A stretch of 64,000 bases of DNA, taken from contig OZ252296.1 of NCBI GenBank assembly GCA_965250245.1, positions 26,994 to 90,993 on the forward strand. The letters are read 5' to 3'. Under the pieces are notes generated by a model. It searched no databases. It was not told the DNA's origin and saw only the letters and a program-made list of their open reading frames with translations. The translations under genes were made by a program, and so were the position numbers. This document shows, in pieces, positions 1 through 64,000 of the stretch. This DNA is from Inquilinaceae bacterium. GTDB lineage: Bacteria > Pseudomonadota > Alphaproteobacteria > DSM-16000 > Inquilinaceae. Each line of letters begins with the position of its first letter. Position 1 is the first letter of the stretch.

Positions 1-909
<909 letters not shown>

Positions 910-951
910 GTCCAAACGCCTGTCGCCGGCCCTCGGGTCGGCAGCCTATGG

Positions 952-985
952 GGGCCGCGGAAACGTATTCCGCGGCCCTTTTTCT
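952..985 (+). terminator. Rho-independent terminator after groEL
   Basis: Perfect 11-bp stem GGGCCGCGGAA (952-962) / TTCCGCGGCCC (968-978) with a 5-nt loop, followed by TTTTTCTTT. It lies about 43 nt after the groEL stop. Confidence 0.7.
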
Positions 986-988
986 TTG

Positions 989-2347
989 CTATGGGGCGTC
1001 CTGTGCCTGTTTGAGCCTTGCGCGGACGGCCTCGACAAAATCGGGTCGGGAAACCCTTTGCTGCTCGCCGGACTTCATGTCCCGAACGATCACCTCGAGG
1101 TTCTTGATCTCTTCATCGCCGGCAATGACGGCGACCGGGATGCCCTTGCGGTCGGCGTATTTGAGCTGGTCCTTCAGCTTTCGGCCCTGCGTGTAGAGTT
1201 CCGTCTTGATGTCGGCCTTGCGCAGAGCGTCGACCAGCCCGAGGCACTGCGTCGGGAACTCCGGATCCATCACGGTCATCAACACCTGAGCCGGGGTCGC
1301 GGCGCCTGTCTGGACCAGCCCGGCATCGAACAGGCGCGACAGCAGGCGGGTCAGGCCGATGGAGATGCCGACGCCGGGCAGGGTCTGCTTGGTGAAGGTG
1401 CCGGCCAGATCGTCGTAGCGGCCGCCGGAGCAGATGCTGCCGATCTCCGGATTGTCGACCAGGATCGTCTCATAGACGGTGCCGGTGTAGTAGTCGAGGC
1501 CCCGGGCGATGGACAGGTCGACCGCCCAGGCATCGTCGGGCAGGCCGAGATCGCGCATGCCGTTGGCGACCTCGGTGAGTTCGGCCACGCCCTGCTGGAA
1601 GACCGGGTCGTCGGCCTGGCCCGCCAGCGCGTCCAGGGTCGGGGCGGCGGTGATGAAGTCGACCAGCCGCGAGGCCTGATCGGCGCTGAGGCCGGCTCGC
1701 GCCTCGAGCTCCGCCAGCACCTTTTCCCGGCCGATCTTGTCCAGCGCGTCGACCACGCGCAGGGCATCGGCACCGCGCTCCGCTGGCAGGCCGAGATGGG
1801 CGAGGAACCCCTGCAGGACCTTGCGGTTGTTGACCCGGATGAGGAACCGGCCGATGCCGAGGCGGCTGAAGATGCCGTGGATCACCAGTGGCATCTCGGC
1901 ATCGTTCAGCAGGCTCAGCTTGCCGCTTCCGATGACGTCGATGTCGCACTGATAAAACTCGCGAAACCGCCCCGCCTGGGGCCGCTCGCCGCGCCACACC
2001 TTCTGCATCTGATAGCGGCGGAACGGGAAGACCAGGCTGTTGAAGTGCTGCGCCACATAACGGGCCAGCGGCACCGTCAGGTCGAAATGCAGCGCCATCT
2101 CGGTGGCGGCGTCTTCGCCCTCGCCGGCGGCCAGCCGCGACAGGGCGTAGATTTCCTTCTCGACCACGCCCTTGGCGGCCAGCACCTCCTTGCGCTCGAT
2201 CGCCGGGGTCTCGATCGGGGTGAAGCCGAAGCGCTCGAACGCCTCGCGGATGACGTCCAGCATGCGCTGCTCGACCAGCTTCTGCTCCGGCAGCCATTCC
2301 GGAAAGCCGCTCACCGGCTGCGGCTTGACGATCTTGCGGTCGGACAT
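989..2347 (-). CDS. hisS: Histidine--tRNA ligase
   Basis: Class-II HisRS-like translation (GFPEWLPEQ, FRYQ-type region RRYQMQKVWRGERPQAGRFREFYQCD, GGRYDDL) with a C-terminal anticodon-binding-type domain. The ORF opens at TTG 2368; the first ATG (2347) is used here. Confidence 0.9.
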   Translation of the reverse strand: MSDRKIVKPQPVSGFPEWLPEQKLVEQRMLDVIREAFERFGFTPIETPAIERKEVLAAKGVVEKEIYALSRLAAGEGEDAATEMALHFDLTVPLARYVAQHFNSLVFPFRRYQMQKVWRGERPQAGRFREFYQCDIDVIGSGKLSLLNDAEMPLVIHGIFSRLGIGRFLIRVNNRKVLQGFLAHLGLPAERGADALRVVDALDKIGREKVLAELEARAGLSADQASRLVDFITAAPTLDALAGQADDPVFQQGVAELTEVANGMRDLGLPDDAWAVDLSIARGLDYYTGTVYETILVDNPEIGSICSGGRYDDLAGTFTKQTLPGVGISIGLTRLLSRLFDAGLVQTGAATPAQVLMTVMDPEFPTQCLGLVDALRKADIKTELYTQGRKLKDQLKYADRKGIPVAVIAGDEEIKNLEVIVRDMKSGEQQRVSRPDFVEAVRARLKQAQDAP

Positions 2348-2487
2348 GGGGATTTCGGCGCGTGGCAAATGATGGGGGCAGAGACTTAAGCGGGATAACG
2401 CCGTCGCGCAACATCCGCATGTCGGGCATGCTGGGCAGCCGGCCCCAAGGCCGAATTCCTTGTCAGCGCCCGGAAGGAGGATGACCG

Positions 2488-3357
2488 ATGTTCGAAGGAT
2501 TCCGGCGGGAGTTCATCCAGGCCAACGGGGTCGAGATCCATGCGGTTGTCGGCGGGGAGGGGCCGCCCCTGCTGCTGCTGCACGGCTATCCGCAGACCCA
2601 TGTGATCTGGCACAAGATCGCGCCGGCGCTGGCCGAGCGGTTCACTGTCGTGGCGGCCGATCTGCGCGGCTATGGCGACAGCGCCAAGCCGCCGGGTGGG
2701 CCGGGGCATGAGGCGTATTCCAAACGCGAGATGGCCGCCGACCAGGTCGAGGTGATGGAGGCGCTGGGTTTCGAGCGCTTTGCCCTTGTCGGCCATGACC
2801 GCGGCGCCCGGGTGTCGCACCGCCTGGCGCTGGACCATCCCGAGCGGGTCGAGCGGGTGGCGGTGCTGGACATTGCGCCGACCCGCACGGTGTTCGAGAC
2901 CGTCGACCAGACGGTGGCCACCGTCTACTACCACTGGTTCTTCCTGATTCAGCCCAACGGGTTGCCGGAGAAACTGATCGGATACGACCCGGACGACTAC
3001 CTGCAGCGCAAGCTGACCGCCTGGGGCGCCGACGACGACGCCTTCACCGAAGCGGCGGTGGCCGAATACAAGCGCTGCTTCCGCGACCCGGCCGCGGTCC
3101 ATGCCTCCTGCGAGGATTACCGTGCCGCTGCCAGCATCGACCTGGAGCACGACCGGGCCGACGAGGACGCCCGCATCGCCTGCCCGTTGCTCGTGCTCTG
3201 GGGGACCCGTGGCCTGGTCGGCCGCCGCTACGACATCCTCAACGTCTGGCGCGAGAAGGGCACCGACGTACAGGGACAGGGCCTGGATTGCGGGCATTTC
3301 CTGCCCGAGGAGAAACCGGAGGAGACGCTGGCGGCGCTGACGGCGTTCCTGGCCTGA
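2488..3357 (+). CDS. Alpha/beta hydrolase, haloacetate (fluoroacetate) dehalogenase-like
   Basis: 289 aa with LLLLHGYPQTH, nucleophile elbow GHDRGARVSHR, YYHWFF and a C-terminal GHF. GGAGGA lies upstream of the ATG. Confidence 0.85.
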   Translation: MFEGFRREFIQANGVEIHAVVGGEGPPLLLLHGYPQTHVIWHKIAPALAERFTVVAADLRGYGDSAKPPGGPGHEAYSKREMAADQVEVMEALGFERFALVGHDRGARVSHRLALDHPERVERVAVLDIAPTRTVFETVDQTVATVYYHWFFLIQPNGLPEKLIGYDPDDYLQRKLTAWGADDDAFTEAAVAEYKRCFRDPAAVHASCEDYRAAASIDLEHDRADEDARIACPLLVLWGTRGLVGRRYDILNVWREKGTDVQGQGLDCGHFLPEEKPEETLAALTAFLA

Positions 3358-3367
3358 CTCCCGGCGA

Positions 3368-4954
3368 TCAGGGCGCGTTGTAGAAGAGCCTGGCCCGCCA
3401 CAGGCGGCCGGACTCGTCAAAGTCGAGCAGGGCGGTGTTGCCCAGTTCAAAGTATCCGCAATCCGGCAGCTCGAACTGTCTTGCAGCAAGCGCCTCCGGC
3501 GGAGGCTCGAACTGGAATTCGCTGACCAGAACCTCGCTCCGCGTCATGCCGATGCGCATTGTGTTGCCGACGGGAGTAGCGTCGGAGGTGGTGGTCAGCC
3601 GCTCCACCACACTGTCGGCGATGTCGACGTGAAGGCCCGGATACTCGTATCGATATTGCTGATAGACGCCGCCTTCGCCTTCGGCCCAGTCACCGAGGAT
3701 CCGGTCAGGGTCGCCGAGCGCGACCCCGACATGCTGCTCGGCGTCCCAGGGACGCAGTCCGCCGAGGGTGAACGTTTCGGAGTCGATGCAGAGCCGGTTA
3801 TCCGACCAGGTCGGCCAATCGGACCATTCGATGTTCGAGCCGTCGCCGCCGATCCCGTGGCGGGCATGGCGCAGGGCAATCCTGGCCGCCGGGTCGGATT
3901 CGATCTCAAGGGCCGCGGTCAGGGCCGGCAGCGCATCCGAAGCGGATTGGCCGAGATTTCGCAATGCCCAGGCCGCGCTTTCCCGGACCCTGGCATCCGC
4001 ATCGCCCAGCGCCCGCTGAAGCGGCTCCGAGAGCCTTGCGGCGTCCACGCTGGCAGGATCTGCCCGGTAGAGCATACGGAGAAGCAATGCCGCACCGATC
4101 TCGCGCAGTCGCGTCTCCTCGTCGTCTAGCAGCGCCAGCGCTTGCGGCACCAAGTCGGAATTGAAAGTGCTGGAGAAAAACTGGAGTTGTTCGGCCGCAG
4201 ACAATTGGACTCGCGGGTCGGGATCGTCGAGGCGACTCAGGATCCTCGGCAGAGCCAGGTCAGGCCCTTCCGGCACAAAGCCGAAGTTGAATGCGGCGGC
4301 GATCTGTACCCGAAGGTCACTGTCCTGCAGCGCGTCGGCCAACTCGGGCAGAAACGACCGCGATGTCCGCCACGGCAAGAGGCCCCGAGTGGCCGTCCAG
4401 CGGACTCGGGGATCGGGGTCGTCCAGGGCGGACAGCAATGCCGCCTCCACGGGCTCGGACGGCAGGTACGCACGCATGGCGGCCAGCGCGTTCTCACGCA
4501 CCAGGGGATCGGCATCGCTGGCGGCTTCGATCAACTCGGGTCTGACCCTCGGCGGTCGGAGGCGCAGGTTTGCCAGGGCGAACGAGGCGCCGCGCCGGAC
4601 GGACAGCCCGCCGTTTCGGAGATCGTCGAGCAGGTCCGGGATGACGGCCTGGCTCTCGCCGGCTTCAATGACGCGGTGCAGTTCCTGACCGATTTCGCGG
4701 TACCAGCGATGGTCGGGGCGGTACGGCAGGGCCTGCCGCAGCCCGTTCGTAGCTTGTGTATTGTCCGGCAGCGGGTCCAGATTTGCGGTTTCTACCACCG
4801 CAATCGGGACGGCGGGAAGGCTGGGTGGCCGCGGCTCGGGCTCGGCTGCCGTGCATGCGCCCACCAGCGCTATGACGCCCAATCCCAGCGCCGGACTCTT
4901 GCGGACTTTTCGATGAGCCGATCGCTCGTATGAGGCCGAGCAGGCCGCGGTCAT
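3368..4954 (-). CDS. HEAT-repeat lipoprotein with an unknown C-terminal domain
   Basis: 528 aa. N-terminal signal with lipobox-like LVGAC. Repeated DPDPRVR / DADPLVR HEAT-type units. High GC3. Confidence 0.75.
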   Translation of the reverse strand: MTAACSASYERSAHRKVRKSPALGLGVIALVGACTAAEPEPRPPSLPAVPIAVVETANLDPLPDNTQATNGLRQALPYRPDHRWYREIGQELHRVIEAGESQAVIPDLLDDLRNGGLSVRRGASFALANLRLRPPRVRPELIEAASDADPLVRENALAAMRAYLPSEPVEAALLSALDDPDPRVRWTATRGLLPWRTSRSFLPELADALQDSDLRVQIAAAFNFGFVPEGPDLALPRILSRLDDPDPRVQLSAAEQLQFFSSTFNSDLVPQALALLDDEETRLREIGAALLLRMLYRADPASVDAARLSEPLQRALGDADARVRESAAWALRNLGQSASDALPALTAALEIESDPAARIALRHARHGIGGDGSNIEWSDWPTWSDNRLCIDSETFTLGGLRPWDAEQHVGVALGDPDRILGDWAEGEGGVYQQYRYEYPGLHVDIADSVVERLTTTSDATPVGNTMRIGMTRSEVLVSEFQFEPPPEALAARQFELPDCGYFELGNTALLDFDESGRLWRARLFYNAP

Positions 4955-5041
4955 TCCTCGAACCCTCCATTCCCTGCCAGGGAGCGGCGGGACCCGAATT
5001 AATGCTCCGATCCGATTGAAAGGGCGTTAAGCCCCGGGACG

Positions 5042-5446
5042 CTAGAGCGTCATGTGCCGGGCGCGGGCGCCGCGTTCGATGGCGGCGGCGTGCAGGCGGT
5101 CGATGTGGAGTGCGTGGCGCATCATCTCCAGCAGGCGCAGCTCCTCCTGGCTGGCCGTGCCGTCGGCGGCGACCACGTCGCAGGCGATCGCATAGGCGGT
5201 CTCGTGCAGCCGCTCTGGCAGGGCGCCGCGGATCACGTCGATGGCACTGTCCAGCCCGTCCTCGTCCTGCAGCATCGTGGCGCATTCCCGGGACAGGTCG
5301 GCGATCCGGCCGCGATCGAAATCGCGGAACACCGGCAGGAAGCGCACGACCTCCGAGAGCGTCTCCAGCTCCTTGTCGGACATCGTGCCGTCCGAGGCGG
5401 AGGCCAGGACCATGGTGTAGATGAGCGCGCCGTGGGGATCGGTCAT
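5042..5446 (-). CDS. TerB-like (tellurite-resistance TerB / DjlA N-domain family) protein
   Basis: 134 aa from ATG 5446 (MTDPHGALIYTMVLASASDGTMSDKELETL...). Two helical D/E-rich halves are typical of TerB-fold proteins. The ORF extends upstream to 5563, but that part is Arg/Pro-rich. Confidence 0.6.
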   Translation of the reverse strand: MTDPHGALIYTMVLASASDGTMSDKELETLSEVVRFLPVFRDFDRGRIADLSRECATMLQDEDGLDSAIDVIRGALPERLHETAYAIACDVVAADGTASQEELRLLEMMRHALHIDRLHAAAIERGARARHMTL

Positions 5447-5695
5447 GTTCGCGTGTTCCAGGGGGTTGCAGGAGGCGCCGCGATTGCGGTGACCACGGGG
5501 ATATGGGCGTAGTGGGGGGCGGTCGTCAAGGCGTGGTGCGGTCGACAGGCCGCAAACCGGCATGGCATAGTCGAGACACCGCTTCCTTCGCCATTTCGAA
5601 CCTGAGGGAAGCCGGGTCGTCCCGCCTTCTCGAGACCGAACCCGGGCCGCGCCTTTGCGCGGCGGCCCCTATGCCGATCGGGTGACACAGCCGCC

Positions 5696-6643
5696 ATGTC
5701 CGCCGTCTTCAATGTCGCGTTGCCGGTCTTCGCCATCATCCTGGCGGGATTCCTGGTGCGGCGCGGCGGGTTGCTGGGCCCGGCCTCCTCGGAGGCGCTG
5801 AACGGCTTCGTCTACTGGATCGCCCTGCCGCCGCTGCTGTTCCTGGGCATGGCGCGGTCGGACATCCGCGAGACGCTGCACTGGCCGTTCATCGGCGCCT
5901 TCCTGGGCAGCGCGGCGGCGGTCTGGCTTGCCGCCGTGGTGATCGGTTTCGTGCTCTATCGCGCCCGGCCGTCGGTCCTGGCCATGCAGGGGCTGAACGC
6001 CGGCTTCGGCAACACAGGATATCTGGGCATCCCGCTGCTGGTGGCGGCCTTCGGCGAGGCGGCGATCCCGCCTGCGACGCTGGCGACGGTGATCATGGCG
6101 CTGGCGGTCGGCGTGCACGCGGCGGCGCTGGAGATCGCGGGCGGCGGCGGGCAAGGGACCGGGGCGGCACTGCGCAAGGCTGCGCTGGCGCTGGTGCGCA
6201 ACCCGATACTCGTCTCGCCGGTGGTGGGGCTCGTCTGGGCCGCGATCGGGCTGCCGCTGCCGATGCCGGTGGTCACCTTGTTCGAGCTGACCGGCGCGGC
6301 GGCAGGGCCCTGCGCCCTGTTCGCGATCGGCCTGTTCCTCGGCGGCCGCGCGCTGGTCTCCAACCTGGCGGAACTCGCCTGGATCTCGATCCTCAAGCTG
6401 ATCTGGCAGCCGTTGATCTGCTACTGGCTGGCGATCACCCTGTTTCCCATGGACCCGTTCTGGACCGCCTGCGCTGTGATCCTGGCGGCGTTGCCGACGG
6501 GCGCGCTGGCCTTCGTGGTGGCCCAGGCGCAGGGCGTCTATGAGGAGCGCACTTCCGCCGTGATCCTGGTCTCGACCATCGCCTCGATCGTGCCCCTGTC
6601 GATCCTGCTGGCCTTCTACGGACCAATTTACGCGGCTCAGTGA
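5696..6643 (+). CDS. AEC (auxin efflux carrier) family transporter
   Basis: 315 aa polytopic membrane protein. The N-terminus MSAVFNVALPVFAIILAGFLVRR is typical of the AEC family. Confidence 0.85.
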   Translation: MSAVFNVALPVFAIILAGFLVRRGGLLGPASSEALNGFVYWIALPPLLFLGMARSDIRETLHWPFIGAFLGSAAAVWLAAVVIGFVLYRARPSVLAMQGLNAGFGNTGYLGIPLLVAAFGEAAIPPATLATVIMALAVGVHAAALEIAGGGGQGTGAALRKAALALVRNPILVSPVVGLVWAAIGLPLPMPVVTLFELTGAAAGPCALFAIGLFLGGRALVSNLAELAWISILKLIWQPLICYWLAITLFPMDPFWTACAVILAALPTGALAFVVAQAQGVYEERTSAVILVSTIASIVPLSILLAFYGPIYAAQ

Positions 6644-6727
6644 TCGCGCCCTTTCGGCGCGCCGGAACGCTCCATATACTACCGGAAATCGGGCCGGCTC
6701 GGGCCCGAAAGCCTGGGGAGGCCGCCG

Positions 6728-7999
6728 ATGTCCGAAGACGCCGCGCTGCGACAACTGCCGCGCCGGACCCTCGCCGTGATCCTGGCCGGTGGCCGGGGCA
6801 GCCGGTTGAAGCAATTGACGGACCGGCGCGCCAAGCCGGCGGTCTATTTCGGCGGCAAGTTCCGCATCATCGATTTCGCGCTGTCCAACTGCCTCAACTC
6901 CGGCATCCGCCGGATCTATGTGATGACCCAGTACAAGTCGCACAGCCTGCTCAGGCACCTGCAACGCGGCTGGGGCTATCTCCGGGCGGAGATGGGCGAG
7001 TTCGTCGACCTGCTGCCGGCGCAGCAGCGGGTCGATGAGAGCATGTGGTATCGCGGCACCGCCGACGCGGTCTGGCAGAACATCGACATCATGGAAGGTG
7101 AGGGCTCCGACCACGTCATCATCCTGGCCGGCGACCACATCTACAAGCAGGACTATGCGGCGATGCTGGAGGACCACGTCGCCAAGGGCGCCGACGTCAC
7201 GGTCGGTTGCCTGGAGGTGCCGCGCATGGACGCGGTCGCCTTCGGCGTCATGGCGGTGGATGACGAGCAGCGCATCACCGGGTTCCTGGAGAAGCCCGCC
7301 GACCCGCCGGCGATGCCCGGCAAGCCGGACGTCGCGCTCGCCAGCATGGGCATCTACATCTTCAACTCGGAATTCCTGTTCGAACAGTTGAACCGGGACG
7401 CCCAGGACCCGCTCTCGGCCCATGATTTCGGCAAGGACATCATCCCCTACCTGGTGTCGCGGGCGAACGTCTTCGCCCACCGCCTGGGCCAGAGCGCGAT
7501 CTTCAGCGAAGGCCAGGAAGAGGCCTATTGGCGCGACGTCGGCACCATCGACGCCTATTGGGAGGCCAATCTGGACCTGACCCGGGTGACGCCGGCGCTG
7601 GACCTCTACGACCGGCGCTGGCCGGTACACACCTATCAGGAACAGCTGCCGCCGGCGAAGTTCGTCTTCGACGAGGAGGGGCGGCGCGGCATGGCGATCA
7701 GCAGCATGGTGTCCGGCGGCTGCGTGGTGTCGGGCGCCACCGTGCGCGATTCGCTGCTGTTCTCCGAGGTCCGGGTCAATTCCTACGCCGAGCTGAATGA
7801 GGCGGTGGTGCTGCCGCGTGTCGATATCGGCCGCAACGCGCGGCTGACCAAGGTGGTGGTCGACCGCGGCTGCGACATTCCCGAGGGGCTGGTGGTCGGC
7901 GAGGACGCGGAGTCCGATGCCGCGCGCTTCCACCGCACCGACAAGGGCGTGGTGCTGATCACCCGGCCGATGATCCGCGCGCTGGAAGCCGCCGGCTGA
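6728..7999 (+). CDS. glgC: Glucose-1-phosphate adenylyltransferase
   Basis: 423 aa with the motif [42 protein letters not shown] and a left-handed beta-helix C-terminus. Confidence 0.97.
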
Positions 8000-8037
8000 T
8001 CGCCCGGCCGCAGAAAGGAATGGCACCACACCTCCAT

Positions 8038-8152
8038 GCGTCGTCCCCGGGCTTGACCCGGGGACCCAGTCGCCTGCCGTCGCGCCGCCCATTGAAATCT
8101 ATGATCGGCCCAGCCGTTCGATGGGTCCCCGGGTCAAGCCCGGGGACGACGC
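8038..8152. repeat. REP-like element: two 30-bp units in exact inverted orientation
   Basis: GCGTCGTCCCCGGGCTTGACCCGGGGACCC (8038-8067) and its exact reverse complement (8123-8152). Each unit is itself a 9-bp-stem hairpin. A related copy lies at 56245-56277. Confidence 0.85.
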
Positions 8153-8192
8153 GGTGGAGGCTGGTCGCTCCAGCGCACGGGCCGGCTGAAAC

Positions 8193-9638
8193 ATGAAAGT
8201 CTTGCATGTCGCATCCGAGCTCTACCCGCTGATCAAGACCGGCGGCCTGGCCGACGTGCTGGGGGCGCTGCCGCCGGCGCTGGCTGAATTGGGGGTCGAT
8301 ACGCGGGTGCTGGTTCCGGGCTATCCGCCGGTGACGGCGGCGGTGCGGGACGGCAAGGCGGTCTGGACCGACCGATTCCTGTTCGGCGGCGGCGAGGCGC
8401 GGCTGAGATGCGTGCGCGCAAAGGCCGTGGCGGTGCCGCTCTATGTCCTGGACTGTCCGGGACATTACGACCGGCCCGGCAACCCCTATCTCGACTTCGA
8501 CGGCAAGGACTGGACCGACAACGAGCAGCGCTTCGGGGCGCTGAGCTGGATCGCGGCACGGCTCGGCCAGGGCCTCGATCCGGACTGGCGGCCCGACATC
8601 GTGCATGCCCATGACTGGCAGGCCGGGCTTGCGCCGGCCTATCTCGCGCTGGATGGGGGGCCGCGGCCAAGCACCGTTCTGACCATCCACAACCTCGCCT
8701 ATCAGGGCCTGTTTCCCTACGCGGCAGTGGAGCGCCTGGGCCTGCCGGCGGAGGCCTTCCGCTATGATGCGCTGGAATTCTACGGCCAGCTCGGGTTCCT
8801 CAAGGCGGGCCTGTCCTATGCCGACCGCATCACCACGGTCAGCCGGACCTATGCCAAGGAGATCCAGGCCGAGGAGCAGGGATGTGGCCTCGACGCGCTG
8901 TTGCGGCACCGTGCGGCGGATCTGGTCGGCATCGTCAACGGCGTCGATTATGGCGTGTGGGACCCGTCCAGCGACCCGCATCTGCCGAGCCCCTATTCCG
9001 CAAGGGACCTGAAGGGCAAGGCGGCCGCCAAGGCGGCGCTGCAGAAGGCGATGGGGCTTCCCGATGCGCCCGATGCGCCGGTCATCGGCGTCGTCAGCCG
9101 GCTCAACGTGCACAAGGGCCTCGACCTGATGCTGGCGGCGTTGCCGACCCTGATCCGGGCCGGCGGCCAACTGGTCCTGCTGGGCAGTGGCGATGCCGAT
9201 CTGGAGGAGGGGTTTCAGGCGATGGCGCGCAAGGCGCCGGACTCGGTCGGCGTGCGCATCGGCTATGACGAGGCGCTGTCGCATCTGATCCAGGGCGGCA
9301 GCGACGTGATCGCGGTGCCCTCGCGGTCGGAACCCTGCGGCCTGACCCAGCTCTACGCGCTGCGCTACGGCGCGCTGCCCCTGGTCCGGCGCGCCGGCGG
9401 GCTGGCGGACACGGTGGTGGATTCGACGGCTTCAGCGATCGACAAGGGCAAGGCCACGGGCTTCGTGTTCCGGGCCGCCTCGGCGGCGGCGCTCTCCCGC
9501 GCCATCGGCCGCGCCTGCGACCTCTATGCCGACAAGCAGACTTGGGCCGGCATCCAGCAGACCGCGATGGCGCAGGATTTCGGCTGGCCGGCGGCGGCGC
9601 GCAACTACCAGGCGCTCTATCGCGAGATGCTGGCCTAG
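8193..9638 (+). CDS. glgA: Glycogen synthase (ADP-glucose type)
   Basis: 481 aa with the N-terminal MKVLHVASELYPLIKTGGLADV motif and GT-B architecture. Confidence 0.97.
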   Translation: MKVLHVASELYPLIKTGGLADVLGALPPALAELGVDTRVLVPGYPPVTAAVRDGKAVWTDRFLFGGGEARLRCVRAKAVAVPLYVLDCPGHYDRPGNPYLDFDGKDWTDNEQRFGALSWIAARLGQGLDPDWRPDIVHAHDWQAGLAPAYLALDGGPRPSTVLTIHNLAYQGLFPYAAVERLGLPAEAFRYDALEFYGQLGFLKAGLSYADRITTVSRTYAKEIQAEEQGCGLDALLRHRAADLVGIVNGVDYGVWDPSSDPHLPSPYSARDLKGKAAAKAALQKAMGLPDAPDAPVIGVVSRLNVHKGLDLMLAALPTLIRAGGQLVLLGSGDADLEEGFQAMARKAPDSVGVRIGYDEALSHLIQGGSDVIAVPSRSEPCGLTQLYALRYGALPLVRRAGGLADTVVDSTASAIDKGKATGFVFRAASAAALSRAIGRACDLYADKQTWAGIQQTAMAQDFGWPAAARNYQALYREMLA

Positions 9639-10129
9639 GCGGCCGCCACCGCCACCCGCTTGATCCGCGCCAGCGCCAGCTTCGACAGGATCACCGAGGC
9701 GGTGAACATGTAGAGCCCGGCATGCACCAGCACGCCGCTGATCACCGTCACGTTCAGCGCCGCCACCACCAGGGCGATGACGAACACGTCCAGCATCGAC
9801 CACTTCGCCAGCGACTCCAGCCGCGCGACGGCGGCATGGCTGGGATTGCCCGAGAAGAACCAGACCCACAACCCGAACAGCAGCTTCACCGCCGGAAACA
9901 GCACGGAGAACACGAACAGCACCGTGAACAGGAAATACTGGTCGTCATCCCACAGCACGACGAGCCCGGACAGGATCGACACGCTGTTGCTGAGGATCGC
10001 CAGCGTGCTGACCGTCAGCGACGGCAACACGACCCCGGCGACCAACAGGGCGAGCGCGACAAACAGGATCGGACCGACCGTCCACCGGTCGAAGCCCTTT
10101 GCCGTGTGATGCAGGGTTCGCGAAGCCAT
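9635..10129 (-). CDS. PqiA-like (paraquat-inducible protein A family) small membrane protein
   Basis: 164 aa with 4 hydrophobic segments and the segment LAKWSMLDVFVIALVVA typical of PqiA repeats. Its stop overlaps the glgA stop inside a CTAG. Confidence 0.6.
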   Translation of the reverse strand: MASRTLHHTAKGFDRWTVGPILFVALALLVAGVVLPSLTVSTLAILSNSVSILSGLVVLWDDDQYFLFTVLFVFSVLFPAVKLLFGLWVWFFSGNPSHAAVARLESLAKWSMLDVFVIALVVAALNVTVISGVLVHAGLYMFTASVILSKLALARIKRVAVAAA

Positions 10130-10171
10130 TCCCCGACCTTGGACAGCCCATGATGGGCGCTAGATGGTGTG

Positions 10172-11881
10172 CTATCGCGGCGAAACAATGTCGTCGAACG
10201 GCAGTTCGGTCGGAATCGCGCGGTAATAGTTCTCCGGTGACAGCGCCAGCTCGATGAACGCCGAAGCGCGCTCTGGCGGCGTTGAGATCAATTGCGCAAT
10301 TGTCAGGCCGAACTCCGCCACACGGTAGGCGCTATCCCCATATCCGGATGACGCGAGGCTCGATGCGAAAAAGGCGGCCATCTCCGAGGTCATCTGTGCG
10401 TTGAGGTTGTTGTCCGCACCTCCGAGCGCGTTAGAATGGATGTGCCGCAGCGTGGCAATCACACCCTCCACGTCACCGACTGAAGCCTGCAAATCAGCGA
10501 CGTAGTCGATTTCGGAAAGATCTTCCGCCCTTTGCGTGAAATCGCGCATTAGGGCGATTGCATCCTGAATGATCTCGCCGGCCAGATCGTCAAATCCGAC
10601 GGCTTCGGCGGCCCAAGCCAGTTCGAGATGGCGTTCGTAGTCCCCTGAATCACGCGCGTAGTCGCGTGCCAGAGAGAACGTGTCGGCGAAGACAGTTTCC
10701 GCGGCCGTGGTATCACCGCTGTCGGCGATCGCCCGCCCGATCCGGCGTTGCAGGTCGATGCGATCTGCCAAACGCACAGCCTGAGCGGCAACATCAAGTG
10801 CAGCGGAATAGCTGGAGCGGTCGTCCACAATATCAGCGATCATGATATGTGACTCGACGACGTTCCGAATGACTTGGGCGTCCTCGTAGGCTTCCTCGAC
10901 GTCCTCGGAATTCGGATCAAGTCCGGTCCGGATCTCTTCTGCGACCTTCAGGGAAACCATGAGGGCGGACAGGGCGGCGTCCGGATGGCCCATTTCGTTC
11001 TGAATACGTGCGATGGTCTGGAGGTCGAACACGCGCCCAGCTGGGAATCGAACCCCATAGAGTTCGGCATCCGTGACGATCGGGAATGCCAAGTGGACGT
11101 ACTTTTCAGCCGAAGTGAAATCTCCCTGCGTCATCAGGGAACGGGCGAGGTCCAGAATGAACCTCACGCGGCGTCTGCCGGAATCGGTGTGCGCCAGAAC
11201 TTCGCGCACACCTTCGACATCTCCTAACGTTGCAAACTGACGCTCAAGTGGCGCAAGAGCCATGCTGTCGGCGCCACCATTGCGAGCCGTGCGATAGATC
11301 CTTGTAAGCAGGTTGCTGGCTGCCGACACATCGCCCACTTCGGCACGGGCGCGTACGATCGAGAGCAGACCTTGGTGTTGCCCCCATATGTTCGTCTCGC
11401 GCCAAGCCTCTCGCTCGGCGGCGTCGATCGTCTGTCGGCCCTCTGCATGGTTGCCGGCCCGGAACTGCGCGACTCCAATCACGGCCATGAGCGCCGCGCG
11501 ATCGGAAGCACTGTTCAGTAGTTCGGTGGTGTTCAGCGCGGCTTCGACATCTCCGTCGATCCAATAGCTGTCCGCAATTGGCGACACGAGCCTGAACCGG
11601 CCGAATGGATGGACATGCCGAAGCATTGCCAGGGCTCCAGCCCGATCGCCTACATGAAGCTGGGCAGTCGCGATCCGATATCCGATGAGCGCTTCAGATC
11701 CGCCGGACATCGCAATTGGAGCCAGCGAAATTGCCGCGTCCAGAAGGCAATTCGGATCTTGTGCCTCCATGCACGTCGCTATGCGTTCCTCTATTTCGGC
11801 AGTCTGCGCCCAGGACGCAGAAGCGAAACCGGCGGCCGCCGCGGTGAGGAACCCGATCCAGATCGTTAGGAGTCCGCGCAT
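10172..11881 (-). CDS. Hypothetical secreted all-alpha repeat (TPR-like) protein
   Basis: 569 aa from an ATG start. Signal-like N-terminus (...FASASWA|QT). Helical Ala/Asp/Glu-rich repeats with no catalytic motif recognised. GC is lower than the neighbours (sampled lines 57-60% vs ~75%). Confidence 0.7.
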   Translation of the reverse strand: MRGLLTIWIGFLTAAAAGFASASWAQTAEIEERIATCMEAQDPNCLLDAAISLAPIAMSGGSEALIGYRIATAQLHVGDRAGALAMLRHVHPFGRFRLVSPIADSYWIDGDVEAALNTTELLNSASDRAALMAVIGVAQFRAGNHAEGRQTIDAAEREAWRETNIWGQHQGLLSIVRARAEVGDVSAASNLLTRIYRTARNGGADSMALAPLERQFATLGDVEGVREVLAHTDSGRRRVRFILDLARSLMTQGDFTSAEKYVHLAFPIVTDAELYGVRFPAGRVFDLQTIARIQNEMGHPDAALSALMVSLKVAEEIRTGLDPNSEDVEEAYEDAQVIRNVVESHIMIADIVDDRSSYSAALDVAAQAVRLADRIDLQRRIGRAIADSGDTTAAETVFADTFSLARDYARDSGDYERHLELAWAAEAVGFDDLAGEIIQDAIALMRDFTQRAEDLSEIDYVADLQASVGDVEGVIATLRHIHSNALGGADNNLNAQMTSEMAAFFASSLASSGYGDSAYRVAEFGLTIAQLISTPPERASAFIELALSPENYYRAIPTELPFDDIVSPR

Positions 11882-12033
11882 CTTTTGCCCGAGGCCGACC
11901 GTCGTGATCTTCGGAAATCACTATCTGCGATGGTGGCAACCTTATCCACCGACACTTGATGTTGGTGGAGTGCCACTGTCGCCGCAATGCATGTCGCTGC
12001 AGGTCGGTTTGTGCCTGGGCGGCTGGACCGTGC

Positions 12034-13323
12034 TTAGTCGGCGTCCGGTTGTGGCTTCAAATCCAGCTCCGGTTCCGATGCGCCCTCGGCTTCCTCCACG
12101 GCCCATTCCTGGGCGGCGGCGACGGCGATCGGGCTGGGGCGGGGGCCGAGCGGGACCGCCGGGCCCTGCTCCTCCAGCGGGATCGCCGGGCGCCGAACCA
12201 TCCGATAGAGGGCGAAGGCACCGAGCGCGGCGTGGCCCGCCAGCAGGTACCAGAAGAAGCCGTCCGGACCGGTCACCGCCATGGCGCCCGACGCGCTGAC
12301 CGGGCCGAGGATGGCGCCGATGCCGCCCAGCAGCACCAGCGTGCCGCTGGCCGGGACGATCTGGTCGATCTCCAGACGGTCGTTGGTGTGGGCGATGCTG
12401 AGCGAGTACATGGGGAAGGACGCCGCGCCGTAGGCGGCGGCGCAGGCCAGCAGCACCGGCGTCGACACGGTCCCGAACAGGATGGCGGCCAGGGCGCAGG
12501 CGGCCGCGGCGATGGTCACGCCGGCCAGGACGATGCGCCGGTCGATCATGTCGGAGAGCCTGCCGATCGGCCATTGCAGTGCGATGCCGCCGATCACCGT
12601 CGCCGCCATGAAAAACGAAATCTCGCCGACCGACAGCCCGACGGCGGCGGCGTAGACCGCGCCCATGCCGAAGAAGCCGCCATTGGTCATGCCGGTTGCC
12701 ACCGAGCCGACGACGCCGAGCGGCGAGATGCGGAACAGCTCGCGCACGCCGACCGGCTTGGGCGTGCTGATTTCCGGAGCCGCGCCGACGGTCACCAGCA
12801 TCGGGATCAGGGCCAGGGACACCATCACCGAGGACAGGATGAACAGGTCGTATCCGGCCGGATCGGCCAGGTTCAGCATGAACTGGCCGCTCGCCAGCCC
12901 GGCATACATCACCACCATGTAGATCGACAGCAGCTGGCCGCGGGTCTCGTTGGTGGCGCGGTCGTTCAGCCAGCTCTCGGCCACTACGTAGAGGCCGGCA
13001 TAGCTGAAGCCGGTGAACAACCGCATGACGGCCCAGGAGGCCGGGTCGACGAACACCGAGTGCAGCAGCACCGAGACCGAGGCCAGCGAGGCCAGGGCGG
13101 CGAATGTGCGGACATGGCCGACCTGGGTGACCACCCTGGTCGACAGCCGTGACCCGGCCAGGAAGCCGACATAGTAGGCCGACATGACCAGGCCGGTGAC
13201 GGTGGTCGGGAAGGCCTCCAGCGAGGCGCGCAGGCCCAGCAGGGTGCCCTGCAGCCCGTTCGCCAGCATGATCAGCGCGATGCCGAGGAACAGCGGCCAG
13301 GTGGCCGAGACGATCACGTTCAT
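12034..13323 (-). CDS. MFS transporter
   Basis: 429 aa with about 12 hydrophobic segments and the MFS loop motif (ESWLNDRATNETRGQLLS). Confidence 0.9.
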   Translation of the reverse strand: MNVIVSATWPLFLGIALIMLANGLQGTLLGLRASLEAFPTTVTGLVMSAYYVGFLAGSRLSTRVVTQVGHVRTFAALASLASVSVLLHSVFVDPASWAVMRLFTGFSYAGLYVVAESWLNDRATNETRGQLLSIYMVVMYAGLASGQFMLNLADPAGYDLFILSSVMVSLALIPMLVTVGAAPEISTPKPVGVRELFRISPLGVVGSVATGMTNGGFFGMGAVYAAAVGLSVGEISFFMAATVIGGIALQWPIGRLSDMIDRRIVLAGVTIAAAACALAAILFGTVSTPVLLACAAAYGAASFPMYSLSIAHTNDRLEIDQIVPASGTLVLLGGIGAILGPVSASGAMAVTGPDGFFWYLLAGHAALGAFALYRMVRRPAIPLEEQGPAVPLGPRPSPIAVAAAQEWAVEEAEGASEPELDLKPQPDAD

Positions 13324-13465
13324 GGGCGGTTAGCCGGTAAGGGTGGGCCTCTTCGGCCGCCGCTGGCGGTCGCGATTGCGCTCAAGTGGGAGCGGCGATT
13401 TCCTCTTTAAACCCCATGGATCGGAAAAGCGACGGAATGTGCAAAGGGGCAATCAAACCGGGGCA

Positions 13466-13654
13466 AACCACAGAGGCGCGGAGGCACAGAGGCTCAGCGA
13501 ACAGTATCCAACCCCATCGTCATTCCCGCGAAAGCGGGAATCCAGTCTTCATGCCGCTGACGCTGCCAAGTCGGGATCGCTGGATTCCCGCTTTCGCGGG
13601 AGTGACGATTGCTTCTGAGTTGTTGGTTCTCTGTGTCTCTGTGCCTCTGTGGTT
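13466..13654. repeat. Composite nested-palindrome REP/MITE-like element (copy A)
   Basis: Outer CACAGAG-rich inverted arms (13466-13493 / 13625-54) enclose two inverted hairpin units, CGTCATTCCCGCGAAAGCGGGAATCC (13518-43) and its near-complement (13582-13607). Copy B at 30483-30645 has the same architecture. Confidence 0.85.
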
Positions 13655-13671
13655 CACCTAGCCCTGGTCCA

Positions 13672-14181
13672 CTACTGCGCCGCTGCCACCCAGTTTTCCG
13701 CCCGACGTGTCGCCTCGGCCAGATCGGCCGCGCTCATCCGCGTGGCCAGGGCGTCGCGGCGTTGGGAGGCGGCGTTGGTGCCGTCGGGGCCGAGCGGGAT
13801 GCCGCGGGCGGCGACGTCCAGCCACATGTATGCGGCCACGTCATCCTGGGCGACGCCGGTGCCCGACTGGTAGGCGAGGCCGAGATTGTACTGGGCGTGG
13901 GCGTGGCCCTGCTCGGCGGCGGCGCGGTACCAGCGGGCGGATTGTTCCGCGTCCGCAGTCAGGCCAGGGGCGCCGCGATAGAGCAGGCCGAGCAGCGCCT
14001 GGGCGGTGGCGTCGCCGCCCTCGGCCAGCGGCGCCCATTCCGCCAGCGCGGTCTCGTAGTCGCCCTGGTCATAGGCGGACAGGCCGTCGACGATGTCGGC
14101 GCGGGCCGAAAGTGCGAAAAGCAGAACCGCGAAGGCCGGGATCGCCGTGAAAAGGAAGCCCGGTCGCTGGGAAACAAACAT
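13672..14181 (-). CDS. Sel1-repeat (TPR-like) secreted protein
   Basis: 170 aa from ATG 14181, with GGAG 7 nt upstream. Signal peptide, then Sel1 units (AQALLGLLY..., AQYNLGLAYQSGTGVAQDDVAAYMW). Confidence 0.85.
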   Translation of the reverse strand: MFVSQRPGFLFTAIPAFAVLLFALSARADIVDGLSAYDQGDYETALAEWAPLAEGGDATAQALLGLLYRGAPGLTADAEQSARWYRAAAEQGHAHAQYNLGLAYQSGTGVAQDDVAAYMWLDVAARGIPLGPDGTNAASQRRDALATRMSAADLAEATRRAENWVAAAQ

Positions 14182-14418
14182 CGCAAATCTCCGGTCCAAA
14201 GGCTGCTCGTCTCACAGGTTAGCGCGGCCCCGGACAAGAAAAATCTCAATCGGACGCAAAAAAACGTGATGTGTGACAGCCGTCATGTCTGTTTGTGACA
14301 GCTCCATGAATAGTGGGCCATCGACGCGGTTCGTCCGATGTTGAGAGGACGGGGGTCCCGGCTCCCGGCCCGACCAAGATGGTACAGCCGACCGCCGCAA
14401 AGCGTATTGGAGCAAGCC

Positions 14419-14772
14419 ATGAGACTTGATGACATGGATACCAATCACCGGTTCCAATCGGTGAAGAAGGCGGTGGCGGTGGTATCGACCGTGGCGGCGA
14501 TGGCCGTCACGGTCGGGTCGGCCGGGCCGGCGGCGGCGCAGGGCCTGTGCATGCCGCGCGAACAGATCGTCGAGATGCTCGACGCCCGCTATGCCGAGGC
14601 GCCGATCGCGCTGGGGCTGGCCTCGGGCGGCCGCCTGGTGGAGGTCTTCAGCACCGAGGACGGATCGACCTGGACCCTGCTGCTGACCGCCCCGGACGGC
14701 ACCAGCTGCATGATGGCCGAAGGCCAGGGCTGGTCGGCACTGCCGGGCCCGATCGTCGGGCAGGTGTCGTGA
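14419..14772 (+). CDS. Small secreted hypothetical protein
   Basis: 117 aa. GGAG lies 7 nt upstream of ATG 14419. Signal peptide (...GPAAAQG), then two Cys (LCMPREQ..., DGTSCMM). High GC3. Confidence 0.65.
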   Translation: MRLDDMDTNHRFQSVKKAVAVVSTVAAMAVTVGSAGPAAAQGLCMPREQIVEMLDARYAEAPIALGLASGGRLVEVFSTEDGSTWTLLLTAPDGTSCMMAEGQGWSALPGPIVGQVS

Positions 14773-14978
14773 TGCGCCTAGCATACGAAAGCCCGTCGGG
14801 GTCGGGCGCAGTGGTGTTCCCGCACAAGCCGGGATCGGACGAGGCCTACCAGTGCCGACTGGCGCTCAGCCTGATCGACTCGGTCGGTTTCGACGGCGCC
14901 ATACGCTATTGCCGCAACAATTCCTGGGACGGCGTGCTGCGCGCCGTGCAGGCCCTGCGGGGCACCGGACAGGCCTGA
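14772..14978 (+). CDS. Small hypothetical protein, translationally coupled to the upstream ORF
   Basis: 68 aa. Its ATG overlaps the upstream TGA (gTGATG, 14770-14774). Two Cys, no signal peptide. Confidence 0.5.
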   Translation: MRLAYESPSGSGAVVFPHKPGSDEAYQCRLALSLIDSVGFDGAIRYCRNNSWDGVLRAVQALRGTGQA

Positions 14979-15025
14979 AACGCCGCTGGGCCGGTGAGGC
15001 CGGGTAGGCGCCTGCCGAGCCGTCA

Positions 15026-15197
15026 GCGCGGGACCTCGTCCTTCGACAGGCTCAGGATGAGGTCGTGAGCGTTGGACGGCGGATACGCCAATCAACCGCA
15101 CAATCTGACATTCGCGACTGACGCGATCCTCAGGAGTCTGAGGCCGCTCCACCCTATCGACCTCATCCTGAGCCTGTCGAAGGACGAGGTCCCGCGC
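15026..15197. repeat. MITE-like element with 40-bp perfect terminal inverted repeats
   Basis: GCGCGGGACCTCGTCCTTCGACAGGCTCAGGATGAGGTCG (15026-15065) is the exact reverse complement of 15158-15197, with a 92-bp core between. The total length is 172 bp and it has no coding capacity. Confidence 0.85.
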
Positions 15198-15208
15198 CGG
15201 CGTCGATG

Positions 15209-17986
15209 CTAGGCGCGAAGCCCGTCCGATGGCTGTTGCACAGCCAGGAACTCACCGACAATCGCGACCGCTTCGGCCAGGCCGAGCCGCTCGATCTCCA
15301 CGCCCTCGGGAAACGCGCCGGCCAGCCGCGATGGCATCATCGGATCCAGCATGACGAAGACGCCATGGTCGCCGGCCTGGCGGATCAGCCGGCCATAGGC
15401 CTGCTTGAGCCTGAGCCGGGTGATCATGTCGTCGTAGCGGCGCTTGCCGAAATGCTCCCGCCGGGCCCGGTGCAGGATGGTCGGCCGCGGCCAGGGCACC
15501 CGGTCGAACACGATCAGGCGCAGGCTGCGGCCCGGCACGTCGATGCCGTCGCGCACCGCATCGGTGCCCAGCAGGCAGGAATCCGGCTCGCCGCGGAAGA
15601 TATCCACCAGCGTCGCCACGTCCATCCCGTCCACATGCTGGGCGTGCAGCGCCAATCCGCGCTGTTCCAGCGGGCCGGCGATGCGCCGATGCACCTCGCG
15701 CAGACGGCTGATTGCGGTGAACAGGCCGAGCGCGCCGCCGCCGGCCGCCTCGAACAGCTCCCGATAGGCAGCGGCCACCTGGTCGAAGTCATCCTTGCGC
15801 ACATCCCGGACCACCAGCACCCGGGTCTGTCCGGCATAGTCGAAGGGCGAGGGCACGGCGGCGCGGGTCGCCGGACGCAGCAGATGCTCGGCGCCGGTCC
15901 GGGCCTCGGCCGCCTGCCAGTCCGCCTCCGGCTCGCCGGTGCCATCGGTCAGCGTCGCCGAGGTCACGACCATGCCATGGGCGTAGTGGCCCAGCGCCTC
16001 GGCGAAGGGCAGGGTCGGATCGACCCAATGCCGGTAATGGCCGACATTGACATCGCGGCTGGAGCCGTCCGGGCCCATGCGCTCGACTCCGAACCAGTCG
16101 ACGAAGGCGTCCGGTGTCTCCTGGCCCAGGGTCGCAAGCATGTCCCGCCATGCCTGGATCTGCACCTTGCCGCGCCGGTCCAGCGCCCGGGCCATGGCGT
16201 CGAGGCGCAGGCGGGTGGCGCTGTCCAGCCGCTCGGCCTCGTCGTCCAGCCGGGCGCGCAGGGATTTGCCGATGGTCTTGAGCGGCACCTGCAGCCTCTT
16301 AAGGGCCGCATCGAGTTTCGAAGCGGTCGCGATCAGGCCGTCGATCGGTTCCGCCGAGTCGCATTCCAGATCGTAGGGCCCATCGACCCCCTGGGCGCGG
16401 GCATAGGTCTGGGTGCGGACCAGGGCCAGGAAGTGTTCCGTGGCGCCGCTCGGCTCGCCCTTGGCGACTCGGCCGGACCAACCCTCGCCGGGCAGGGCGC
16501 GGGCGGCGCGGTCGACCTCGTCCAGGGCCGCGCGGGCCTCGTCATCATCGCCCAGCAGGTCGTCGACCCGGCGCTTCAGGCCGCGGGCCCGGCCGCGGCG
16601 GCCACTCTCCACGCCGATCAGCCAGCGGCGCAGTTCCGCCGTCTCCTGCCCGGTCAAGTGGCCGGCGAAAGCACTGTCGGCGGCGTCGAACAGGTGGTGG
16701 CCCTCGTCGAAGACGTAGCGGGTCGGCAGGCTGGTGTCGTCCATGCCGCCCAAGGCCGCCTGGATCATCACCAGGGCGTGGTTGGCGACCACTATGTCGG
16801 CCTTGCGGGCCCGGCGCACGCTGCGCTCGATGAAGCAGCGGCCGTAATGGGGGCACGCGGAATAGACGCATTCGCCGCGCCGGTCGGCCAGGCCCAGGCT
16901 GCGCCCGCGCCCGACCAGGTCGGCCAGCCAGCCGGGGAAATCGCCGCCGGACATGTCGCCGTCGCGGGTCGCCGCCGTCCAGCGCGCCATCAGGCCGAGC
17001 GCAATGCCGTATTGCGGCTGGGCCGGCAGGGCGCGGGTGGCTTCCTCCAGGTTCAGCAGGCAGAGATAGTTCTCCCGTCCCTTGCGCAACACCACCTTGG
17101 CCGCCTTGCGGTCCGGGCGCGGGTGAAGCCGGTCGAGTTCCCGATCGATCTGGTGCTGCAGGTTGCGGGTGTAGGTGGAGATCCAGACTGGGGCGCCGTT
17201 GCGCTCGGCCCACAGGCTGGCCGGGGCCAGGTAGCCCAGGGTCTTGCCGACACCGGTGCCGGCCTCGGCCAGCACGGTGTTGGGCGTATCCGGCTCGGCG
17301 CGCGGCGTGAAGGCCTCGCAGACGGCGCTGGCGTAATCCGCCTGCTGCGGCCGCTCCTCCGACCCGCTGCCCAGCAGCAGCGCCAGTCGCTCGCGGGCCG
17401 CAGCCGGTTCCACCGGGATCTGCCCCGGTGGCGGTGGTGGCGGGTCGCCCTGCCACTCCGGCAGCCGGTGCCAGACCTGCAACGACCGCCCCGCCTTCTC
17501 GTCGGTCGCGCCATAGGGCCGGCCCAGCGCCGCCAGCACCGGCGGCCCCCACAGCCAGCCGGCCCGCGCCATGGTCCAGGCGATGCCGGCGGCATCCGAC
17601 TTTTCCTCCCGGCCCGGCGCGGTCAGATCGGCGAGCAGTCGTGCCGCCGCCCGCTGCAAGGTGATCGCCGCGTCCTCCAGCCCATGCGGCTCCGGCAGCG
17701 ACAGGATCTCGGCGAGGCCGCGCGGCGTCGGCACGCAGAATTGGGCCGGATGCACGAAGGCGAACAGCTCCAGCAGGTCGTAGGCCCGGAATGAGTCGAG
17801 GCTCTCCCGCCGGGCGATCGACCGGGCGTGGCAGACCAGCAGCGGTGGCCCGTCCAACCGCCGCCTGAGCGCGGTTCCGTCCAACTCCTCGATTTCGCCG
17901 TCGGCGGTCACCAGCACGCCGCCCGACGCGCCGAGGACCAGCGCGTCGGCCTCCGGAATACGCACGGTTGGGGCGGCGGTGTTCAT
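15209..17986 (-). CDS. ATP-dependent DNA helicase, DinG/Rad3 (XPD-like Fe-S) family
   Basis: 925 aa with Walker A AGTGVGKT, DEGH box (VFDEGHHLFD), a Cys cluster (CLLNL...CVYSACPHYGRCF) and C-terminal helicase motifs. Confidence 0.9.
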   Translation of the reverse strand: MNTAAPTVRIPEADALVLGASGGVLVTADGEIEELDGTALRRRLDGPPLLVCHARSIARRESLDSFRAYDLLELFAFVHPAQFCVPTPRGLAEILSLPEPHGLEDAAITLQRAAARLLADLTAPGREEKSDAAGIAWTMARAGWLWGPPVLAALGRPYGATDEKAGRSLQVWHRLPEWQGDPPPPPPGQIPVEPAAARERLALLLGSGSEERPQQADYASAVCEAFTPRAEPDTPNTVLAEAGTGVGKTLGYLAPASLWAERNGAPVWISTYTRNLQHQIDRELDRLHPRPDRKAAKVVLRKGRENYLCLLNLEEATRALPAQPQYGIALGLMARWTAATRDGDMSGGDFPGWLADLVGRGRSLGLADRRGECVYSACPHYGRCFIERSVRRARKADIVVANHALVMIQAALGGMDDTSLPTRYVFDEGHHLFDAADSAFAGHLTGQETAELRRWLIGVESGRRGRARGLKRRVDDLLGDDDEARAALDEVDRAARALPGEGWSGRVAKGEPSGATEHFLALVRTQTYARAQGVDGPYDLECDSAEPIDGLIATASKLDAALKRLQVPLKTIGKSLRARLDDEAERLDSATRLRLDAMARALDRRGKVQIQAWRDMLATLGQETPDAFVDWFGVERMGPDGSSRDVNVGHYRHWVDPTLPFAEALGHYAHGMVVTSATLTDGTGEPEADWQAAEARTGAEHLLRPATRAAVPSPFDYAGQTRVLVVRDVRKDDFDQVAAAYRELFEAAGGGALGLFTAISRLREVHRRIAGPLEQRGLALHAQHVDGMDVATLVDIFRGEPDSCLLGTDAVRDGIDVPGRSLRLIVFDRVPWPRPTILHRARREHFGKRRYDDMITRLRLKQAYGRLIRQAGDHGVFVMLDPMMPSRLAGAFPEGVEIERLGLAEAVAIVGEFLAVQQPSDGLRA

Positions 17987-18110
17987 GGGGCCACTATATC
18001 GATCCGCCGCAGGCCCGCCATGGCCTCGGACCGCACCCCGGGCCGCCTTTCAAATCGCCTGTTCCCGCCCTATAGTGCGCCGCTTTCCGCCCGTCAGAGC
18101 GACCCCTGCC

Positions 18111-19610
18111 ATGACCGACGATTCATCCGGCGATATTCCCCTGCCGTCCGACAATCCCCTGCGCGCGCCGCGGCTGGAGAAGCTGGCGGCCATGCGCGAG
18201 GCCGGGATCGACCCGTACCCGTACAATTTCGACCCGGACACGAGCGCCGCGACCCTGCAGGAGGCCTATGCGGAGCTGCCGGACGACACCCAGACCGAGG
18301 ATGTGGTGCGGATCGCCGGGCGGATCCGGGCGATGCGCAACAACGGCATGTTCATCGACCTGCATGACGTCACCGGCAAGATCCAGGTCTTCAGCCACAA
18401 GGATTTCCTCGACGCGGACGAGCTGGCCAAGCTGAAGCTGCTGGATATCGGCGACATGCTGGGGGTCGAGGGCCGGGTTCGGCGGACCAGGCGCGGCGAG
18501 TTGTCGGTGAATTCCAGCCGGCTGACGGTGCTGGCCAAGGCGCTGCTGCCGCTTCCGGAGAAGTATCACGGCCTGACCGATGTCGAGGCGCGCTACCGCC
18601 AGCGCTACCTTGACCTGATCATGAACGAGGACAGCCGCGCCGTGCTGCGCACCCGCAGCCGGATCATCGCCGAAACCCGGGCTTTCATGATCGACGCCGG
18701 CTATCTGGAGGTCGAGACCCCGATGTTGCACCCGATCCTGGGCGGCGCGTCGGCCAAGCCCTTCATCACCCACCACAATGCGCTGGAGACCGACCTCTAC
18801 CTGCGCATCGCGCCGGAGCTGTACCTGAAGCGGCTGATCGTCGGCGGGCTCGCGGATGGGGTGTTCGAGATCAACCGCTCGTTCCGCAACGAGGGGCTGT
18901 CGCCGCGGCACAACCCCGAATTCACCATGATGGAGCTCTACCACGCCTATGCCGACTATCACGACATGATGGCGCTGGCCGAGGGTCTGATGGCGCGGCT
19001 GGCGGAGGTCGCGACCGGCTCCGCCAAGGTCACCTATGACGGCAACGAGATCGACTTCGCCGGCCCCTATCCGCGGCGCCCCATGGCCGCACTGGTGGAG
19101 GAGGTGACCGGCATCGATTTCATGGGACTGGACGAGGCCGAGGCCCGCAAGGCCGCCGAATCCCAGGATTGCGAGATCACCGGCCACGAGAAATGGGGCG
19201 AATCGCTGGAGAAGGTCTACGGCCACCAGGTCGAGCACATCCTGATCCAGCCTGTGCATGTGACCAACTTCCCGCGCGACATCTCGCCGCTGGCCAAGGT
19301 GCATCGCACCGATGAGCGGCTGACGGAGCGCTTCGAGACCCTGGTCAATGGCTGGGAAGTGGCCAACGCCTTCTCGGAGCTGACCGACCCGCAGGACCAG
19401 TATGAGCGCTTCCAGGCCCAGGTGGCGGCGCGGGAGGCCGGCGACGATGAGGCGCAGATGATGGACCTGGATTACGTCACCGCGCTGGAGCACGGCATGC
19501 CGCCCACTGGCGGCATGGGCGTGGGCCTCGACCGGCTGACCATGATCCTGACCGGCTCGCCCTCGATCCGCGACGTCATCGCCTTCCCGACGCTGAGGCG
19601 GAAGGGGTAG
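18111..19610 (+). CDS. lysS: Lysine--tRNA ligase (class II)
   Basis: 499 aa from ATG 18111, with an OB-fold N-domain and class-II motifs (FRNEGLSPRHNPEFTMMELY, GMGVGLDRL). The ORF opens earlier, at 17979. Confidence 0.95.
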   Translation: MTDDSSGDIPLPSDNPLRAPRLEKLAAMREAGIDPYPYNFDPDTSAATLQEAYAELPDDTQTEDVVRIAGRIRAMRNNGMFIDLHDVTGKIQVFSHKDFLDADELAKLKLLDIGDMLGVEGRVRRTRRGELSVNSSRLTVLAKALLPLPEKYHGLTDVEARYRQRYLDLIMNEDSRAVLRTRSRIIAETRAFMIDAGYLEVETPMLHPILGGASAKPFITHHNALETDLYLRIAPELYLKRLIVGGLADGVFEINRSFRNEGLSPRHNPEFTMMELYHAYADYHDMMALAEGLMARLAEVATGSAKVTYDGNEIDFAGPYPRRPMAALVEEVTGIDFMGLDEAEARKAAESQDCEITGHEKWGESLEKVYGHQVEHILIQPVHVTNFPRDISPLAKVHRTDERLTERFETLVNGWEVANAFSELTDPQDQYERFQAQVAAREAGDDEAQMMDLDYVTALEHGMPPTGGMGVGLDRLTMILTGSPSIRDVIAFPTLRRKG

Positions 19611-19652
19611 GGCCGATCCGGCTCGCCCCGTCGCCGGTCGTCGCGATGCCGG

Positions 19653-20615
19653 TCAGTCGTATTCGTAGGTGATCGACAGCGTGCCGGACTGGCGGATCGA
19701 TATGGGATCCTCGTAGCCGTCGAGTTCAAGCGACGACATCCAGTCGGTATGCCGGCGATACGGGATGAGAGTGTCCGGGTCGGAGATGACCCGGGTCGTG
19801 GATTCGAACCGGTATCTGTTGACCACCGTCTGGCTGTCGTTGCGCCGTAGGATGCTGACATAGGCCAGGAGCGCGGCCGGTCCCTCGGCAACCGTCCGGA
19901 GTTCCAATTCGACGCAGACGGCGCCGCCGGACTCGCCACAAGGGACATGGCCCAAAAAGCGGTATGTGGCCCGCACGGGGATCTGTCCGCCGCCGGTGAA
20001 CGGCACGTGCATCGTCTCCTGCTCGACGATCGCCCTGTTGGTCTCGATCTCCATGCCGGCCCAACGGCCGACCAAGTCACGCCACTGATTGGCGCTCGTC
20101 CGCGCGAACTCTCCCCGGCTCAGGGCCCGCTTGATGGTGGGAGCGAGGGATTCGAGATCGTCCGGGCCGATCGCGGCGGTGATCGGCTCGACGGCAGCCC
20201 GGACCGTTTGCAGGAAGTCATCCGATCGTTCGAGCCCGACGAACCGACCGGCGCGATTGACCCGGAAATCCGGCGGCCGCCTGTTGATCTGCGCGAAGAC
20301 TTCGGCGATCTGCCGGCTCAGGCCGGTGCTGGTATCCAGCACGACGTCGAAGCTGGTGTCGTCGAAGACGACAACCAGATCGTCGTCGACGGGCGATACG
20401 GAAAACCGATTGCTCCCGTGCGCCTCCAAGACGGTCGCGGTGCCGGCGTCCTGCTCGCTCTCATGGTGCTGCGTGTATGTGGCGCGACCGGTGAGATCGT
20501 CGGGCCAGGCAAACCGCAACGCGACGGAGTCGTCCGCAGCGGCGCCGCGTGTCGACGTAGCGGCCGCGAGCGCCATGGCGATGGCAATCGGGAGATGCGG
20601 GAACAGTCGGGTCAT
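19653..20615 (-). CDS. Hypothetical secreted protein (last gene of the ABC module)
   Basis: 321 aa from ATG 20615. Signal peptide MTRLFPHLPIAIAMALAAATSTRGAAA. No recognised domain. Confidence 0.65.
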   Translation of the reverse strand: MTRLFPHLPIAIAMALAAATSTRGAAADDSVALRFAWPDDLTGRATYTQHHESEQDAGTATVLEAHGSNRFSVSPVDDDLVVVFDDTSFDVVLDTSTGLSRQIAEVFAQINRRPPDFRVNRAGRFVGLERSDDFLQTVRAAVEPITAAIGPDDLESLAPTIKRALSRGEFARTSANQWRDLVGRWAGMEIETNRAIVEQETMHVPFTGGGQIPVRATYRFLGHVPCGESGGAVCVELELRTVAEGPAALLAYVSILRRNDSQTVVNRYRFESTTRVISDPDTLIPYRRHTDWMSSLELDGYEDPISIRQSGTLSITYEYD

Positions 20616-20683
20616 TGGTCCTCGTCTCTCGGCGGTTGGTGCATTGGAGGGCGTGGCCGCCAAGAGCGCGGCGAGCTTGTCCC

Positions 20684-22065
20684 CTACAGCACCTGTCGGT
20701 GGACGCCGAGCATCCGGTGTGCGAGCAGGGCCCAGATCGCGCCGGCCTGGATGAGCAACGACAGCAACGAGACGATCGCGCCGTCGCCCGACACCGGCCA
20801 GAGGAACGGCAGCAGGGGGGCGGCGAACAAGCCGGCCAGGATCGGCAAGACGATGCTCAGCAGCCCGACTGTCAACAATCCAAGCAGCTTCGTCGGATCG
20901 CCTGTGAAGCTGAATGCGAGATAGAGGAAGATGCCCGCATCGCGCGCCACGAGGAAGAACCCCGCGGGGACCACGTCGTGCGCAAGGCCATGCCAGTCCG
21001 CCTTCGCCAGCACGACCAGTTGCGGCTCGGATGCCAGGATCCAGACCATCACGATGGCAAGGACGATCAGCGTCGGAACCGATCGCGGTATCCGATGCGC
21101 GAGCGTCGACCAGTCCCGTCCGGCGATACTGCGCCCGAGGTGTCGGGCCAGGCGCCAATCCGCGGGATCGGTGAGGGCGGCCGCGTAGACAAGTACGGAC
21201 GCGGCGATGAACGGCAGCATATTGCCCACTCCGAGCGCAAGCGTCTCCACGGTCGATTCGGGCAGCCTGGGTCCGGTCACGAGACCAACGACGAACAGGA
21301 TCACGAACGCGACGAAGCCAAGCCAGGCAAGCGGACTATGGGTGTATCTGAACTCCCGCCGCATCAGGAGATGGGCGCCAAGCAGCGACCATGCGGCGAA
21401 GCCGGCCGCGAGGAGAATGAGGATATCCATCGCAAGGAACCGGTTGCCGAACCAGTTCAGCGTCATGTCGACCGGGAGGTTCACCCAGAGCAGCGCTATC
21501 GCGAATATGCCGGGCATGGTGACGAACAGAGCGCCGATCGTACCGCTTTCGCCCTCCTCTGCGGGCGGCGCGGCGATCAGGTCGAGCAGGGAGCCGATCA
21601 GGGAGCTGGTCTGCGCCAGGAAGGCGGCCAGGATCCAGACGGCGATATGCCGCACGAGAAGGTCGTCCGGGTAGCCCTGGTACCTGGCGATGTAGCTGAA
21701 GCAGAGAATACAGACCAGGGCGCCGAACCACACATTGACGCTGATCCCGAACACCTTGCCCCAGGTCATCGACCAGGGCGAGATGGACGACATCCTCTGC
21801 GCGTCCCAGGTATGGCCGGACAGCTCCTCGGCGATGGAATGGCCCGGCTTGCTTCCCATCAGGATGACGAAGAACGCGAAGGCGATGCCGCACAATTCGA
21901 TCCAGAGCGGATGGGCGTAGAGGCTGATATCCGCACGGCTGTCGGGAATGGCCGATACGAAGAAATAGATCCCCGCATAGACGGCGATGACCACCATGGC
22001 TCGCAGGGCCAGCCCGCGCGGGCTGTAGACGAGCCAAAGATTGCGGATGAATTCGGGATTTCGGG

Positions 22066-22069
<4 letters not shown>
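20684..22069 (-). CDS. Polytopic membrane protein, putative ABC-2-type permease
   Basis: 461 aa with many hydrophobic segments. Its start overlaps the stop of the upstream ATPase gene by 4 nt. Confidence 0.7.
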
Positions 22070-22995
<926 letters not shown>

Positions 22996-23115
22996 CGGCC
23001 CGCTCCGCCAATGGAGGGGCAAACTGGCGTGTCGGGATTGAGAAATGCCTAACGCCAATCGCGAGTCGCGCTCAACCGGCACTACCTGACCGGGTGCGGC
23101 GCCCGGTGCCGGGGG

Positions 23116-24651
23116 TCAACGGCTAGACGTGGCGGGCTCCGACCGCAATGCGTCCAAGGCACTGTCCTTCAGCGCCAGCCGCTCCTCGATCAGCCCGTAG
23201 GCGATGTAGAACCGGTAGACGTTGCGGACGTATTCGACGGTCTCCCGGCCGATGCGGTCGGCGGCCACCAGCTCCACGTTGCGGAACCAGCGGTCCGGAT
23301 CGAGATCACGGTCTGCGGCCGAGCGGCGCAGGCCGGAAACGCGCGCCGGCCCGGCATTGTAGGCGGCGAAGGTGAACAGCCAGCGATCCAGCTCATCCAT
23401 CTGGTCCGCCGTGAAATAGCGGTCGTGCAGGAAGCGCAGATACTTCACGCCGGCATGGATGTTGCCGTCCACCGTATCGATGGCGGATATCGCGACATTG
23501 GGGTCTCCGGCCGTGCTCGGCAGGACCTGCATGACGCCGACGGCGCCGGCGGCGCTCTGCCGGCCCTGGTCCAGCCGGGATTCCTGGTAGCCGACAGCGG
23601 CGACCATCGGCCAGTCGATCCCATAGGTGCCGGCGTGGCGGATGATGGCGGCGAGCACCCGGTCCTCCGCGGCGAGGTCACCCAAGGCCACCGCCGTTTC
23701 GGTGAAGCGCCGGTCGCCCAGATAGCGCTCGTAGAGGATGTTGCCCAGCAGGCTGCCCTTGGCGTTGTCGGCGATGAAGGCGTTGACCGCTGCCTCCAGC
23801 CCCGGGCTGTCCTCGCGGAACGCCCAGGCGATGGCGCCACCGGTGTTGACCGCGATGTCCGGATGCAGGGTGATGTCCGGGAAGAACTGGGCCCAGAACT
23901 CGGCCTTGTGGTTGTCCATCACGATCATCGGCAGCAGGCCGGCATTGACCAGCTCCAGCAGGTCCTCGTCCTCCAGATGCTCATCCGCCGGGACCAGGTC
24001 GATGGGCGCGCTGCCGGCGGCCTCGAAGGCGGCGCTGAGGCGGAGCAGGCTGGTGTAGTAGCTCGAGGACGGGCGGACATGAACCCGCGCGCCGGACAGA
24101 TCGTCGAGGCTGGCCATCTCCGGCGCCGCGGGCCCGGTGATCAGGATTTCGCTGACATCGGTCAGGATCGGCCGGGAGAAGTCGACCCGGGCCTCTCGCT
24201 CCGGCGTGATCGTCAGGTTGCCGGCGGCGATGTCCCCGAGCCCTTCGATCAGGCCCGGGATCAGCCGGTCGCGGCTGACCGGGATCACCACCACCTCGAC
24301 ATCGACGGTGCCGAGCCCGAGATCGGCGTTCAGCCGCTCCTCGAAGGCCTTCAGCAGCTCGTAGGTCAGGCCGCGCTGGGTGCCGCCGTCCAGGAAATAG
24401 AAGGTGCGGCTGTAGGGGACCAGGGCGCGGATCCGGTGGCGCTCCACCATGCCCTCGAGATCGCCAGTCCACCGCTCGACGAACCGGTTGGCCGCCGCGG
24501 CCGGCGGATCCGCCGGCGGCCCGGGTTGTGGGCCGGGCGGCGGCGGGAGGAGCAGCACGAGGGCGATCAGCCCGAGCACGGGGAGCACGATGAGGCCGAC
24601 GACGGTCAGCGCTGCCATCCGTGACTTCCAGCGGCTGCCGGGCACCGTCAT
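23116..24651 (-). CDS. MltF-like lytic transglycosylase (solute-binding-like domain + SLT domain)
   Basis: 511 aa with an N-terminal TM anchor, an SBP_bac_3-like region and an SLT catalytic region (GYQESRLDQ...GVMQVLPSTA). Confidence 0.85.
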   Translation of the reverse strand: MTVPGSRWKSRMAALTVVGLIVLPVLGLIALVLLLPPPPGPQPGPPADPPAAAANRFVERWTGDLEGMVERHRIRALVPYSRTFYFLDGGTQRGLTYELLKAFEERLNADLGLGTVDVEVVVIPVSRDRLIPGLIEGLGDIAAGNLTITPEREARVDFSRPILTDVSEILITGPAAPEMASLDDLSGARVHVRPSSSYYTSLLRLSAAFEAAGSAPIDLVPADEHLEDEDLLELVNAGLLPMIVMDNHKAEFWAQFFPDITLHPDIAVNTGGAIAWAFREDSPGLEAAVNAFIADNAKGSLLGNILYERYLGDRRFTETAVALGDLAAEDRVLAAIIRHAGTYGIDWPMVAAVGYQESRLDQGRQSAAGAVGVMQVLPSTAGDPNVAISAIDTVDGNIHAGVKYLRFLHDRYFTADQMDELDRWLFTFAAYNAGPARVSGLRRSAADRDLDPDRWFRNVELVAADRIGRETVEYVRNVYRFYIAYGLIEERLALKDSALDALRSEPATSSR

Positions 24652-25325
24652 CCGGCCGGGCGCACGAACACCCCGTCCATGGCGATCAGGCGGGCGGTGC
24701 GGCGATTGAAGTATCCGGGGATGAACAGGGCGGGGGCGAAGCCGAGGCCGTCGAGATGATCGATCATCTCCTGCCAGGACGGCTCGCCGACATAGACCGG
24801 CACGATGGACAGTTCGAGCTGGATGGCGCGGACCCGTTCCAGGATTGCGCCGGCGCCGTCCAGAACGGCGCGGTCGTAGCCCTGGGTGTCCGACTTGAGG
24901 AGCACATGGTCACCGTCTTGCGCGAAATCATCGAAGACGGCGTCGAGGCGGGCCTGCGGCACGGACTCGGACCCGGTGAACGCGGCACTGTCCAGCAGCT
25001 CCGCCATCTCGTCGGTCATCGCCAGGGCCGAGCTCATGTCGGAGGTGGGCGACAGGTTCAGGGTCAGCGGTTCCGTGCTGTCGCCCAGCGCCATGCGCGG
25101 CGCCACGGTCCACTCCGTGTCGCCGGCCGCCGCCTCGACCAGAGCGGCATGCGCCGCGGTCTGCGGCTCGAAGGACACGATCCGGCCGGCATAGCCGGCG
25201 CGCCGCAACCGCTGGCCGTATTGTCCGGTGTTGCCGCCGACATCGAGCACCAGGTCAATGCCGTGATGGGACAGCAGCGTCGCCAGGTTGCGGCTGTCCT
25301 TCGAAGGCGGCGCACCGCTGCTCAC
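24648..25325 (-). CDS. FkbM-family methyltransferase
   Basis: 225 aa with the SAM-binding motif LDVGGNTGQY. FkbM-type C-terminus. Its stop overlaps the mltF-like ATG (ATGA). Confidence 0.8.
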   Translation of the reverse strand: MSSGAPPSKDSRNLATLLSHHGIDLVLDVGGNTGQYGQRLRRAGYAGRIVSFEPQTAAHAALVEAAAGDTEWTVAPRMALGDSTEPLTLNLSPTSDMSSALAMTDEMAELLDSAAFTGSESVPQARLDAVFDDFAQDGDHVLLKSDTQGYDRAVLDGAGAILERVRAIQLELSIVPVYVGEPSWQEMIDHLDGLGFAPALFIPGYFNRRTARLIAMDGVFVRPAG

Positions 25326-25831
25326 GGCGAGACCAGCCGCTTGCGGTAGTGATACTCGACGGTATCGGAGAGGTCGTACAGGTCCCGGGTCTCGGGCAGG
25401 CGCTCGTAGCCGAGGCGCTCATAGAGCCGGTGCGCGTCGGCGAAGCGCGTGTCGGTCCACAGTTCAATGAAGGCCGCATCGCGCCGGGCCGCGTCTTCCT
25501 CCACCAATCCGACGAGCCGGCGGCCCAGTCCACGGCCGCGCATGGCGCTGTCCACATAGAGCTTCAGCAGCTCGACGCCGGCCTTGTCCGGCGCCGGGGC
25601 GACGCCGATGCAGCCGACGACACTGCCTTCGGCCTCTGCGACCCAGAAGTGGCCGTCCCGTGCGGCGAAAGCGGTGGCGATGGCGCGCAGCTCCGGGATC
25701 TCGCCATCGACGTCCAGCACGCAGCCTGGATATTCGGCGAAACAGCCGCCGATCAGGGTGATCAGCCCGTCCTCGTCCTCGTCGCGGGCGGGTCGGATGG
25801 TCGGTTGCGGCGCGGTCATGGCCGTCTGCAC
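25322..25831 (-). CDS. GNAT family N-acetyltransferase
   Basis: 169 aa with the acetyl-CoA motif MRGRGLGRRLV. Alternative ATG at 25819. Confidence 0.85.
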   Translation of the reverse strand: MQTAMTAPQPTIRPARDEDEDGLITLIGGCFAEYPGCVLDVDGEIPELRAIATAFAARDGHFWVAEAEGSVVGCIGVAPAPDKAGVELLKLYVDSAMRGRGLGRRLVGLVEEDAARRDAAFIELWTDTRFADAHRLYERLGYERLPETRDLYDLSDTVEYHYRKRLVSP

Positions 25832-25835
25832 GCCG

Positions 25836-26672
25836 TCAGCGCGAATGGGCGTAGTCCCAATAGAGCTCGCGGGCCCGGGAATAGACCGGGCCCGGTTGCA
25901 GATCGCGGTTCTCGACCCGGGTGAAGGGCAGGACCTTGCCGTGGTTGCCGGAGGAGAACACCTCGTCCGCCGCCATCAGCGCCGGCACGGTCACCCGCTC
26001 CTCACGGACGTCGTAGCCGTCCTCGCGCAGCAGCCCGATGATCCGCTTGCGGGTGATGCCGTCCAGGAAGCAGCCATTGGGCGCCGGGGTGAAGACGACA
26101 CCGTCGCGGGCGTAGAACAGGTTGGCGGTGGCGAATTCGGCCACGTTGCCCATCTGGTCCAGCACGATTGCGTTCTGGTAGCCGCGGTCGATGGCCTCGC
26201 GCAGAGCCAGCCCCGACTGCGGATAGAGGCAGGCGGCCTTGGCCTCGGTGGGCGCGGTCTCCGGCGTCGGCCGGCGGCGCGAGGACACGATGGCGGAAGA
26301 CCCGGCCGGATCCGGCAGTGCGGCTTCGTAGACCGAGATGGCGAAGCGGGTGGTGTCCGGGTCCGGCGCGACGAAGCCGCTTTCGGCCCAGTACATGGGC
26401 CGGATGTAGAGCGCGGTGCCTTCCGGGAAGCGGGCGATGCCGTCGCGCGCCAGCCCCTCGATGGCCTCGGCGTCGTGGGACGGGTTCAGCCCCATGACAT
26501 GGGCTGAATTGACCACCCTCTGGCAGTGCAGGTCGAGGTCCGGCGCCACGCCCTCGAAGGCGCGGGCGCCGTCGAAGACGCAGGAGCCGAGCCAGGTGGC
26601 ATGGGTCATCGGCCCGAAGATGCCGGGATTGCCCTCAAGCCATTCGCCATTGAAGAAGGTCTGCGGCGCCAT
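25836..26672 (-). CDS. Class-IV (branched-chain amino acid type) aminotransferase
   Basis: 278 aa. Fold-type IV PLP enzyme pattern (NGEWLEGNPGIFGPMTHATWLGSCVFDGARAF...). Confidence 0.85.
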   Translation of the reverse strand: MAPQTFFNGEWLEGNPGIFGPMTHATWLGSCVFDGARAFEGVAPDLDLHCQRVVNSAHVMGLNPSHDAEAIEGLARDGIARFPEGTALYIRPMYWAESGFVAPDPDTTRFAISVYEAALPDPAGSSAIVSSRRRPTPETAPTEAKAACLYPQSGLALREAIDRGYQNAIVLDQMGNVAEFATANLFYARDGVVFTPAPNGCFLDGITRKRIIGLLREDGYDVREERVTVPALMAADEVFSSGNHGKVLPFTRVENRDLQPGPVYSRARELYWDYAHSR

Positions 26673-26757
26673 GCCTCGCTCCGTGCGCTGATGTCCGCCG
26701 CACCATAGCCCGAGCGTCGCGGCGCTGCCAACGACGCCTCGGCGATCGGTTGCCGGT

Positions 26758-27384
26758 CTACTGGCTGGCCCAGATGATGCGGGCCATCCAGGCCAGTTCG
26801 CTCTTCTTCAGGGTGCGGGTCGGATGCGCCGGGTTGAAAGAGCGCAGCTCGAATCGGTTGGCGCTCTGCCGCGCCAGCTCCTTGGCCATGACCTCGCCGC
26901 CGGTGGTGCGGACCACGACCCGGTCGCCGCGGCGGATGCTGGCGGCCGGCGAGACGATGATCCGGTCGCCATCGCGATAGACCGGCTCCATGCTGTCGCC
27001 AGCGATCTCCAGCGCGTAGGCGTGCGGGTCGCCGACCTCCGGGAACAGCACCTCGTCCCAGCCGGTGCCGGCTGGATAGCCGGCATCGTCGAAGAAACCT
27101 TCCGCACCCGCCTGGGCGTAGCCGAGGATCGGGATGCGCGGCGCCGCCTCGCCGGGCTCCGCCAGCAGGCTGACGAACTCCGCCATGTTGCTGCCGGTGG
27201 CGCTGAGGATCTTGGCGAGGCTCTCGGTGGACGGCCAGCGCAGCTTGCCCTGCGGCGTCACCCGCTTGCTGGGATTGAAGGTGGTGGGGTCGAGCCCGGC
27301 CCGGCGGGCCAGTCCGGACGCGGAAAGCCCGTACCGCTTGGCCAGCAGATCGATCGCGTGCCACACGTCACTATGCCTCAACAT
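26758..27384 (-). CDS. HTH + S24 peptidase (LexA / phage-repressor-like) transcriptional regulator
   Basis: 209 aa from ATG 27384. N-terminal HTH (LSASGLARRAGLDPTTF) and a C-terminal S24 domain (AYALEIAGDSMEPVYRDGDRIIV...GGEVMAKEL). Confidence 0.85.
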   Translation of the reverse strand: MLRHSDVWHAIDLLAKRYGLSASGLARRAGLDPTTFNPSKRVTPQGKLRWPSTESLAKILSATGSNMAEFVSLLAEPGEAAPRIPILGYAQAGAEGFFDDAGYPAGTGWDEVLFPEVGDPHAYALEIAGDSMEPVYRDGDRIIVSPAASIRRGDRVVVRTTGGEVMAKELARQSANRFELRSFNPAHPTRTLKKSELAWMARIIWASQ

Positions 27385-27434
27385 AGGAACATGTTCACAT
27401 AATCGGGATGGATTCGTCGCTAGGAACGTATTCG
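27384..27434 (-). promoter_or_regulatory. Two operator-like boxes upstream of the S24 regulator
   Basis: TAGGAACATGTTCA (27384-27397, abutting the start codon) and TAGGAACGTATTCG (27421-27434), with centres about 36 bp apart. The first contains the perfect palindrome GAACATGTTC. Confidence 0.4.
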
Positions 27435-27487
27435 CAGGGGCAACGGGAGGTGCGACGGCAGGCCGATCGCCCGCCGCCGTGCCAAGG

Positions 27488-27730
27488 TCAATCGTCGTGC
27501 AGCACCATCGCGCGATAGATCTTCCAGGCGACCTCGACCGACACGCCGGCCGCACGCGCGCCGGCCGCCAGCATGGCTGCGGTGGGCTTGACCGGAACCG
27601 TCACCGACCCTGCCTCGCTCTGGGCCGACCGGCCTTCCAGAGAGAGGGCCATGGTCTGGTCGGGTCCGGGGCGAGTGGGGGCTGAGGTATCCATCTTCTC
27701 GTCGCTCACAATCCGTAACTCCTGATCCAA
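27488..27730 (-). CDS. Small hypothetical protein (44-80 aa, start uncertain)
   Basis: High-GC3 ORF. Possible starts are TTG 27730, ATG 27694 and ATG 27652. The C-terminus is PTAAMLAAGARAAGVSVEVAWKIYRAMVLHDD. Confidence 0.45.
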   Translation of the reverse strand: MDQELRIVSDEKMDTSAPTRPGPDQTMALSLEGRSAQSEAGSVTVPVKPTAAMLAAGARAAGVSVEVAWKIYRAMVLHDD

Positions 27731-27739
27731 GCGTTACAG

Positions 27740-27970
27740 ACGCAAGAGCGGTGCCAAATCCAGGTATCGAGACGAAATCGAGTCGATTTACTCAAAAAAT
27801 CCCGAAATATTTTTAGAAAATCGGGAGTTATATAATTGATCGGCTCGAGTAACATTTGATTAGGGTTAATGAAAGTTAACCGATATTGGGCAATTTAGTT
27901 GGCAATTTGCGATTCAATATTGCGACGGATTTGCAAAATGCGAATCGGCATTGGGAACGATGTTCCCGCG
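27740..27970. promoter_or_regulatory. AT-rich intergenic island dense in short palindromes and direct repeats
   Basis: Hand count for 27781-27960: 65 G+C of 180 (36%). Repeats seen:
- AAATCGA-G-TCGATTT (27775-89);
- TCCCGA/TCGGGA arms (27800/27821);
- GTTAA-N6-TTAAC (27865-80);
- GGCAATTT x2 (27889, 27901);
- ATTTGC x2;
- TGCGA x3;
- GGGAAC-GAT-GTTCCC (27953-67). Confidence 0.6.
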
Positions 27971-28133
27971 CCGGAACGCGATTCCACTATGGCAGCGACA
28001 TGACGGTCTGCCTGTACCCACCGTCACAACCCGGTGCTATGAAAGACCCTGCTCCGCGCCGCCGGGATGCCGGGAAAGAACCGGATAGGGGGCGGGTGCG
28101 GATCGGTCCGAGCCGCGTGAGGCACCGCCACCC

Positions 28134-29189
28134 TTGTTGCCAGATTTGTTCCCGATCCTGCGGCCGTTGTTGCACGCTCTGCCGCCGGAGGCCGCGCACC
28201 GGCTGACCTTGTGGGGCCTGCGGGCCGGCCTGGCGCCGCGTGCCGCGGGGGATGACGATCCGATCCTGCGGACCCGCGTCTGGGAACGGCAATTCGCCAA
28301 TCCGATCGGTCTCGCGGCCGGCTTCGACAAGGACGCGGTCGCCATTGCCCCGCTGCTTGGACTCGGCCTGGGATTCGTCGAGGTGGGCGGCGTCACGCCG
28401 CGCCCGCAGCCGGGCAATCCGCGGCCACGCGTGTTCCGGCTGCCGGAGCAGGGGGCTCTGATCAACCGCCTTGGGCTGAACAGCCCGGGCATGGAGGCGG
28501 TCGCGGCCAATCTCGACGGGCACCGCCGGACAGGCCCCGTCGGCGTCAATCTCGGCCGCAACAAGGACAGCGCCGATGCCGAGGCGGATTACCGGGTCCT
28601 CGTCTCGCGCTTTGCCGGGTTGGCCGATTTCCTGGTCGTCAACGTGTCATCGCCGAACACGCCAGGACTGCGGGCGCTGCAGGACCGCGACGCGCTCGCC
28701 GCCCTGCTGGCGGCGATCCTGGCGGCGCGGGCAGAGACCGGGCAGCAAACGCCGGTGCTGGTGAAAATCGCGCCGGACCTGATCGAGGAGGAACGGGCCG
28801 ACATCGCCGCCGTCGCGCTCGACAGCGGCATCGACGGGCTGGTGGTCTCGAACACGACCATCGCCCGGCCGGAGAGCCTGCCGCCGGCGCTGGCGGCAGA
28901 GGCCGGTGGGTTGAGCGGGCGGCCGCTCATGGGACCGTCAACGGCGTTGCTGGGCGAGATGGCGCGGCGGACCGAAGGCCGATTGCCGATCATCGGTGTC
29001 GGCGGGGTTGCCAGCGGCGCGGACGCCTATGCCAAGATCCGCGCCGGGGCGTCGCTGGTCCAGCTCTACACCGCGCTGGTCTATGGCGGGCCGGGGCTGG
29101 TGGCCGCGATCAAGCGCGACCTGGCGGAGCGGCTGCGCGCGGACGGCTTCGCGTCCGTCGCCGAGGCGGTCGGGGCCGACAACCGCTGA
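28134..29189 (+). CDS. pyrD: Dihydroorotate dehydrogenase (quinone), class 2
   Basis: 351 aa with motifs GLAAGFDKD, VEVGGVTPRPQPGNPRPRVFRL, NVSSPNTPGLR, GGLSGRPL and IIGVGGV. TTG start. Confidence 0.95.
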   Translation: MLPDLFPILRPLLHALPPEAAHRLTLWGLRAGLAPRAAGDDDPILRTRVWERQFANPIGLAAGFDKDAVAIAPLLGLGLGFVEVGGVTPRPQPGNPRPRVFRLPEQGALINRLGLNSPGMEAVAANLDGHRRTGPVGVNLGRNKDSADAEADYRVLVSRFAGLADFLVVNVSSPNTPGLRALQDRDALAALLAAILAARAETGQQTPVLVKIAPDLIEEERADIAAVALDSGIDGLVVSNTTIARPESLPPALAAEAGGLSGRPLMGPSTALLGEMARRTEGRLPIIGVGGVASGADAYAKIRAGASLVQLYTALVYGGPGLVAAIKRDLAERLRADGFASVAEAVGADNR

Positions 29190-29275
29190 ACCATGGCAAG
29201 AGAAAATTAACCGAAAAACAAGGAAAGCGGGCAACGATCCAGGCTCCCTGATCCTGGACCTTTCCCGCCACGCCG

Positions 29276-30457
29276 ATGTCGCTGCCGCGCCACTTGATCC
29301 TGGCCCTGACCTACGGGGTGATCGCGGTCGCCGTGGCCCTGACCCTGCCTTACAGCGTGCCGGCGGTCGGCAAATGGCCGGCGATCGGCATCGGTGCGCT
29401 GATCCTGGTCTTCGGAGCCGTGCTGCACGAGGCCTATTCGCGCCAGGTGCTGGAGCGCGACCTGAAGCTGGAGCTGGGGCGGCTGAACGATGACCGGGAC
29501 GCCGTCCTGGCGGAGCTGTCCCAGGCGCGGGCCGAAATCCAGGCGATCCAGCACCATCTGAGCACCGGCGCGGCCACCGCAAGCGCCCTGGACAAGGTGC
29601 AGGACGATGTCCGGATGCTGCAGACGCTGGTGGCGCGCCTGGGCGGGCGGCGCAGCACAAGAACCATGCCGCCGGTCTCCGAGCGCGCCATCGTGGCGGA
29701 GGCGGTCGACGACACCCTGTCCGACGACGACCTCGCCGCGCTGCTGGAAGACGCCATCGGCCGCGACCGCATCGACATGGCGCTGCAGCCCATCGTCAGC
29801 CTGCCGCAGCGCAAGACCCGGTTCTACGAGGGGCTTTGCCGCATCCGCACCGATGAGGGCGCCCATATTCCGGCCGGCCGCTTCATCGAGCTGGCCGAGC
29901 GGCTCGGCCTGGTCACCGCCATCGACAACGTGCTGCTGTTCCGCTGCGTGCAGCTGGTCCGCGACGCGGTGCGGCGTCACCGGCTGGTCGGCTTCTTCGC
30001 CAATGTCTCGGTGGACACCCTGCGCGACAGGGAGTTCATGGACCAGTTCGTGGATTTCGTCGTCGGGGCGCCGGAGCTGGCCTCGCGGCTGGTGTTCGAG
30101 ATCGGCGCGGAGGATTTCCGCGAGGCCGGGGAGACCCTGTGGCCGCCGCTGGACCGGCTGGCGGCGCTGGGGTTCCGCTTCTCGGTCGACAAGGTCAGCG
30201 ATCTGGCCGGGCTGGATGTCGAGACGCTGGAACAGCGCTTCGTGCGCTTCGTGAAGGTGGACGCGGCGACGGTGATCGGCCTGACCCGCGACGGCGAGGC
30301 CGCGGACGCGTTGCGGGCCATCAAGCGGCGGCTGGACGAGAGCGCCATCGACCTGATCGTCGACCGCATCGAGACCGAGGCGCAGCTGGTCGAGCTGCTC
30401 GACCTTCCGGTCGATTTCGGCCAGGGCCTGCTGTTCGGCGAGCCGCGCACGAGTTAG
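29276..30457 (+). CDS. Membrane-anchored coiled-coil EAL-domain protein (partly degenerate EAL)
   Basis: 393 aa with 2 N-terminal TM segments, a coiled coil and then an EAL-like domain (YEGLCRIR, ANVS, FEIGAED, FSVDKVSD, VKVD, DRIETE, GQGLLFGEP). Confidence 0.8.
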   Translation: MSLPRHLILALTYGVIAVAVALTLPYSVPAVGKWPAIGIGALILVFGAVLHEAYSRQVLERDLKLELGRLNDDRDAVLAELSQARAEIQAIQHHLSTGAATASALDKVQDDVRMLQTLVARLGGRRSTRTMPPVSERAIVAEAVDDTLSDDDLAALLEDAIGRDRIDMALQPIVSLPQRKTRFYEGLCRIRTDEGAHIPAGRFIELAERLGLVTAIDNVLLFRCVQLVRDAVRRHRLVGFFANVSVDTLRDREFMDQFVDFVVGAPELASRLVFEIGAEDFREAGETLWPPLDRLAALGFRFSVDKVSDLAGLDVETLEQRFVRFVKVDAATVIGLTRDGEAADALRAIKRRLDESAIDLIVDRIETEAQLVELLDLPVDFGQGLLFGEPRTS

Positions 30458-30482
30458 AGGCTCTGTACAACCAAACTTGGTT

Positions 30483-30645
30483 GAACCACAGAGACACAGA
30501 GAACCAAAGCGACCAAACACACCGATCGTCATTCCCGCGAAGGCGGGAATCTCGACGGGCAAGTGCCGGCGGCTCGAGATTCCCGCCTTCGCGGGAATGA
30601 CGAATTGGGTGGTTGCTGGTTCTCCGTGTCTCTGTGCCTCTGTGG
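30483..30645. repeat. Composite nested-palindrome REP/MITE-like element (copy B)
   Basis: Outer arms GAACCACAGAGACACAGAGAACC (30483-30505) / GGTTCTCCGTGTCTCTGTGCCTCTGTGG (30618-45). Inner hairpins CGTCATTCCCGCGAAGGCGGGAATC (30527-51) and GATTCCCGCCTTCGCGGGAATGACG (30578-30602). Confidence 0.85.
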
Positions 30646-30727
30646 TGATCCCCTTTTGGTTCCCGCCGCGCGCACGAACCTGAACCGTCTTGGTTCCCGT
30701 CGTCACCGATGCTAAAGACGCGGCTCC

Positions 30728-31633
30728 TTGACCATGGATCCCGGCATGTCCCCCGAAATCCCGATCCTGCCCGGTGTCGGCGCCGTGGCCGCGCGCTATG
30801 ACGGTTTCATCCTCGACCTGTGGGGCGTGGTGCATAACGGCCAGCGGCCGCTGCCCGGCGTCATCGACTGCCTGCGGCGCCTGCGCGCCGAGGGCAAGAG
30901 TGTCTGCCTGCTGTCCAACGCGCCGCGCCGGATCGAAGGGCTGATCGGCCGGCTGGAGGAGATCGGCGTCCCGCGCGATCACTACGATCACCTGATGAGC
31001 TCGGGCGAGGCCACCCATGAGGCGCTGGCCGCGCCGCCCGACGATTTCCACCGGGCGCTGGGCCGGCACTGCCTGCACATAGGGCCGCCGCGCGACACCA
31101 ACATCTATGACGGGCTCGACTTCGAGATCGTCGGCCGGGCCGACGAGGCGGATTTCGTCCTCAACACCGGCATCATCGACTATGCCGATACCGTGGAGGA
31201 CTATGGCGGCCCCCTGGCCGAGGCGGCGGCGCTGGACCTGCCGATGATCTGCGCCAATCCGGACCTGGTGGTCGTGGTCGGCGACACGCCGGCGATCTGC
31301 GCCGGCGCTCTGGCCAAGCATTACGAGGAGTTGGGCGGTCGGGTCGCCTATCATGGCAAGCCGTACCCATCGGTGTACCAGCGCTGCTTCCAGCTGATGC
31401 CGGATGTCGACCGGGCACGGTTCCTGGCGGTCGGAGACAGCTTCCGGACCGACATCGCCGGCGCCAACGCGGTCGGCATCGACTGCCTGCTGGTCGCCGG
31501 CGGAATCCACGCCAAGGAGCTGTCCGGCCCGGACGGCGGCATCGATCCGGCGAAGCTCGCCGCCGCCGTCGCGGAGAGCGGCCACCGGCCGACCTATGGC
31601 GGGACAGGACTGATCTGGGGGCCCGATGCCTGA
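30728..31633 (+). CDS. HAD-superfamily hydrolase, subfamily IIA-like
   Basis: 301 aa with motif I FILDLWGVVHNG, SNAPRR, and C-terminal GDSFRTDIAGA. TTG start; alternative ATGs at 30734 and 30746. Confidence 0.8.
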   Translation: MTMDPGMSPEIPILPGVGAVAARYDGFILDLWGVVHNGQRPLPGVIDCLRRLRAEGKSVCLLSNAPRRIEGLIGRLEEIGVPRDHYDHLMSSGEATHEALAAPPDDFHRALGRHCLHIGPPRDTNIYDGLDFEIVGRADEADFVLNTGIIDYADTVEDYGGPLAEAAALDLPMICANPDLVVVVGDTPAICAGALAKHYEELGGRVAYHGKPYPSVYQRCFQLMPDVDRARFLAVGDSFRTDIAGANAVGIDCLLVAGGIHAKELSGPDGGIDPAKLAAAVAESGHRPTYGGTGLIWGPDA

Positions 31634-31901
31634 GCTGCAGGCCAGCCATTGGCCGTTCTACACGGTCCTGCTGGTCGGCTACCTGGTCTTCGTCTACGTG
31701 CTGGGCCGCGAGGTCTGGTTCGGGCTGCGCCATGGCCGCACCGCGGTCTATTGGCGCGGCACCGTCCTGAAGGTGCGCAAGGTGGTCTATGAGCGGGCCG
31801 AGACGCCGTGGAAGTTCGGCTTCGCGCTGGCGGCCAATTTGGCGCTGCTCGTCGCCACCCTGGCCCTGCCGGTGCTCCTGCTGCGCGGCACCGCCGGATA
31901 G
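31626..31901 (+). CDS. Small two-TM membrane protein
   Basis: 91 aa with very high GC3. It overlaps the HAD gene end by 8 nt. It has two hydrophobic segments. Confidence 0.55.
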   Translation: MPELQASHWPFYTVLLVGYLVFVYVLGREVWFGLRHGRTAVYWRGTVLKVRKVVYERAETPWKFGFALAANLALLVATLALPVLLLRGTAG

Positions 31902-31907
31902 CGCGGC

Positions 31908-33191
31908 TCAGGTCACCGCAGCCCGGGCCCGGTAATCCGGCCTGTCCCAGGCGGCCGTCTCCATGATCTCGCGCAGGATCGCGACCGCTTCCCAGATCTC
32001 GGCATAGGTGTTGTAGAGCGGCGCGAATCCGAAGCGGATCAGGTCCGGGGCGCGGAAATCGCCGATCACGCCGCGATCGATCAGGGCGCGCATGATCGCG
32101 TAGCCTTCCGGATGCGCGAAGGAGACTTGGCTGCCGCGCAGCGCCGCGTCCCGGGGGGCGGCCAGGGTAAACCCGTGATCGCCGCATTCCTGTTCGACCA
32201 GCGCGATGAACAGGTCGCCGAGCGCGGCGGATTTCCCGTGGCGTGCATCCGCGTCGGCCTCCAGCAGCATGTCCACACCGCAGTCCAGCGCGGCGATCGC
32301 CAGCACCGGCGGGGTGCTGCAGATCATCCGGCGGAGGTCCGGGGCTGGCCGGTAGTCCAGGTCGAAGGCGAAAGGCTCTGCATGGCCGAGCCAGCCGGAC
32401 AGGACCGGCATGGCGATGTCCTGCCAGCGGCGGGCGACATAGAGGAAGGCCGGCGCGCCGGGGCCTCCATTCAGGTATTTGTAGCCGCAGCCGAGCGCGA
32501 AATCGGCGCCCTGTCCGTTCGACCGGCTGCCGTCCAGCGCCAGCGGACGGTTCAGGTCCACCGGAATCGCACCGGCGCTGTGCGCCAAATCCCAGATCAC
32601 CAGCGCGCCCTTCTCATGGGCCAGTTCGGTGATCCGCGCCATGTCGTGCCGGCGGCCGGTGCGGTAATCCACCTCGGTCAGCATGACCACGCCGGTCCGG
32701 CTGTCGATCGCGTCGGCGATCTCGTCATGGTCGACCAGACTCAGGCGGCAGCGATGGCCGATCAGGGCGGACAGGCCCTGGACCATGTAGAGATCGGTCG
32801 GGAAGTTCTGCCGGTCGGAGAGCACGGTCGGGCGGCCGGGCGTCATTTCCACCGCCGCCGCCAGCAGCTTGAACAGGTTGATCGCGGTGGTATCGGCGAC
32901 CAGAACCTCGTCGGCCTCGGCTCCGATCAGCCGGGCGATCTTGGCGCCGACCTTGTGCGGCGCGCCGATCCAATCGCGCGACAGCCAGCCGCGGATCAGC
33001 TCGCCGCCCCATTCCTCCGTCAGGACCTGTTGCATCCGCTCCGGCGTCGCCTTGGGCAGCGCGCCCAGCGAGTTGCCGTCGAGATAGATCACGCCTTCCG
33101 GCAACTCGAAGCGGTCGCGGAAGGCGCGCAGCGGGTCGGCGGAGTCCCGGGCTTCCAGCGCGGCCCGGGTCAGCGGTGCGGGTAAGTCCAT
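31908..33191 (-). CDS. kynU: Kynureninase
   Basis: 427 aa. The N-terminus LRAFRDRFELPEGVIYLDGNSLGALP and the PLP-enzyme pattern are typical of KynU. Confidence 0.92.
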   Translation of the reverse strand: MDLPAPLTRAALEARDSADPLRAFRDRFELPEGVIYLDGNSLGALPKATPERMQQVLTEEWGGELIRGWLSRDWIGAPHKVGAKIARLIGAEADEVLVADTTAINLFKLLAAAVEMTPGRPTVLSDRQNFPTDLYMVQGLSALIGHRCRLSLVDHDEIADAIDSRTGVVMLTEVDYRTGRRHDMARITELAHEKGALVIWDLAHSAGAIPVDLNRPLALDGSRSNGQGADFALGCGYKYLNGGPGAPAFLYVARRWQDIAMPVLSGWLGHAEPFAFDLDYRPAPDLRRMICSTPPVLAIAALDCGVDMLLEADADARHGKSAALGDLFIALVEQECGDHGFTLAAPRDAALRGSQVSFAHPEGYAIMRALIDRGVIGDFRAPDLIRFGFAPLYNTYAEIWEAVAILREIMETAAWDRPDYRARAAVT

Positions 33192-33237
33192 GCCCCCTTA
33201 TACCAGGGCGGGCCGGAATTGGATGGTATCGGCGGGG

Positions 33238-33873
33238 CTACTCCGCCGGCTGGGGGCGCGGCTGGGCAAGCTCGCCCATGGCCTGGCGGATGATCTGCAG
33301 GGCCGACCATAGGAACAGGGCCGACATGATGCCGGCGACGATCACGTCCGGCCAGCCGGTGCCGGTGGCCCACACGCCGCTGGCCGCCAGCACGACGGCG
33401 GTGTTGCCGATCACGTCGTTGCGGGTGCACAGCCAGACCGAGCGCACATTGGCGTCACCGTTGCGGAAGCGCAGCAGCAGCAGGAAGCAGGCCAGGTTCG
33501 CCGCGAAGGCCAGTGCGCCGATGCCGCCCATCAGCCCGGCCGCCGGCAGGCCGAGGAAGAAGACCTCCCAGATCGTGGCGCCGGCCACCCACAGCCCCAT
33601 GGCGCCGAGGCTCAGGCCTTTCACCATGGCGGCCATCGCGCGCCGGTGCAGCGGCATGCCGATCACCGCCAGGCTGATGGCGTAGGTCAGGGTGTCGCCG
33701 AGGAAATCGAGCGAATCGGCTTTCAGCGCCATCGATCCGGCGGCGAAGCCGGCGGTGAGCTCGACCACGAACATGGTCGCGTTGATGGTGATCACCGCCC
33801 ACAGCACGCGGCGATAGGCCTCGGAGACCCCGTTGAACCGCACCTCGTTGCCGCAGCACCCGGCCATGGACAC
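33238..33873 (-). CDS. Short cation diffusion facilitator (CDF) family transporter lacking the cytoplasmic C-terminal domain
   Basis: 211 aa with 6 TM segments, CDF motifs (ALKADSLDFLGD, NDVIGN) and an N-terminal CC pair (MAGCCGNE). GTG 33873 or ATG 33867. Confidence 0.8.
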   Translation of the reverse strand: MSMAGCCGNEVRFNGVSEAYRRVLWAVITINATMFVVELTAGFAAGSMALKADSLDFLGDTLTYAISLAVIGMPLHRRAMAAMVKGLSLGAMGLWVAGATIWEVFFLGLPAAGLMGGIGALAFAANLACFLLLLRFRNGDANVRSVWLCTRNDVIGNTAVVLAASGVWATGTGWPDVIVAGIMSALFLWSALQIIRQAMGELAQPRPQPAE

Positions 33874-33912
33874 ACTCCTTGTCGCGGCGCTTCGCTGCCC
33901 TCACATGGTATA

Positions 33913-33943
33913 TATCTACAGTCTCTAGTAACTTTAGGTTCAA
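33913..33943 (-). promoter_or_regulatory. MerR-type promoter/operator for the CDF gene
   Basis: Minus-strand reading: TTGAAC (33943-33938), then a 19-bp spacer CTAAAGTTACTAGAGACTG, then TAGATA (33918-33913). The spacer region is an imperfect dyad (16 of 22 positions self-complementary). Confidence 0.65.
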
Positions 33944-33953
33944 GGGGTGAAGC

Positions 33954-34403
33954 ATGGGGATCGACGATCTGACCATCGGCCGGCTGGCGCGCGAGGCAGG
34001 GTGCAAGGTCCAGACGATCCGCTATTACGAGCAGATCGGCCTGATGCCGGAACCCGCCCGGACAGAGGGCAACCAGCGGCGCTACGGCACCCGCCATGCC
34101 CAGCGCCTGGCCTTCATCCGCCACGCCCGCGAGCTCGGCTTCCCCCTGGACTCGGTGCGCGAGCTGTTGAGTCTGTCCGACGACCGGGACCGGTCCTGTG
34201 ATGCGGCCGATGCCATCGCCAAGGACCATCTGGCCGCCGTCGAGCGCCGTATCCTGCGGCTCAACGCGCTCAAGGCCGAGCTGGAGCGGATGATCGAGCA
34301 GTGCAAGGGCGGTCGCATCGCCGATTGCCGGGTGATCGAGGTGGTCGCCGATCACAGCCACGCCCATTGCCTGACCGATCATGGCGTCGAGGTCGAGGCC
34401 TGA
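33954..34403 (+). CDS. MerR-family heavy-metal-responsive transcriptional regulator
   Basis: 149 aa with the HTH IGRLAREAGCKVQTIRYYEQIGL, Cys at the head of the dimerisation helix (DRSCDAA), a C-x7-C loop (CKGGRIADC) and a His-rich tail (HSHAHC). Confidence 0.9.
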   Translation: MGIDDLTIGRLAREAGCKVQTIRYYEQIGLMPEPARTEGNQRRYGTRHAQRLAFIRHARELGFPLDSVRELLSLSDDRDRSCDAADAIAKDHLAAVERRILRLNALKAELERMIEQCKGGRIADCRVIEVVADHSHAHCLTDHGVEVEA

Positions 34404-34494
34404 TTGCCTCGGGAGTGAGCCGGCGGCGCGGTTTTGACGTAAGCAACCGGTAGGGGTCATCATCGGCCCAGGCACGACGGGGCGAGGCGACCAG

Positions 34495-36327
34495 ATGGCG
34501 AAGGCAGAGTGGCAATGGCGCTTTGACCTGCCGCCGGAACGTCTGTGGCCGGTCATGTCGGACACGCCGCGGTTCAACGAGGCGCTGGGCACGCCGAAAT
34601 TCCAGGTCGAGGAGATCGCGCAGCCGGATGGGACCGTGCTGCGGCTTGCCCGGGCGCGCATGGGCCGGCTCGATCTCGAATGGGAGGAGCGGCCCTATGA
34701 ATGGGTCGAAGGGCGGCGCTGGACGCATCGCCGCATCTTCCGACTGGGCCCGTTCCGCGTTCTTGGCGCATCCGTGCTGCTCGAGCCCGACGATGGCGGA
34801 ACCCGTATGACCTACGGCCTGGTGGCGGAGCCGGCGACCCTGTTCGGCAAATTCCTGCTGGCAGCCGGGTTCCTGCGCCGCGCCGGGAGGAATATCGAAA
34901 GGCTGGCGCTGTCGGCGGCCGCCTTCGCGGCCGGCGAGCGCACCGAAGTCTACGACCATGAGCCGCCGATCATGACGGCAAGCGCCGAAGAGCGGCTGGC
35001 AGGCATGGTCGTTGAGATCGAAAAGGGCCCTTACCATCATGGCCTTGCTGCGCGTCTGGCGGATCACGTCCGGACAGCGCAGGAGGTCGATTTGATGCAC
35101 ATGCGGCCCCTGACCCTGGCCCGGTCATGGCAGGAGCCGTCCCGCAAGGTCGTCGAGGTGTGCCTGGCGGCCGTGGCCAGCGGCATGCTGGAGATGCATT
35201 GGGACCTGCTGTGCCCGCGCTGCCGTGGCGCCAAGGCGATGGTGCCGAGCCTGGACAAGCTGCCGACCGGGGTGCATTGCCCGTCCTGCAGCATCGACTT
35301 CGACCGCGACTTCGACCGCAACATCGAACTGACGTTCAGCCCCGCCGCCGCGATCCGGCCGATCCTGATCGGCGAGTACTGCCTCGGCGGGCCGGTGAAG
35401 ACGCCGCATGTGCGGCTTCAGCAGATCCTGGCGCCGGGCGAACGCCGTTCGCTGGACTGCGACCTGCCGCCCGGCGCCTATCGCCTGCGCACCCTGGAGC
35501 CCGGCGGGGAGTGCGAGATCGACCACGAGGGCGGCGGATTTCCCGGCATCATCGCGGACGGGACGGACGTCACCGCCGGGCCGACCGGCGGCCCCGGCGA
35601 GCTGGTTCTGGAGAACCGGGCGGCGTCGGAGCGCACCTTCATCGTCGAGAGCCGCGATTGGGTGCGCGACGCCCTGACGGCGCATCAGGTGGCGACGCTG
35701 CAGACCTTCCGCGACCTGTTCTCCAGCGAGACCATTGCGTCCGGCGATTCGATCGAGGTCAGCCAGGTGACGCTCATGTTCACCGACCTGAAGGGCTCGA
35801 CGGCGCTGTACGAGCGGATCGGCGACGCCGCCGCCTTCGCGCTGGTCCGGGCCCATTTCGCCTTCCTGGCCGACGCGGTGCGCCGGTGCAACGGCGCCAT
35901 CGTCAAGACCATCGGCGACGCGGTGATGGCCGCGTTCAGCGACCCGGCCGACGCCGTCGCCGCGGCGCTCGCGATCCAGCGGGAGGTCGCCGGCTTCAAC
36001 GATCAGCAGGGGGCGGAGGCGATCGTCATCAAGATCGGCCTGCATGCCGGCCCGTGCATCGCCGTCTCGCTCAACAGCCGCATCGACTATTTCGGCTCGA
36101 CCGCCAACCTGGCCGCCCGCCTGGAAGGCCAGAGCGCCGGCGGCGACATCGTCATCTCCGCCGCCATGGCTGCCGATCCGGGCGTGGCCGGGCTGCTCGA
36201 ACCCCACGCACTGTCTGACGAGACGGCAACGCTCAAGGGCTTCGATGCGCCGATCGGGTTCCTGCGCTTGCCCATGGCCTCCGCGCAGCCGGCATCGCGG
36301 TGCCAGCCGGATGCCGCGGCCGGCTGA
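34495..36327 (+). CDS. Class III adenylate/guanylate cyclase with an N-terminal SRPBCC-like domain and a 4-Cys motif
   Basis: 610 aa with the C-terminal cyclase domain (VTLMFTDLKGSTALYERIGD...IVKTIGDAVMAAF...GSTANLAARL). The middle has CPRC...CPSC. Confidence 0.9.
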   Translation: MAKAEWQWRFDLPPERLWPVMSDTPRFNEALGTPKFQVEEIAQPDGTVLRLARARMGRLDLEWEERPYEWVEGRRWTHRRIFRLGPFRVLGASVLLEPDDGGTRMTYGLVAEPATLFGKFLLAAGFLRRAGRNIERLALSAAAFAAGERTEVYDHEPPIMTASAEERLAGMVVEIEKGPYHHGLAARLADHVRTAQEVDLMHMRPLTLARSWQEPSRKVVEVCLAAVASGMLEMHWDLLCPRCRGAKAMVPSLDKLPTGVHCPSCSIDFDRDFDRNIELTFSPAAAIRPILIGEYCLGGPVKTPHVRLQQILAPGERRSLDCDLPPGAYRLRTLEPGGECEIDHEGGGFPGIIADGTDVTAGPTGGPGELVLENRAASERTFIVESRDWVRDALTAHQVATLQTFRDLFSSETIASGDSIEVSQVTLMFTDLKGSTALYERIGDAAAFALVRAHFAFLADAVRRCNGAIVKTIGDAVMAAFSDPADAVAAALAIQREVAGFNDQQGAEAIVIKIGLHAGPCIAVSLNSRIDYFGSTANLAARLEGQSAGGDIVISAAMAADPGVAGLLEPHALSDETATLKGFDAPIGFLRLPMASAQPASRCQPDAAAG

Positions 36328-36411
36328 ACGGCCGATCGGCCGGAATGGACGCTGCACCAACCGCACTTGTATGATTGCAATGTCTGCGCGCCGGCACGGA
36401 GGGCCACGATC

Positions 36412-38565
<2,154 letters not shown>

Positions 38566-38584
38566 TGGCAGTACGGACCCGTCG

Positions 38585-39319
38585 ATGAAGATCTGCCGGC
38601 GGCCGATCGTCTGGAGTGGCCCTGGTTGGCTGCTCGTTTCGGCGGTTCTACTGATCGTCGTCTGCTTCCCGAACGAGGCGCCCGCGGAACAGCCTTCGGA
38701 TTCAGCGGTGGCGGAACTCGCCGGCTCCGGCCGGCTCCAACTTGCGTGGGAGCCGAGCGTCGCCTTCGTCGAGTTCTGGAATGACGGCCGCCCCGGCATC
38801 TTCGCTGCCACGACAAGTGGCGGCCAGCATGCCTATGCGCCTTGCGAAGGCGGTGTCTGCACCATTGATCAAGCGGAACGGGTCATCGAAGACTGCATTT
38901 ACCTGTACCGCATTCCGGCGCTGGACTGTGCGATCGTCGTCTTCGAACGCAAGGTGGTCTGGCGCGGCGAGGTGTCGAGCCCGTATGGCCGATTGCACGT
39001 TCTGGAGGACCACAACCGCAGTCTGGCCCAGGCACTGGTGTTCGAATTTCCCGGTCAGGAAGCGGCGGCTGCCACGGTGTTCATCAATCGGACACATCCC
39101 ATCGGGCAGTTCACGATCGAGCAGGACGCAATGGGCGGCTATTGCCTGGGCACCTACGACTTCCTGGCGGAAGATCACCGCCTCTGGGACCTGAGATGCC
39201 TGAGCGGCTACGAGGCGTCGGGCTCGTTCCCGGCCGGCGATCTGGCGAAGGGTGGGGCCGGGACCGGGACCGACAGCGACGGTGGCGAGGTCAGACTGAC
39301 GCTCCAGCCGCGCGGATGA
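38585..39319 (+). CDS. Hypothetical secreted Cys-containing protein
   Basis: 244 aa, starting 19 nt after scpA. It has an N-terminal hydrophobic signal and 8 Cys. No recognised domain. Confidence 0.6.
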   Translation: MKICRRPIVWSGPGWLLVSAVLLIVVCFPNEAPAEQPSDSAVAELAGSGRLQLAWEPSVAFVEFWNDGRPGIFAATTSGGQHAYAPCEGGVCTIDQAERVIEDCIYLYRIPALDCAIVVFERKVVWRGEVSSPYGRLHVLEDHNRSLAQALVFEFPGQEAAAATVFINRTHPIGQFTIEQDAMGGYCLGTYDFLAEDHRLWDLRCLSGYEASGSFPAGDLAKGGAGTGTDSDGGEVRLTLQPRG

Positions 39320-39354
39320 ACTTCCGTCGACGGCTTCTGGTGTGACGACGGTCG

Positions 39355-40026
39355 CTACGATCCGCTGAGCAGCGCGTCGAGGTCGCGGCGGACCTCGTCG
39401 GCGAGGATGCTGGCCAGGCTGGCGGGCGGCACCGCGCGCTGGGCCTGTTCCGGGGAAATGGTCGCCCAGTTTTCCGAGCCCGGGATCGGGGCGCTGCGGC
39501 GGGCGATGCGGTATTCCAGCGGCGTGTTGGTGCCGGCGCGGCGGTCCTCGACCAGCAGCTGGGCCCGCATCGACAGGGTGCAGGTCTGCTCGTAGACCAG
39601 CCCGCCATCGCAGAAATAGGCGCCGTCCACATTGACCCGGACATAGACGTCCGACGCCGCACGCGCGGTGTCGGAATCGCGGTCGACGAGGTCGACCCGG
39701 GCGCCCGGCGCCTGGTCGCGCAGCGCGTCGCGCACCGCCCGCCCGACCGCCTGATAGGCCTCCGGGACGTCGAGTTCCGGGCGCATGCCAAAGCGTCCCT
39801 CGAAGGAGGTGTCGAGAACGGCGATGCTCTGGCCGTCATAGGCAACGCCGACGATGGCGCTATCTTCCAGCGTGTTCTTGACGTTCTTCAGGTTTGGCGC
39901 GCAGGCGCCGGCTGCGAGGCAGGCGATCAGAATCAGCCCGCATTGGGCGACAGCAGGAACACGCACGAGGACCCTCCGGACTTCTTGTCGGGATCGGGAC
40001 GGTGAGCGGCGACGGTCTTGTATCAC
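39355..40026 (-). CDS. Hypothetical lipoprotein/secreted protein
   Basis: 223 aa from a GTG start. Signal with ...LIACLAAGAC. Convergent with the previous gene. Confidence 0.6.
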   Translation of the reverse strand: MIQDRRRSPSRSRQEVRRVLVRVPAVAQCGLILIACLAAGACAPNLKNVKNTLEDSAIVGVAYDGQSIAVLDTSFEGRFGMRPELDVPEAYQAVGRAVRDALRDQAPGARVDLVDRDSDTARAASDVYVRVNVDGAYFCDGGLVYEQTCTLSMRAQLLVEDRRAGTNTPLEYRIARRSAPIPGSENWATISPEQAQRAVPPASLASILADEVRRDLDALLSGS

Positions 40027-40232
40027 GAATTCCGCTAATCCACGGTTAAGGCAGTGATGGCCGTTTTCGGATACGCGGTCACAATATTCTCAAAACAAAT
40101 TTTAAATAAAAATGATCGGATTTCGACTTTCCATAATGAAAATCATGTAACGAATTATTACGAGGCCTTGAGATTGTATCCGGCACTCCAAGATTCATCG
40201 GAACTCTGGAACCAGATCGGAGACGTGACGGA

Positions 40233-41066
40233 ATGGTCGGGATCAAGGCCGTGGCATCCGCCGCCGCAGTGCTTCTGGTGATATTGCCGGGCCTGGGCGC
40301 CCATGCGCAGGAGGGCACGCCGACGGAGGAGCGGCCCGGCGGCCGGCCCGGCGCGCCGGAAGGCGACTGGGTGTTCCGCCTCGGCGCGGCGGGGAGCTAT
40401 GGCCCTGAATACGAAGGATCGGACGAGTACGAGTTCAGCGCATTGCCACTGCTGGAGGTCGAGTACAAGGAGCGGTTCTTCCTGAGCCCGGTGCGGGGTG
40501 CCGGCGTCTTCCTGTTCAACGATCGGACCTTCCAGCTCGGCGTGGCGGTCGGTTACGCGTTCGGGCGGGACGAGGACGATTCCAGCGACCTGAACGGGCT
40601 CGGCGACATCGATGGCGGCGCCGTCGTCAACGTGAACGCCGAATACAATCTCTTCGAGCAGGAGATCCTCCCCGGCCTGTCCTTCGGCGCCCAGTTCGAG
40701 CACCAGTTCACCGGCGACGATGTCGGGTTCACCCTTGGCGGCGATATCGGCTACCGCTTTCCCATCTCCCGCCGGCTGTTCCTGCGGCCGTCGGTGAACG
40801 CCGTCTATGCCAGCGGCGAGAACATGGACGCGTTCTTCGGCGTGTCGGCGGCGCAGTCGGCCGGATCGGGGCTCGCCCAGTTCGACCCGGATTCGGGCAT
40901 CAAGTCGGTCGGCGCCTCGCTGGGCACCTTCTACCAGTTCACCGAGAACTGGGGCGGCCAGGCTTTGCTGGCCTACGAGCGGCTGGTCGGAGACGCCGCA
41001 GACAGCCCGATCGTCAAGGACGAGGACCAATACCGGGCGTTCCTGGGTCTGGTGTACCGCTTCTGA
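40233..41066 (+). CDS. mipA: MipA/OmpV family outer-membrane protein
   Basis: 277 aa with a signal peptide (...GLGAHAQE), alternating beta-strand pattern and the C-terminal aromatic end ...GLVYRF. Confidence 0.85.
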   Translation: MVGIKAVASAAAVLLVILPGLGAHAQEGTPTEERPGGRPGAPEGDWVFRLGAAGSYGPEYEGSDEYEFSALPLLEVEYKERFFLSPVRGAGVFLFNDRTFQLGVAVGYAFGRDEDDSSDLNGLGDIDGGAVVNVNAEYNLFEQEILPGLSFGAQFEHQFTGDDVGFTLGGDIGYRFPISRRLFLRPSVNAVYASGENMDAFFGVSAAQSAGSGLAQFDPDSGIKSVGASLGTFYQFTENWGGQALLAYERLVGDAADSPIVKDEDQYRAFLGLVYRF

Positions 41067-41242
41067 GCACGCCCGGGCCGCGGCGCCGGCACGGTTACTG
41101 CCCGCGCAGATGGAAATGCGCGCGCCCTCTTGTCGCAAAACGATTCCCCTTACGCCATGTTCCTGATATGTTCGGAGCTCCGGGGCTGCTGACCGGACGT
41201 GGATGCCGCCCCCAATGAGACAAATCCGGGCGGGGGACATCG

Positions 41243-42730
41243 ATGGGGCGATATCGCGGATTGCTCGCCGGGCTGTTGCTTGCGGGCCTGTCCGCACCGG
41301 CGGCGGCGCAATATTCCGAGAGCGTTGCGGGCTGGGAGATCGCCGGTGCCGACGGGATCTGCCTCGGCGTCGGTCCGGTCGTCGCGGGCAACCATGTGGC
41401 CATAGGGATCGGTGGCGGCGGCTTCCATCTGAGCGCGAATTCGACGCGGTTCAGCTACGGCTCGGTCCGCAGCCTGGCCGTCACCCTGGCGATCGACGAC
41501 CGATGGGAGCGGCGGATGTCCGCGACCGTCGATCTGGAAGACCTCCTGTTATTCGAGTTCGACCTGTCGGACCCGTTCATCGACCATCTCCGGGCCGGCA
41601 ACGTGCTGCGCGTGGACACCGGGCAGGCCGTCTTCAAGGTGGGATTGTCCGGGTCATCGGCCGCGATCGCCGCTTTGTGGGAATGCGGACGCCAGGTCGG
41701 CGCGCCGACGGGGGCGGCAACCGCCGTGCCCGCCGCGCCCGCCGGGCCGGATGATCCCGGCAACGAATTCCGGATCGGAAGCTGGCTCGGCGAAGCCTAT
41801 TTCCACGAGGACGGTCGCTTCGCGGCCTGCATGGTATTCGGACCCGAGGACGGGCCGGTGCTGCTGTTGCTGAGCCGGTCGCCGCTCGGGTTCGAGATCG
41901 GGCTGCAGAACGACGATTGGGCGCTGGCGGATGGTGCCCGCTATCCCGTTTCAGTCGCCGTCGACGATCGATGGCGAGCCGACCTCGAGGCGCAGGCGAT
42001 CGGCACCGGCAGCGTCGTCATCGCGCTCGATCGCGCGCCGACGGCCCTCGACCATCTGCGTCGCGGAAATCGGCTGACGGTCACGGCGGCGCAACAGGTG
42101 TTCCGGTTCGACCTGTCGGGCAGCAGCGCGGCGATCGGCGCGCTGTCGGATTGCTATGCGGTCCGCACCGGCGAGACGGAGGTTGCGGCGGCGCCGGTTC
42201 CGCCGCCGGCCGAGGCTTCGGGGAGCACGCCGCCGGGGCCGGAACTCTCCATCGGCGTCTACCGCCGCCCCCTCGCAATGCGCCAGTCTGACGTCGAGGA
42301 GTTGATCCTGAGCCGGGTCGCGCCGTCGGGGCGGGTCTGGATCAACAACGAGACACCGCCGTTCTTCGAATTCTACGGCAATCGGGGCGTTCGCGATGGC
42401 GGCCCGGTCTGGGGCCAGGTGATCGCCGTCAGCGTGCCGAGCGGGCTGATCGAACTGGCGATGCTGGCCCTGTATGCCGACAGGGTGGCGGAATGCGGAG
42501 AGGGCGGCGAGTCCGGCCTGTTGCCGGCGGAATCGTACGCCGGACTCGATCTGCAATACGCCGTCATACAATGCGGCACCGAACCGGGGGACCGGCAGGT
42601 CGAACTGGTGCTGATGCTGATCGGGACCGACGGCGCGCTCTACGTCATCGAGGGCGGCTACACCGATACCTATCGCATGGCCGATCTGGTGCTGGCGATC
42701 CAGACCCTGGGCCGGGCCGTGGCGGAATGA
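41243..42730 (+). CDS. Secreted paralog 1 (architecture SP-A-A-linker-B) of an uncharacterised family
   Basis: 495 aa with the signal ...LSAPAAAQ. Two copies of the module with DDRW / HLR(A/R)GN / LSGSSAAI.AL..C, then a C-terminal module with 2 Cys. Confidence 0.75.
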   Translation: MGRYRGLLAGLLLAGLSAPAAAQYSESVAGWEIAGADGICLGVGPVVAGNHVAIGIGGGGFHLSANSTRFSYGSVRSLAVTLAIDDRWERRMSATVDLEDLLLFEFDLSDPFIDHLRAGNVLRVDTGQAVFKVGLSGSSAAIAALWECGRQVGAPTGAATAVPAAPAGPDDPGNEFRIGSWLGEAYFHEDGRFAACMVFGPEDGPVLLLLSRSPLGFEIGLQNDDWALADGARYPVSVAVDDRWRADLEAQAIGTGSVVIALDRAPTALDHLRRGNRLTVTAAQQVFRFDLSGSSAAIGALSDCYAVRTGETEVAAAPVPPPAEASGSTPPGPELSIGVYRRPLAMRQSDVEELILSRVAPSGRVWINNETPPFFEFYGNRGVRDGGPVWGQVIAVSVPSGLIELAMLALYADRVAECGEGGESGLLPAESYAGLDLQYAVIQCGTEPGDRQVELVLMLIGTDGALYVIEGGYTDTYRMADLVLAIQTLGRAVAE

Positions 42731-44019
42731 TGCGCGGGCTGCACATGCGGCCGGCGCCCGCACCGCCTTGGCCGTGCCCCCTGATCCATCTCGCCGGATT
42801 GGTCTTGGTGGTGCTTGCGATCGGGATTGTCCAACCGGTCCCGGCTTGGGCCCAGGACGTCAGCAGGCAGCAGGCCTTCACTGTTGGCGACTGGACCGGT
42901 CATGCCAGGTTCGATGGGAACGGGCTCTATCTCAGCTGCGCGGTTCAGCAAAGGCGGCCATCGGGCACCCAATTGTTCCTGGGCCTTGCCGGGCATGGGC
43001 TGTTGATCGTTCTGGTCGACACGTCCTGGAGCCTGCCCGCCGATGGGCGCCGGGCCGCGACCCTCATCGTCGACGACCGATGGGTCGAGCGGACGGTCGC
43101 GACGAACTCCAACGCACACGGATTGGTCATCGATCTCGGCCATGACGCGGAGGCGGTCGATGCACTGCGCCGTGGGCGATCGCTGACGGTGCAGATGCCC
43201 GATCGGACGCTGCAATTCAGCTTGACCGACAGCAGCGCTGCCATCGCGGGGCTGCAGGAGTGTCACACGCGCAACACCCGACCGGCGGCGATCGCCGAGG
43301 CGCCGGCGGCGCCCGCCGGCCTGGCCTCGGCGAACCCGTTTGCACCGGCGGACACGCCGCCATCGGCGCCGGCCGCACCGTCACCCAGCAATCCCTTCGC
43401 GCCGGTCGGCGCGACGCCATCGGCGCCTGAATCGGCGCCGCCCGGCAACCCCTTCGCACCGGCCTCGCCGCAGGGTGGTGCCGGAACGCCATCCGAGATC
43501 GCCGCGGCGCCGGCCGGGACACCGGGCGGGCCGCGCCCCGAGCCGGCCCGCGACGGCGTCCAGCGCATCACGCCGTATCTGCCGTTCGAGGCCTTTGCGC
43601 TGACCGTGGAACTGCTTCTGCCCGGGGAGCCGGAGGTCTGGGAAACGCCGGACGACAGGATGGCCGATTACCAGTTCCGGGGTGAGACGGACCAGGGCCG
43701 CTATCGCGGCCTCTATCTGGAAGTCGCGCCGCTTGGCGAGACGGTGGAGGAGACCCTTTACCGGTTCATGTGGGTCTCGGAAATGGCCTGTGACGGTCGC
43801 TCGCGCGTCATGGGAAGCGGCCTTGAGCGCTTTGGCGGTACGGGCGTGGCGTGGGAGACCATCGAATGCCGCACGTCGGGCGGCCTATTGTTCAGCTCGA
43901 CGGTGGTTTCGCACACCGAAGAAAGCGCCCAGATCTTCGTCGTCGACGGCGAGACCCCCGTCCTCGACGTCACCAAGGAGCTCTATCGGCTGCTGCGGGG
44001 CCTTGCCCAGGACGGCTAG
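42727..44019 (+). CDS. Secreted paralog 2 (SP-A-NPFAP repeat linker-B)
   Basis: 431 aa. Its ATG overlaps the paralog 1 stop (ATGA). Signal ...PVPAWAQD. Module A (IVDDRW, ALRRGRSLTV, SLTDSSAAIAGLQEC) and module B (ADYQFRGE...ACDG...IECR). Confidence 0.75.
   Translation: MMRGLHMRPAPAPPWPCPLIHLAGLVLVVLAIGIVQPVPAWAQDVSRQQAFTVGDWTGHARFDGNGLYLSCAVQQRRPSGTQLFLGLAGHGLLIVLVDTSWSLPADGRRAATLIVDDRWVERTVATNSNAHGLVIDLGHDAEAVDALRRGRSLTVQMPDRTLQFSLTDSSAAIAGLQECHTRNTRPAAIAEAPAAPAGLASANPFAPADTPPSAPAAPSPSNPFAPVGATPSAPESAPPGNPFAPASPQGGAGTPSEIAAAPAGTPGGPRPEPARDGVQRITPYLPFEAFALTVELLLPGEPEVWETPDDRMADYQFRGETDQGRYRGLYLEVAPLGETVEETLYRFMWVSEMACDGRSRVMGSGLERFGGTGVAWETIECRTSGGLLFSSTVVSHTEESAQIFVVDGETPVLDVTKELYRLLRGLAQDG
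43333..43503 (+). repeat. 3 x 57-nt (19-aa) in-frame tandem repeat inside paralog 2
   Basis: The units are NPFAPADTPPSAPAAPSPS, NPFAPVGATPSAPESAPPG and NPFAPASPQGGAGTPSEIA. The Asn codons are at 43333, 43390 and 43447. Confidence 0.8.
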
Positions 44020-44087
44020 GGCGCTGATAAGCTGACACCGCATCGGTCCGCCGGCAGGCGGCGGACCGCCGGACGGAGGACTGACCC

Positions 44088-44645
44088 ATGCCCAATCTGC
44101 CCTCGCTGCCGGAGGGCGCCCGTCTGCTCGACGTGTTCACCCGCTACCCCGAGCTCACCAGGCCGTTGATCGAGTATCACGAGGTGCTGTTGCGCGGGCC
44201 GTCCCCGATGAGCGTCGGCGAACGCGAGCTGATCGCGGCCTATGTCTCGGGGCTGAACGCCTGCCGCTATTGCCATGGCATCCATGCCCGCACCGCGGAG
44301 GCGTTCGGGATCGAGGAAGGGGCGCTGGAGGCGCTGGTCGAGGATGTCGAGGCCGCCGGCATCGACGCGAAGATGCGGCCGTTGCTGCGCTATGTGAAGA
44401 AGCTGACCGAAACGCCGTCGCGGATGACCGAGGCCGACGCCGAGCCGGTCTTTGCCGCCGGATGGGACGAGACAGCGTTGGTCCACGCGGTGTCGATCTG
44501 CGCCCTGTTCAACTTCATGAACCGGCTTGTCGAGGGCTGCGGGCTGAAGGGCGATCCGGGCTATGCGCTGCAGGCCGGCCCGCGCCTGATGGACGAAGGT
44601 TATTTGCCGATCCTGGAGCGGATGAAGCAGATGCCCAACGGCTAG
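44088..44645 (+). CDS. Carboxymuconolactone decarboxylase (AhpD-like) family, peroxidase-related protein
   Basis: 185 aa with a CxxC-H motif (LNACRYCHGIH). No signal peptide. Confidence 0.85.
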   Translation: MPNLPSLPEGARLLDVFTRYPELTRPLIEYHEVLLRGPSPMSVGERELIAAYVSGLNACRYCHGIHARTAEAFGIEEGALEALVEDVEAAGIDAKMRPLLRYVKKLTETPSRMTEADAEPVFAAGWDETALVHAVSICALFNFMNRLVEGCGLKGDPGYALQAGPRLMDEGYLPILERMKQMPNG

Positions 44646-44655
44646 GCCCGGGTTC

Positions 44656-45762
44656 GTGAAGAGGATTTGGGAGATGTTGCGGGGGCTGATTGCATGTGGG
44701 CTGGCCTTGGCCGCCGTGATCACCGCGGTCCCGGCCGCGGCGATGGAACGCGTGCGAATCGGCGACTGGTTCCTGAGCACGGATGTGACTGAAGGCGGCG
44801 ACCGATTCTGCACGGCGACCGGCCCGTCCACCGTAGACAGCGCCCTTCAACTCGCCTTCCTCGGAGAGCAATTCATCGTGGCGGTGCTCAGCGAGCGTTG
44901 GACGGATCGGATCGGCAGGGTCGTTCCGTTGCAGGCGGCGGTTGACGACCGCTGGGGCCAGATGCTGCTCGGCCGGATCATGTCCGAGAAATACCTCATG
45001 GTGGAATTCGCCAGGGACGATCCGGTGCTGGAGCATCTGCGGGCCGGGCGTCAATTCAACATCTCCCGGCAGAGCAACGTCATCTCATTCGACCTGACGG
45101 GATCGGCCGACATCATCGAGGCGCTGATCCTGTGCAGTCACGGCCTCGACTGGAATGACCCGGCTGACCCGCGCTCGGCGGGCGCCGATGGCGGCGGGAC
45201 CTCAACCGGGCAGCCGCCGTCCGATCCAACTGTGGAACCGCTCGACATAGGCCCCGTTGCGGTTGGCGGTGACCGGCCGAATCCGACCCGATACATCGTT
45301 CCGCATGTCGAACCGCTGCAGTCCTTCGAGGTCTTCGCGTCGTCGGTCGCACGCGCCGTGCCTGGCGACCCGCTTGTCGAGCGCACCGAGCCCGGCAACC
45401 GATTCGCCGATTACGAATTCCGGGGCGAGGCTGAAGGCGGTTTCTACTTCGGAAAATACTTCGCGGTCGCCCCTCAGGGCGCGACCATCGTCGATCTGCT
45501 CAACCGGGAAATGTCGGTCTCCGAGGCCACATGCACCGGCGATCCACGATCCGTCGGCCGGGGCGGGGAACGCATTGGCGGGACAAGTGTGGTCTGGGAG
45601 GTGATCGACTGCGGTGGCGACAGTGGCGTGCAGTTCCGCGCCGTCCTGGTCTCCGGCGACGGCCATGAGGCCCAGATCATCACGGTGTTCGGCGAACCGT
45701 CGACATATGAGGTGGCCGTGGCGCTCTACGACATGCTGCGGAATCAGGTGCGGCAGCGGTAA
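44656..45762 (+). CDS. Secreted paralog 3 (SP-A-linker-B)
   Basis: 368 aa from GTG 44656. An alternative ATG at 44674 has GAGG 9 nt upstream. Module A (AVDDRW, EHLRAGRQFNI, DLTGSADIIEALILC) and module B (ADYEFRGE...TCTG...IDCG). Confidence 0.75.
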   Translation: MKRIWEMLRGLIACGLALAAVITAVPAAAMERVRIGDWFLSTDVTEGGDRFCTATGPSTVDSALQLAFLGEQFIVAVLSERWTDRIGRVVPLQAAVDDRWGQMLLGRIMSEKYLMVEFARDDPVLEHLRAGRQFNISRQSNVISFDLTGSADIIEALILCSHGLDWNDPADPRSAGADGGGTSTGQPPSDPTVEPLDIGPVAVGGDRPNPTRYIVPHVEPLQSFEVFASSVARAVPGDPLVERTEPGNRFADYEFRGEAEGGFYFGKYFAVAPQGATIVDLLNREMSVSEATCTGDPRSVGRGGERIGGTSVVWEVIDCGGDSGVQFRAVLVSGDGHEAQIITVFGEPSTYEVAVALYDMLRNQVRQR

Positions 45763-45780
45763 CCCGCCGCCGAGGGTCTG

Positions 45781-46329
45781 CTAGCGCCCGGCGCGGATTC
45801 GCAGGGCCATGGCCTCGGCGCGGTGGCTCTGGGCCGCCTTGGCCTTGCGCCGGCCGATGCGGTGGGCGATGCCGGCGAACAGCGCCACAAGGCTGAGCAG
45901 AAGGCCCAGCAGCGCCAATCCCGCTGCCAGCATGGCCATCGGCGGCACCGCCTCGCCCAGCAGCACCGGCGGCCAGAGCCGGATGGCATGAGAGTAGACC
46001 TCCCACCCGGCGGCGGCGCCGAAGCCCAGGGCCCCGATCAGGCTGGCCCATTGCCAGATGGCGATCGCCAGCAGCATTCCGAGCAGTCCGAAGGCGAGGC
46101 CGACCGGGCCGTGGCTGACCGCAACCGGCATTTCCAGCCGGTCCTGCAAATCCAGCATGCCGGCCGGCCAGACCGGCGATTCGCCGGTCACCTCGAACAG
46201 GAACACCAGATGGGTGGCGACCAGGACCGCAAGCAGGAAGGCGCACACGCGGGTCGTGGACCGCGCACCGGTGCCGCCGGTTTCGGTTTCCGGCGCCGGG
46301 CCCTTGGCAATCTCCCTGGCACTTCTCAT
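45781..46329 (-). CDS. Hypothetical membrane protein
   Basis: 182 aa with about 4 hydrophobic segments. ATG start. Convergent with paralog 3. Confidence 0.6.
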   Translation of the reverse strand: MRSAREIAKGPAPETETGGTGARSTTRVCAFLLAVLVATHLVFLFEVTGESPVWPAGMLDLQDRLEMPVAVSHGPVGLAFGLLGMLLAIAIWQWASLIGALGFGAAAGWEVYSHAIRLWPPVLLGEAVPPMAMLAAGLALLGLLLSLVALFAGIAHRIGRRKAKAAQSHRAEAMALRIRAGR

Positions 46330-46491
46330 CGACGATCCTGCGGCATCTACGCCCCGGCGGGGACTGTAAACCTGTATTTCTTGCTGCTTCGTTGAAGCGC
46401 TGCCGGTGCGTTCTCCGGGCCGGGGCCCGGAATCGCGGGATTATTGGCGCTTCGCGTCCCTGCCGCAAGCCGCGCGTAGGTCCGGCGGACC

Positions 46492-47403
46492 CTACGGTCC
46501 GGCCGGCTCCGCTGCGCGGCCGCTGCGCAGGCGGCTGATGTTGATGCCGATCAGGATCAGCGCCAGCGCCGCCCAACCGCCGGCCGACGGGATCTCCGCC
46601 AGGAACAGCCAGGCCCAGAACACCGCGAACAACGGTACCAGATAGCTGACCTGGCTCATGAAGGTGGCGCCGACCGCGGTGATGATCTGGAAGCGCAACA
46701 GGTAGGCGAGACCCGTGGGCAGCAGCCCCAGGAAGACCAGCGCCAGCAGCGCCGGGCTGCCGGGCATCGCCTGCCACGGCCGGTCGACCAGCAGCGCCAG
46801 TGGGACCATGTAGACCGTCGCGGTGATCAGCACCGTGGCCGCATTGGCCAGCGGCGCCACATGCGCGACCCGCCGGGTCAGCACGCCCGACAGCGCGTAG
46901 CAGGCCGCGGCACCCATGACGGCGAGCTGGCCCAGGACGCTGGCCCTGGCCCCGGCGATGGCATCCAGCCCGACCAGCACCGCGACCCCGGCGAAGCCCA
47001 ACAGCATGCCCGCGACCTTCGGCAGCGTCAGCCGGTCGTCGCCGGTGAACAGGTGCGACAGGATCAGCGCCACGAACGGGCCGGTGGCCATCAGGATCGC
47101 CGCCATGGCGCTGTCGATGTGCTTCTGCCCCCAGCTGATCAGAACGAAGGGCAGGGCGGTGTTGAAGAAGCCGATGATCGTCAGCAGGCCGAGCGTGCGC
47201 GGGTCCGTCGGCAGCCGCAGCCCGGCCAGCCGCACGGCGATCGCCAGGGCGATGGCGGCCAGAAGGATGCGGCCGGCCGCCAGGCTGAGCGGCGCGAAGC
47301 CGGTCAGCGCGATCTCGATGCATAGGAACGCCGATCCCCAGATCGCGCCCAGGGCGAACAGGCGGGTGGTGTCGATCGCGGTGGGCTGGCGGATCGGCGG
47401 CAT
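46492..47403 (-). CDS. DMT-superfamily (EamA) transporter
   Basis: 303 aa, 10-TM pattern with two EamA-like halves. Confidence 0.88.
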   Translation of the reverse strand: MPPIRQPTAIDTTRLFALGAIWGSAFLCIEIALTGFAPLSLAAGRILLAAIALAIAVRLAGLRLPTDPRTLGLLTIIGFFNTALPFVLISWGQKHIDSAMAAILMATGPFVALILSHLFTGDDRLTLPKVAGMLLGFAGVAVLVGLDAIAGARASVLGQLAVMGAAACYALSGVLTRRVAHVAPLANAATVLITATVYMVPLALLVDRPWQAMPGSPALLALVFLGLLPTGLAYLLRFQIITAVGATFMSQVSYLVPLFAVFWAWLFLAEIPSAGGWAALALILIGINISRLRSGRAAEPAGP

Positions 47404-47513
47404 GGCGGGGCTCGGTCACGTTTGCGGGCCGCATGGGCGGCCCGGTGGCTTCTTCCTACACGGCGCGGCCCGCGTGCGAAAGTGTGTTCGGGGACCAGGT
47501 CCGATACCGGCGC

Positions 47514-48215
47514 CTATCCCGCCAGCCGGGCCTGCACCTTGTCGGACCGCAGTTCCTTCAGCGCGTCGCGGCCGATCCACTGCGCCGAGAGCTCCGGCCG
47601 CGCGACCAGGCGTTCCGCGCCGGCGATGGCGGCCCGGTTCAGGGACGGGTTGCGCTTGCCTATCTGGCGCAGCGCCCAATTGACGGCTTTCTTCACGAAG
47701 TTGCGGCCGTCATCGGCGGCCGCTTCGATCGTTGGGAGCAGCGCCAGGAACCGGTCGTCCGGCGCGCGCTTGTCGTGCACCGCCAGGCAGGCGATCAGCG
47801 CGAAGCCCGCGCGGCGGACGAAAGTCTCCTCGCGCGGGCACCAGCGCGCCACCATGCCGTAGGGATCGGCGGTCCGGCGCGCCAGGTTGAGGCAGAACTG
47901 GTCGGTGACGTCCCAGGAATCCAGCTCGGCGACCCAGCGTTCCAGCAAGGCGGCGTCGCAGGCCTTCGGGTCGGCGACCAGGGCCGCCAGGATGCGCGCC
48001 TCGTGCAGGCCCGATCGCCACAGCCCTTCGGCGACGGCCTGGTCGCGGCCGATCCGCCGGGCAGTCGCCCGCAGCACCGGCATCGACAGTCCCAGGGCGC
48101 GATCGGTGTTGATCCCGAACCGCGCCATTCCCTCGCGGGCCTCCGGGGCCGCCAGGGACCGCAGATGGGCGATTGCCGCCTCGGCCGTGTCGATGCTGTC
48201 CTGATCCGCCGCCAT
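47514..48215 (-). CDS. DNA alkylation repair protein (AlkD-like HEAT-repeat family)
   Basis: 234 aa from ATG 48215, with the motif WVAELDSWDVTDQF, ...NFVKKAVNWALRQIGKR. Confidence 0.8.
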   Translation of the reverse strand: MAADQDSIDTAEAAIAHLRSLAAPEAREGMARFGINTDRALGLSMPVLRATARRIGRDQAVAEGLWRSGLHEARILAALVADPKACDAALLERWVAELDSWDVTDQFCLNLARRTADPYGMVARWCPREETFVRRAGFALIACLAVHDKRAPDDRFLALLPTIEAAADDGRNFVKKAVNWALRQIGKRNPSLNRAAIAGAERLVARPELSAQWIGRDALKELRSDKVQARLAG

Positions 48216-48280
48216 CCTGCGTCCCGCCAATCCGTTGGTAACCGGGCCTAAACCCTTTTTCGCTAAGACAATTTTCATCA

Positions 48281-48874
48281 ATGTTACCAAGGAGAGGTTC
48301 GCCCGTGTGGATCGCGATCGCCGTGGCCGGCGCCATCCTGGTCTTCGGGTACGTCTGGTACGTCTCGATCATCGGCCGGCGCAACAAGGCCCAGGAGGCC
48401 TTTTCCGGGATCGACGTGCAGCTGAAGAAGCGGCACGACCTGATTCCCAACATCCTGACCATCGCCAAGCGTTTCATGGAGCATGAGCGCGGGCTGCTGG
48501 AGGACATCACGCGGCTGCGCGCCCAGGCGTTGGACGCCGGCGGCAAGCCGGACCCGCAGGCGGCCAAGCAGCTGTTCGAGATCGAGGCGGCGCTTCAGGG
48601 CCGGATGGGCCAGCTGATGGTGGCGGTGGAGAACTATCCGGACCTCAAATCCGACCAGACCATGCTGCAGGCCCAGCGCAGCTACAACGAGGTCGAGGCC
48701 AACATCGCCGCGGCCCGGCGTTTCTACAATTCGGCCGTCACCGCGCTGCGCAACGCCATCCAGGTCTTTCCCGGCTCGATGATCGCCGGCATGGCCGGAG
48801 TCGGCGATATGCCGCTGTTCGAGGCCGCAGAGGCCGACCGGCAGCCGGTCGATGCCGACAAGTATCTGAGCTGA
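48281..48874 (+). CDS. lemA: LemA family protein
   Basis: 197 aa with one N-terminal TM, then QLKKRHDLIPNIL...ENYPDLKSDQ...AARRFYNSAV, typical of LemA. An alternative GTG at 48305 has AAGGAG upstream. Confidence 0.9.
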   Translation: MLPRRGSPVWIAIAVAGAILVFGYVWYVSIIGRRNKAQEAFSGIDVQLKKRHDLIPNILTIAKRFMEHERGLLEDITRLRAQALDAGGKPDPQAAKQLFEIEAALQGRMGQLMVAVENYPDLKSDQTMLQAQRSYNEVEANIAAARRFYNSAVTALRNAIQVFPGSMIAGMAGVGDMPLFEAAEADRQPVDADKYLS

Positions 48875-48893
48875 CGGAAGCGGGAGCCGCGAC

Positions 48894-49919
48894 ATGACCG
48901 ATACGACGGATATGGCAAACATCCCGGTGCCGCAGGACGGCGAGCAGCCGCAGACGCCCGCGGCCGCCCCGGCGGGCGGCGGCGGACTCGAAAGCGAACT
49001 GCGCCCTGTCCTGGAAGAGCTGGACAAGGAGCGCGAATCCCAGAAGAACGAGCTGCTGTTCCGCGCCGCCACGGCGGTCCTGGGAGCCGGCGCGCTGGCC
49101 GTGGTCTGCGCCCTGGCGGCGGTCGGTACATTCGGCGCCGGGCTTGCCGAACTCAGTGTCGTGATCTACCTGCTGCCGCCGGTGCTCGTTGCCGTGGCGA
49201 TCGGCATCTGGGCGATCCAGCCGCGCCAGCGCTACATTTCGACGTACAAATCGAAGGTGCTGCCCGCCATCGCCGGCACCCTGGGCTCCTTCGAATACAA
49301 CGAGTCCGGCAAGATCAGCGAGAGCCGGCTGCGCGGCTCGACCCTGCTGCCGCATTTCGACGACTACAAATCCGAGGACAAGTTCACCGGCAGCTACAAG
49401 GGCGTCGGGATCGAGCTGGCCGAGGTCAAGATGACCCGCGAGCAGGGCAGCGGCAAGGACCGCAAGACCGTGACCGTCTTCAAGGGCCTGTTCGCGTTGC
49501 TGTCGACCCACAAGACAGTCAACGGCAAGACCGTGATCAAGCGCGACGCCGGCGCCATCGCCAACTGGCTGGGCGAGAAATTCGGCGGCATGGAGCGCAT
49601 CGCCCTGGAGGATCCGGCCTTCGAGGAGCGTTTCGAGGTCTACGGCACCGACCAGGTGGAGGCCCGCTACCTGCTGACCCCGGCCTTCATGGAGAGGCTG
49701 ACGGCGCTGGCTACCCATATGGGCGACGGCCGGCTGCAGGCCGCCTTCTATGACGAGCAGCTCTTCGTGATGGTGCCCAACAAGAAGGACCTGTTCGAGC
49801 CGCCCTCGATCTTCACCAGTGTGGTGAAGGACACCGGCGTCACCCGCATCTCCCGCGAGATGCGCGACGTCCTGTCAATCATCGACATCCTCCAGCTGGA
49901 CCAGCAGACCGGGCTGTAG
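48894..49919 (+). CDS. Two-TM membrane protein, tandem paralog 1 (DUF3137-like, unverified)
   Basis: 341 aa, 19 nt after lemA, with GGGAG upstream. It has two long hydrophobic segments. Motifs: SEDKFTGSYKGVGIELAE, VFKGLFALLS, LEDPAFEERFEVYGTDQVEARYLLTPAFMERL and AAFYDEQLFVMVP..FEPP. Confidence 0.8.
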   Translation: MTDTTDMANIPVPQDGEQPQTPAAAPAGGGGLESELRPVLEELDKERESQKNELLFRAATAVLGAGALAVVCALAAVGTFGAGLAELSVVIYLLPPVLVAVAIGIWAIQPRQRYISTYKSKVLPAIAGTLGSFEYNESGKISESRLRGSTLLPHFDDYKSEDKFTGSYKGVGIELAEVKMTREQGSGKDRKTVTVFKGLFALLSTHKTVNGKTVIKRDAGAIANWLGEKFGGMERIALEDPAFEERFEVYGTDQVEARYLLTPAFMERLTALATHMGDGRLQAAFYDEQLFVMVPNKKDLFEPPSIFTSVVKDTGVTRISREMRDVLSIIDILQLDQQTGL

Positions 49920-49929
49920 GGCGCCAGGC

Positions 49930-50979
49930 ATGCCGGACGATCCCGAGGTGAGGCAACCGGTCGTGTCCTCGGGAGCGCAATGCAAGAGTTCCCTCTTTGG
50001 CGAGAACCTCCGCGCCAAACTCGGACCGGAGATCGAGCAGCTCGAACGGGAGCGCGATGCGTGCAATCAGCTGGTGTCCAGGCGGCTGGGTATCGCCGTC
50101 AAGGTGATCCTTGCCACGACCGTGGCTCCGCCAACCCTGCTCATCGCCTATGGCGTCTTCAGGCGCGGCTTCGGCGTGTTGACGTTCGAGCTTCTGAACG
50201 TGTTCCTTCTCGCGCTCCCCATCGCGCTGGTCCTCGGACTGATCTTCTGGTTATGGGCCAATGAGCCGATCCGCGGATTCGTGGCGTCCTACAAGGCCAC
50301 GATCCTTTCGGCCGTTGCCGAAGCGGCCGGAGGGCTCGAATACGTCCACGACGGCGAGATTCCGATGGAGCGCCTTGAGCCGTCGACGCTGATCCCTGCT
50401 CATGACACCTACGAGTCGGAAGACCTGTTCCGCGGCGAATACAAGGGTGTCGACATCGAGCTTGCCGAGGCCGAGCTGGTGAGGATCGAGACCTATGAAG
50501 ACGACGAGGGAAACATCAAGACGCGGCATATCGTCGTCTTCTCGGGTCTCTTCGCGCTGCTCTCAATGAACAAGCGGTTTTCTGGCCGGACCGTCATTCG
50601 CACCGATATGGGTGCGTTGCTGAATTGGGTGCTCGACGGGTACGCGTCCCTGGAGCAGGTGCGGCTGGAGGACCCGGTCTTCGAGCAAAGGTTCGAAGTC
50701 TTCGCCGACGACCAGATCGAGTCCCGCTATCTGCTTACTCCGGCCTTCATGGAACGGCTCACCGCCGTGGCCGACGATTTCGGCAACGGCTCGATGCAGG
50801 CAGCGTTCTACGACAAGCGGCTGCTGTTGATGATTCCGTTGGTGCACGACCGGTTCGAGCCGCCTGAGATCAGCGTCAGCCTGATGGAAGACAGTGGCGT
50901 GCAGCGATTGGCAGGCGAACTCGGCGACGTGCTGTCGATCGTTGACGCCCTGAAGCTGGATGAACGGACCGGCCTGTGA
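49930..50979 (+). CDS. Two-TM membrane protein, tandem paralog 2
   Basis: 349 aa after a 10-nt gap. It has the same motifs (SEDLFRGEYKGVDIELAE, VFSGLFALLS, LEDPVFEQRFEVFADDQIESRYLLTPAFMERL) and the same ...TGL end as paralog 1. Confidence 0.8.
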   Translation: MPDDPEVRQPVVSSGAQCKSSLFGENLRAKLGPEIEQLERERDACNQLVSRRLGIAVKVILATTVAPPTLLIAYGVFRRGFGVLTFELLNVFLLALPIALVLGLIFWLWANEPIRGFVASYKATILSAVAEAAGGLEYVHDGEIPMERLEPSTLIPAHDTYESEDLFRGEYKGVDIELAEAELVRIETYEDDEGNIKTRHIVVFSGLFALLSMNKRFSGRTVIRTDMGALLNWVLDGYASLEQVRLEDPVFEQRFEVFADDQIESRYLLTPAFMERLTAVADDFGNGSMQAAFYDKRLLLMIPLVHDRFEPPEISVSLMEDSGVQRLAGELGDVLSIVDALKLDERTGL

Positions 50980-50998
50980 TCGGCCCTCGGCATACGTC

Positions 50999-52003
50999 AT
51001 GAAATCCATCGGATCGGGCGGGCCGTCGGGTTCCGCCGAATCGGACCGGATGTTCGGGAGCGCTACGAATGCGGCGAGCTGTCGCGGCGATGCGGCCGAC
51101 ATGCTGTCCGCTTTGGAGCGGTTGCGGCGTGACGGCCTGCGGAAGATCCTTGTGCGGTTGTCGATCGGCGCCGTGTTCGTCGGGGCGATCGCCGCGCTGA
51201 TGATGACTGTCCCGGCCGCCCCGGACATCCTGACGACGCTTGCCGTGTCGGCGGTCGCCGGCCTACTGATTTGGGCCTTTTGGGCGCATGTGCCATTGGG
51301 CGTGTTTCGCGAGTCCTACCAGGCGCGGTTCGTGCCGGAATTGCTGCGGCGCCTGGATGGGTTTCGGTACGAAGGGTCGGGGCGGCTGCCCCTGGAGTGG
51401 ATCTCCGATTCCGACATCGTTCCGGCATGCAACATCTACGACTCCGCGCATATGGTCTCAGGCGTCGGGTCGCGCGCCGGCGTGCAGTTCGCCGAGGCGG
51501 GGCTTACCCGATTTCAGGCGCACAGCCGCCGGTACAGGATCGCAACGACCCATGCTCAGGCCTTTGGCGGCCTCGTGCTGCTGCTGTCGCTTCCCAGGGC
51601 GTTTGCCGGCAAGACCGCGCTGATCCCCGATCCGGGGCCGCTGTTCCGGCTGTTCGGCGACGCTCCGGCCTGGGGAAATCTGGTCGGTCCCAGGCTGAAG
51701 ACGCGACACGGCAACTTCGAGGCCTTCTCGACGGACGCGGCGGAGGCGAAGGCCCTGATCGATCAGCCGCTGGCCGCCCGGCTGGCGGGTTGCGCGGCGG
51801 CGCTGGGCGGGGGCAAGGTCCGGCTGGCATGGTTTGATGCGCAGATCCTGTTGCTGTTGCCGCTCGAACATCGGCTGTTCGACGCGCCGTCGATCGTTTG
51901 GAGCGTCGACCCGGACGCGGTGCGGACCCGCGTCGAACGCGACGTCAGCACGATCGTCGAGATGGCTGAGTTGCTGCGCACCCGGGCAGAGTCGATCCAT
52001 TGA
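50999..52003 (+). CDS. Two-TM membrane protein, tandem paralog 3 (diverged)
   Basis: 335 aa from ATG 50999. It retains the architecture and the motifs FGGLVLLLSL and WFDAQILLLLPLEHRLFDAPS. The SED..F.G motif is eroded. Confidence 0.7.
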   Translation: MKSIGSGGPSGSAESDRMFGSATNAASCRGDAADMLSALERLRRDGLRKILVRLSIGAVFVGAIAALMMTVPAAPDILTTLAVSAVAGLLIWAFWAHVPLGVFRESYQARFVPELLRRLDGFRYEGSGRLPLEWISDSDIVPACNIYDSAHMVSGVGSRAGVQFAEAGLTRFQAHSRRYRIATTHAQAFGGLVLLLSLPRAFAGKTALIPDPGPLFRLFGDAPAWGNLVGPRLKTRHGNFEAFSTDAAEAKALIDQPLAARLAGCAAALGGGKVRLAWFDAQILLLLPLEHRLFDAPSIVWSVDPDAVRTRVERDVSTIVEMAELLRTRAESIH

Positions 52004-52135
52004 TCGGCTAGCCGGCCTTTGCAGCCGGCTTCCCGGCCCCTAGCCTGGGCCGATGACACGCATTCCCTTCGACGCCGAACCGGTGCTGCCGGGTGCCGGG
52101 TGCCGCCCGGGAAATCGCCGGTGGTGAACAGCGGC

Positions 52136-53125
52136 ATGTCGATCGTCCCAAAGCGGCGGCGGCGACCGAAGGTCGGGCCGCCGCGCGTGCCGTTCGGCGA
52201 GCAACCCGACGATGAGCGGTTCGGCGCCGTCATCCAGATCGCGGAAACCTTCCGCAAGGCCGCCAGGATGGCGATGGCCATGCGCCTGCTGGTCCTTGGC
52301 GCGCTCATCGTGCTGGTGATCTTCGCCCTGATGACGCTCATGGAGGCCGTGGACTCGAACAAATGGGGTCAGGCGCTGACCTTCGTGCTCGGCCCGATCC
52401 TGGCGATCTCGGCCGGCATCGCGCTTTGGGAGTTGTGGCTGCGCCGGCCGCTGATCGCCTATCGCAGGGAATTCAAGGCCCTGGTCATGCCGATGGTCGC
52501 GGCCCATTTCGGCGACTTCCGATACGATCCGGATGGTTACATGGCGTCGGGCGATCTGCAGCGGTCGGGGGTCGTACCGGAATATCGCTTCCAGCAGTCC
52601 GAGGACCATTTCAGGGGCGAGTATGGCGGCGTCGGCATCGAGTTCGCCGACGTGACGCTGTCGCAGCCGGGGCGGAACCATCCAGTCCATGTGTTCCAGG
52701 GCCTGTGCGTCAGGATCGCCGCCTGGAAGCGTTTGGACGGCGAGGTCCTGCTGCTGCGGCAACCGGAGTCCGACGCCGATTGCGGGATCGAGCCGCCGGC
52801 CGAACTGGGCCGCGTCGAGACGGCCGCCGATGGGGGATTTGCGCTCTACGCTTCGGAGGATGCCGAGGCCGTCCGGCTTGTGACGCCGGAGTTGACCGAA
52901 TGGCTGGCGGCCCTGGCGGATGGCCTTGGCGACGGCAGCGTGCGGGCCGCCTTCCACGGCGGTGGCCTGTTCGTCGCGGTGCCAGCCGATCTCGACCTGT
53001 TCGAGCCGCCGCCGATGTCGCGCAGCCTGAACCGGTACTCAGGACTTCGTGTGCTGGCGGGCCAGTTCGCGGCGATCATGCGGATCGTCGATGTGCTGAA
53101 GTCCGACCCGAACGCCCCGTTCTAG
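52136..53125 (+). CDS. Two-TM membrane protein, tandem paralog 4 (diverged)
   Basis: 329 aa from ATG 52136 (the ORF opens at 52019). Motifs: SEDHFRGEYGGVGIEFAD, VFQGLCV, LVTPELTEWL and AAFHGGGLFVAVP..LFEPP. Confidence 0.7.
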   Translation: MSIVPKRRRRPKVGPPRVPFGEQPDDERFGAVIQIAETFRKAARMAMAMRLLVLGALIVLVIFALMTLMEAVDSNKWGQALTFVLGPILAISAGIALWELWLRRPLIAYRREFKALVMPMVAAHFGDFRYDPDGYMASGDLQRSGVVPEYRFQQSEDHFRGEYGGVGIEFADVTLSQPGRNHPVHVFQGLCVRIAAWKRLDGEVLLLRQPESDADCGIEPPAELGRVETAADGGFALYASEDAEAVRLVTPELTEWLAALADGLGDGSVRAAFHGGGLFVAVPADLDLFEPPPMSRSLNRYSGLRVLAGQFAAIMRIVDVLKSDPNAPF

Positions 53126-53169
53126 GCGCCGGGCTTTGCAACGGGGCCTCCGCACCCTAGCTTAGCGCC

Positions 53170-55014
53170 ATGGCCCGTACGCCGATCACCCCGGACAGCC
53201 CGCAGCCAACCGGCGATCTTCGCGTCCTGTCATCGCTCGGACCGTATCTGTGGCCGAAGGGCGAGTGGGAGATGCGCATCCGGGTGGTCGTGGCCATCGC
53301 CTTCCTGGTCTCCGCCAAGCTGGCGAATGTCTATGTGCCGATCCTCTACAAGCAGGCGATCGACGCGCTGAACCCGACCGAAAACCTGGCCGTGGCGGTG
53401 CCGTTGGGCATCATCCTGGCCTATGGGCTGGCACGGGTGCTGAGCCTGGCCTTCGCCGAGCTGCGCGACGCGGTGTTCGCCAAGGTGGCGCAGCGGGCGA
53501 TCCGCAAGGTCGCGCTGTCGATCTTCCGGCACCTGCACGCGCTGTCGCTGCGCTTCCACCTGGAACGCCAGACCGGCGGGCTGAACCGGGCCATCGAGCG
53601 CGGCACCAAGGGCATCGAGACCCTGCTGTCCTTCATGCTGTTCAACATCCTGCCGACGCTGCTGGAGATCACCCTGGTGGCGGTGATCCTGTGGCAGCTG
53701 TTCGACATCTGGTTCTCGCTGGTCACCCTGGTCACCGTCATCCTCTATATCGGCTTCACCATGTGGGTGACGGAATGGCGGCTGAAGTTCAGGCGCCAGA
53801 TGAACCTGAATGACCAGGAGGCCAACACAAAGGCGATCGACAGCCTGCTGAACTTCGAGACTGTGAAGTATTTCGGCAACGAGGCGCACGAGGCGCGGCG
53901 TTTCGACAGCGCCCTGGTGGAATACGAGACGGCGGCGGTGAAGAGCCGGTCGTCGCTGTCGCTGCTCAACATCGGCCAGGCGGTCATCATCTCGGTCGGC
54001 CTGACCGGGGTCATGTTCATGGCCGGGCGCGGCATCGTTGCCGGCCAGATGACCATCGGCGATTTCGTGCTGGTGAACACCTATCTGATGCAGCTCTACC
54101 AGCCGCTCAACTTCTTCGGCTTCGTCTACCGCGAGATCAAGCAGAGCCTGGCGGATATGGAGCAGATGTTCGACCTGCTGGGCGTCTCCGCCGAAGTCCA
54201 GGACGCACCGGGCGCGCCGCCGCTGGACGTGAATGGCGGAGCGGTCGCATTCGAGGAGGTGCATTTTGGCTATGATTCGAGGCGTCCGATCCTCAAGGGC
54301 GTCTCCTTCGAGGTGCCGCCGGGCAAGACCGTCGCCATCGTCGGACCGACCGGGGCCGGCAAGTCGACCATCAGCCGGCTGCTGTTCCGCTTCTACAACG
54401 CCAATGAAGGCCGGGTGACGATCGACGGCCAGGACGTGACCGAGGTGACCCAGGCCAGCCTGCGCGCCACCATCGGAATCGTTCCCCAGGACACCGTGCT
54501 GTTCAACGACACCATCTACTACAACATCTCGTATGGCCGCCCCGGGGCCTCGCCGGCGGAGATCGAGGAGGCGGCGCGGCTGGCCCGGATCCACGATTTC
54601 GTCATGGGCCTGCCGGACGGCTACGAGACCCGGGTCGGCGAGCGCGGGCTGAAGCTCTCCGGCGGCGAGAAGCAGCGGGTGGCGATCGCCCGCACGATCC
54701 TGAAGCAGCCCGCGATCCTGCTGTTCGACGAGGCGACCTCGGCGCTCGACACCCACACAGAGCGCGAGATCCAGGCCAATCTGCGCGAGGTCAGCACCGG
54801 CCGCACGACCCTGGTCATCGCCCACCGCCTGTCCACGGTGATCGACGCCGACGAGATCATCGTGCTGGAGGAGGGCCGCATCGCCGAACGCGGCCGCCAC
54901 GCCGACCTGCTGGCCCGCGACGGCGCCTATGCCGCCCTGTGGCGCCGCCAGCAGGAGGCGGCGGAGCGCGGGGTGGCGGCCGTGGCTGTGGCGCCGGCTA
55001 TCGAACCGACCTGA
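53170..55014 (+). CDS. ABC transporter, fused permease/ATPase, ATM1/HMT1-type exporter
   Basis: 614 aa with a 6-TM domain plus NBD (GPTGAGKST, LSGGEKQRVAIAR, LLFDEATSALD). Confidence 0.92.
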   Translation: MARTPITPDSPQPTGDLRVLSSLGPYLWPKGEWEMRIRVVVAIAFLVSAKLANVYVPILYKQAIDALNPTENLAVAVPLGIILAYGLARVLSLAFAELRDAVFAKVAQRAIRKVALSIFRHLHALSLRFHLERQTGGLNRAIERGTKGIETLLSFMLFNILPTLLEITLVAVILWQLFDIWFSLVTLVTVILYIGFTMWVTEWRLKFRRQMNLNDQEANTKAIDSLLNFETVKYFGNEAHEARRFDSALVEYETAAVKSRSSLSLLNIGQAVIISVGLTGVMFMAGRGIVAGQMTIGDFVLVNTYLMQLYQPLNFFGFVYREIKQSLADMEQMFDLLGVSAEVQDAPGAPPLDVNGGAVAFEEVHFGYDSRRPILKGVSFEVPPGKTVAIVGPTGAGKSTISRLLFRFYNANEGRVTIDGQDVTEVTQASLRATIGIVPQDTVLFNDTIYYNISYGRPGASPAEIEEAARLARIHDFVMGLPDGYETRVGERGLKLSGGEKQRVAIARTILKQPAILLFDEATSALDTHTEREIQANLREVSTGRTTLVIAHRLSTVIDADEIIVLEEGRIAERGRHADLLARDGAYAALWRRQQEAAERGVAAVAVAPAIEPT

Positions 55015-55067
55015 CAGCGCCGGCGGCCAGCCTGGCGCTGCCCTCGCCCGGCTCGCTTTCGCTCGCC

Positions 55068-55090
55068 ACCCTCTCCCAGGGGGAGAGGGT
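55068..55090. repeat. REP hairpin ACCCTCTCCC-AGG-GGGAGAGGGT
   Basis: Perfect 10-bp stem. A degenerate second copy (CCCTCTCCCGCTGGGAGTGGG) lies about 40 nt downstream. Intergenic, after the ABC exporter. Confidence 0.8.
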
Positions 55091-55222
55091 TGCCGAAGCC
55101 GCCGCTGAAACCCTCTCCCGCTGGGAGTGGGTGGGCTGCCGCAGGCAGACCGGGTGAGGGCAGGGCCGGTTTGCACCCTCCGCGCACCTTGCCCTTGCTG
55201 CGCACCGCTGTAGGCTGCCGCC

Positions 55223-56227
55223 ATGTCCAAAGCGGCCGAATCGAAGGAACAGCGTGCCCTTGCGGAGCAGGTGCTGTCCGGCGACCGCCGTGCCCTCGCG
55301 CGGGCGATCACGCTGATCGAATCGACCCGGACAGACCATCGGCGCGCCGCCGAGGCGCTGCTGGAGCATCTGGTGCCGAAGGCCGGGAATTCGGTCCGGC
55401 TCGGCATCTCCGGCGTGCCGGGCGTGGGCAAATCCACCTTCATCGAGGTGTTCGGGCTGGATGCCATCGACCGTGGCCATCGGGTCGCGGTGCTGGCGGT
55501 CGACCCCTCCTCGAAACGCTCCGGCGGCTCGATCCTGGGCGACAAGACCCGCATGGAGATGCTGGCGCGGAACGAGGCGGCCTTCATCCGGCCGTCGCCG
55601 ACCGGCGGCACGCTGGGCGGCGTCGCGCGACGGACGCGGGAGGCGATGCTGGCCTGTGAGGCCGCCGGGTTCGACGTCGTGATCGTTGAGACGGTCGGCG
55701 TCGGCCAGTCGGAGGCCGCCGTCGCCGACATGGTCGATTTGTTCATGCTGCTGCTGTTGCCCGGCGCCGGCGACGAGCTGCAGGGCATCAAGCGCGGCAT
55801 CGTCGAGCTGGCCGACCTGGTGGTGGTGAACAAGTCGGATGGCGACCTGGTCGCCGCCGCCAACCACGCGGCGGCGGAGTATCGCCACGCGCTGACCCTG
55901 CTGCGACCGCCGGTCGAGGGCTGGCATGTGCCTGTACTGCAGGTCTCCGCCGCCGAGAAGCGCGGCATCGACGATGTCTGGCGGGCGGTCGGCGACTATC
56001 GCGACGCGATGACCAAGTCCGGTGCCTGGGCCAACCGCCGCTCCCGGCAGGCCACGAGCTGGATGTGGGGCGAGATCGAGGAGGGGCTCGCGGAACGGTT
56101 CCGCGACGATCCTTCTGTCCGGTCAGCGTTGGCGGGGCTGGAGAAAAAGGTGGCGGACGGCAAGCTTACGCCGACCGCGGCGGCTCAGGACCTTCTCGGG
56201 CGGTTCCTGAAGGGCGGGAAGGGCTGA
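55223..56227 (+). CDS. meaB: Methylmalonyl-CoA mutase-associated GTPase (G3E family)
   Basis: 334 aa with P-loop GVPGVGKST, NKSD, and the ArgK/MeaB pattern (SPTGGTLGGV...ETVGVGQSE). Confidence 0.93.
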   Translation: MSKAAESKEQRALAEQVLSGDRRALARAITLIESTRTDHRRAAEALLEHLVPKAGNSVRLGISGVPGVGKSTFIEVFGLDAIDRGHRVAVLAVDPSSKRSGGSILGDKTRMEMLARNEAAFIRPSPTGGTLGGVARRTREAMLACEAAGFDVVIVETVGVGQSEAAVADMVDLFMLLLLPGAGDELQGIKRGIVELADLVVVNKSDGDLVAAANHAAAEYRHALTLLRPPVEGWHVPVLQVSAAEKRGIDDVWRAVGDYRDAMTKSGAWANRRSRQATSWMWGEIEEGLAERFRDDPSVRSALAGLEKKVADGKLTPTAAAQDLLGRFLKGGKG

Positions 56228-56244
56228 CCCTCACATCATTCACG

Positions 56245-56277
56245 GCGTCGTCCCCGGATCAAGTCCGGGGACGACGC
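56245..56277. terminator. 14-bp-stem REP hairpin between convergent genes (bidirectional terminator candidate)
   Basis: GCGTCGTCCCCGGA-TCAAG-TCCGGGGACGACGC. It has the same core as the 8038/8123 units. It sits between the meaB stop (56227) and the stop of the minus-strand gene (56293). Confidence 0.6.
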
Positions 56278-56292
56278 AGGGGAGATCAAGGG

Positions 56293-57027
56293 CTAGCCCA
56301 GATGCTGGGCCAATAGGTCCTCGTAAAGCGGCCGGCTCCGGTCGGCCAGATCCTCGAGGTCCGGTGACAGGTCGGGCGCGTCCGCCTCCGGCTGCTGGAA
56401 GCCGCTGGAACGCTCCACGGCGTGGTACCAGTACTTCGCCCAGATGCCGTCGGTCGGGCGGGGGCCGGCCGGCCAGGCCAGCATGCGGTCGTCGAAATCC
56501 AGGCCCAGGACAGCGCAGAGGCGGCCGAGCACGCCGGCCGGGTCGGCCAGCACGCGGGCGGCATCGATGACCGGCGGCGTCTTGCCGGTCAGGCGGTGCA
56601 CGGTTTCGAACAGGGCGCGCTGCCGTTCGATGCCGATATCTTCGGCGGTGGCCGTGCCGCGCTTCCTGGCATAGGAGGCGATGACGGCGCGCGGGTCTCG
56701 GATCAGGAAGACGTTGGCGAGGCCGGCCAGCCAGTCCTCGTCCATGCCCGGCAGCATATGGTGGGTCATGTGCTTCTGGTAGAAGACCGGCTTGCCGCCG
56801 GGGACCGGGCCGGTGAGCTGGTCGACCACCCGGCGCCAATCGGTCTCGTAGGCGGAGACGATCTCGTCGCGGCCCGGATGGTCGGAGCCGGTGGTGGCCA
56901 GGTAATGGGCGTAGAAAGGCTCGTCGATCACGGCCGTGTCGGGCCGGTTCTCCCAGGCCCGCATCATGGCGGTGGAGATGTTGCGCGGCCCCGACCACAT
57001 GGCGATGCGCAAAGGGGCGTCGGTCAT
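56293..57027 (-). CDS. Sulfotransferase-like (P-loop-related) family protein
   Basis: 244 aa from ATG 57027, which overlaps the upstream stop as ATGA. Motif MWSGPRNISTAMMRAW...DEPFYAHYL. The ORF also opens at GTG 57039. Confidence 0.7.
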   Translation of the reverse strand: MTDAPLRIAMWSGPRNISTAMMRAWENRPDTAVIDEPFYAHYLATTGSDHPGRDEIVSAYETDWRRVVDQLTGPVPGGKPVFYQKHMTHHMLPGMDEDWLAGLANVFLIRDPRAVIASYARKRGTATAEDIGIERQRALFETVHRLTGKTPPVIDAARVLADPAGVLGRLCAVLGLDFDDRMLAWPAGPRPTDGIWAKYWYHAVERSSGFQQPEADAPDLSPDLEDLADRSRPLYEDLLAQHLG

Positions 57028-57941
57028 GCCGGCGGGCACTCTTCGTCCAGCAGCGCCCGGTAGTGCCCGGCCAGGCGGGCCACCATTGGGCCGGGCTCGC
57101 CGGAGCCGATCGTCCGCCCGTCGACCTGGGTGACCGGCACGACGCCCGCGAAGGTGCCGGTGACGAAGGCCTCTTCGGCGCTATAGACCTGGGTCAGCGA
57201 GAAGTCCTTTTCCAAGACCGGGATACCGTGGCGGCGGCAGAGATCGATCACGTTCTGCCGGGTGATGCCGAGCAGGCAGTAGTTCCCGGTGGAGGTCCAC
57301 ACCTCGCCCTTGCGCACGATGAAGAAATGGGTCGAGTTGCAGGTCGCCACGAAGCCCTGCGGGTCCAGCATCAGCGCCTCGTCGGCACCGGCCTTGGCGG
57401 CCTGGATGCAGGCGGCGATGCAGTTCAGCTTGCTGTGGGAGTTCCACTTGGGGTCCTGCACATCCGGCGGGCCGCGGCGGATATGGGTGGTGAACAGGCT
57501 CAAGCCCCGTTCGGAGATCGCCGGGTCGGCGGTCTTGTGCTCGGCGATGATCACCACCGTCGGGTCGCCGATGGTGACGCGCGGGTCCTGGTACGGCGTC
57601 GCCTTGATGCCGCGGGTGACCATCAGCCGGATGTGCACGCCGCCGGTCATGTTGTTCGCCTCGACGCAGCGATGGAGCGCCGCCGTCATCTCCTCCCGGC
57701 TCATCCCGATATCGAGGTCGATCGCCTTGGCGCCCTCGTAGAGCCGGTCGAGATGGGAGTCGAGGAAGGCGAAGGCGCCGTTGTGCAGGCGGATGCCCTC
57801 CCAGACCCCGTCGCCCAGCACGAAACCGCTGTCGAAGACCGAGACGCTGGCCTCCGCGCGCGGGACGAGGTCGCCATTCACCGAGACCAGGATGTCCCGG
57901 TTGCGCGGGTCGTCGAGGTATTCATGGGTGCCGGTGCTCAT
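57024..57941 (-). CDS. Class-IV aminotransferase (BCAT / D-amino-acid aminotransferase-like)
   Basis: 306 aa from ATG 57941, with SVFDSGFVLGDGVWEGIRL..., a fold-type IV pattern. Confidence 0.85.
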   Translation of the reverse strand: MSTGTHEYLDDPRNRDILVSVNGDLVPRAEASVSVFDSGFVLGDGVWEGIRLHNGAFAFLDSHLDRLYEGAKAIDLDIGMSREEMTAALHRCVEANNMTGGVHIRLMVTRGIKATPYQDPRVTIGDPTVVIIAEHKTADPAISERGLSLFTTHIRRGPPDVQDPKWNSHSKLNCIAACIQAAKAGADEALMLDPQGFVATCNSTHFFIVRKGEVWTSTGNYCLLGITRQNVIDLCRRHGIPVLEKDFSLTQVYSAEEAFVTGTFAGVVPVTQVDGRTIGSGEPGPMVARLAGHYRALLDEECPPA

Positions 57942-58009
57942 CGGGCGCGCCGTCGGATTGCGGGACGCGGGATAGTGCCCGATCGCGGCCGGCGCCGCCA
58001 GTTGGACGA

Positions 58010-59446
58010 CTAGGTCCGGTAGCGCACCGACGTCATGAGGCCCAGCGCCATGTGATAGAGGTGCTGGCTGTGGAACACCCATTGGCCGGGATTGTCGGCG
58101 TCAAAGGCGATGCGGACCGATTTGTGCGGTGGCACCATCACCGTGTCGCGCAGCGCCCCGCTGAACCGGTCGCCGCGGATCGAGACGACCTGGAACTTGT
58201 GGCCGTGCAGGTGCATCGGGTGCGGCATGGTCGTCAGATTGTTGATGACGATCTCGACCCGCTCGCCCTCCTCGACCCAGAACGGCTGCAGCGGGTCGTA
58301 AGCGCGCATGTTGACCGACCAGTCATTGCCCTCGTGGCTGCCGGTCAGGTTGTAGGTGTTGGTGCGGTCGGCCGGGCGTTCGGGCAGCGGATTGGCGGCG
58401 CGCAGCGGCCTTTCGACCGGAAGTCCCGGAGTCGGCCGCTCTGCGGTCTCGCTGATCCGGCTCACCGCCGCGCCGTGGGACGCCAGCACGATGCCGGTGC
58501 GGGAGATGTCGTTCTCACGCTGCGCCAGGATTGGGAAGGCGCCGCCCTCCGACGGCAGCGTGAGCCGGATATCCAGCCGCTGGGCGGTGGCGATCGGAAA
58601 GCGCAGCGCGCGCAGCGGCACGATCGGGCTGCCGTCGACGGCGATCAGCGAGCCCTGGATGCGGCCGAGATCGATCAGGAAGTTGGTCGCCGAGGATGCG
58701 TTGATGATGCGCAGGCGGATCTGCTGGCCGCGGTCGATGCGATAGACCTGCGGGTCCCACAGGGTCCGGTCATTGGCCAGGTAGGCGTCGAAGCGGACGT
58801 CGTGGAAGTGGAACATCGAGCCGCGTTCGCCGGTGGAGATCGCGGTCTGACCGGCGGTCTCGCCATCCTCGTGGTTGACCGCCATGGGCCGGAAGGCGCC
58901 GCGCTTCAGGTCGTGCAGAATCTCTTCCGGCTCCCGGAAGGTGAAGTCGGACAGCACCAGCACGATGTCCTGCTCGTCAATGCCGCGATCGGCCGGGTCG
59001 CGCACGATCAGCGGCGCGGAGGTCAGCTTCTGGCGCTGCAGGTCGAACAGCGACGACATCCAATGGGTGCCGCTCTGGCGCAGCGCGAAATCGTATTCAT
59101 AACTCTCGCCGGGCGGCAGGGCGGGGCGCGACAGCTCCGGAACGCCGGCCTGGTTGGCCGGCGGCGTCAGCCCGTGCCAGCAGACCAGGGTGTCGGTGGA
59201 TAGCTGGTTGTTCAGCCGGACCCGGAATCGGTCGCCCAGTTCCATGGCCAGTCCGTTCTGGCCGTTGGGCTGGCGAATGCAATGGACCGTCGCCGGCCGG
59301 CCGTGGACCTCGATCACCCGGCTTTGGACCGTCAGTTGCGTCTGGTGGTGAAGGGCCAGCGCATCGCGCGGCATGCCGGCCAGTGCGCCGCAGCCGGCGC
59401 TCGCGGCCGCCAGCTTCAGACACTGGCGGCGGGATAATGTCGTCAT
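58010..59446 (-). CDS. Tat-exported multicopper-oxidase-like protein with degenerate copper sites
   Basis: 479 aa from ATG 59446. Twin-arginine signal MTTLSRRQCLKLAAASAGCGALA. Three-cupredoxin length. HPMHLHGH is kept, but CWHG, THWMSS and HSQHLYHMALGLM replace the canonical ligand motifs. Confidence 0.8.
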   Translation of the reverse strand: MTTLSRRQCLKLAAASAGCGALAGMPRDALALHHQTQLTVQSRVIEVHGRPATVHCIRQPNGQNGLAMELGDRFRVRLNNQLSTDTLVCWHGLTPPANQAGVPELSRPALPPGESYEYDFALRQSGTHWMSSLFDLQRQKLTSAPLIVRDPADRGIDEQDIVLVLSDFTFREPEEILHDLKRGAFRPMAVNHEDGETAGQTAISTGERGSMFHFHDVRFDAYLANDRTLWDPQVYRIDRGQQIRLRIINASSATNFLIDLGRIQGSLIAVDGSPIVPLRALRFPIATAQRLDIRLTLPSEGGAFPILAQRENDISRTGIVLASHGAAVSRISETAERPTPGLPVERPLRAANPLPERPADRTNTYNLTGSHEGNDWSVNMRAYDPLQPFWVEEGERVEIVINNLTTMPHPMHLHGHKFQVVSIRGDRFSGALRDTVMVPPHKSVRIAFDADNPGQWVFHSQHLYHMALGLMTSVRYRT

Positions 59447-59638
59447 CCGCCGCTCTCCCCCAAGACCAGGCGCAGGACATAAAATTGCATTCGGATACTG
59501 GGACAGAGACATTAATGAACTCTGTATAAATAGTATTTCTCATTCCTTACTCGCGTCTGCGCAATGATCCGACAATCGTAGGCAGCGCCGCCCGCCTTCC
59601 GTAGTCTGAGCGCGGCAAACCGGCTAGGGGAGGGACCA

Positions 59639-60418
59639 GTGAGGCTGAAGGACAAGGTGGCCATCGTGACCGGTGGCAGCCGCGGCATCGGGCGGGCGAT
59701 CTGCGAGCGGCTGGCGGCCGAGGGTGCCGTGGCCGTCGTCGCCGACATCGACGGCGCGGAGGCGGAGCGCACCGCCTCCGAGATCAGCGCCGGTGGCGGC
59801 AAGGCCCTCGGCGTCGCCCTGGACGTGACCAAGCAGGCCGACATCGAGGCCCTGGTCGAAACCGTCGTGGCGCGGGCCGGCCGCATCGACGTGCTGGTCA
59901 ACAATGCCGGCGTGTTCGACCTGTCCCCGCTGCTGGAGCAGACCCGGGAGAGCTGGGACCGCATCCACGACGTCAATGTGAAAGGCCTGTTCTTCGTGAT
60001 GCAGGCCGCTGCCCGCCAGATGGTGGCGCAGGGCGAGGGAGGGCGGATCATCAACCTGGCCTCCCAGGCCGGCCGGCGCGGCGAGGCGCTGGTGGCGAAT
60101 TACTGCGCGTCCAAGGCCGCCGTCATCAGCATCACCCAATCGGCCGCCCTGGCGCTGACCGAGCACGCCATCACCGTCAACGCCATTGCCCCGGGCATCA
60201 TCGAGACGCCGATGTGGGCGGTGGTCGACGGGCTGTTCGCGAAGTATCAGGGGCTGCCGCCGGGCGAGCCCAAGCGCCGCGCCGTCGACGCCATTCCCGC
60301 CGGCCGCATCGGGGAGCCGGAGGACGTGGCGGCGGCGATCGCCTTCCTGGCCTCGGACGATGCCGCCTATATCACCGCGCAGACCCTGAACGTCGACGGC
60401 GGCAATGTCATGAGCTGA
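59639..60418 (+). CDS. SDR-family oxidoreductase (polyol/sorbitol dehydrogenase-like)
   Basis: 259 aa from a GTG start with GGGGAGGG upstream. Motifs TGGSRGIG, NNAG and YCASKAA. Confidence 0.9.
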   Translation: MRLKDKVAIVTGGSRGIGRAICERLAAEGAVAVVADIDGAEAERTASEISAGGGKALGVALDVTKQADIEALVETVVARAGRIDVLVNNAGVFDLSPLLEQTRESWDRIHDVNVKGLFFVMQAAARQMVAQGEGGRIINLASQAGRRGEALVANYCASKAAVISITQSAALALTEHAITVNAIAPGIIETPMWAVVDGLFAKYQGLPPGEPKRRAVDAIPAGRIGEPEDVAAAIAFLASDDAAYITAQTLNVDGGNVMS

Positions 60419-60523
60419 GCCGGCCGGCGGATCACCCGGCATCACGTTGCGGTGTGACCGGCTATCGCCGACCTGCGGAGCGGACTATGTGCTGATCAGT
60501 GCTCCGCCGCCCGCGAGGTTCCG

Positions 60524-61912
60524 ATGCTCCGTTCGCCGATCCGCCTGGTCCTGGCTGTCATCGTCTCCGCCGCAATCCTGGCATCGCCCGCCCGGGCGCA
60601 GCAGCCGGAGATGGACGACGCGCTGATCCTGGAGATGAGCACGCTGCTGGTGTTCGGCGGCCCGGAGGAGAACCAGCTCGCCCTGCAGGCGCTGTCCACC
60701 CGCGGCGAGACCGACATCGTGCCGACCCTGATCCTGGCGATGCGCTATTCCCGGCTCGGCCAAGGCGCTTTTTCCCAGGCGCTGGCGGAGCTCACCGGTG
60801 AGGATGCCGGGATCGGCTGGAACCCCTGGATGACCTGGATGGAGACCCATCCGGAGATCGTCCCCAATGCCAGCTACCTGGAGTTCAAGCGCCGGCTCTA
60901 CTCCGTGATCGACCCCCGCTTCGGCGATTTCATCTACCCGAACCTGCAGCATGAGATCCGGCTGGAGGAGATCGTCTGGGGCGGTGTTCAGGTCGATGGC
61001 ATCCCGGCCCTGACCAACCCGCAATTCGTCGCCGGGCCCGAAGCCGCCTATCTGGAGCCGGACGAGCAGGTCTTCGGCGTCGAGATCAACGGCGACGCCC
61101 GCGCCTATCCGCTGCGCATGATGGATTGGCACGAGATGTTCAACGACGTGATCGGCGGGGTGCCGGTCTCGCTCGCCTATTGCACCCTGTGCGGCGCCGG
61201 CATCCTGTTCGACACAACGGTAGAGGGCTATGACGAGCCCTTCGTGTTCGGCTCTTCGGGCTTCCTCTACCGGTCCAACAAGCTGATGTACGACCAGCAG
61301 ACCAAGAGCCTTTGGAACCAGTTCACCGGCCGCCCGGTGACGGGGCGCCTGACCGGGTCCGGCATCGAGCTCGGCATTCGCCCGGTGGCGATCACAAGCT
61401 GGGAGCGCTGGCTGGAGCGGCACCCGGACACGCTGGTGCTGTCGCTGGACACCGGCTTCACCCGCGACTATCGCCCCGGCCGGCCCTATGGCGAGTATTT
61501 CGCCAGCCCCGAACTGATGTTCCCGGCCGCGCTGCGGGACGAGGCGCTGCTGCAGAAGGACCAGGTGTTCGGCGTGCGCCTGCCCGGCGGTGCGAAGGCC
61601 TGGCCTCTGGAGGCCTTCGCCGGCGGTGCCGTGATCAACGACCGCGCCGGGCTGACCGAGCTGGTGCTGGTCGGCGACCAGGAGACCCGTACGGTGCGCG
61701 CCTATCGCCGCGAGGGCCTGGAATTCATGGAAGGTCAGGCAGCGGACCGGCTGGTCAGCAAGGACGGCGTCGAGTGGACGGTCACGGAAGATGCGCTGAC
61801 CGCGCCGGACGGTCGCTCATTGGAGCGGCTGCCGGGCCACGTCGCCTATTGGTTCGCCTGGGCCGGGTATCTGCGCGATGCCGAACTCTACGACCCGGCG
61901 GAAGCGGGATAG
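60524..61912 (+). CDS. DUF3179-like secreted protein
   Basis: 462 aa with a signal peptide. Core: DGIPALTNPQF...GDARAYPLRMMDWHEMFNDVIGG.PV.LAYCTLCG...YRSNKLMYD. The family name is from memory. Confidence 0.75.
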   Translation: MLRSPIRLVLAVIVSAAILASPARAQQPEMDDALILEMSTLLVFGGPEENQLALQALSTRGETDIVPTLILAMRYSRLGQGAFSQALAELTGEDAGIGWNPWMTWMETHPEIVPNASYLEFKRRLYSVIDPRFGDFIYPNLQHEIRLEEIVWGGVQVDGIPALTNPQFVAGPEAAYLEPDEQVFGVEINGDARAYPLRMMDWHEMFNDVIGGVPVSLAYCTLCGAGILFDTTVEGYDEPFVFGSSGFLYRSNKLMYDQQTKSLWNQFTGRPVTGRLTGSGIELGIRPVAITSWERWLERHPDTLVLSLDTGFTRDYRPGRPYGEYFASPELMFPAALRDEALLQKDQVFGVRLPGGAKAWPLEAFAGGAVINDRAGLTELVLVGDQETRTVRAYRREGLEFMEGQAADRLVSKDGVEWTVTEDALTAPDGRSLERLPGHVAYWFAWAGYLRDAELYDPAEAG

Positions 61913-61990
61913 GAGATGACCGCGCCCCTCATCAGGCTCGCACAGGGAGGACATTGAGCCTGACAAGGGGCGGGTCACTCGCGCGATTCC

Positions 61991-62764
61991 CTACCAGCAG
62001 CAATACCCGCCGTCGGCCAGCACGATGCTGCCGGTCATCAGGCTGGCGGCGTCGGATGCCAGGAACAGCACGACCGAGGCGATCTCCTCGGGCTGTCCGA
62101 CCCGGCGCATCGGCGTGCTCTCCAGCCAGACCGGGTACATGTCCGGGTCGTCCATGCCGAACTTGGTCAGCGGCGTCTCGATATAGGTCGGCGCCACCGC
62201 GTTGACCCGAACGCCGCGCTCGCCCCATTCCGCGGCCAGGGAGCGGGTGAGGTGATGCACGGCCGCCTTGGACGCGTTGTAGAAGCTCTGCTCCTGCGGC
62301 TTGTTGACGATGAAGCCGGACATCGAGCCGATATTGACCACCGCGCCCTTGCCGGCGGTCAGCATGTGGCCGCCGAAGGCGCGGCAGCACCAGAAGACGC
62401 CGTTCAGGTTCACGTCGATGACGTTGCGCCAATGCTCGTCGGCGACCTGCTCCGCCGGAACGCCGCTGCGGGCGATGCCGGCGTTGTTGACCAGGATATC
62501 GACCGTGCCGTGCCGGGCGACGATCTCCGCGGCCACCGATGTGACCTGCTCCGGGTCGGTGACGTCCAGCGGGATCGTGTCGGCCTCCAGCCCGAGCTTG
62601 GCGAGCGCCGCCTGACCTTCCGACGCGACCGCCGGATCGATATCGGCGATCACCACCTTGGCGCCGGCCTCGGCAAGCGCCTGGCTGCAGGCCAGGCCGA
62701 TGGCCCGTCCGCCGCCGGTCACCACGGCGACGCGGCCGCTCAGATCGTATTTCTCCAGATACAT
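61991..62764 (-). CDS. SDR-family oxidoreductase
   Basis: 257 aa with TGGGRAIG, NNAG and YNASKAA. It ends in ...GGYCCW. Confidence 0.9.
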   Translation of the reverse strand: MYLEKYDLSGRVAVVTGGGRAIGLACSQALAEAGAKVVIADIDPAVASEGQAALAKLGLEADTIPLDVTDPEQVTSVAAEIVARHGTVDILVNNAGIARSGVPAEQVADEHWRNVIDVNLNGVFWCCRAFGGHMLTAGKGAVVNIGSMSGFIVNKPQEQSFYNASKAAVHHLTRSLAAEWGERGVRVNAVAPTYIETPLTKFGMDDPDMYPVWLESTPMRRVGQPEEIASVVLFLASDAASLMTGSIVLADGGYCCW

Positions 62765-62826
62765 TGCGCGTCTCCCTGCGCCGCCAGTCGATCAGCCCGA
62801 GCCTGCCTTATCCCGGGTTCGTCGTG

Positions 62827-63831
<1,005 letters not shown>

Positions 63832-63843
63832 GGTCGTGTCCCC

Positions 63844-64000
63844 CTATTTCACCGCGCCGAAGGTCAGGCCGCGCACGAGTTGTTTCTGGCTGAACCAGCC
63901 GACGATCAGGATCGGCGCGATGGCCATCGTCGAGGCCGCCGAGAGCTTGGCGTAGAACAGTCCCTCGGGGCTGGAGAAGCTGGCGATGAAGGCGGTGAGC
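63844..64000 (-). CDS. Carbohydrate ABC transporter permease, C-terminal fragment (cut by window edge)
   Basis: The minus-strand frame ends ...STMAIAPILIVGWFSQKQLVRGLTFGAVK*, with the stop at 63844-63846. This is typical of a MalG/UgpE-type C-terminus. Confidence 0.8.
   Translation of the reverse strand, partial: LTAFIASFSSPEGLFYAKLSAASTMAIAPILIVGWFSQKQLVRGLTFGAVK

Follow-up and report, generated by a model that had tools for sequence, protein, structure and literature searches.

Three paralogous, apparently exported proteins of a large two-domain family in an Inquilinaceae bacterium, with a predicted IalB-like module

IalB consists of one domain, has a mass of about 19.9 kDa and is known for the erythrocyte-invasion phenotype in Bartonella, while its molecular mechanism is not known (PMC6299047). 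The 3DTD-based IalB model consists of 11 strands and 2 helices (PMC6299047). Another described group, DUF1176 with E. coli YpfG (PF06674), comprises periplasmic proteins of about 340 aa that fall into two parts; like IalB, it has no assigned function. The Mog1p/PsbP-like fold is an alpha-beta-alpha sandwich, and several envelope proteins with this fold are non-enzymatic and bind partners.

We have analysed a stretch of 64,000 nucleotides from an Inquilinaceae bacterium (GCA_965250245.1, OZ252296.1:26994-90993; the window), which has ~67% GC and many long spurious ORFs on both strands. Three of its genes encode the paralogues P1, P2 and P3 (Table 1). In each of them, one or two copies of a domain of ~130 residues (module A) are followed by a domain of ~150 residues (module B). 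Like IalB, they should be exported alphaproteobacterial envelope proteins, and like DUF1176/YpfG they should be periplasmic and consist of two parts. While IalB is single-domain, the IalB-like domain of this family is present in one to three copies and joined to a second domain by a linker with an [N/D]PF motif. Considered as a whole, the explanation that we favour on balance, with some reserve, is a lineage-specific tandem expansion of exported adaptors built from IalB-like and PsbP/DcrB-like domains.

Table 1. Features of the locus, given in positions of the window, with the basis of each assignment.
Feature	Position	Strand	Basis
MipA-family outer-membrane beta-barrel gene	40233..41066	+	PF06629, 181.4 bits
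P1 (paralogue 1), 495 aa: signal peptide, A1, A2, B	41243..42730	+	
P1 module A copy 1, aa 23-148, C40...C148	41309..41686	+	HMM E 1.3e-20
P1 module A copy 2, aa 174-305, C196...C304	41762..42157	+	HMM E 3.1e-44
P1 module B, aa 375-495, C418...C444, divergent copy	42365..42727	+	HMM E 1.1e-7
P2 (paralogue 2), 430 aa; start overlaps P1 stop (ATGA)	42727..44019	+	
P2 module A, aa 49-180, C71...C179	42871..43266	+	HMM E 7.8e-39
P2 linker, three NPFAP motifs	43333..43461	+	sequence reading
P2 module B, aa 275-430, C355...C381	43549..44016	+	BLASTP, family HMM, window profile
Hairpin in P2-CMD spacer, perfect 10-bp, GC-rich	44044..44068	+	
CMD/AhpD-like "peroxidase-related enzyme" (CMD), cytoplasmic, CxxC C59/C62	44088..44645	+	TIGR01926, PF02627
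P3 (paralogue 3), 368 aa from GTG	44656..45762	+	
P3 module A, aa 31-160, C52...C160	44746..45135	+	HMM E 5e-23; AF2 pLDDT ~90
P3 module B, aa 212-368, C293...C319	45289..45759	+	HMM E 2.3e-11; AF2 pLDDT ~85-95

The preliminary description had read these genes as three paralogues sharing both modules, with module A twice in P1, and our ORF check found all three reading frames as described. BLASTP aligns P2 with P3 over the full length (4e-43), P1 with P2 at 5e-16 for one A copy and 5e-11 for the other, and P1 with P3 at 9e-18 and 9e-17. In addition, family HMMs for the two modules, built from 68 other proteins with the window excluded, match all four A copies (E from 1e-20 to 3e-44) as well as all three B modules (P3 2e-11, P2 3e-8, P1 1e-7). 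BLASTP and the independent HMMs support both the paralogy and the domain content. The first A copy of P1 is the most divergent of the A copies, and the domain limits for this copy and for the B module of P1 were taken from a window-based profile. The motifs quoted earlier are largely correct: all four A copies have (I/V)DDRW and three have HLR, with ALR in P2, while ADY(Q/E)FRGE is found in P2 and P3 and has no match in P1.

The family, found in Rhodospirillales-type Alphaproteobacteria, amounts to 1719 clusters at 50% identity (E<=1e-3), most of them singletons, and hundreds of homologues are retrieved at E<=1e-10. The number of A modules varies from one to three, and B may be present or absent; single-A relatives of ~165 aa exist in the wider family, while P1-P3 are 368-495 aa long with two or three modules each. 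Searches of Pfam, NCBIfam and PDB sequences gave no match for any of 69 members, and the Azospirillum copies carry the annotation "hypothetical protein". The two-domain family is real and large, is without database annotation and is new to databases; no mapping to a well-characterised family came up when this was checked.

Signal-peptide-like N-termini, as judged by a heuristic (charged n-region, hydrophobic core and AXA-like site), occur in P1, P2 and P3 and in 63 of 69 relatives. Between the two cysteines of module A the spacing is exactly 108 residues in each of the four copies (C40-C148, C196-C304, C71-C179 and C52-C160), and between those of module B it is exactly 26 residues in all three (C418-C444, C355-C381 and C293-C319). 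Among 69 family members, the two pairs show no or almost no variation. Because of this invariance and fixed spacing we read them as putative disulfides, and each module's pair is presumably oxidised after export. The earlier count of two disulfides per protein half has to be corrected, since each module has a single Cys pair; the broader claim of a secreted or periplasmic family, locally expanded and with a conserved Cys pair in each module, has been upheld, with export judged by the heuristic.

The AF2 model has a pLDDT of 80.9, with ~90 in both domains. With this model as the query, the best Foldseek match in the PDB is Bartonella henselae IalB (3dtd, E 2.4e-5, probability 1.0), with a target TM of 0.59-0.65 over five chains. 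Foldseek came without query ranges, and the content and order of secondary structure point to module A as the matching part: it is predicted to be mainly beta, with 10 strands and 2 helices, which is similar to IalB (2 helices and ~10-11 strands in the two proteins). At the profile level, hhalign aligns module A to positions 27-165 of DUF1176, i.e., to its N-terminal domain (probability 91.9%, E 7.2e-7, 127 columns). It takes in the early W...C as well as the "L..G..i.....sL.G..AAL" segment; one YpfG sequence on its own gave no significant match.

Module B is predicted as alpha/beta, and the order of its helices and strands in the AF2 model fits an alpha-beta-alpha sandwich. The lesser Foldseek matches are DcrB (6e8a), LpqN (6e5d), MTC28 (4ol4), PsbP (2vu4) and the Eag chaperone EagT6 (6xrf). 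They have probabilities of 0.6-0.99, weak E values of 0.02-0.15, target TM of 0.37-0.52 and identities of 7-14%, and, as the aligned query domain was not reported, their assignment to module B comes from the secondary-structure order. Unlike the lipoproteins DcrB and LpqN, P1-P3 have no lipobox that is accompanied by a proper h-region. Set against the Mog1p/PsbP-like proteins, module B is also distinguished by its conserved Cys pair.

The Pro/Ala-rich linker between A and B is predicted to be disordered, with AF2 pLDDT below 50. The NPFAP repeats described in the P2 linker are real: there are three, at aa 203, 222 and 241, with a period of 19 residues and no tandem repeat at the DNA level. In most relatives the linker has one or two [N/D]PF motifs. 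Across the family, [N/D]PF has been observed 122 times within 45 aa after module A, against 2.8 expected, and it is present in 63 of 109 A-to-tail linkers vs 10 of 53 A-to-A linkers. A clean NPF motif is missing from P1 and P3, so the fold does not require it and some members do without it. It is a doubtful idea that [N/D]PF in the disordered linker may be a bacterial periplasmic short linear motif, by which these proteins would dock to a conserved partner in the envelope, such as a part of the outer-membrane or cell-wall machinery like the neighbouring MipA scaffold. The family would then be a class of modular periplasmic adaptors not recognised before, with IalB-like and PsbP-like domains; if true, this could hint at what IalB- and DUF1176-type domains do.

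According to the explanation that we favour, P1-P3 would represent a tandem expansion of a Sec-exported periplasmic family, in which module A would have the IalB fold and be a remote homologue of the N-terminal domain of DUF1176/YpfG, and module B would be an alpha/beta domain of the Mog1p/PsbP/DcrB/LpqN type. They would act as non-enzymatic binding or adaptor proteins of the envelope, since no residues other than W, C, D, L and G are invariant among 69 members and these form no catalytic-looking constellation. Module A, which seems to be repeated and shuffled like a binding module, would bind an envelope component, module B would contact a protein partner as other PsbP/DcrB/LpqN-type domains do, and the [N/D]PF motif would serve as a docking peptide. 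P1 and P2 would be translationally coupled, in this lineage behind the mipA outer-membrane gene, with CMD as a cytoplasmic neighbour and not a component.

The gene context has been compared with that in relatives. The P1/P2 overlap, which can be read straight from the sequence, spans 4 nt and is also kept in the relatives L086 and L001. The MipA-family gene, rightly placed upstream on the same strand before, ends 177 nt ahead of P1, and its match to PF06629 spans profile positions 1-221 of 221. Its adjacency to P1 is kept in L001, where MipA is 87% identical and P1 50%. L086 lacks P3 and has CMD on the upstream side of P1, with identities of 67% for P1, 53% for P2 and 93% for CMD. A neighbouring 182-aa membrane protein is 63% identical and thus diverges as fast as P1 and P2. 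The more distantly related members occur singly and in unrelated contexts, and no conserved gene neighbour across them was found in the loci examined. The tight cluster of mipA, paralogues and CMD is therefore not conserved as a unit; the apparent interruption by CMD would reflect fluid gene order rather than functional insertion, and any tie to MipA or to the cell wall is a local hint only.

These data also bear on the idea, which we regard as unlikely, that P1-P3 are periplasmic inhibitors or immunity proteins shielding the wall from lytic enzymes, with the fast-diverging tandem paralogues having different specificities. The enzymes would be those of the cell itself, namely lytic transglycosylases that MipA organises, or would arrive from outside as lysozyme-like or T6SS effectors. 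Three tandem paralogues behind a mipA-family gene would suit such a role, as would the low identities of P1 and P2 beside those of MipA and CMD, and the prevalence of singleton clusters. Known periplasmic lysozyme inhibitors are, moreover, small, disulfide-bonded beta proteins. However, since the 182-aa neighbour diverges equally, the divergence rate of P1 and P2 is not exceptional. The surroundings in the window and in the other loci examined contain no effector, T6SS or hydrolase gene, and Ivy, MliC, PliC, PliG and Tsi-type proteins are absent from the top Foldseek matches.

There is little reason to believe that P1-P3 are merely divergent members of IalB (PF06776) or DUF1176 and hence already catalogued, though the 3dtd match, the hhalign alignment and weak PF06674 scores for P1 (22.4 bits, on A copy 2) and P2 (12.4 bits) go in this direction. 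Actually, both scores, the only hint from Pfam, are below the gathering cut-off of 34.8, P3 has no match to PF06674, PF06776 gave none for P1-P3 at E<=1, and none of 69 relatives matches either profile at E<=0.01. Only the N-terminal domain of DUF1176 aligns; the Cys-rich C-terminal domain of DUF1176 has no homology to module B, and the [N/D]PF motif is absent from the DUF1176 consensus. The invariant or near-invariant cysteines of DUF1176 (C35, C41, C216, C241 and C307) are without counterpart here beyond the first Cys of module A, in a family with one pair per module. The architecture of one to three A modules, NPF linker and B is distinct as well. The early impression that module A recalls IalB is thus supported at the predicted-fold level, because 3dtd tops the Foldseek matches and hhalign links the module to DUF1176, but it does not extend to membership in PF06776 or PF06674 by sequence. 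Since IalB itself has no known mechanism, "IalB-like" says little on function.

The CMD/AhpD assignment proved correct (TIGR01926, 89.2 bits, cut-off 81.8), as did the CRYCHGIH motif and the distances described, CMD starting 68 nt beyond P2 and the GTG of P3 lying 10 nt beyond CMD. A thiol/redox stress module, in which P1-P3 would work with CMD, with their Cys pairs acting as redox-active sensors or substrates instead of structural bonds, seems very improbable to us. This notion draws on the CxxC-bearing CMD between P2 and P3, its position next to P1 in L086 as well, and an A+B homologue in A. thermophilum ~1.2 kb from msrPQ. On the other hand, the same heuristic found no signal-peptide-like N-terminus in CMD, which should therefore work in a different compartment, and none of the other family contexts examined contains CMD. 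Besides, Cys pairs with spacings of 108 and 26 residues are not CxxC-like, and a hairpin lies between P2 and CMD. Finally, that P1-P3 are chance ORFs with coincidental motifs, as the GC content and the long spurious ORFs might suggest, is rejected with hardly any doubt, considering the homologues at E<=1e-10, the independent HMMs that recover every module, orthologues with the same order and overlap in two other assemblies, and the confident AF2 model.

Two details of the locus may be added. For the 81-nt stretch 44015-44095 around the hairpin, the folding energy is -37.9 kcal/mol (z = -2.2); the hairpin is without a T-run and was not called by the terminator scan, and it could be a transcript boundary or a stabiliser. 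As for P3, the NCBI-derived entry P0001 has 362 aa, matching a start at ATG 44674, and because AAGAGGA sits 8 nt 5' of this ATG, it appears more likely to be the start than GTG 44656.

We have compared three neighbouring proteins of the window, P1, P2 and P3, by BLASTP, and all of them are related. P2 and P3 align over their full length (4e-43), and P1 matches P2 with both copies of its N-terminal module A (5e-16 and 5e-11) and P3 at 9e-18 and 9e-17. To avoid circularity, the HMMs of the single modules were built from 68 unrelated family members, with the window proteins left out. These HMMs recover all four copies of module A (E 1e-20 to 3e-44) and all three copies of the C-terminal module B (P3 2e-11, P2 3e-8, P1 1e-7), and detect no additional copy in the window. 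The paralogy proposed in the preliminary description is therefore borne out, and a reading of P1–P3 as chance ORFs is excluded. The sequence motifs quoted there largely hold, except that HLR reads ALR in P2 and ADY(Q/E)FRGE is absent from P1. Its cysteine arrangement has to be revised: instead of two disulfides per protein half, each module contains a single Cys pair, with a spacing of exactly 108 residues in 4/4 copies of module A and exactly 26 residues in 3/3 copies of module B. In addition, the N-termini of P1, P2 and P3 show, by heuristic only, the proposed signal-peptide-like features: the n-region is charged, a hydrophobic core is present, and the AXA-like site reads AAA|Q in P1, AWA|Q in P2 and AAA|M in P3. 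P3 as a lipoprotein (LIAC) was considered and rejected; its Cys stands at position 14 (8 from the likely start) with no preceding h-region.

The three genes are co-directional with mipA, an outer-membrane protein gene upstream of P1, and with CMD, an AhpD-like CxxC gene between P2 and P3. The features are collected in the table, where the MipA match, the P1–P2 overlap and the P2–CMD gap all agree with the earlier account.

Features of the window and of two other loci, with their coordinates
Feature	Position	Strand	Remarks
Low-G+C stretch	10001-12000		G+C 0.603 vs about 0.67-0.70 elsewhere; coincides with the 569-aa ORF
569-aa ORF	10172-11881	-	
Cyclase-domain gene	34495-36327	+	610 aa; SRPBCC/polyketide-cyclase-like + DUF5939 + adenylate/guanylate cyclase catalytic domain; directly upstream of the methylmalonyl-CoA mutase gene
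Hypothetical gene	38585-39319	+	244 aa; signal-like N-terminus; starts 20 nt past the mutase gene; no Pfam/NCBIfam match
Hypothetical gene	39355-40026	-	223 aa; lipobox-like LAAGAC; no Pfam/NCBIfam match
mipA	40233-41066		PF06629 full-length match, 181 bits
P1	41243-42730		495 aa
P2	42727-44019		430 aa; start overlaps P1 stop as ATGA
Hairpin	44044-44068		Perfect 10-bp, GC-rich, GGTCCGCCGG-CAGGC-CCGGCGGACC type; no T-run
CMD/AhpD-like gene	44088-44645		185 aa; begins 68 nt past P2
P3	44656-45762		368 aa counted from GTG start
Predicted membrane protein gene	45781-46329	-	182 aa; convergent with P3, 18 nt between stops; no Pfam match
LemA and DUF3137 genes	48281-49919	+	LemA (PF04011), then DUF3137 gene 19 nt on; membrane-protein pair
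Tandem paralogues, locus L083 (JGI 3300047676)	405-5072		760 and 791 aa; three module A copies each
Candidate 'IalB' ORF, locus L102 (Sphingobium phage Lacusarx)	41133-41612	-	Only 159-aa ORF with module A trace similarity, E 0.1

The database entry for P3 (P0001), at 362 aa, fits a start at ATG 44674. Since AAGAGGA is positioned 8 nt upstream of it, this ATG is more likely to be the start than the upstream GTG, as judged from the sequence. The hairpin lies inside the P2–CMD spacer, and the 81-nt stretch holding it has a folding z of -2.2; it may be a transcript end or processing site that divides P1–P2 from CMD–P3. The Rfam scan of the window gave 0 matches, and the promoter and terminator scan was uninformative.

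The family extends far beyond the window. We have searched 1.84 billion cluster representatives exhaustively with profiles of the window's own modules; 1719 proteins match at E<=1e-3, and 499 of them reach E<=1e-10. Among the best 150 hits, the commonest architecture is A+B (~340-370 aa), and A alone (~165 aa), AA, AAB as in P1, and AAA with a long tail (700-800 aa) also occur. In the two tandem paralogues of L083, the C-terminal region of ~240 aa has no match to module B or to Pfam. The annotation resources are nearly silent on 69 A+B members: none matches any Pfam family at E<=0.01, so that the modules do not map to a well-characterised one, and NCBIfam gives only stray single-member matches near E 0.01 to unrelated models. 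Against the PDB sequences, the 69-sequence profile has no match at E<=10, and searches with P1 and P3 returned nothing meaningful. Word-indexed homologue searches with P3, the 69-sequence alignment or a central member returned essentially only the queries, and module A pattern scans of genome contigs and of metagenome contigs gave no match. By tblastn over 72,556 plasmid and chromid records, the family is seen in Azospirillum only, labelled 'hypothetical protein', e.g., an A+B protein in A. thermophilum (WP_109333829.1) and a single A domain in A. brasilense Sp7 (WP_137165263.1). The cysteines of the two pairs are kept in 69/69, 69/69, 68/69 and 67/68 of the 69 members, W32, D91, G125 and L141 (P0001 numbering) are also conserved, and 63/69 members have signal-peptide-like N-termini by heuristic. 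Overall, this is a real, large and unannotated family whose members have N-termini of the exported type and a single invariant Cys pair in each domain, and its ~1700 clusters form a family that Pfam and NCBIfam could add.

From a single sequence, AlphaFold2 gave an unusable model of P3 (pLDDT 43). With the 69-sequence alignment, the mean pLDDT is 80.9, with values near 90 in both domains and below 50 in the linker (163-200). For module A, ten strands and two helices are predicted; a second alpha/beta domain, module B, follows with the order helix, three strands, helix, four strands, helix. In the Foldseek search against the PDB, Bartonella henselae IalB (3dtd, five chains) ranks first, with E 2.4e-5 to 9.4e-4, probability 1.0 and target TM 0.59-0.65. 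It is followed by 3lyd and then by a Mog1p/PsbP-type set (DcrB, PsbP, MTC28, LpqN, EagT6/SciW) with probabilities of 0.6-0.99 and E-values of only 0.02-0.15. The output carries no query ranges. We infer that the IalB match belongs to module A, because the IalB model based on 3DTD has two helices and eleven strands (PMC6299047), and that the PsbP/DcrB group belongs to module B because of its helix-sheet-helix order. Thus the N-terminal domain is IalB-like in its predicted fold, where the earlier hunch of an IalB relationship holds; membership of the IalB family is not supported.

The motif scan of the loci found no bona fide IalB sequences. A BFVD search also gave a fold match to a 159-aa Lacusarx protein named 'IalB' (BFVD/UniProt), which we do not count as support because the phage ORF, chosen by length alone, has no PF06776 match at E<=0.01. 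As far as the link between ORF and entry by length holds, the name may be unreliable. This ORF has no match in the PDB.

The sole Pfam hint is DUF1176, with 22.4 bits for A2, the second module A copy of P1, and 12.4 bits for P2, both below the cut-off of 34.8. We have built a DUF1176 profile from 10 diverse sequences (E. coli YpfG and proteins from Roseomonas, Rhizobium, Burkholderia, Pseudomonas, Comamonadaceae, Sphingomonas, Acinetobacter and Klebsiella), and module A aligns to its positions 27-165 with a probability of 91.9% (E 7e-7, 127 columns). Significance is reached only with this 10-sequence profile, and not with YpfG as a single sequence against the family profile. On this alignment, module A is, at the level of profile comparison, a remote homologue of the DUF1176 N-domain. 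P1–P3 are not DUF1176 members, since the scores are sub-threshold, module B does not align to DUF1176 and the cysteine pattern is different; a reading as plain members of IalB or DUF1176 is thus less well supported. To our knowledge, no molecular role has been established for the widespread envelope proteins IalB and DUF1176/YpfG, and our literature search on DUF1176, YpfG, IalB-like proteins and NPF motifs in the periplasm yielded no description of a function.

Shortly past the last Cys of module A, the consensus reads N-P-F (P 63/66, F 51/65, N 44/66). Exact NPF occurs in one or two copies in 47/69 linkers, and DPF variants in several others. Of the 133 [N/D]PF occurrences in the best 150 hits, 120 follow a module A at a distance of up to 40 residues and only 5 fall inside domains. 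The 45-residue stretches after module A contain 122 occurrences versus 2.8 expected from composition, so this linker motif is strongly enriched. It is found in 63/109 linkers to the C-terminal part versus 10/53 A-to-A linkers. P2 carries three NPFAP motifs (aa 203, 222 and 241) with a period of exactly 19 residues, and this region shows no tandem repeat at the DNA level; the only trace in P3 is a degenerate 'NDPADPR', and P1 lacks the motif.

The P1–P3 family proteins are probably periplasmic and disulfide-bonded. Considering that only W, C, D, L and G are conserved and that the domains repeat and shuffle like a binding module, they may well be non-enzymatic binding or adaptor proteins, with [N/D]PF as a putative docking peptide. 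The local link with mipA hints at an outer-membrane or cell-wall association. That they are inhibitor or immunity proteins is less well supported. So is a redox module with CMD; the CMD protein, in agreement with its first assignment, matches TIGR01926 'peroxidase-related enzyme' (89.2 bits, cut-off 81.8) and carries CRYC as residues 59-62, and its N-terminus is not signal-peptide-like in a heuristic check. The family places IalB/DUF1176-type envelope domains in a new architecture: the domain is used as a repeatable module and is fused to a putative PsbP/DcrB-type partner-binding domain, together with a strongly conserved linear motif. If [N/D]PF is truly a docking site, this would be one of the few documented examples of proteins being recruited through a motif in the periplasm, and our literature search found no NPF-type motif in periplasmic proteins; if not, it is one more uncharacterised periplasmic family. 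For a partner search, the linker motif offers a handle, as do the invariant Cys pairs of the two modules and the conserved Trp and Asp residues. The family and its motif are worth cataloguing and testing, and nothing here overturns expectations.

Two loci from Logan assemblies contain relatives of the window genes. In one (L001), mipA (87% aa identity) and P1 (50%) are accompanied by a P2-like gene, and the 4-nt overlap is retained. In the other, from a close relative (L086, SRR28262572), the 3' end of CMD (93% aa, 89% nt) precedes P1 (67%) and P2 (53%), which again share the overlap; the 182-aa gene (63%) comes next on the opposite strand, and P3 is absent. Compared with window positions 41131-46617, its CMD is far better kept than P1 and P2 (71% nt). 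The different gene order and the much better conservation of CMD imply a translocation or loss of the CMD(+P3) unit. The two gene orders suggest that P1–P2 form the stable, translationally coupled unit and that the placement of CMD and P3 is fluid.

With the window's methylmalonyl-CoA mutase as anchor, we have collected 80 loci from Rhodospirillales MAGs (Arenibaculum, Azospirillum, Kiloniella, Tagaea; best identity 80%), which gives the organism an approximate placement. Within 10 kb, none of these loci shows either module, and the mutase-adjacent position is therefore not conserved. Among the neighbourhoods of distant members examined, there is no conserved partner gene. The neighbours are an ABC transporter and msrPQ (the A. 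thermophilum A+B member), universal stress proteins and an acyl-CoA ligase (the single-A member of A. brasilense Sp7), and elsewhere a response regulator and DUF4189, small proteins without family match and a TPR-CHAT protein, a tandem pair of AAA-type proteins, or alanine dehydrogenase and glycosyltransferases. In the window itself, the two hypothetical genes just upstream of mipA are both envelope-type, and the low-G+C stretch may be foreign DNA.

Follow-up and report, generated by a model that had tools for sequence, protein, structure and literature searches.

In an alphaproteobacterial chromosome of ~68% G+C, whose nearest named relative is an Inquilinaceae MAG, a single lemA gene precedes four genes of the same orientation, each encoding a DUF3137 membrane protein. 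This arrangement raises the question of whether the four copies are a working set built around one LemA and, if so, what such a set might do. The locus turns out to be the largest array found of a widespread, annotated but uncharacterised gene pair.

One lemA and four intact DUF3137 genes

All five ORFs were confirmed in the window, the whole 64-kb stretch of DNA that was analysed. They lie on the plus strand and are separated by 19, 10, 19 and 132 nt, exactly as the first-pass annotation had reported from the letters of the sequence. An independent public gene call for the identical genome agrees on all four DUF3137 genes and makes LemA 189 aa long. All four DUF3137 reading frames are intact, and the composition of the locus is native. 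The features are as follows, with copies 1 to 4 abbreviated c1 to c4.

48238–48264, plus strand: candidate ECF-type promoter (-35 GTAACC at 48238–48243, 17-nt spacer, -10-like CGCT at 48261–48264)
48289–48294, plus strand: AAGGAG, the Shine-Dalgarno sequence of lemA for a GTG start (direct sequence reading)
48305–48874 (from 48281 in the ATG reading), plus strand: lemA, PF04011, single-pass membrane protein
48894–49919, plus strand: DUF3137 c1, canonical, 341 aa, PF11335
49930–50979, plus strand: DUF3137 c2, canonical, 349 aa, PF11335
50999–52003, plus strand: DUF3137 c3, degenerate, 334 aa (previously given as 335), PF11335
52004–52135, plus strand: 132-nt spacer ahead of c4, possible internal promoter
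52136–53125, plus strand: DUF3137 c4, degenerate, 329 aa, PF11335
53170–55014, plus strand: Atm1-type ABC exporter (ABC_membrane and ABC_tran), 44 nt past c4, context only

The first gene product matches PF04011 in Pfam (E 8.6e-42) and the LemA structure 2ETD (E 2.3e-23), with a single transmembrane (TM) segment at residues ~9–31 of the 197-aa reading. That reading begins at ATG 48281, where the gene had originally been started, and this ATG is not kept in relatives. GTG 48305, which gives the 189 aa of the public call, is kept wherever the alignment extends; it has AAGGAG 10 nt upstream, and relatives keep AAGGA(A/G)GG. Thus, translation of lemA probably starts at GTG 48305 rather than at ATG 48281.

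All four following proteins exceed the PF11335 gathering score of 26.1 bits (E 5.7e-38, 1.6e-31, 4.6e-08 and 7.2e-12 for c1 to c4; c3 reaches 33.5 bits), bearing out the earlier suggestion of a lemA with four DUF3137 paralogs. This family is large, with 12,411 clusters at 50% identity (E<=1e-3). Each copy has the two hydrophobic segments previously described, and the motifs listed then as shared coincide with conserved columns of the family. Relative to c1, c2 is 46% identical, c3 25% and c4 29%; the remaining pairs are at 27% (c2–c3), 31% (c2–c4) and 22% (c3–c4). Of 46 family-conserved positions, c1 and c2 each keep 44, versus 22 in c3 and 25 in c4, so that the description of c3 and c4 as eroded was apt. 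The losses in c3 include D162, LED, F243, Q254 and R258, while two Arg residues of the N-terminal helix are retained in all four copies. None of the five proteins matches an enzymatic family in Pfam, NCBIfam, PADLOC or PHROGs, in agreement with the absence of an enzymatic motif noted at first pass.

At the DNA level, the repeat family consists of four in-register 89-nt copies, ~1.06 kb apart and 60–71% identical. The four copies share no long identical stretches, so neither recent amplification nor gene conversion is apparent.

The lemA–DUF3137 pair is the conserved unit

We surveyed 82 loci. In 64 of these, lemA adjoins DUF3137, and it is the sole recurrent neighbour; the next real neighbour cluster is a generic ABC ATPase (18 loci), and no conserved transporter neighbour of the pair was found among the 82. 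Of 59 pairs, 90% have a possible DUF3137 start no more than 30 nt from the stop codon of lemA. It is the lemA–DUF3137 pair that is conserved across bacteria. LemA is not obligatory in cis, since in 12 loci with enough flanking sequence DUF3137 occurs and no lemA lies within 8 kb of it.

The array shares with this annotated pair (PF04011 plus PF11335) its domain content, gene order with lemA first, common strand, tiny gaps, and a two-TM hairpin followed by a ~220-aa domain. It departs from the usual pair in having four DUF3137 genes after one lemA, with c3 and c4 strongly degenerate. About 75% of the loci (about 66) have one DUF3137 copy, as the first-pass annotation had suggested for this LemA-adjacent family, and about 20% (about 15) have two. 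Three copies occur only in L029, two modules only in L017, and four copies after one lemA solely in the window. The view that the array is unusual therefore survives in part: no such array is functionally explained and four copies were seen only here, but two-copy arrays make up about one locus in five. Four copies are the maximum seen, not a different kind of thing, and the finding stands in weakened form.

Evidence for an old array

Orthologues of every copy type were found elsewhere: c1 at 76–98% identity, c2 at ~70% (P0027 and P0126) and 97% (L085), c3 at 55–75% in at least five other assemblies, and c4 at 54% (L001_b) and 97% (P0104). All four copies are under purifying selection, with dN/dS of 0.08–0.36 for c1, 0.22 for c2 (versus L085), 0.26 for c3 (versus L084_b) and 0.39 for c4. 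Thus c3 and c4, having lost about half of the conserved residues, have kept the fold, the N-helix Arg pair, an intact frame and purifying selection.

Syntenic relatives differ in their second copy, which resembles c3 in L084_b (73%) and c4 in L001_b (54%); L083_b resembles c1 and is preceded by a remnant of LemA. Such differences are expected of an old multi-copy array with differential loss. The c2–c3 adjacency also recurs in L087 and L088, two more divergent organisms. Taken together, these comparisons point to an old c1-c2-c3-c4 array from which relatives lost different members, and the original proposal of old, retained duplications holds up well. Pairing of a canonical with a divergent copy (E ~1e-80 versus 1e-5 to 1e-18) is recurrent in gut alphaproteobacterial loci. 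The DUF3137 genes have evolved much faster than their neighbours, with dN of 0.17–0.38 versus 0.04 for the ABC gene.

Predicted topology and fold

Among 68 DUF3137-linked LemAs, the N-tail is nearly absent (median 4 aa) and carries 0.6 K/R, versus 3.5 in the 15 aa past the TM segment, where (K/R)RNK is conserved directly after the membrane. LemA is thus predicted to be N-out/C-in. Published predictions put the C-terminal domain of LemA and of its relative MamQ outside the cytoplasm (PMC3905215); the charge-based LemA topology here is the opposite. In 91 DUF3137 sequences, K/R is 4.2 ahead of TM1 and 3.6 past TM2, versus 0.7 for the 11-aa loop between them. An even number of TM segments with positive N- and C-flanks would place the large DUF3137 domain inside. 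By these positive-inside statistics, both soluble domains are predicted to be cytoplasmic. No signal peptide is present.

Magnetosome membrane formation requires MamQ, the only LemA relative that has been connected with a cellular process, here a membrane process (PMC4902198). The window LemA belongs to the same fold family but scores 57 bits versus the NCBIfam MamQ cut-off of 250; MamQ differs further in its long cytosolic N-terminus and in a domain predicted to be lumenal (PMC3905215), and there are no magnetosome genes in the window.

AF2 models are confident for c1 (pLDDT 88.9, pTM 0.82) and c3 (pLDDT 85.4), which have the same order of secondary structure. Their sole significant PDB fold match is TtfA (Rv0383c/MSMEG_0736, trehalose-monomycolate transport factor A of mycobacteria; PDB 6T84), with E 5.9e-6 for c1 and 5.9e-5 for c3, probability 1.00 for both, and TM-scores of 0.58 and 0.56 normalised to TtfA. 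These two matches are not independent because the models share much alignment. Identity is 12–13% at an rmsd of about 7 Å, and full-length and soluble-domain profiles retrieved no PDB sequence at E<=10 beyond spurious TM matches. The inner domain of DUF3137 is thus predicted to be TtfA-like by fold only.

TtfA is anchored in the membrane, has its C-terminus in the cytoplasm and acts as an essential MmpL3 partner (PMC6593404); its crystal structure has no lipid pocket (PMC7458404). An N-terminal anchor with a cytoplasmic domain, experimental in TtfA, is predicted for DUF3137, and no catalytic motif or ligand pocket is recognisable in either protein. In contrast, there is no detectable sequence similarity, and TtfA has one TM helix rather than a two-TM hairpin. 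TtfA is reported solely in mycolate producers, where its partner is an RND transporter, whereas the array has no RND neighbour and the constant partner of DUF3137 is LemA. The analogy with TtfA carries little mechanism.

A candidate stress promoter

The candidate promoter block upstream of lemA is nearly invariant in the window, L003, L004, L083 and L084. The motif GTAACN-N14-18-CG[ACT][AT] has a single match on both strands of the 64-kb window, against a background rate of 0.0086 per 240 nt, and occurs in 5 of 67 regions upstream of lemA, all in the window's clade. It resembles the ECF group-16 motif tGTAACc-N16-CGAA (PMC3511200; PMC3420878) of the Caulobacter sigma-F, Bradyrhizobium EcfF and Brucella BcrS regulons: it matches exactly at the -35 (GTAACC) and shares the CG core of the -10, the host is alphaproteobacterial and the distance to lemA is suitable. 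It differs in its 17-nt rather than 16-nt spacer and in CGCT rather than CGAA. An ECF-type stress sigma factor, group 16 being the best match, is the probable driver of operon transcription in the window's clade. No sigma or anti-sigma gene was seen in the 64-kb window, and the Bradyrhizobium EcfF paper does not mention lemA (PMC3420878).

The region around the 132-nt spacer is 77% identical to that before the c4-type gene of L001, and both spacers contain a TTGCAG-N16-TAGCCT block; the spacer showed no terminator-like site. An internal promoter here is possible. The ABC exporter may be co-transcribed with the array, yet it lies outside the conserved module, since its adjacency is kept only in the window's clade (L001/L003, L083, L084 and L004) and is absent from other loci.

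Possible role and alternative explanations

The reading we favour, at a probability of about 0.4, is a membrane adaptor complex that faces the cytoplasm, has alternative subunits and no enzymatic activity, and is possibly induced by stress. LemA, inserted N-out/C-in, would place a four-helix bundle beneath the inner membrane. DUF3137 would enter the membrane as a helical hairpin whose two ends stay inside, holding its TtfA-like alpha/beta domain on the same cytoplasmic face as the LemA bundle. The two would join by way of TM and juxtamembrane helices to form a scaffold or adaptor, which, by analogy with TtfA–MmpL3, might assist or organise another membrane machine such as a transporter of lipids or envelope precursors. 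Around the single LemA, the four paralogs could serve as alternative or mixed subunits, with degenerate c3 and c4 as variant, possibly regulatory, subunits. Group-16 ECF sigma factors, the best match for the candidate promoter, respond to oxidants and metals. The anatomy of the array is solid; the mechanism we infer.

A receptor or sensor set with its ~220-aa domains in the periplasm, as first suggested, would accord with the published extracellular or lumenal prediction for LemA and MamQ (PMC3905215) and with paralog diversification, which is typical of receptors. We consider it highly improbable: the charge placement around the DUF3137 hairpin and directly past the LemA membrane segment leaves all but the ~11-aa loop in the membrane or cytoplasm, and there is no signal peptide. 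It is unlikely that the copies are simply redundant duplicates in decay, with c1 (perhaps c2) working with LemA and c3 and c4 as relics of an array without collective function. Decay does happen in such arrays, given the fragmented DUF3137 or LemA remnants in L017 and L083, and the eroded positions of c3 and c4, the different losses in close relatives and the high dN would fit it. However, all four frames are intact, dN/dS of c3 and c4 is well under 1, both types persist in other assemblies, the c3 model is confident and neither N-helix Arg residue has been lost.

A membrane-acting anti-phage or conflict module, in which the paralogs are diversifying specificity or effector subunits, could explain the variable copy content among close relatives and the fast sequence evolution. 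In the L001 neighbourhood, a BglII-like endonuclease–MT-A70 methylase combination and an AAA_15/DUF4435 pair have been gained, showing that variable genes can insert in this region; in addition, one metagenomic Caudovirales protein has the same fold, and LemA weakly matches phrog_1383. Such a role is nevertheless distinctly doubtful. None of the five proteins has a PADLOC match, tblastn retrieved nothing from 50,697 phage records, and plasmid matches were limited to 4 non-mobilizable records of 0.34–1.3 Mb. The locus has conserved housekeeping synteny and native composition, no nuclease, NTPase or sensor partner is conserved beside the pair in the 82 loci, and dN/dS below 0.4 gives no hint of positive selection. 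The array could instead be a clade-specific accessory of the downstream exporter, whose bacterial Atm1 homologues have been linked with tolerance of heavy metals; it would tune glutathione-linked or metal export under oxidant or metal stress in a direct parallel to TtfA–MmpL3. The same-strand ABC gene lies 44–50 nt downstream in the window, L001, L083, L084 and L004, no terminator-like site separates it from c4, and the group-16-like promoter fits such stress. This too is quite improbable, as lemA–DUF3137 pairing extends beyond the clade with ABC adjacency, and the ABC protein is 94% conserved versus 77% for c1 and 54% for c4, unlike tightly co-adapted partners.

A lemA gene followed by four DUF3137 genes

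The array comprises five successive open reading frames on the + strand between 48.28 and 53.13 kb of the window. The arrangement proposed in the first-pass annotation, five same-strand genes with gaps of 19, 10, 19 and 132 nt, is borne out by the ORF scan and by the public gene call for an identical genome (14,078 nt without a mismatch). The features are:

48238-48264 (+): candidate promoter
48305, GTG start (+): lemA, 189 aa
48894-49919 (+): c1, DUF3137 gene, 341 aa
49930-50979 (+): c2, DUF3137 gene, 349 aa
50999-52003 (+): c3, DUF3137 gene, 334 aa
52004-52135: 132-nt spacer before c4
52136-53125 (+): c4, DUF3137 gene, 329 aa

Lengths are those of the public gene call, which corrects c3 from the 335 aa first counted. 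The lemA gene had also been taken to begin at its longest-ORF start, ATG 48281, but this codon is not conserved in relatives and has no ribosome-binding site. GTG 48305, with AAGGAG 10 nt upstream, is used by the public gene call and is most likely the true start; read from there, the transmembrane (TM) helix of LemA begins at residue 2.

Profile searches confirmed the family assignments that had been proposed for these genes. The lemA product matches PF04011 at 142.9 bits (Pfam cut-off 26.2; E 8.6e-42; 145 of 149 model positions). It has one N-terminal hydrophobic segment, and its residues 31-184 match 2etd_A (phmmer E 2.3e-23), giving a single N-terminal TM helix followed by a helical-bundle domain as in 2ETD. 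With the MamQ equivalog model (NCBIfam NF040966) it scored 57.1 bits, below the cut-off of 250. All four downstream proteins exceed the gathering score of the Pfam family PF11335 (DUF3137; 26.1 bits), with 130.3, 109.5, 33.5 and 45.8 bits for c1 to c4, over about 138 of 139 model positions each. Hydropathy gives two hydrophobic segments in every copy, and the four have in common a charged N-terminal helix, two TM segments and a C-terminal alpha/beta domain. Their mutual similarity is clear from the common PF11335 match and from identities of 22-46%: c1 is 46% identical to c2, 25% to c3 and 29% to c4, and the remaining pairs fall at 22-31%. At the nucleotide level, tandem paralogy appears as four in-register 89-nt repeat segments, about 1.06 kb apart and 60-71% identical. 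The DNA copies have no long identical stretches in common, and thus nothing points to recent amplification or gene conversion. The G+C content of the array resembles that of the remainder of the window.

The lemA-DUF3137 pair across bacteria

At least 597 DUF3137 relatives came from a scan that took one genome per species, and the best 80 loci were kept; together with loci from an exact protein look-up, 82 to 88 loci were analysed. In 64 of 82 loci, lemA lies directly upstream of DUF3137 on the same strand, in agreement with the adjacency that the first reading had suggested. The coupling is tight: in 90% of 59 pairs, DUF3137 could start no more than 30 nt from the lemA stop, and the gap in the window is 19 nt. 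In twelve loci whose flanking DNA is long enough to judge, DUF3137 stands without lemA. All-against-all neighbour clustering over the 82 loci identified lemA as the only recurrent neighbour; the next clusters were an antisense ghost ORF of lemA and then a generic ABC ATPase in 18 related loci. A conserved third gene was therefore rejected, only lemA and its antisense ghost recurring.

In these loci the conservation of LemA greatly exceeds that of DUF3137 (median identity 56% versus 33%). The DUF3137 family is large (12,411 clusters at 50% identity, E<=1e-3) and uniform in length, the best 150 of the 12,411 being mostly 300-440 aa. Literature searches for DUF3137/PF11335 and LemA returned no functional study except for MamQ, and for DUF3137 only passing mentions in gene or protein lists; in a Bacteroides iron-stimulon paper, a DUF3137 gene and a LemA gene appear only as entries in different tables. 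The lemA-DUF3137 pair is thus catalogued but unstudied, and the locus in the window is an expanded variant rather than a new kind of system.

Copy number and history of the array

DUF3137 copies per sampled locus

Arrangement; loci
One copy; about 66
Two copies; about 15
Three copies; 1 (L029)
Two lemA-DUF3137 modules, one fragmented; 1 (L017)
Four copies; the window only, within the sample

DUF3137 is usually single-copy, as had been expected. These counts also show that multi-copy arrays are recurrent and that four is the top of the observed range, so that the locus is set apart by its four copies and not by having a multi-copy array as such. In L017, from a gammaproteobacterial MAG, two lemA-DUF3137 modules stand in tandem (4273-8759), and the first DUF3137 is broken into two pieces (5004-5417 and 5575-5853), which probably reflects pseudogene formation or a frameshift in the assembly. 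Eight gut alphaproteobacterial MAGs (L033, L037, L040, L042-L044, L048 and L051) share a conserved set of three genes, lemA followed by a divergent DUF3137 (E 1e-5 to 1e-18) and, after that, a canonical one (E about 1e-80), an order opposite to that in the window. They are an independent case of a divergent paralog kept beside a canonical one, and such pairing is therefore not unique to the window.

Syntenic relatives have a common upstream flank (a DNA-alkylation-repair gene and EamA) and a common downstream flank (an Atm1-type ABC gene and MeaB). Their c1 orthologues are about 90% identical to one another, and the second copy differs in each.

Second DUF3137 copy in related loci

Locus; type; identity
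L001; c4-type; 54% to c4 of the window
L084; c3-type; 73%
L004; c3-clade; 35-39%
L083; c1-like, preceded by a 53-aa LemA remnant; 55-60%

A near-identical strain (L085) carries lemA-c1-c2. Two short contigs from more divergent organisms each carry a c2-type gene and then a c3-type gene, separated by 20 nt in both: identities are 70% and 75% in L087, and 83% (over the end of c2) and 71% in L088. Read most simply, the ancestral array would have held at least c1-c2-c3-c4 and undergone differential loss, with the full set retained in the window. This agrees with the original proposal of old, retained duplications: relatives keep different second copies, recent amplification is not indicated, and purifying selection acts on every copy (see below). 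The LemA remnant of L083 (5374-5532, between two DUF3137 genes) is 62% identical to the N-terminus of LemA in the window; hence the second copy there arose as part of a complete lemA-DUF3137 module, in which lemA later decayed.

Canonical and degenerate copies under selection

dN/dS by gene (NG86)

Gene; dN/dS
LemA; 0.04-0.26
c1; 0.08-0.36
c2; 0.22
c3; 0.26
c4; 0.39
ABC neighbour; 0.11-0.13

All four DUF3137 copies are under purifying selection. Their sequences nevertheless change fast: in the comparison of the window with L001, dN is 0.04 (ABC gene), 0.075 (LemA), 0.17 (c1) and 0.38 (c4). Of the 46 columns of the alignment that are conserved across 75% or more of family members from outside the window, c1 and c2 each keep 44, whereas c3 keeps 22 and c4 keeps 25, which matches the early impression of two close copies and two eroded ones. 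Positions lost in the degenerate copies include D162, the LED triplet, F243, Q254 and R258 (c1 numbering); R47 and R57, an Arg pair in the N-terminal helix, are retained in all four. AF2 models of c1 (pLDDT 88.9) and c3 (pLDDT 85.4) have an identical order of helices and strands.

Predicted topology

In the LemAs linked to DUF3137 (n=68), a short tail (median 4 residues, 0.6 K/R) precedes the TM helix, and the 15 residues that follow the helix hold 3.5 K/R, typically as (K/R)RNK. In DUF3137 proteins (n=91), K/R number 4.2 in the 15 residues before TM1 and 3.6 after TM2, and the inter-helix loop (median 11 aa) holds 0.7. By the positive-inside rule, these counts suggest that LemA is N-out/C-in and that both ends of DUF3137 are inside, which would place the two soluble domains on the same, cytoplasmic face. 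This charge-based topology disagrees with a published prediction of an extracytoplasmic LemA/MamQ domain (PMC3905215).

Predicted fold and similarity to TtfA

Foldseek matched the c1 and c3 models to 6t84, the structure of TtfA, the mycobacterial factor for transport of trehalose monomycolate, with E 5.9e-6 and 5.9e-5 and probability 1.00. The TtfA-normalised TM-scores are 0.58 and 0.56, at 12-13% identity and an rmsd of about 7 A, and 6t84 is the only PDB match at E<=0.001 for both. In these models the DUF3137 soluble domain is thus predicted to have the fold of the TtfA family. Neither the full-length nor the soluble-domain DUF3137 profile found a TtfA chain among PDB sequences at E<=10. Because this sequence-level link is missing, we treat TtfA as a protein that DUF3137 may work like, and not as a member of the same family. 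A Tubby/scramblase-like barrel, which had been considered for DUF3137, was rejected, as neither model gave such a Foldseek match in the PDB.

TtfA, an essential protein that binds MmpL3, an RND transporter, was reported to be without homologues of known function (PMC6593404); its crystal structure has no lipid pocket (PMC7458404). Whereas TtfA couples to an MmpL3-type transporter, the recurrent neighbours in 82 loci include no RND gene, and neither do the gene calls of 38,999-53,076.

Two viral matches were also seen. A 252-aa protein from a metagenomic Caudovirales contig (BFVD A0A8S5UBB5) has the DUF3137 fold (Foldseek E 4.4e-7, 18% identity), and LemA of the window weakly matches phrog_1383, annotated 'virion structural protein' (E 2.3e-7).

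Candidate regulatory elements

Upstream of lemA, a block of 45 nt hardly varies among five related genomes (the window and four others), and is kept in L004 although c1 there is only 64% identical. Inside it lies GTAACC-N17-CGCT, the sole match on either strand of the 64-kb window to a relaxed ECF-16 pattern (GTAACN-N14-18-CG[ACT][AT]; background 0.0086 per 240 nt). The group-16 motif, tGTAACc-N16-CGAA, was described for Caulobacter sigma-F (responsive to chromium/cadmium), Bradyrhizobium EcfF (to H2O2) and Brucella BcrS (to HOCl) (PMC3511200, PMC3420878, PMC8315932). Compared with this motif, the site agrees at 6/6 positions of the -35 and 2/4 of the -10, with a spacer 1 nt longer. Because the match is imperfect and restricted to the clade of the window, we regard this candidate ECF-type stress promoter as a lead only. 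The general stress (EcfG) promoter, GGAAC-N15-18-CGTT, was found upstream of lemA in 0 of 67 loci.

The spacer at 52004-52135 is 77% identical to that before the c4-type gene in L001 (11018-11160), both containing a TTGCAG-N16-TAGCCT block. This spacer is conserved though the c4 proteins of the two loci are only 54% identical, and it may be an internal promoter or another regulatory element. A generic sigma-70/terminator scan returned no promoters and two terminator-like sites, within the number expected from shuffles; an Rfam scan of 46-56 kb gave only chance-level matches.

Proposed role of the array

With moderate confidence, we propose that the products of the array form a non-enzymatic, cytoplasm-facing inner-membrane complex. 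A single LemA would pair with DUF3137 hairpin proteins, whose TtfA-like domains would be the adaptors of some other membrane process; the four paralogs would be subunits used alternatively or in mixture, and this clade may couple their expression to an ECF-type stress response. Gene content, pairing, the history of the paralogs, selection and similarity of the predicted folds are shown by the analysis; topology, physical interaction, the adaptor role and regulation are inferred.

Several other readings, each less probable, compete with this one. The erosion of c3 and c4 might mark them as decaying duplicates; both are, however, under purifying selection. A periplasmic receptor set, akin to the receptor or sensor set first suggested for these genes, would accord with the published extracytoplasmic placement of LemA; the K/R distribution argues against extracellular sensing, and this reading is largely excluded. 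The Atm1-type exporter gene downstream could have the array as its accessory, but its presence there is clade-local synteny. As for a defence module, no PADLOC-DB 2.0 family matches any of the five proteins (E<=0.1), tblastn with copy 1 found no DUF3137 in 50,697 phage records, and plasmid matches are limited to four records, all non-mobilizable and 0.34-1.3 Mb in size; a known anti-phage system was rejected on these grounds.

A bolder extension of the proposed membrane complex, which we consider improbable, is that DUF3137 and TtfA belong to an ancient superfamily of membrane-tethered cytoplasmic adaptors, with LemA-DUF3137 as the general bacterial counterpart of the TtfA system. LemA-DUF3137 would then assist a lipid or envelope-precursor transporter or membrane-repair machinery, and arrays, controlled by an ECF stress sigma factor, would be a source of adaptor subunits, canonical and degenerate, that can replace one another. 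If true, this would give LemA its first biochemical context, and TtfA, partner of the tuberculosis drug target MmpL3, would not be specific to mycolate producers. Real homology to TtfA would link an orphan family with an essential accessory factor of that target.

LemA (PF04011) and DUF3137 (PF11335) are large families without assigned function, and the value of this locus is as a tractable model for the pair. It is a natural experiment: one LemA stands with four partners, two of them canonical and two degenerate, selection acts on all, and different DUF3137 subsets survive in close relatives. Because of this mixture and these differences, subunit exchange and specificity are testable by simple deletions and pull-downs. 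New leads that can be tested are the TtfA-like fold, the cytoplasmic face predicted to be common to both proteins, and the candidate stress promoter.

Neighbouring genes

Upstream of the array, three paralogous proteins of 495, 429 and 362 aa are encoded at 41243-42730, 42730-44019 and 44674-45762 (+), a second local paralog expansion beside that of DUF3137. They are 27-41% identical in pieces, the first has an internal repeat, and a hydrophobic segment at the N-terminus points to possible export; Pfam gives no more than a faint match to DUF1176. A CMD-family gene is interleaved with the three, which are missing from L001 and L084, where MipA directly precedes CMD. L001 has its own extra genes: an AAA_15/AAA_21 ATPase and a DUF4435 protein upstream (2097-4327), extra relative to L084, and a BglII-like endonuclease and an MT-A70 methylase between the ABC gene and meaB (14211-15456), extra relative to both L084 and the window. 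The neighbourhood accepts defence-type insertions.
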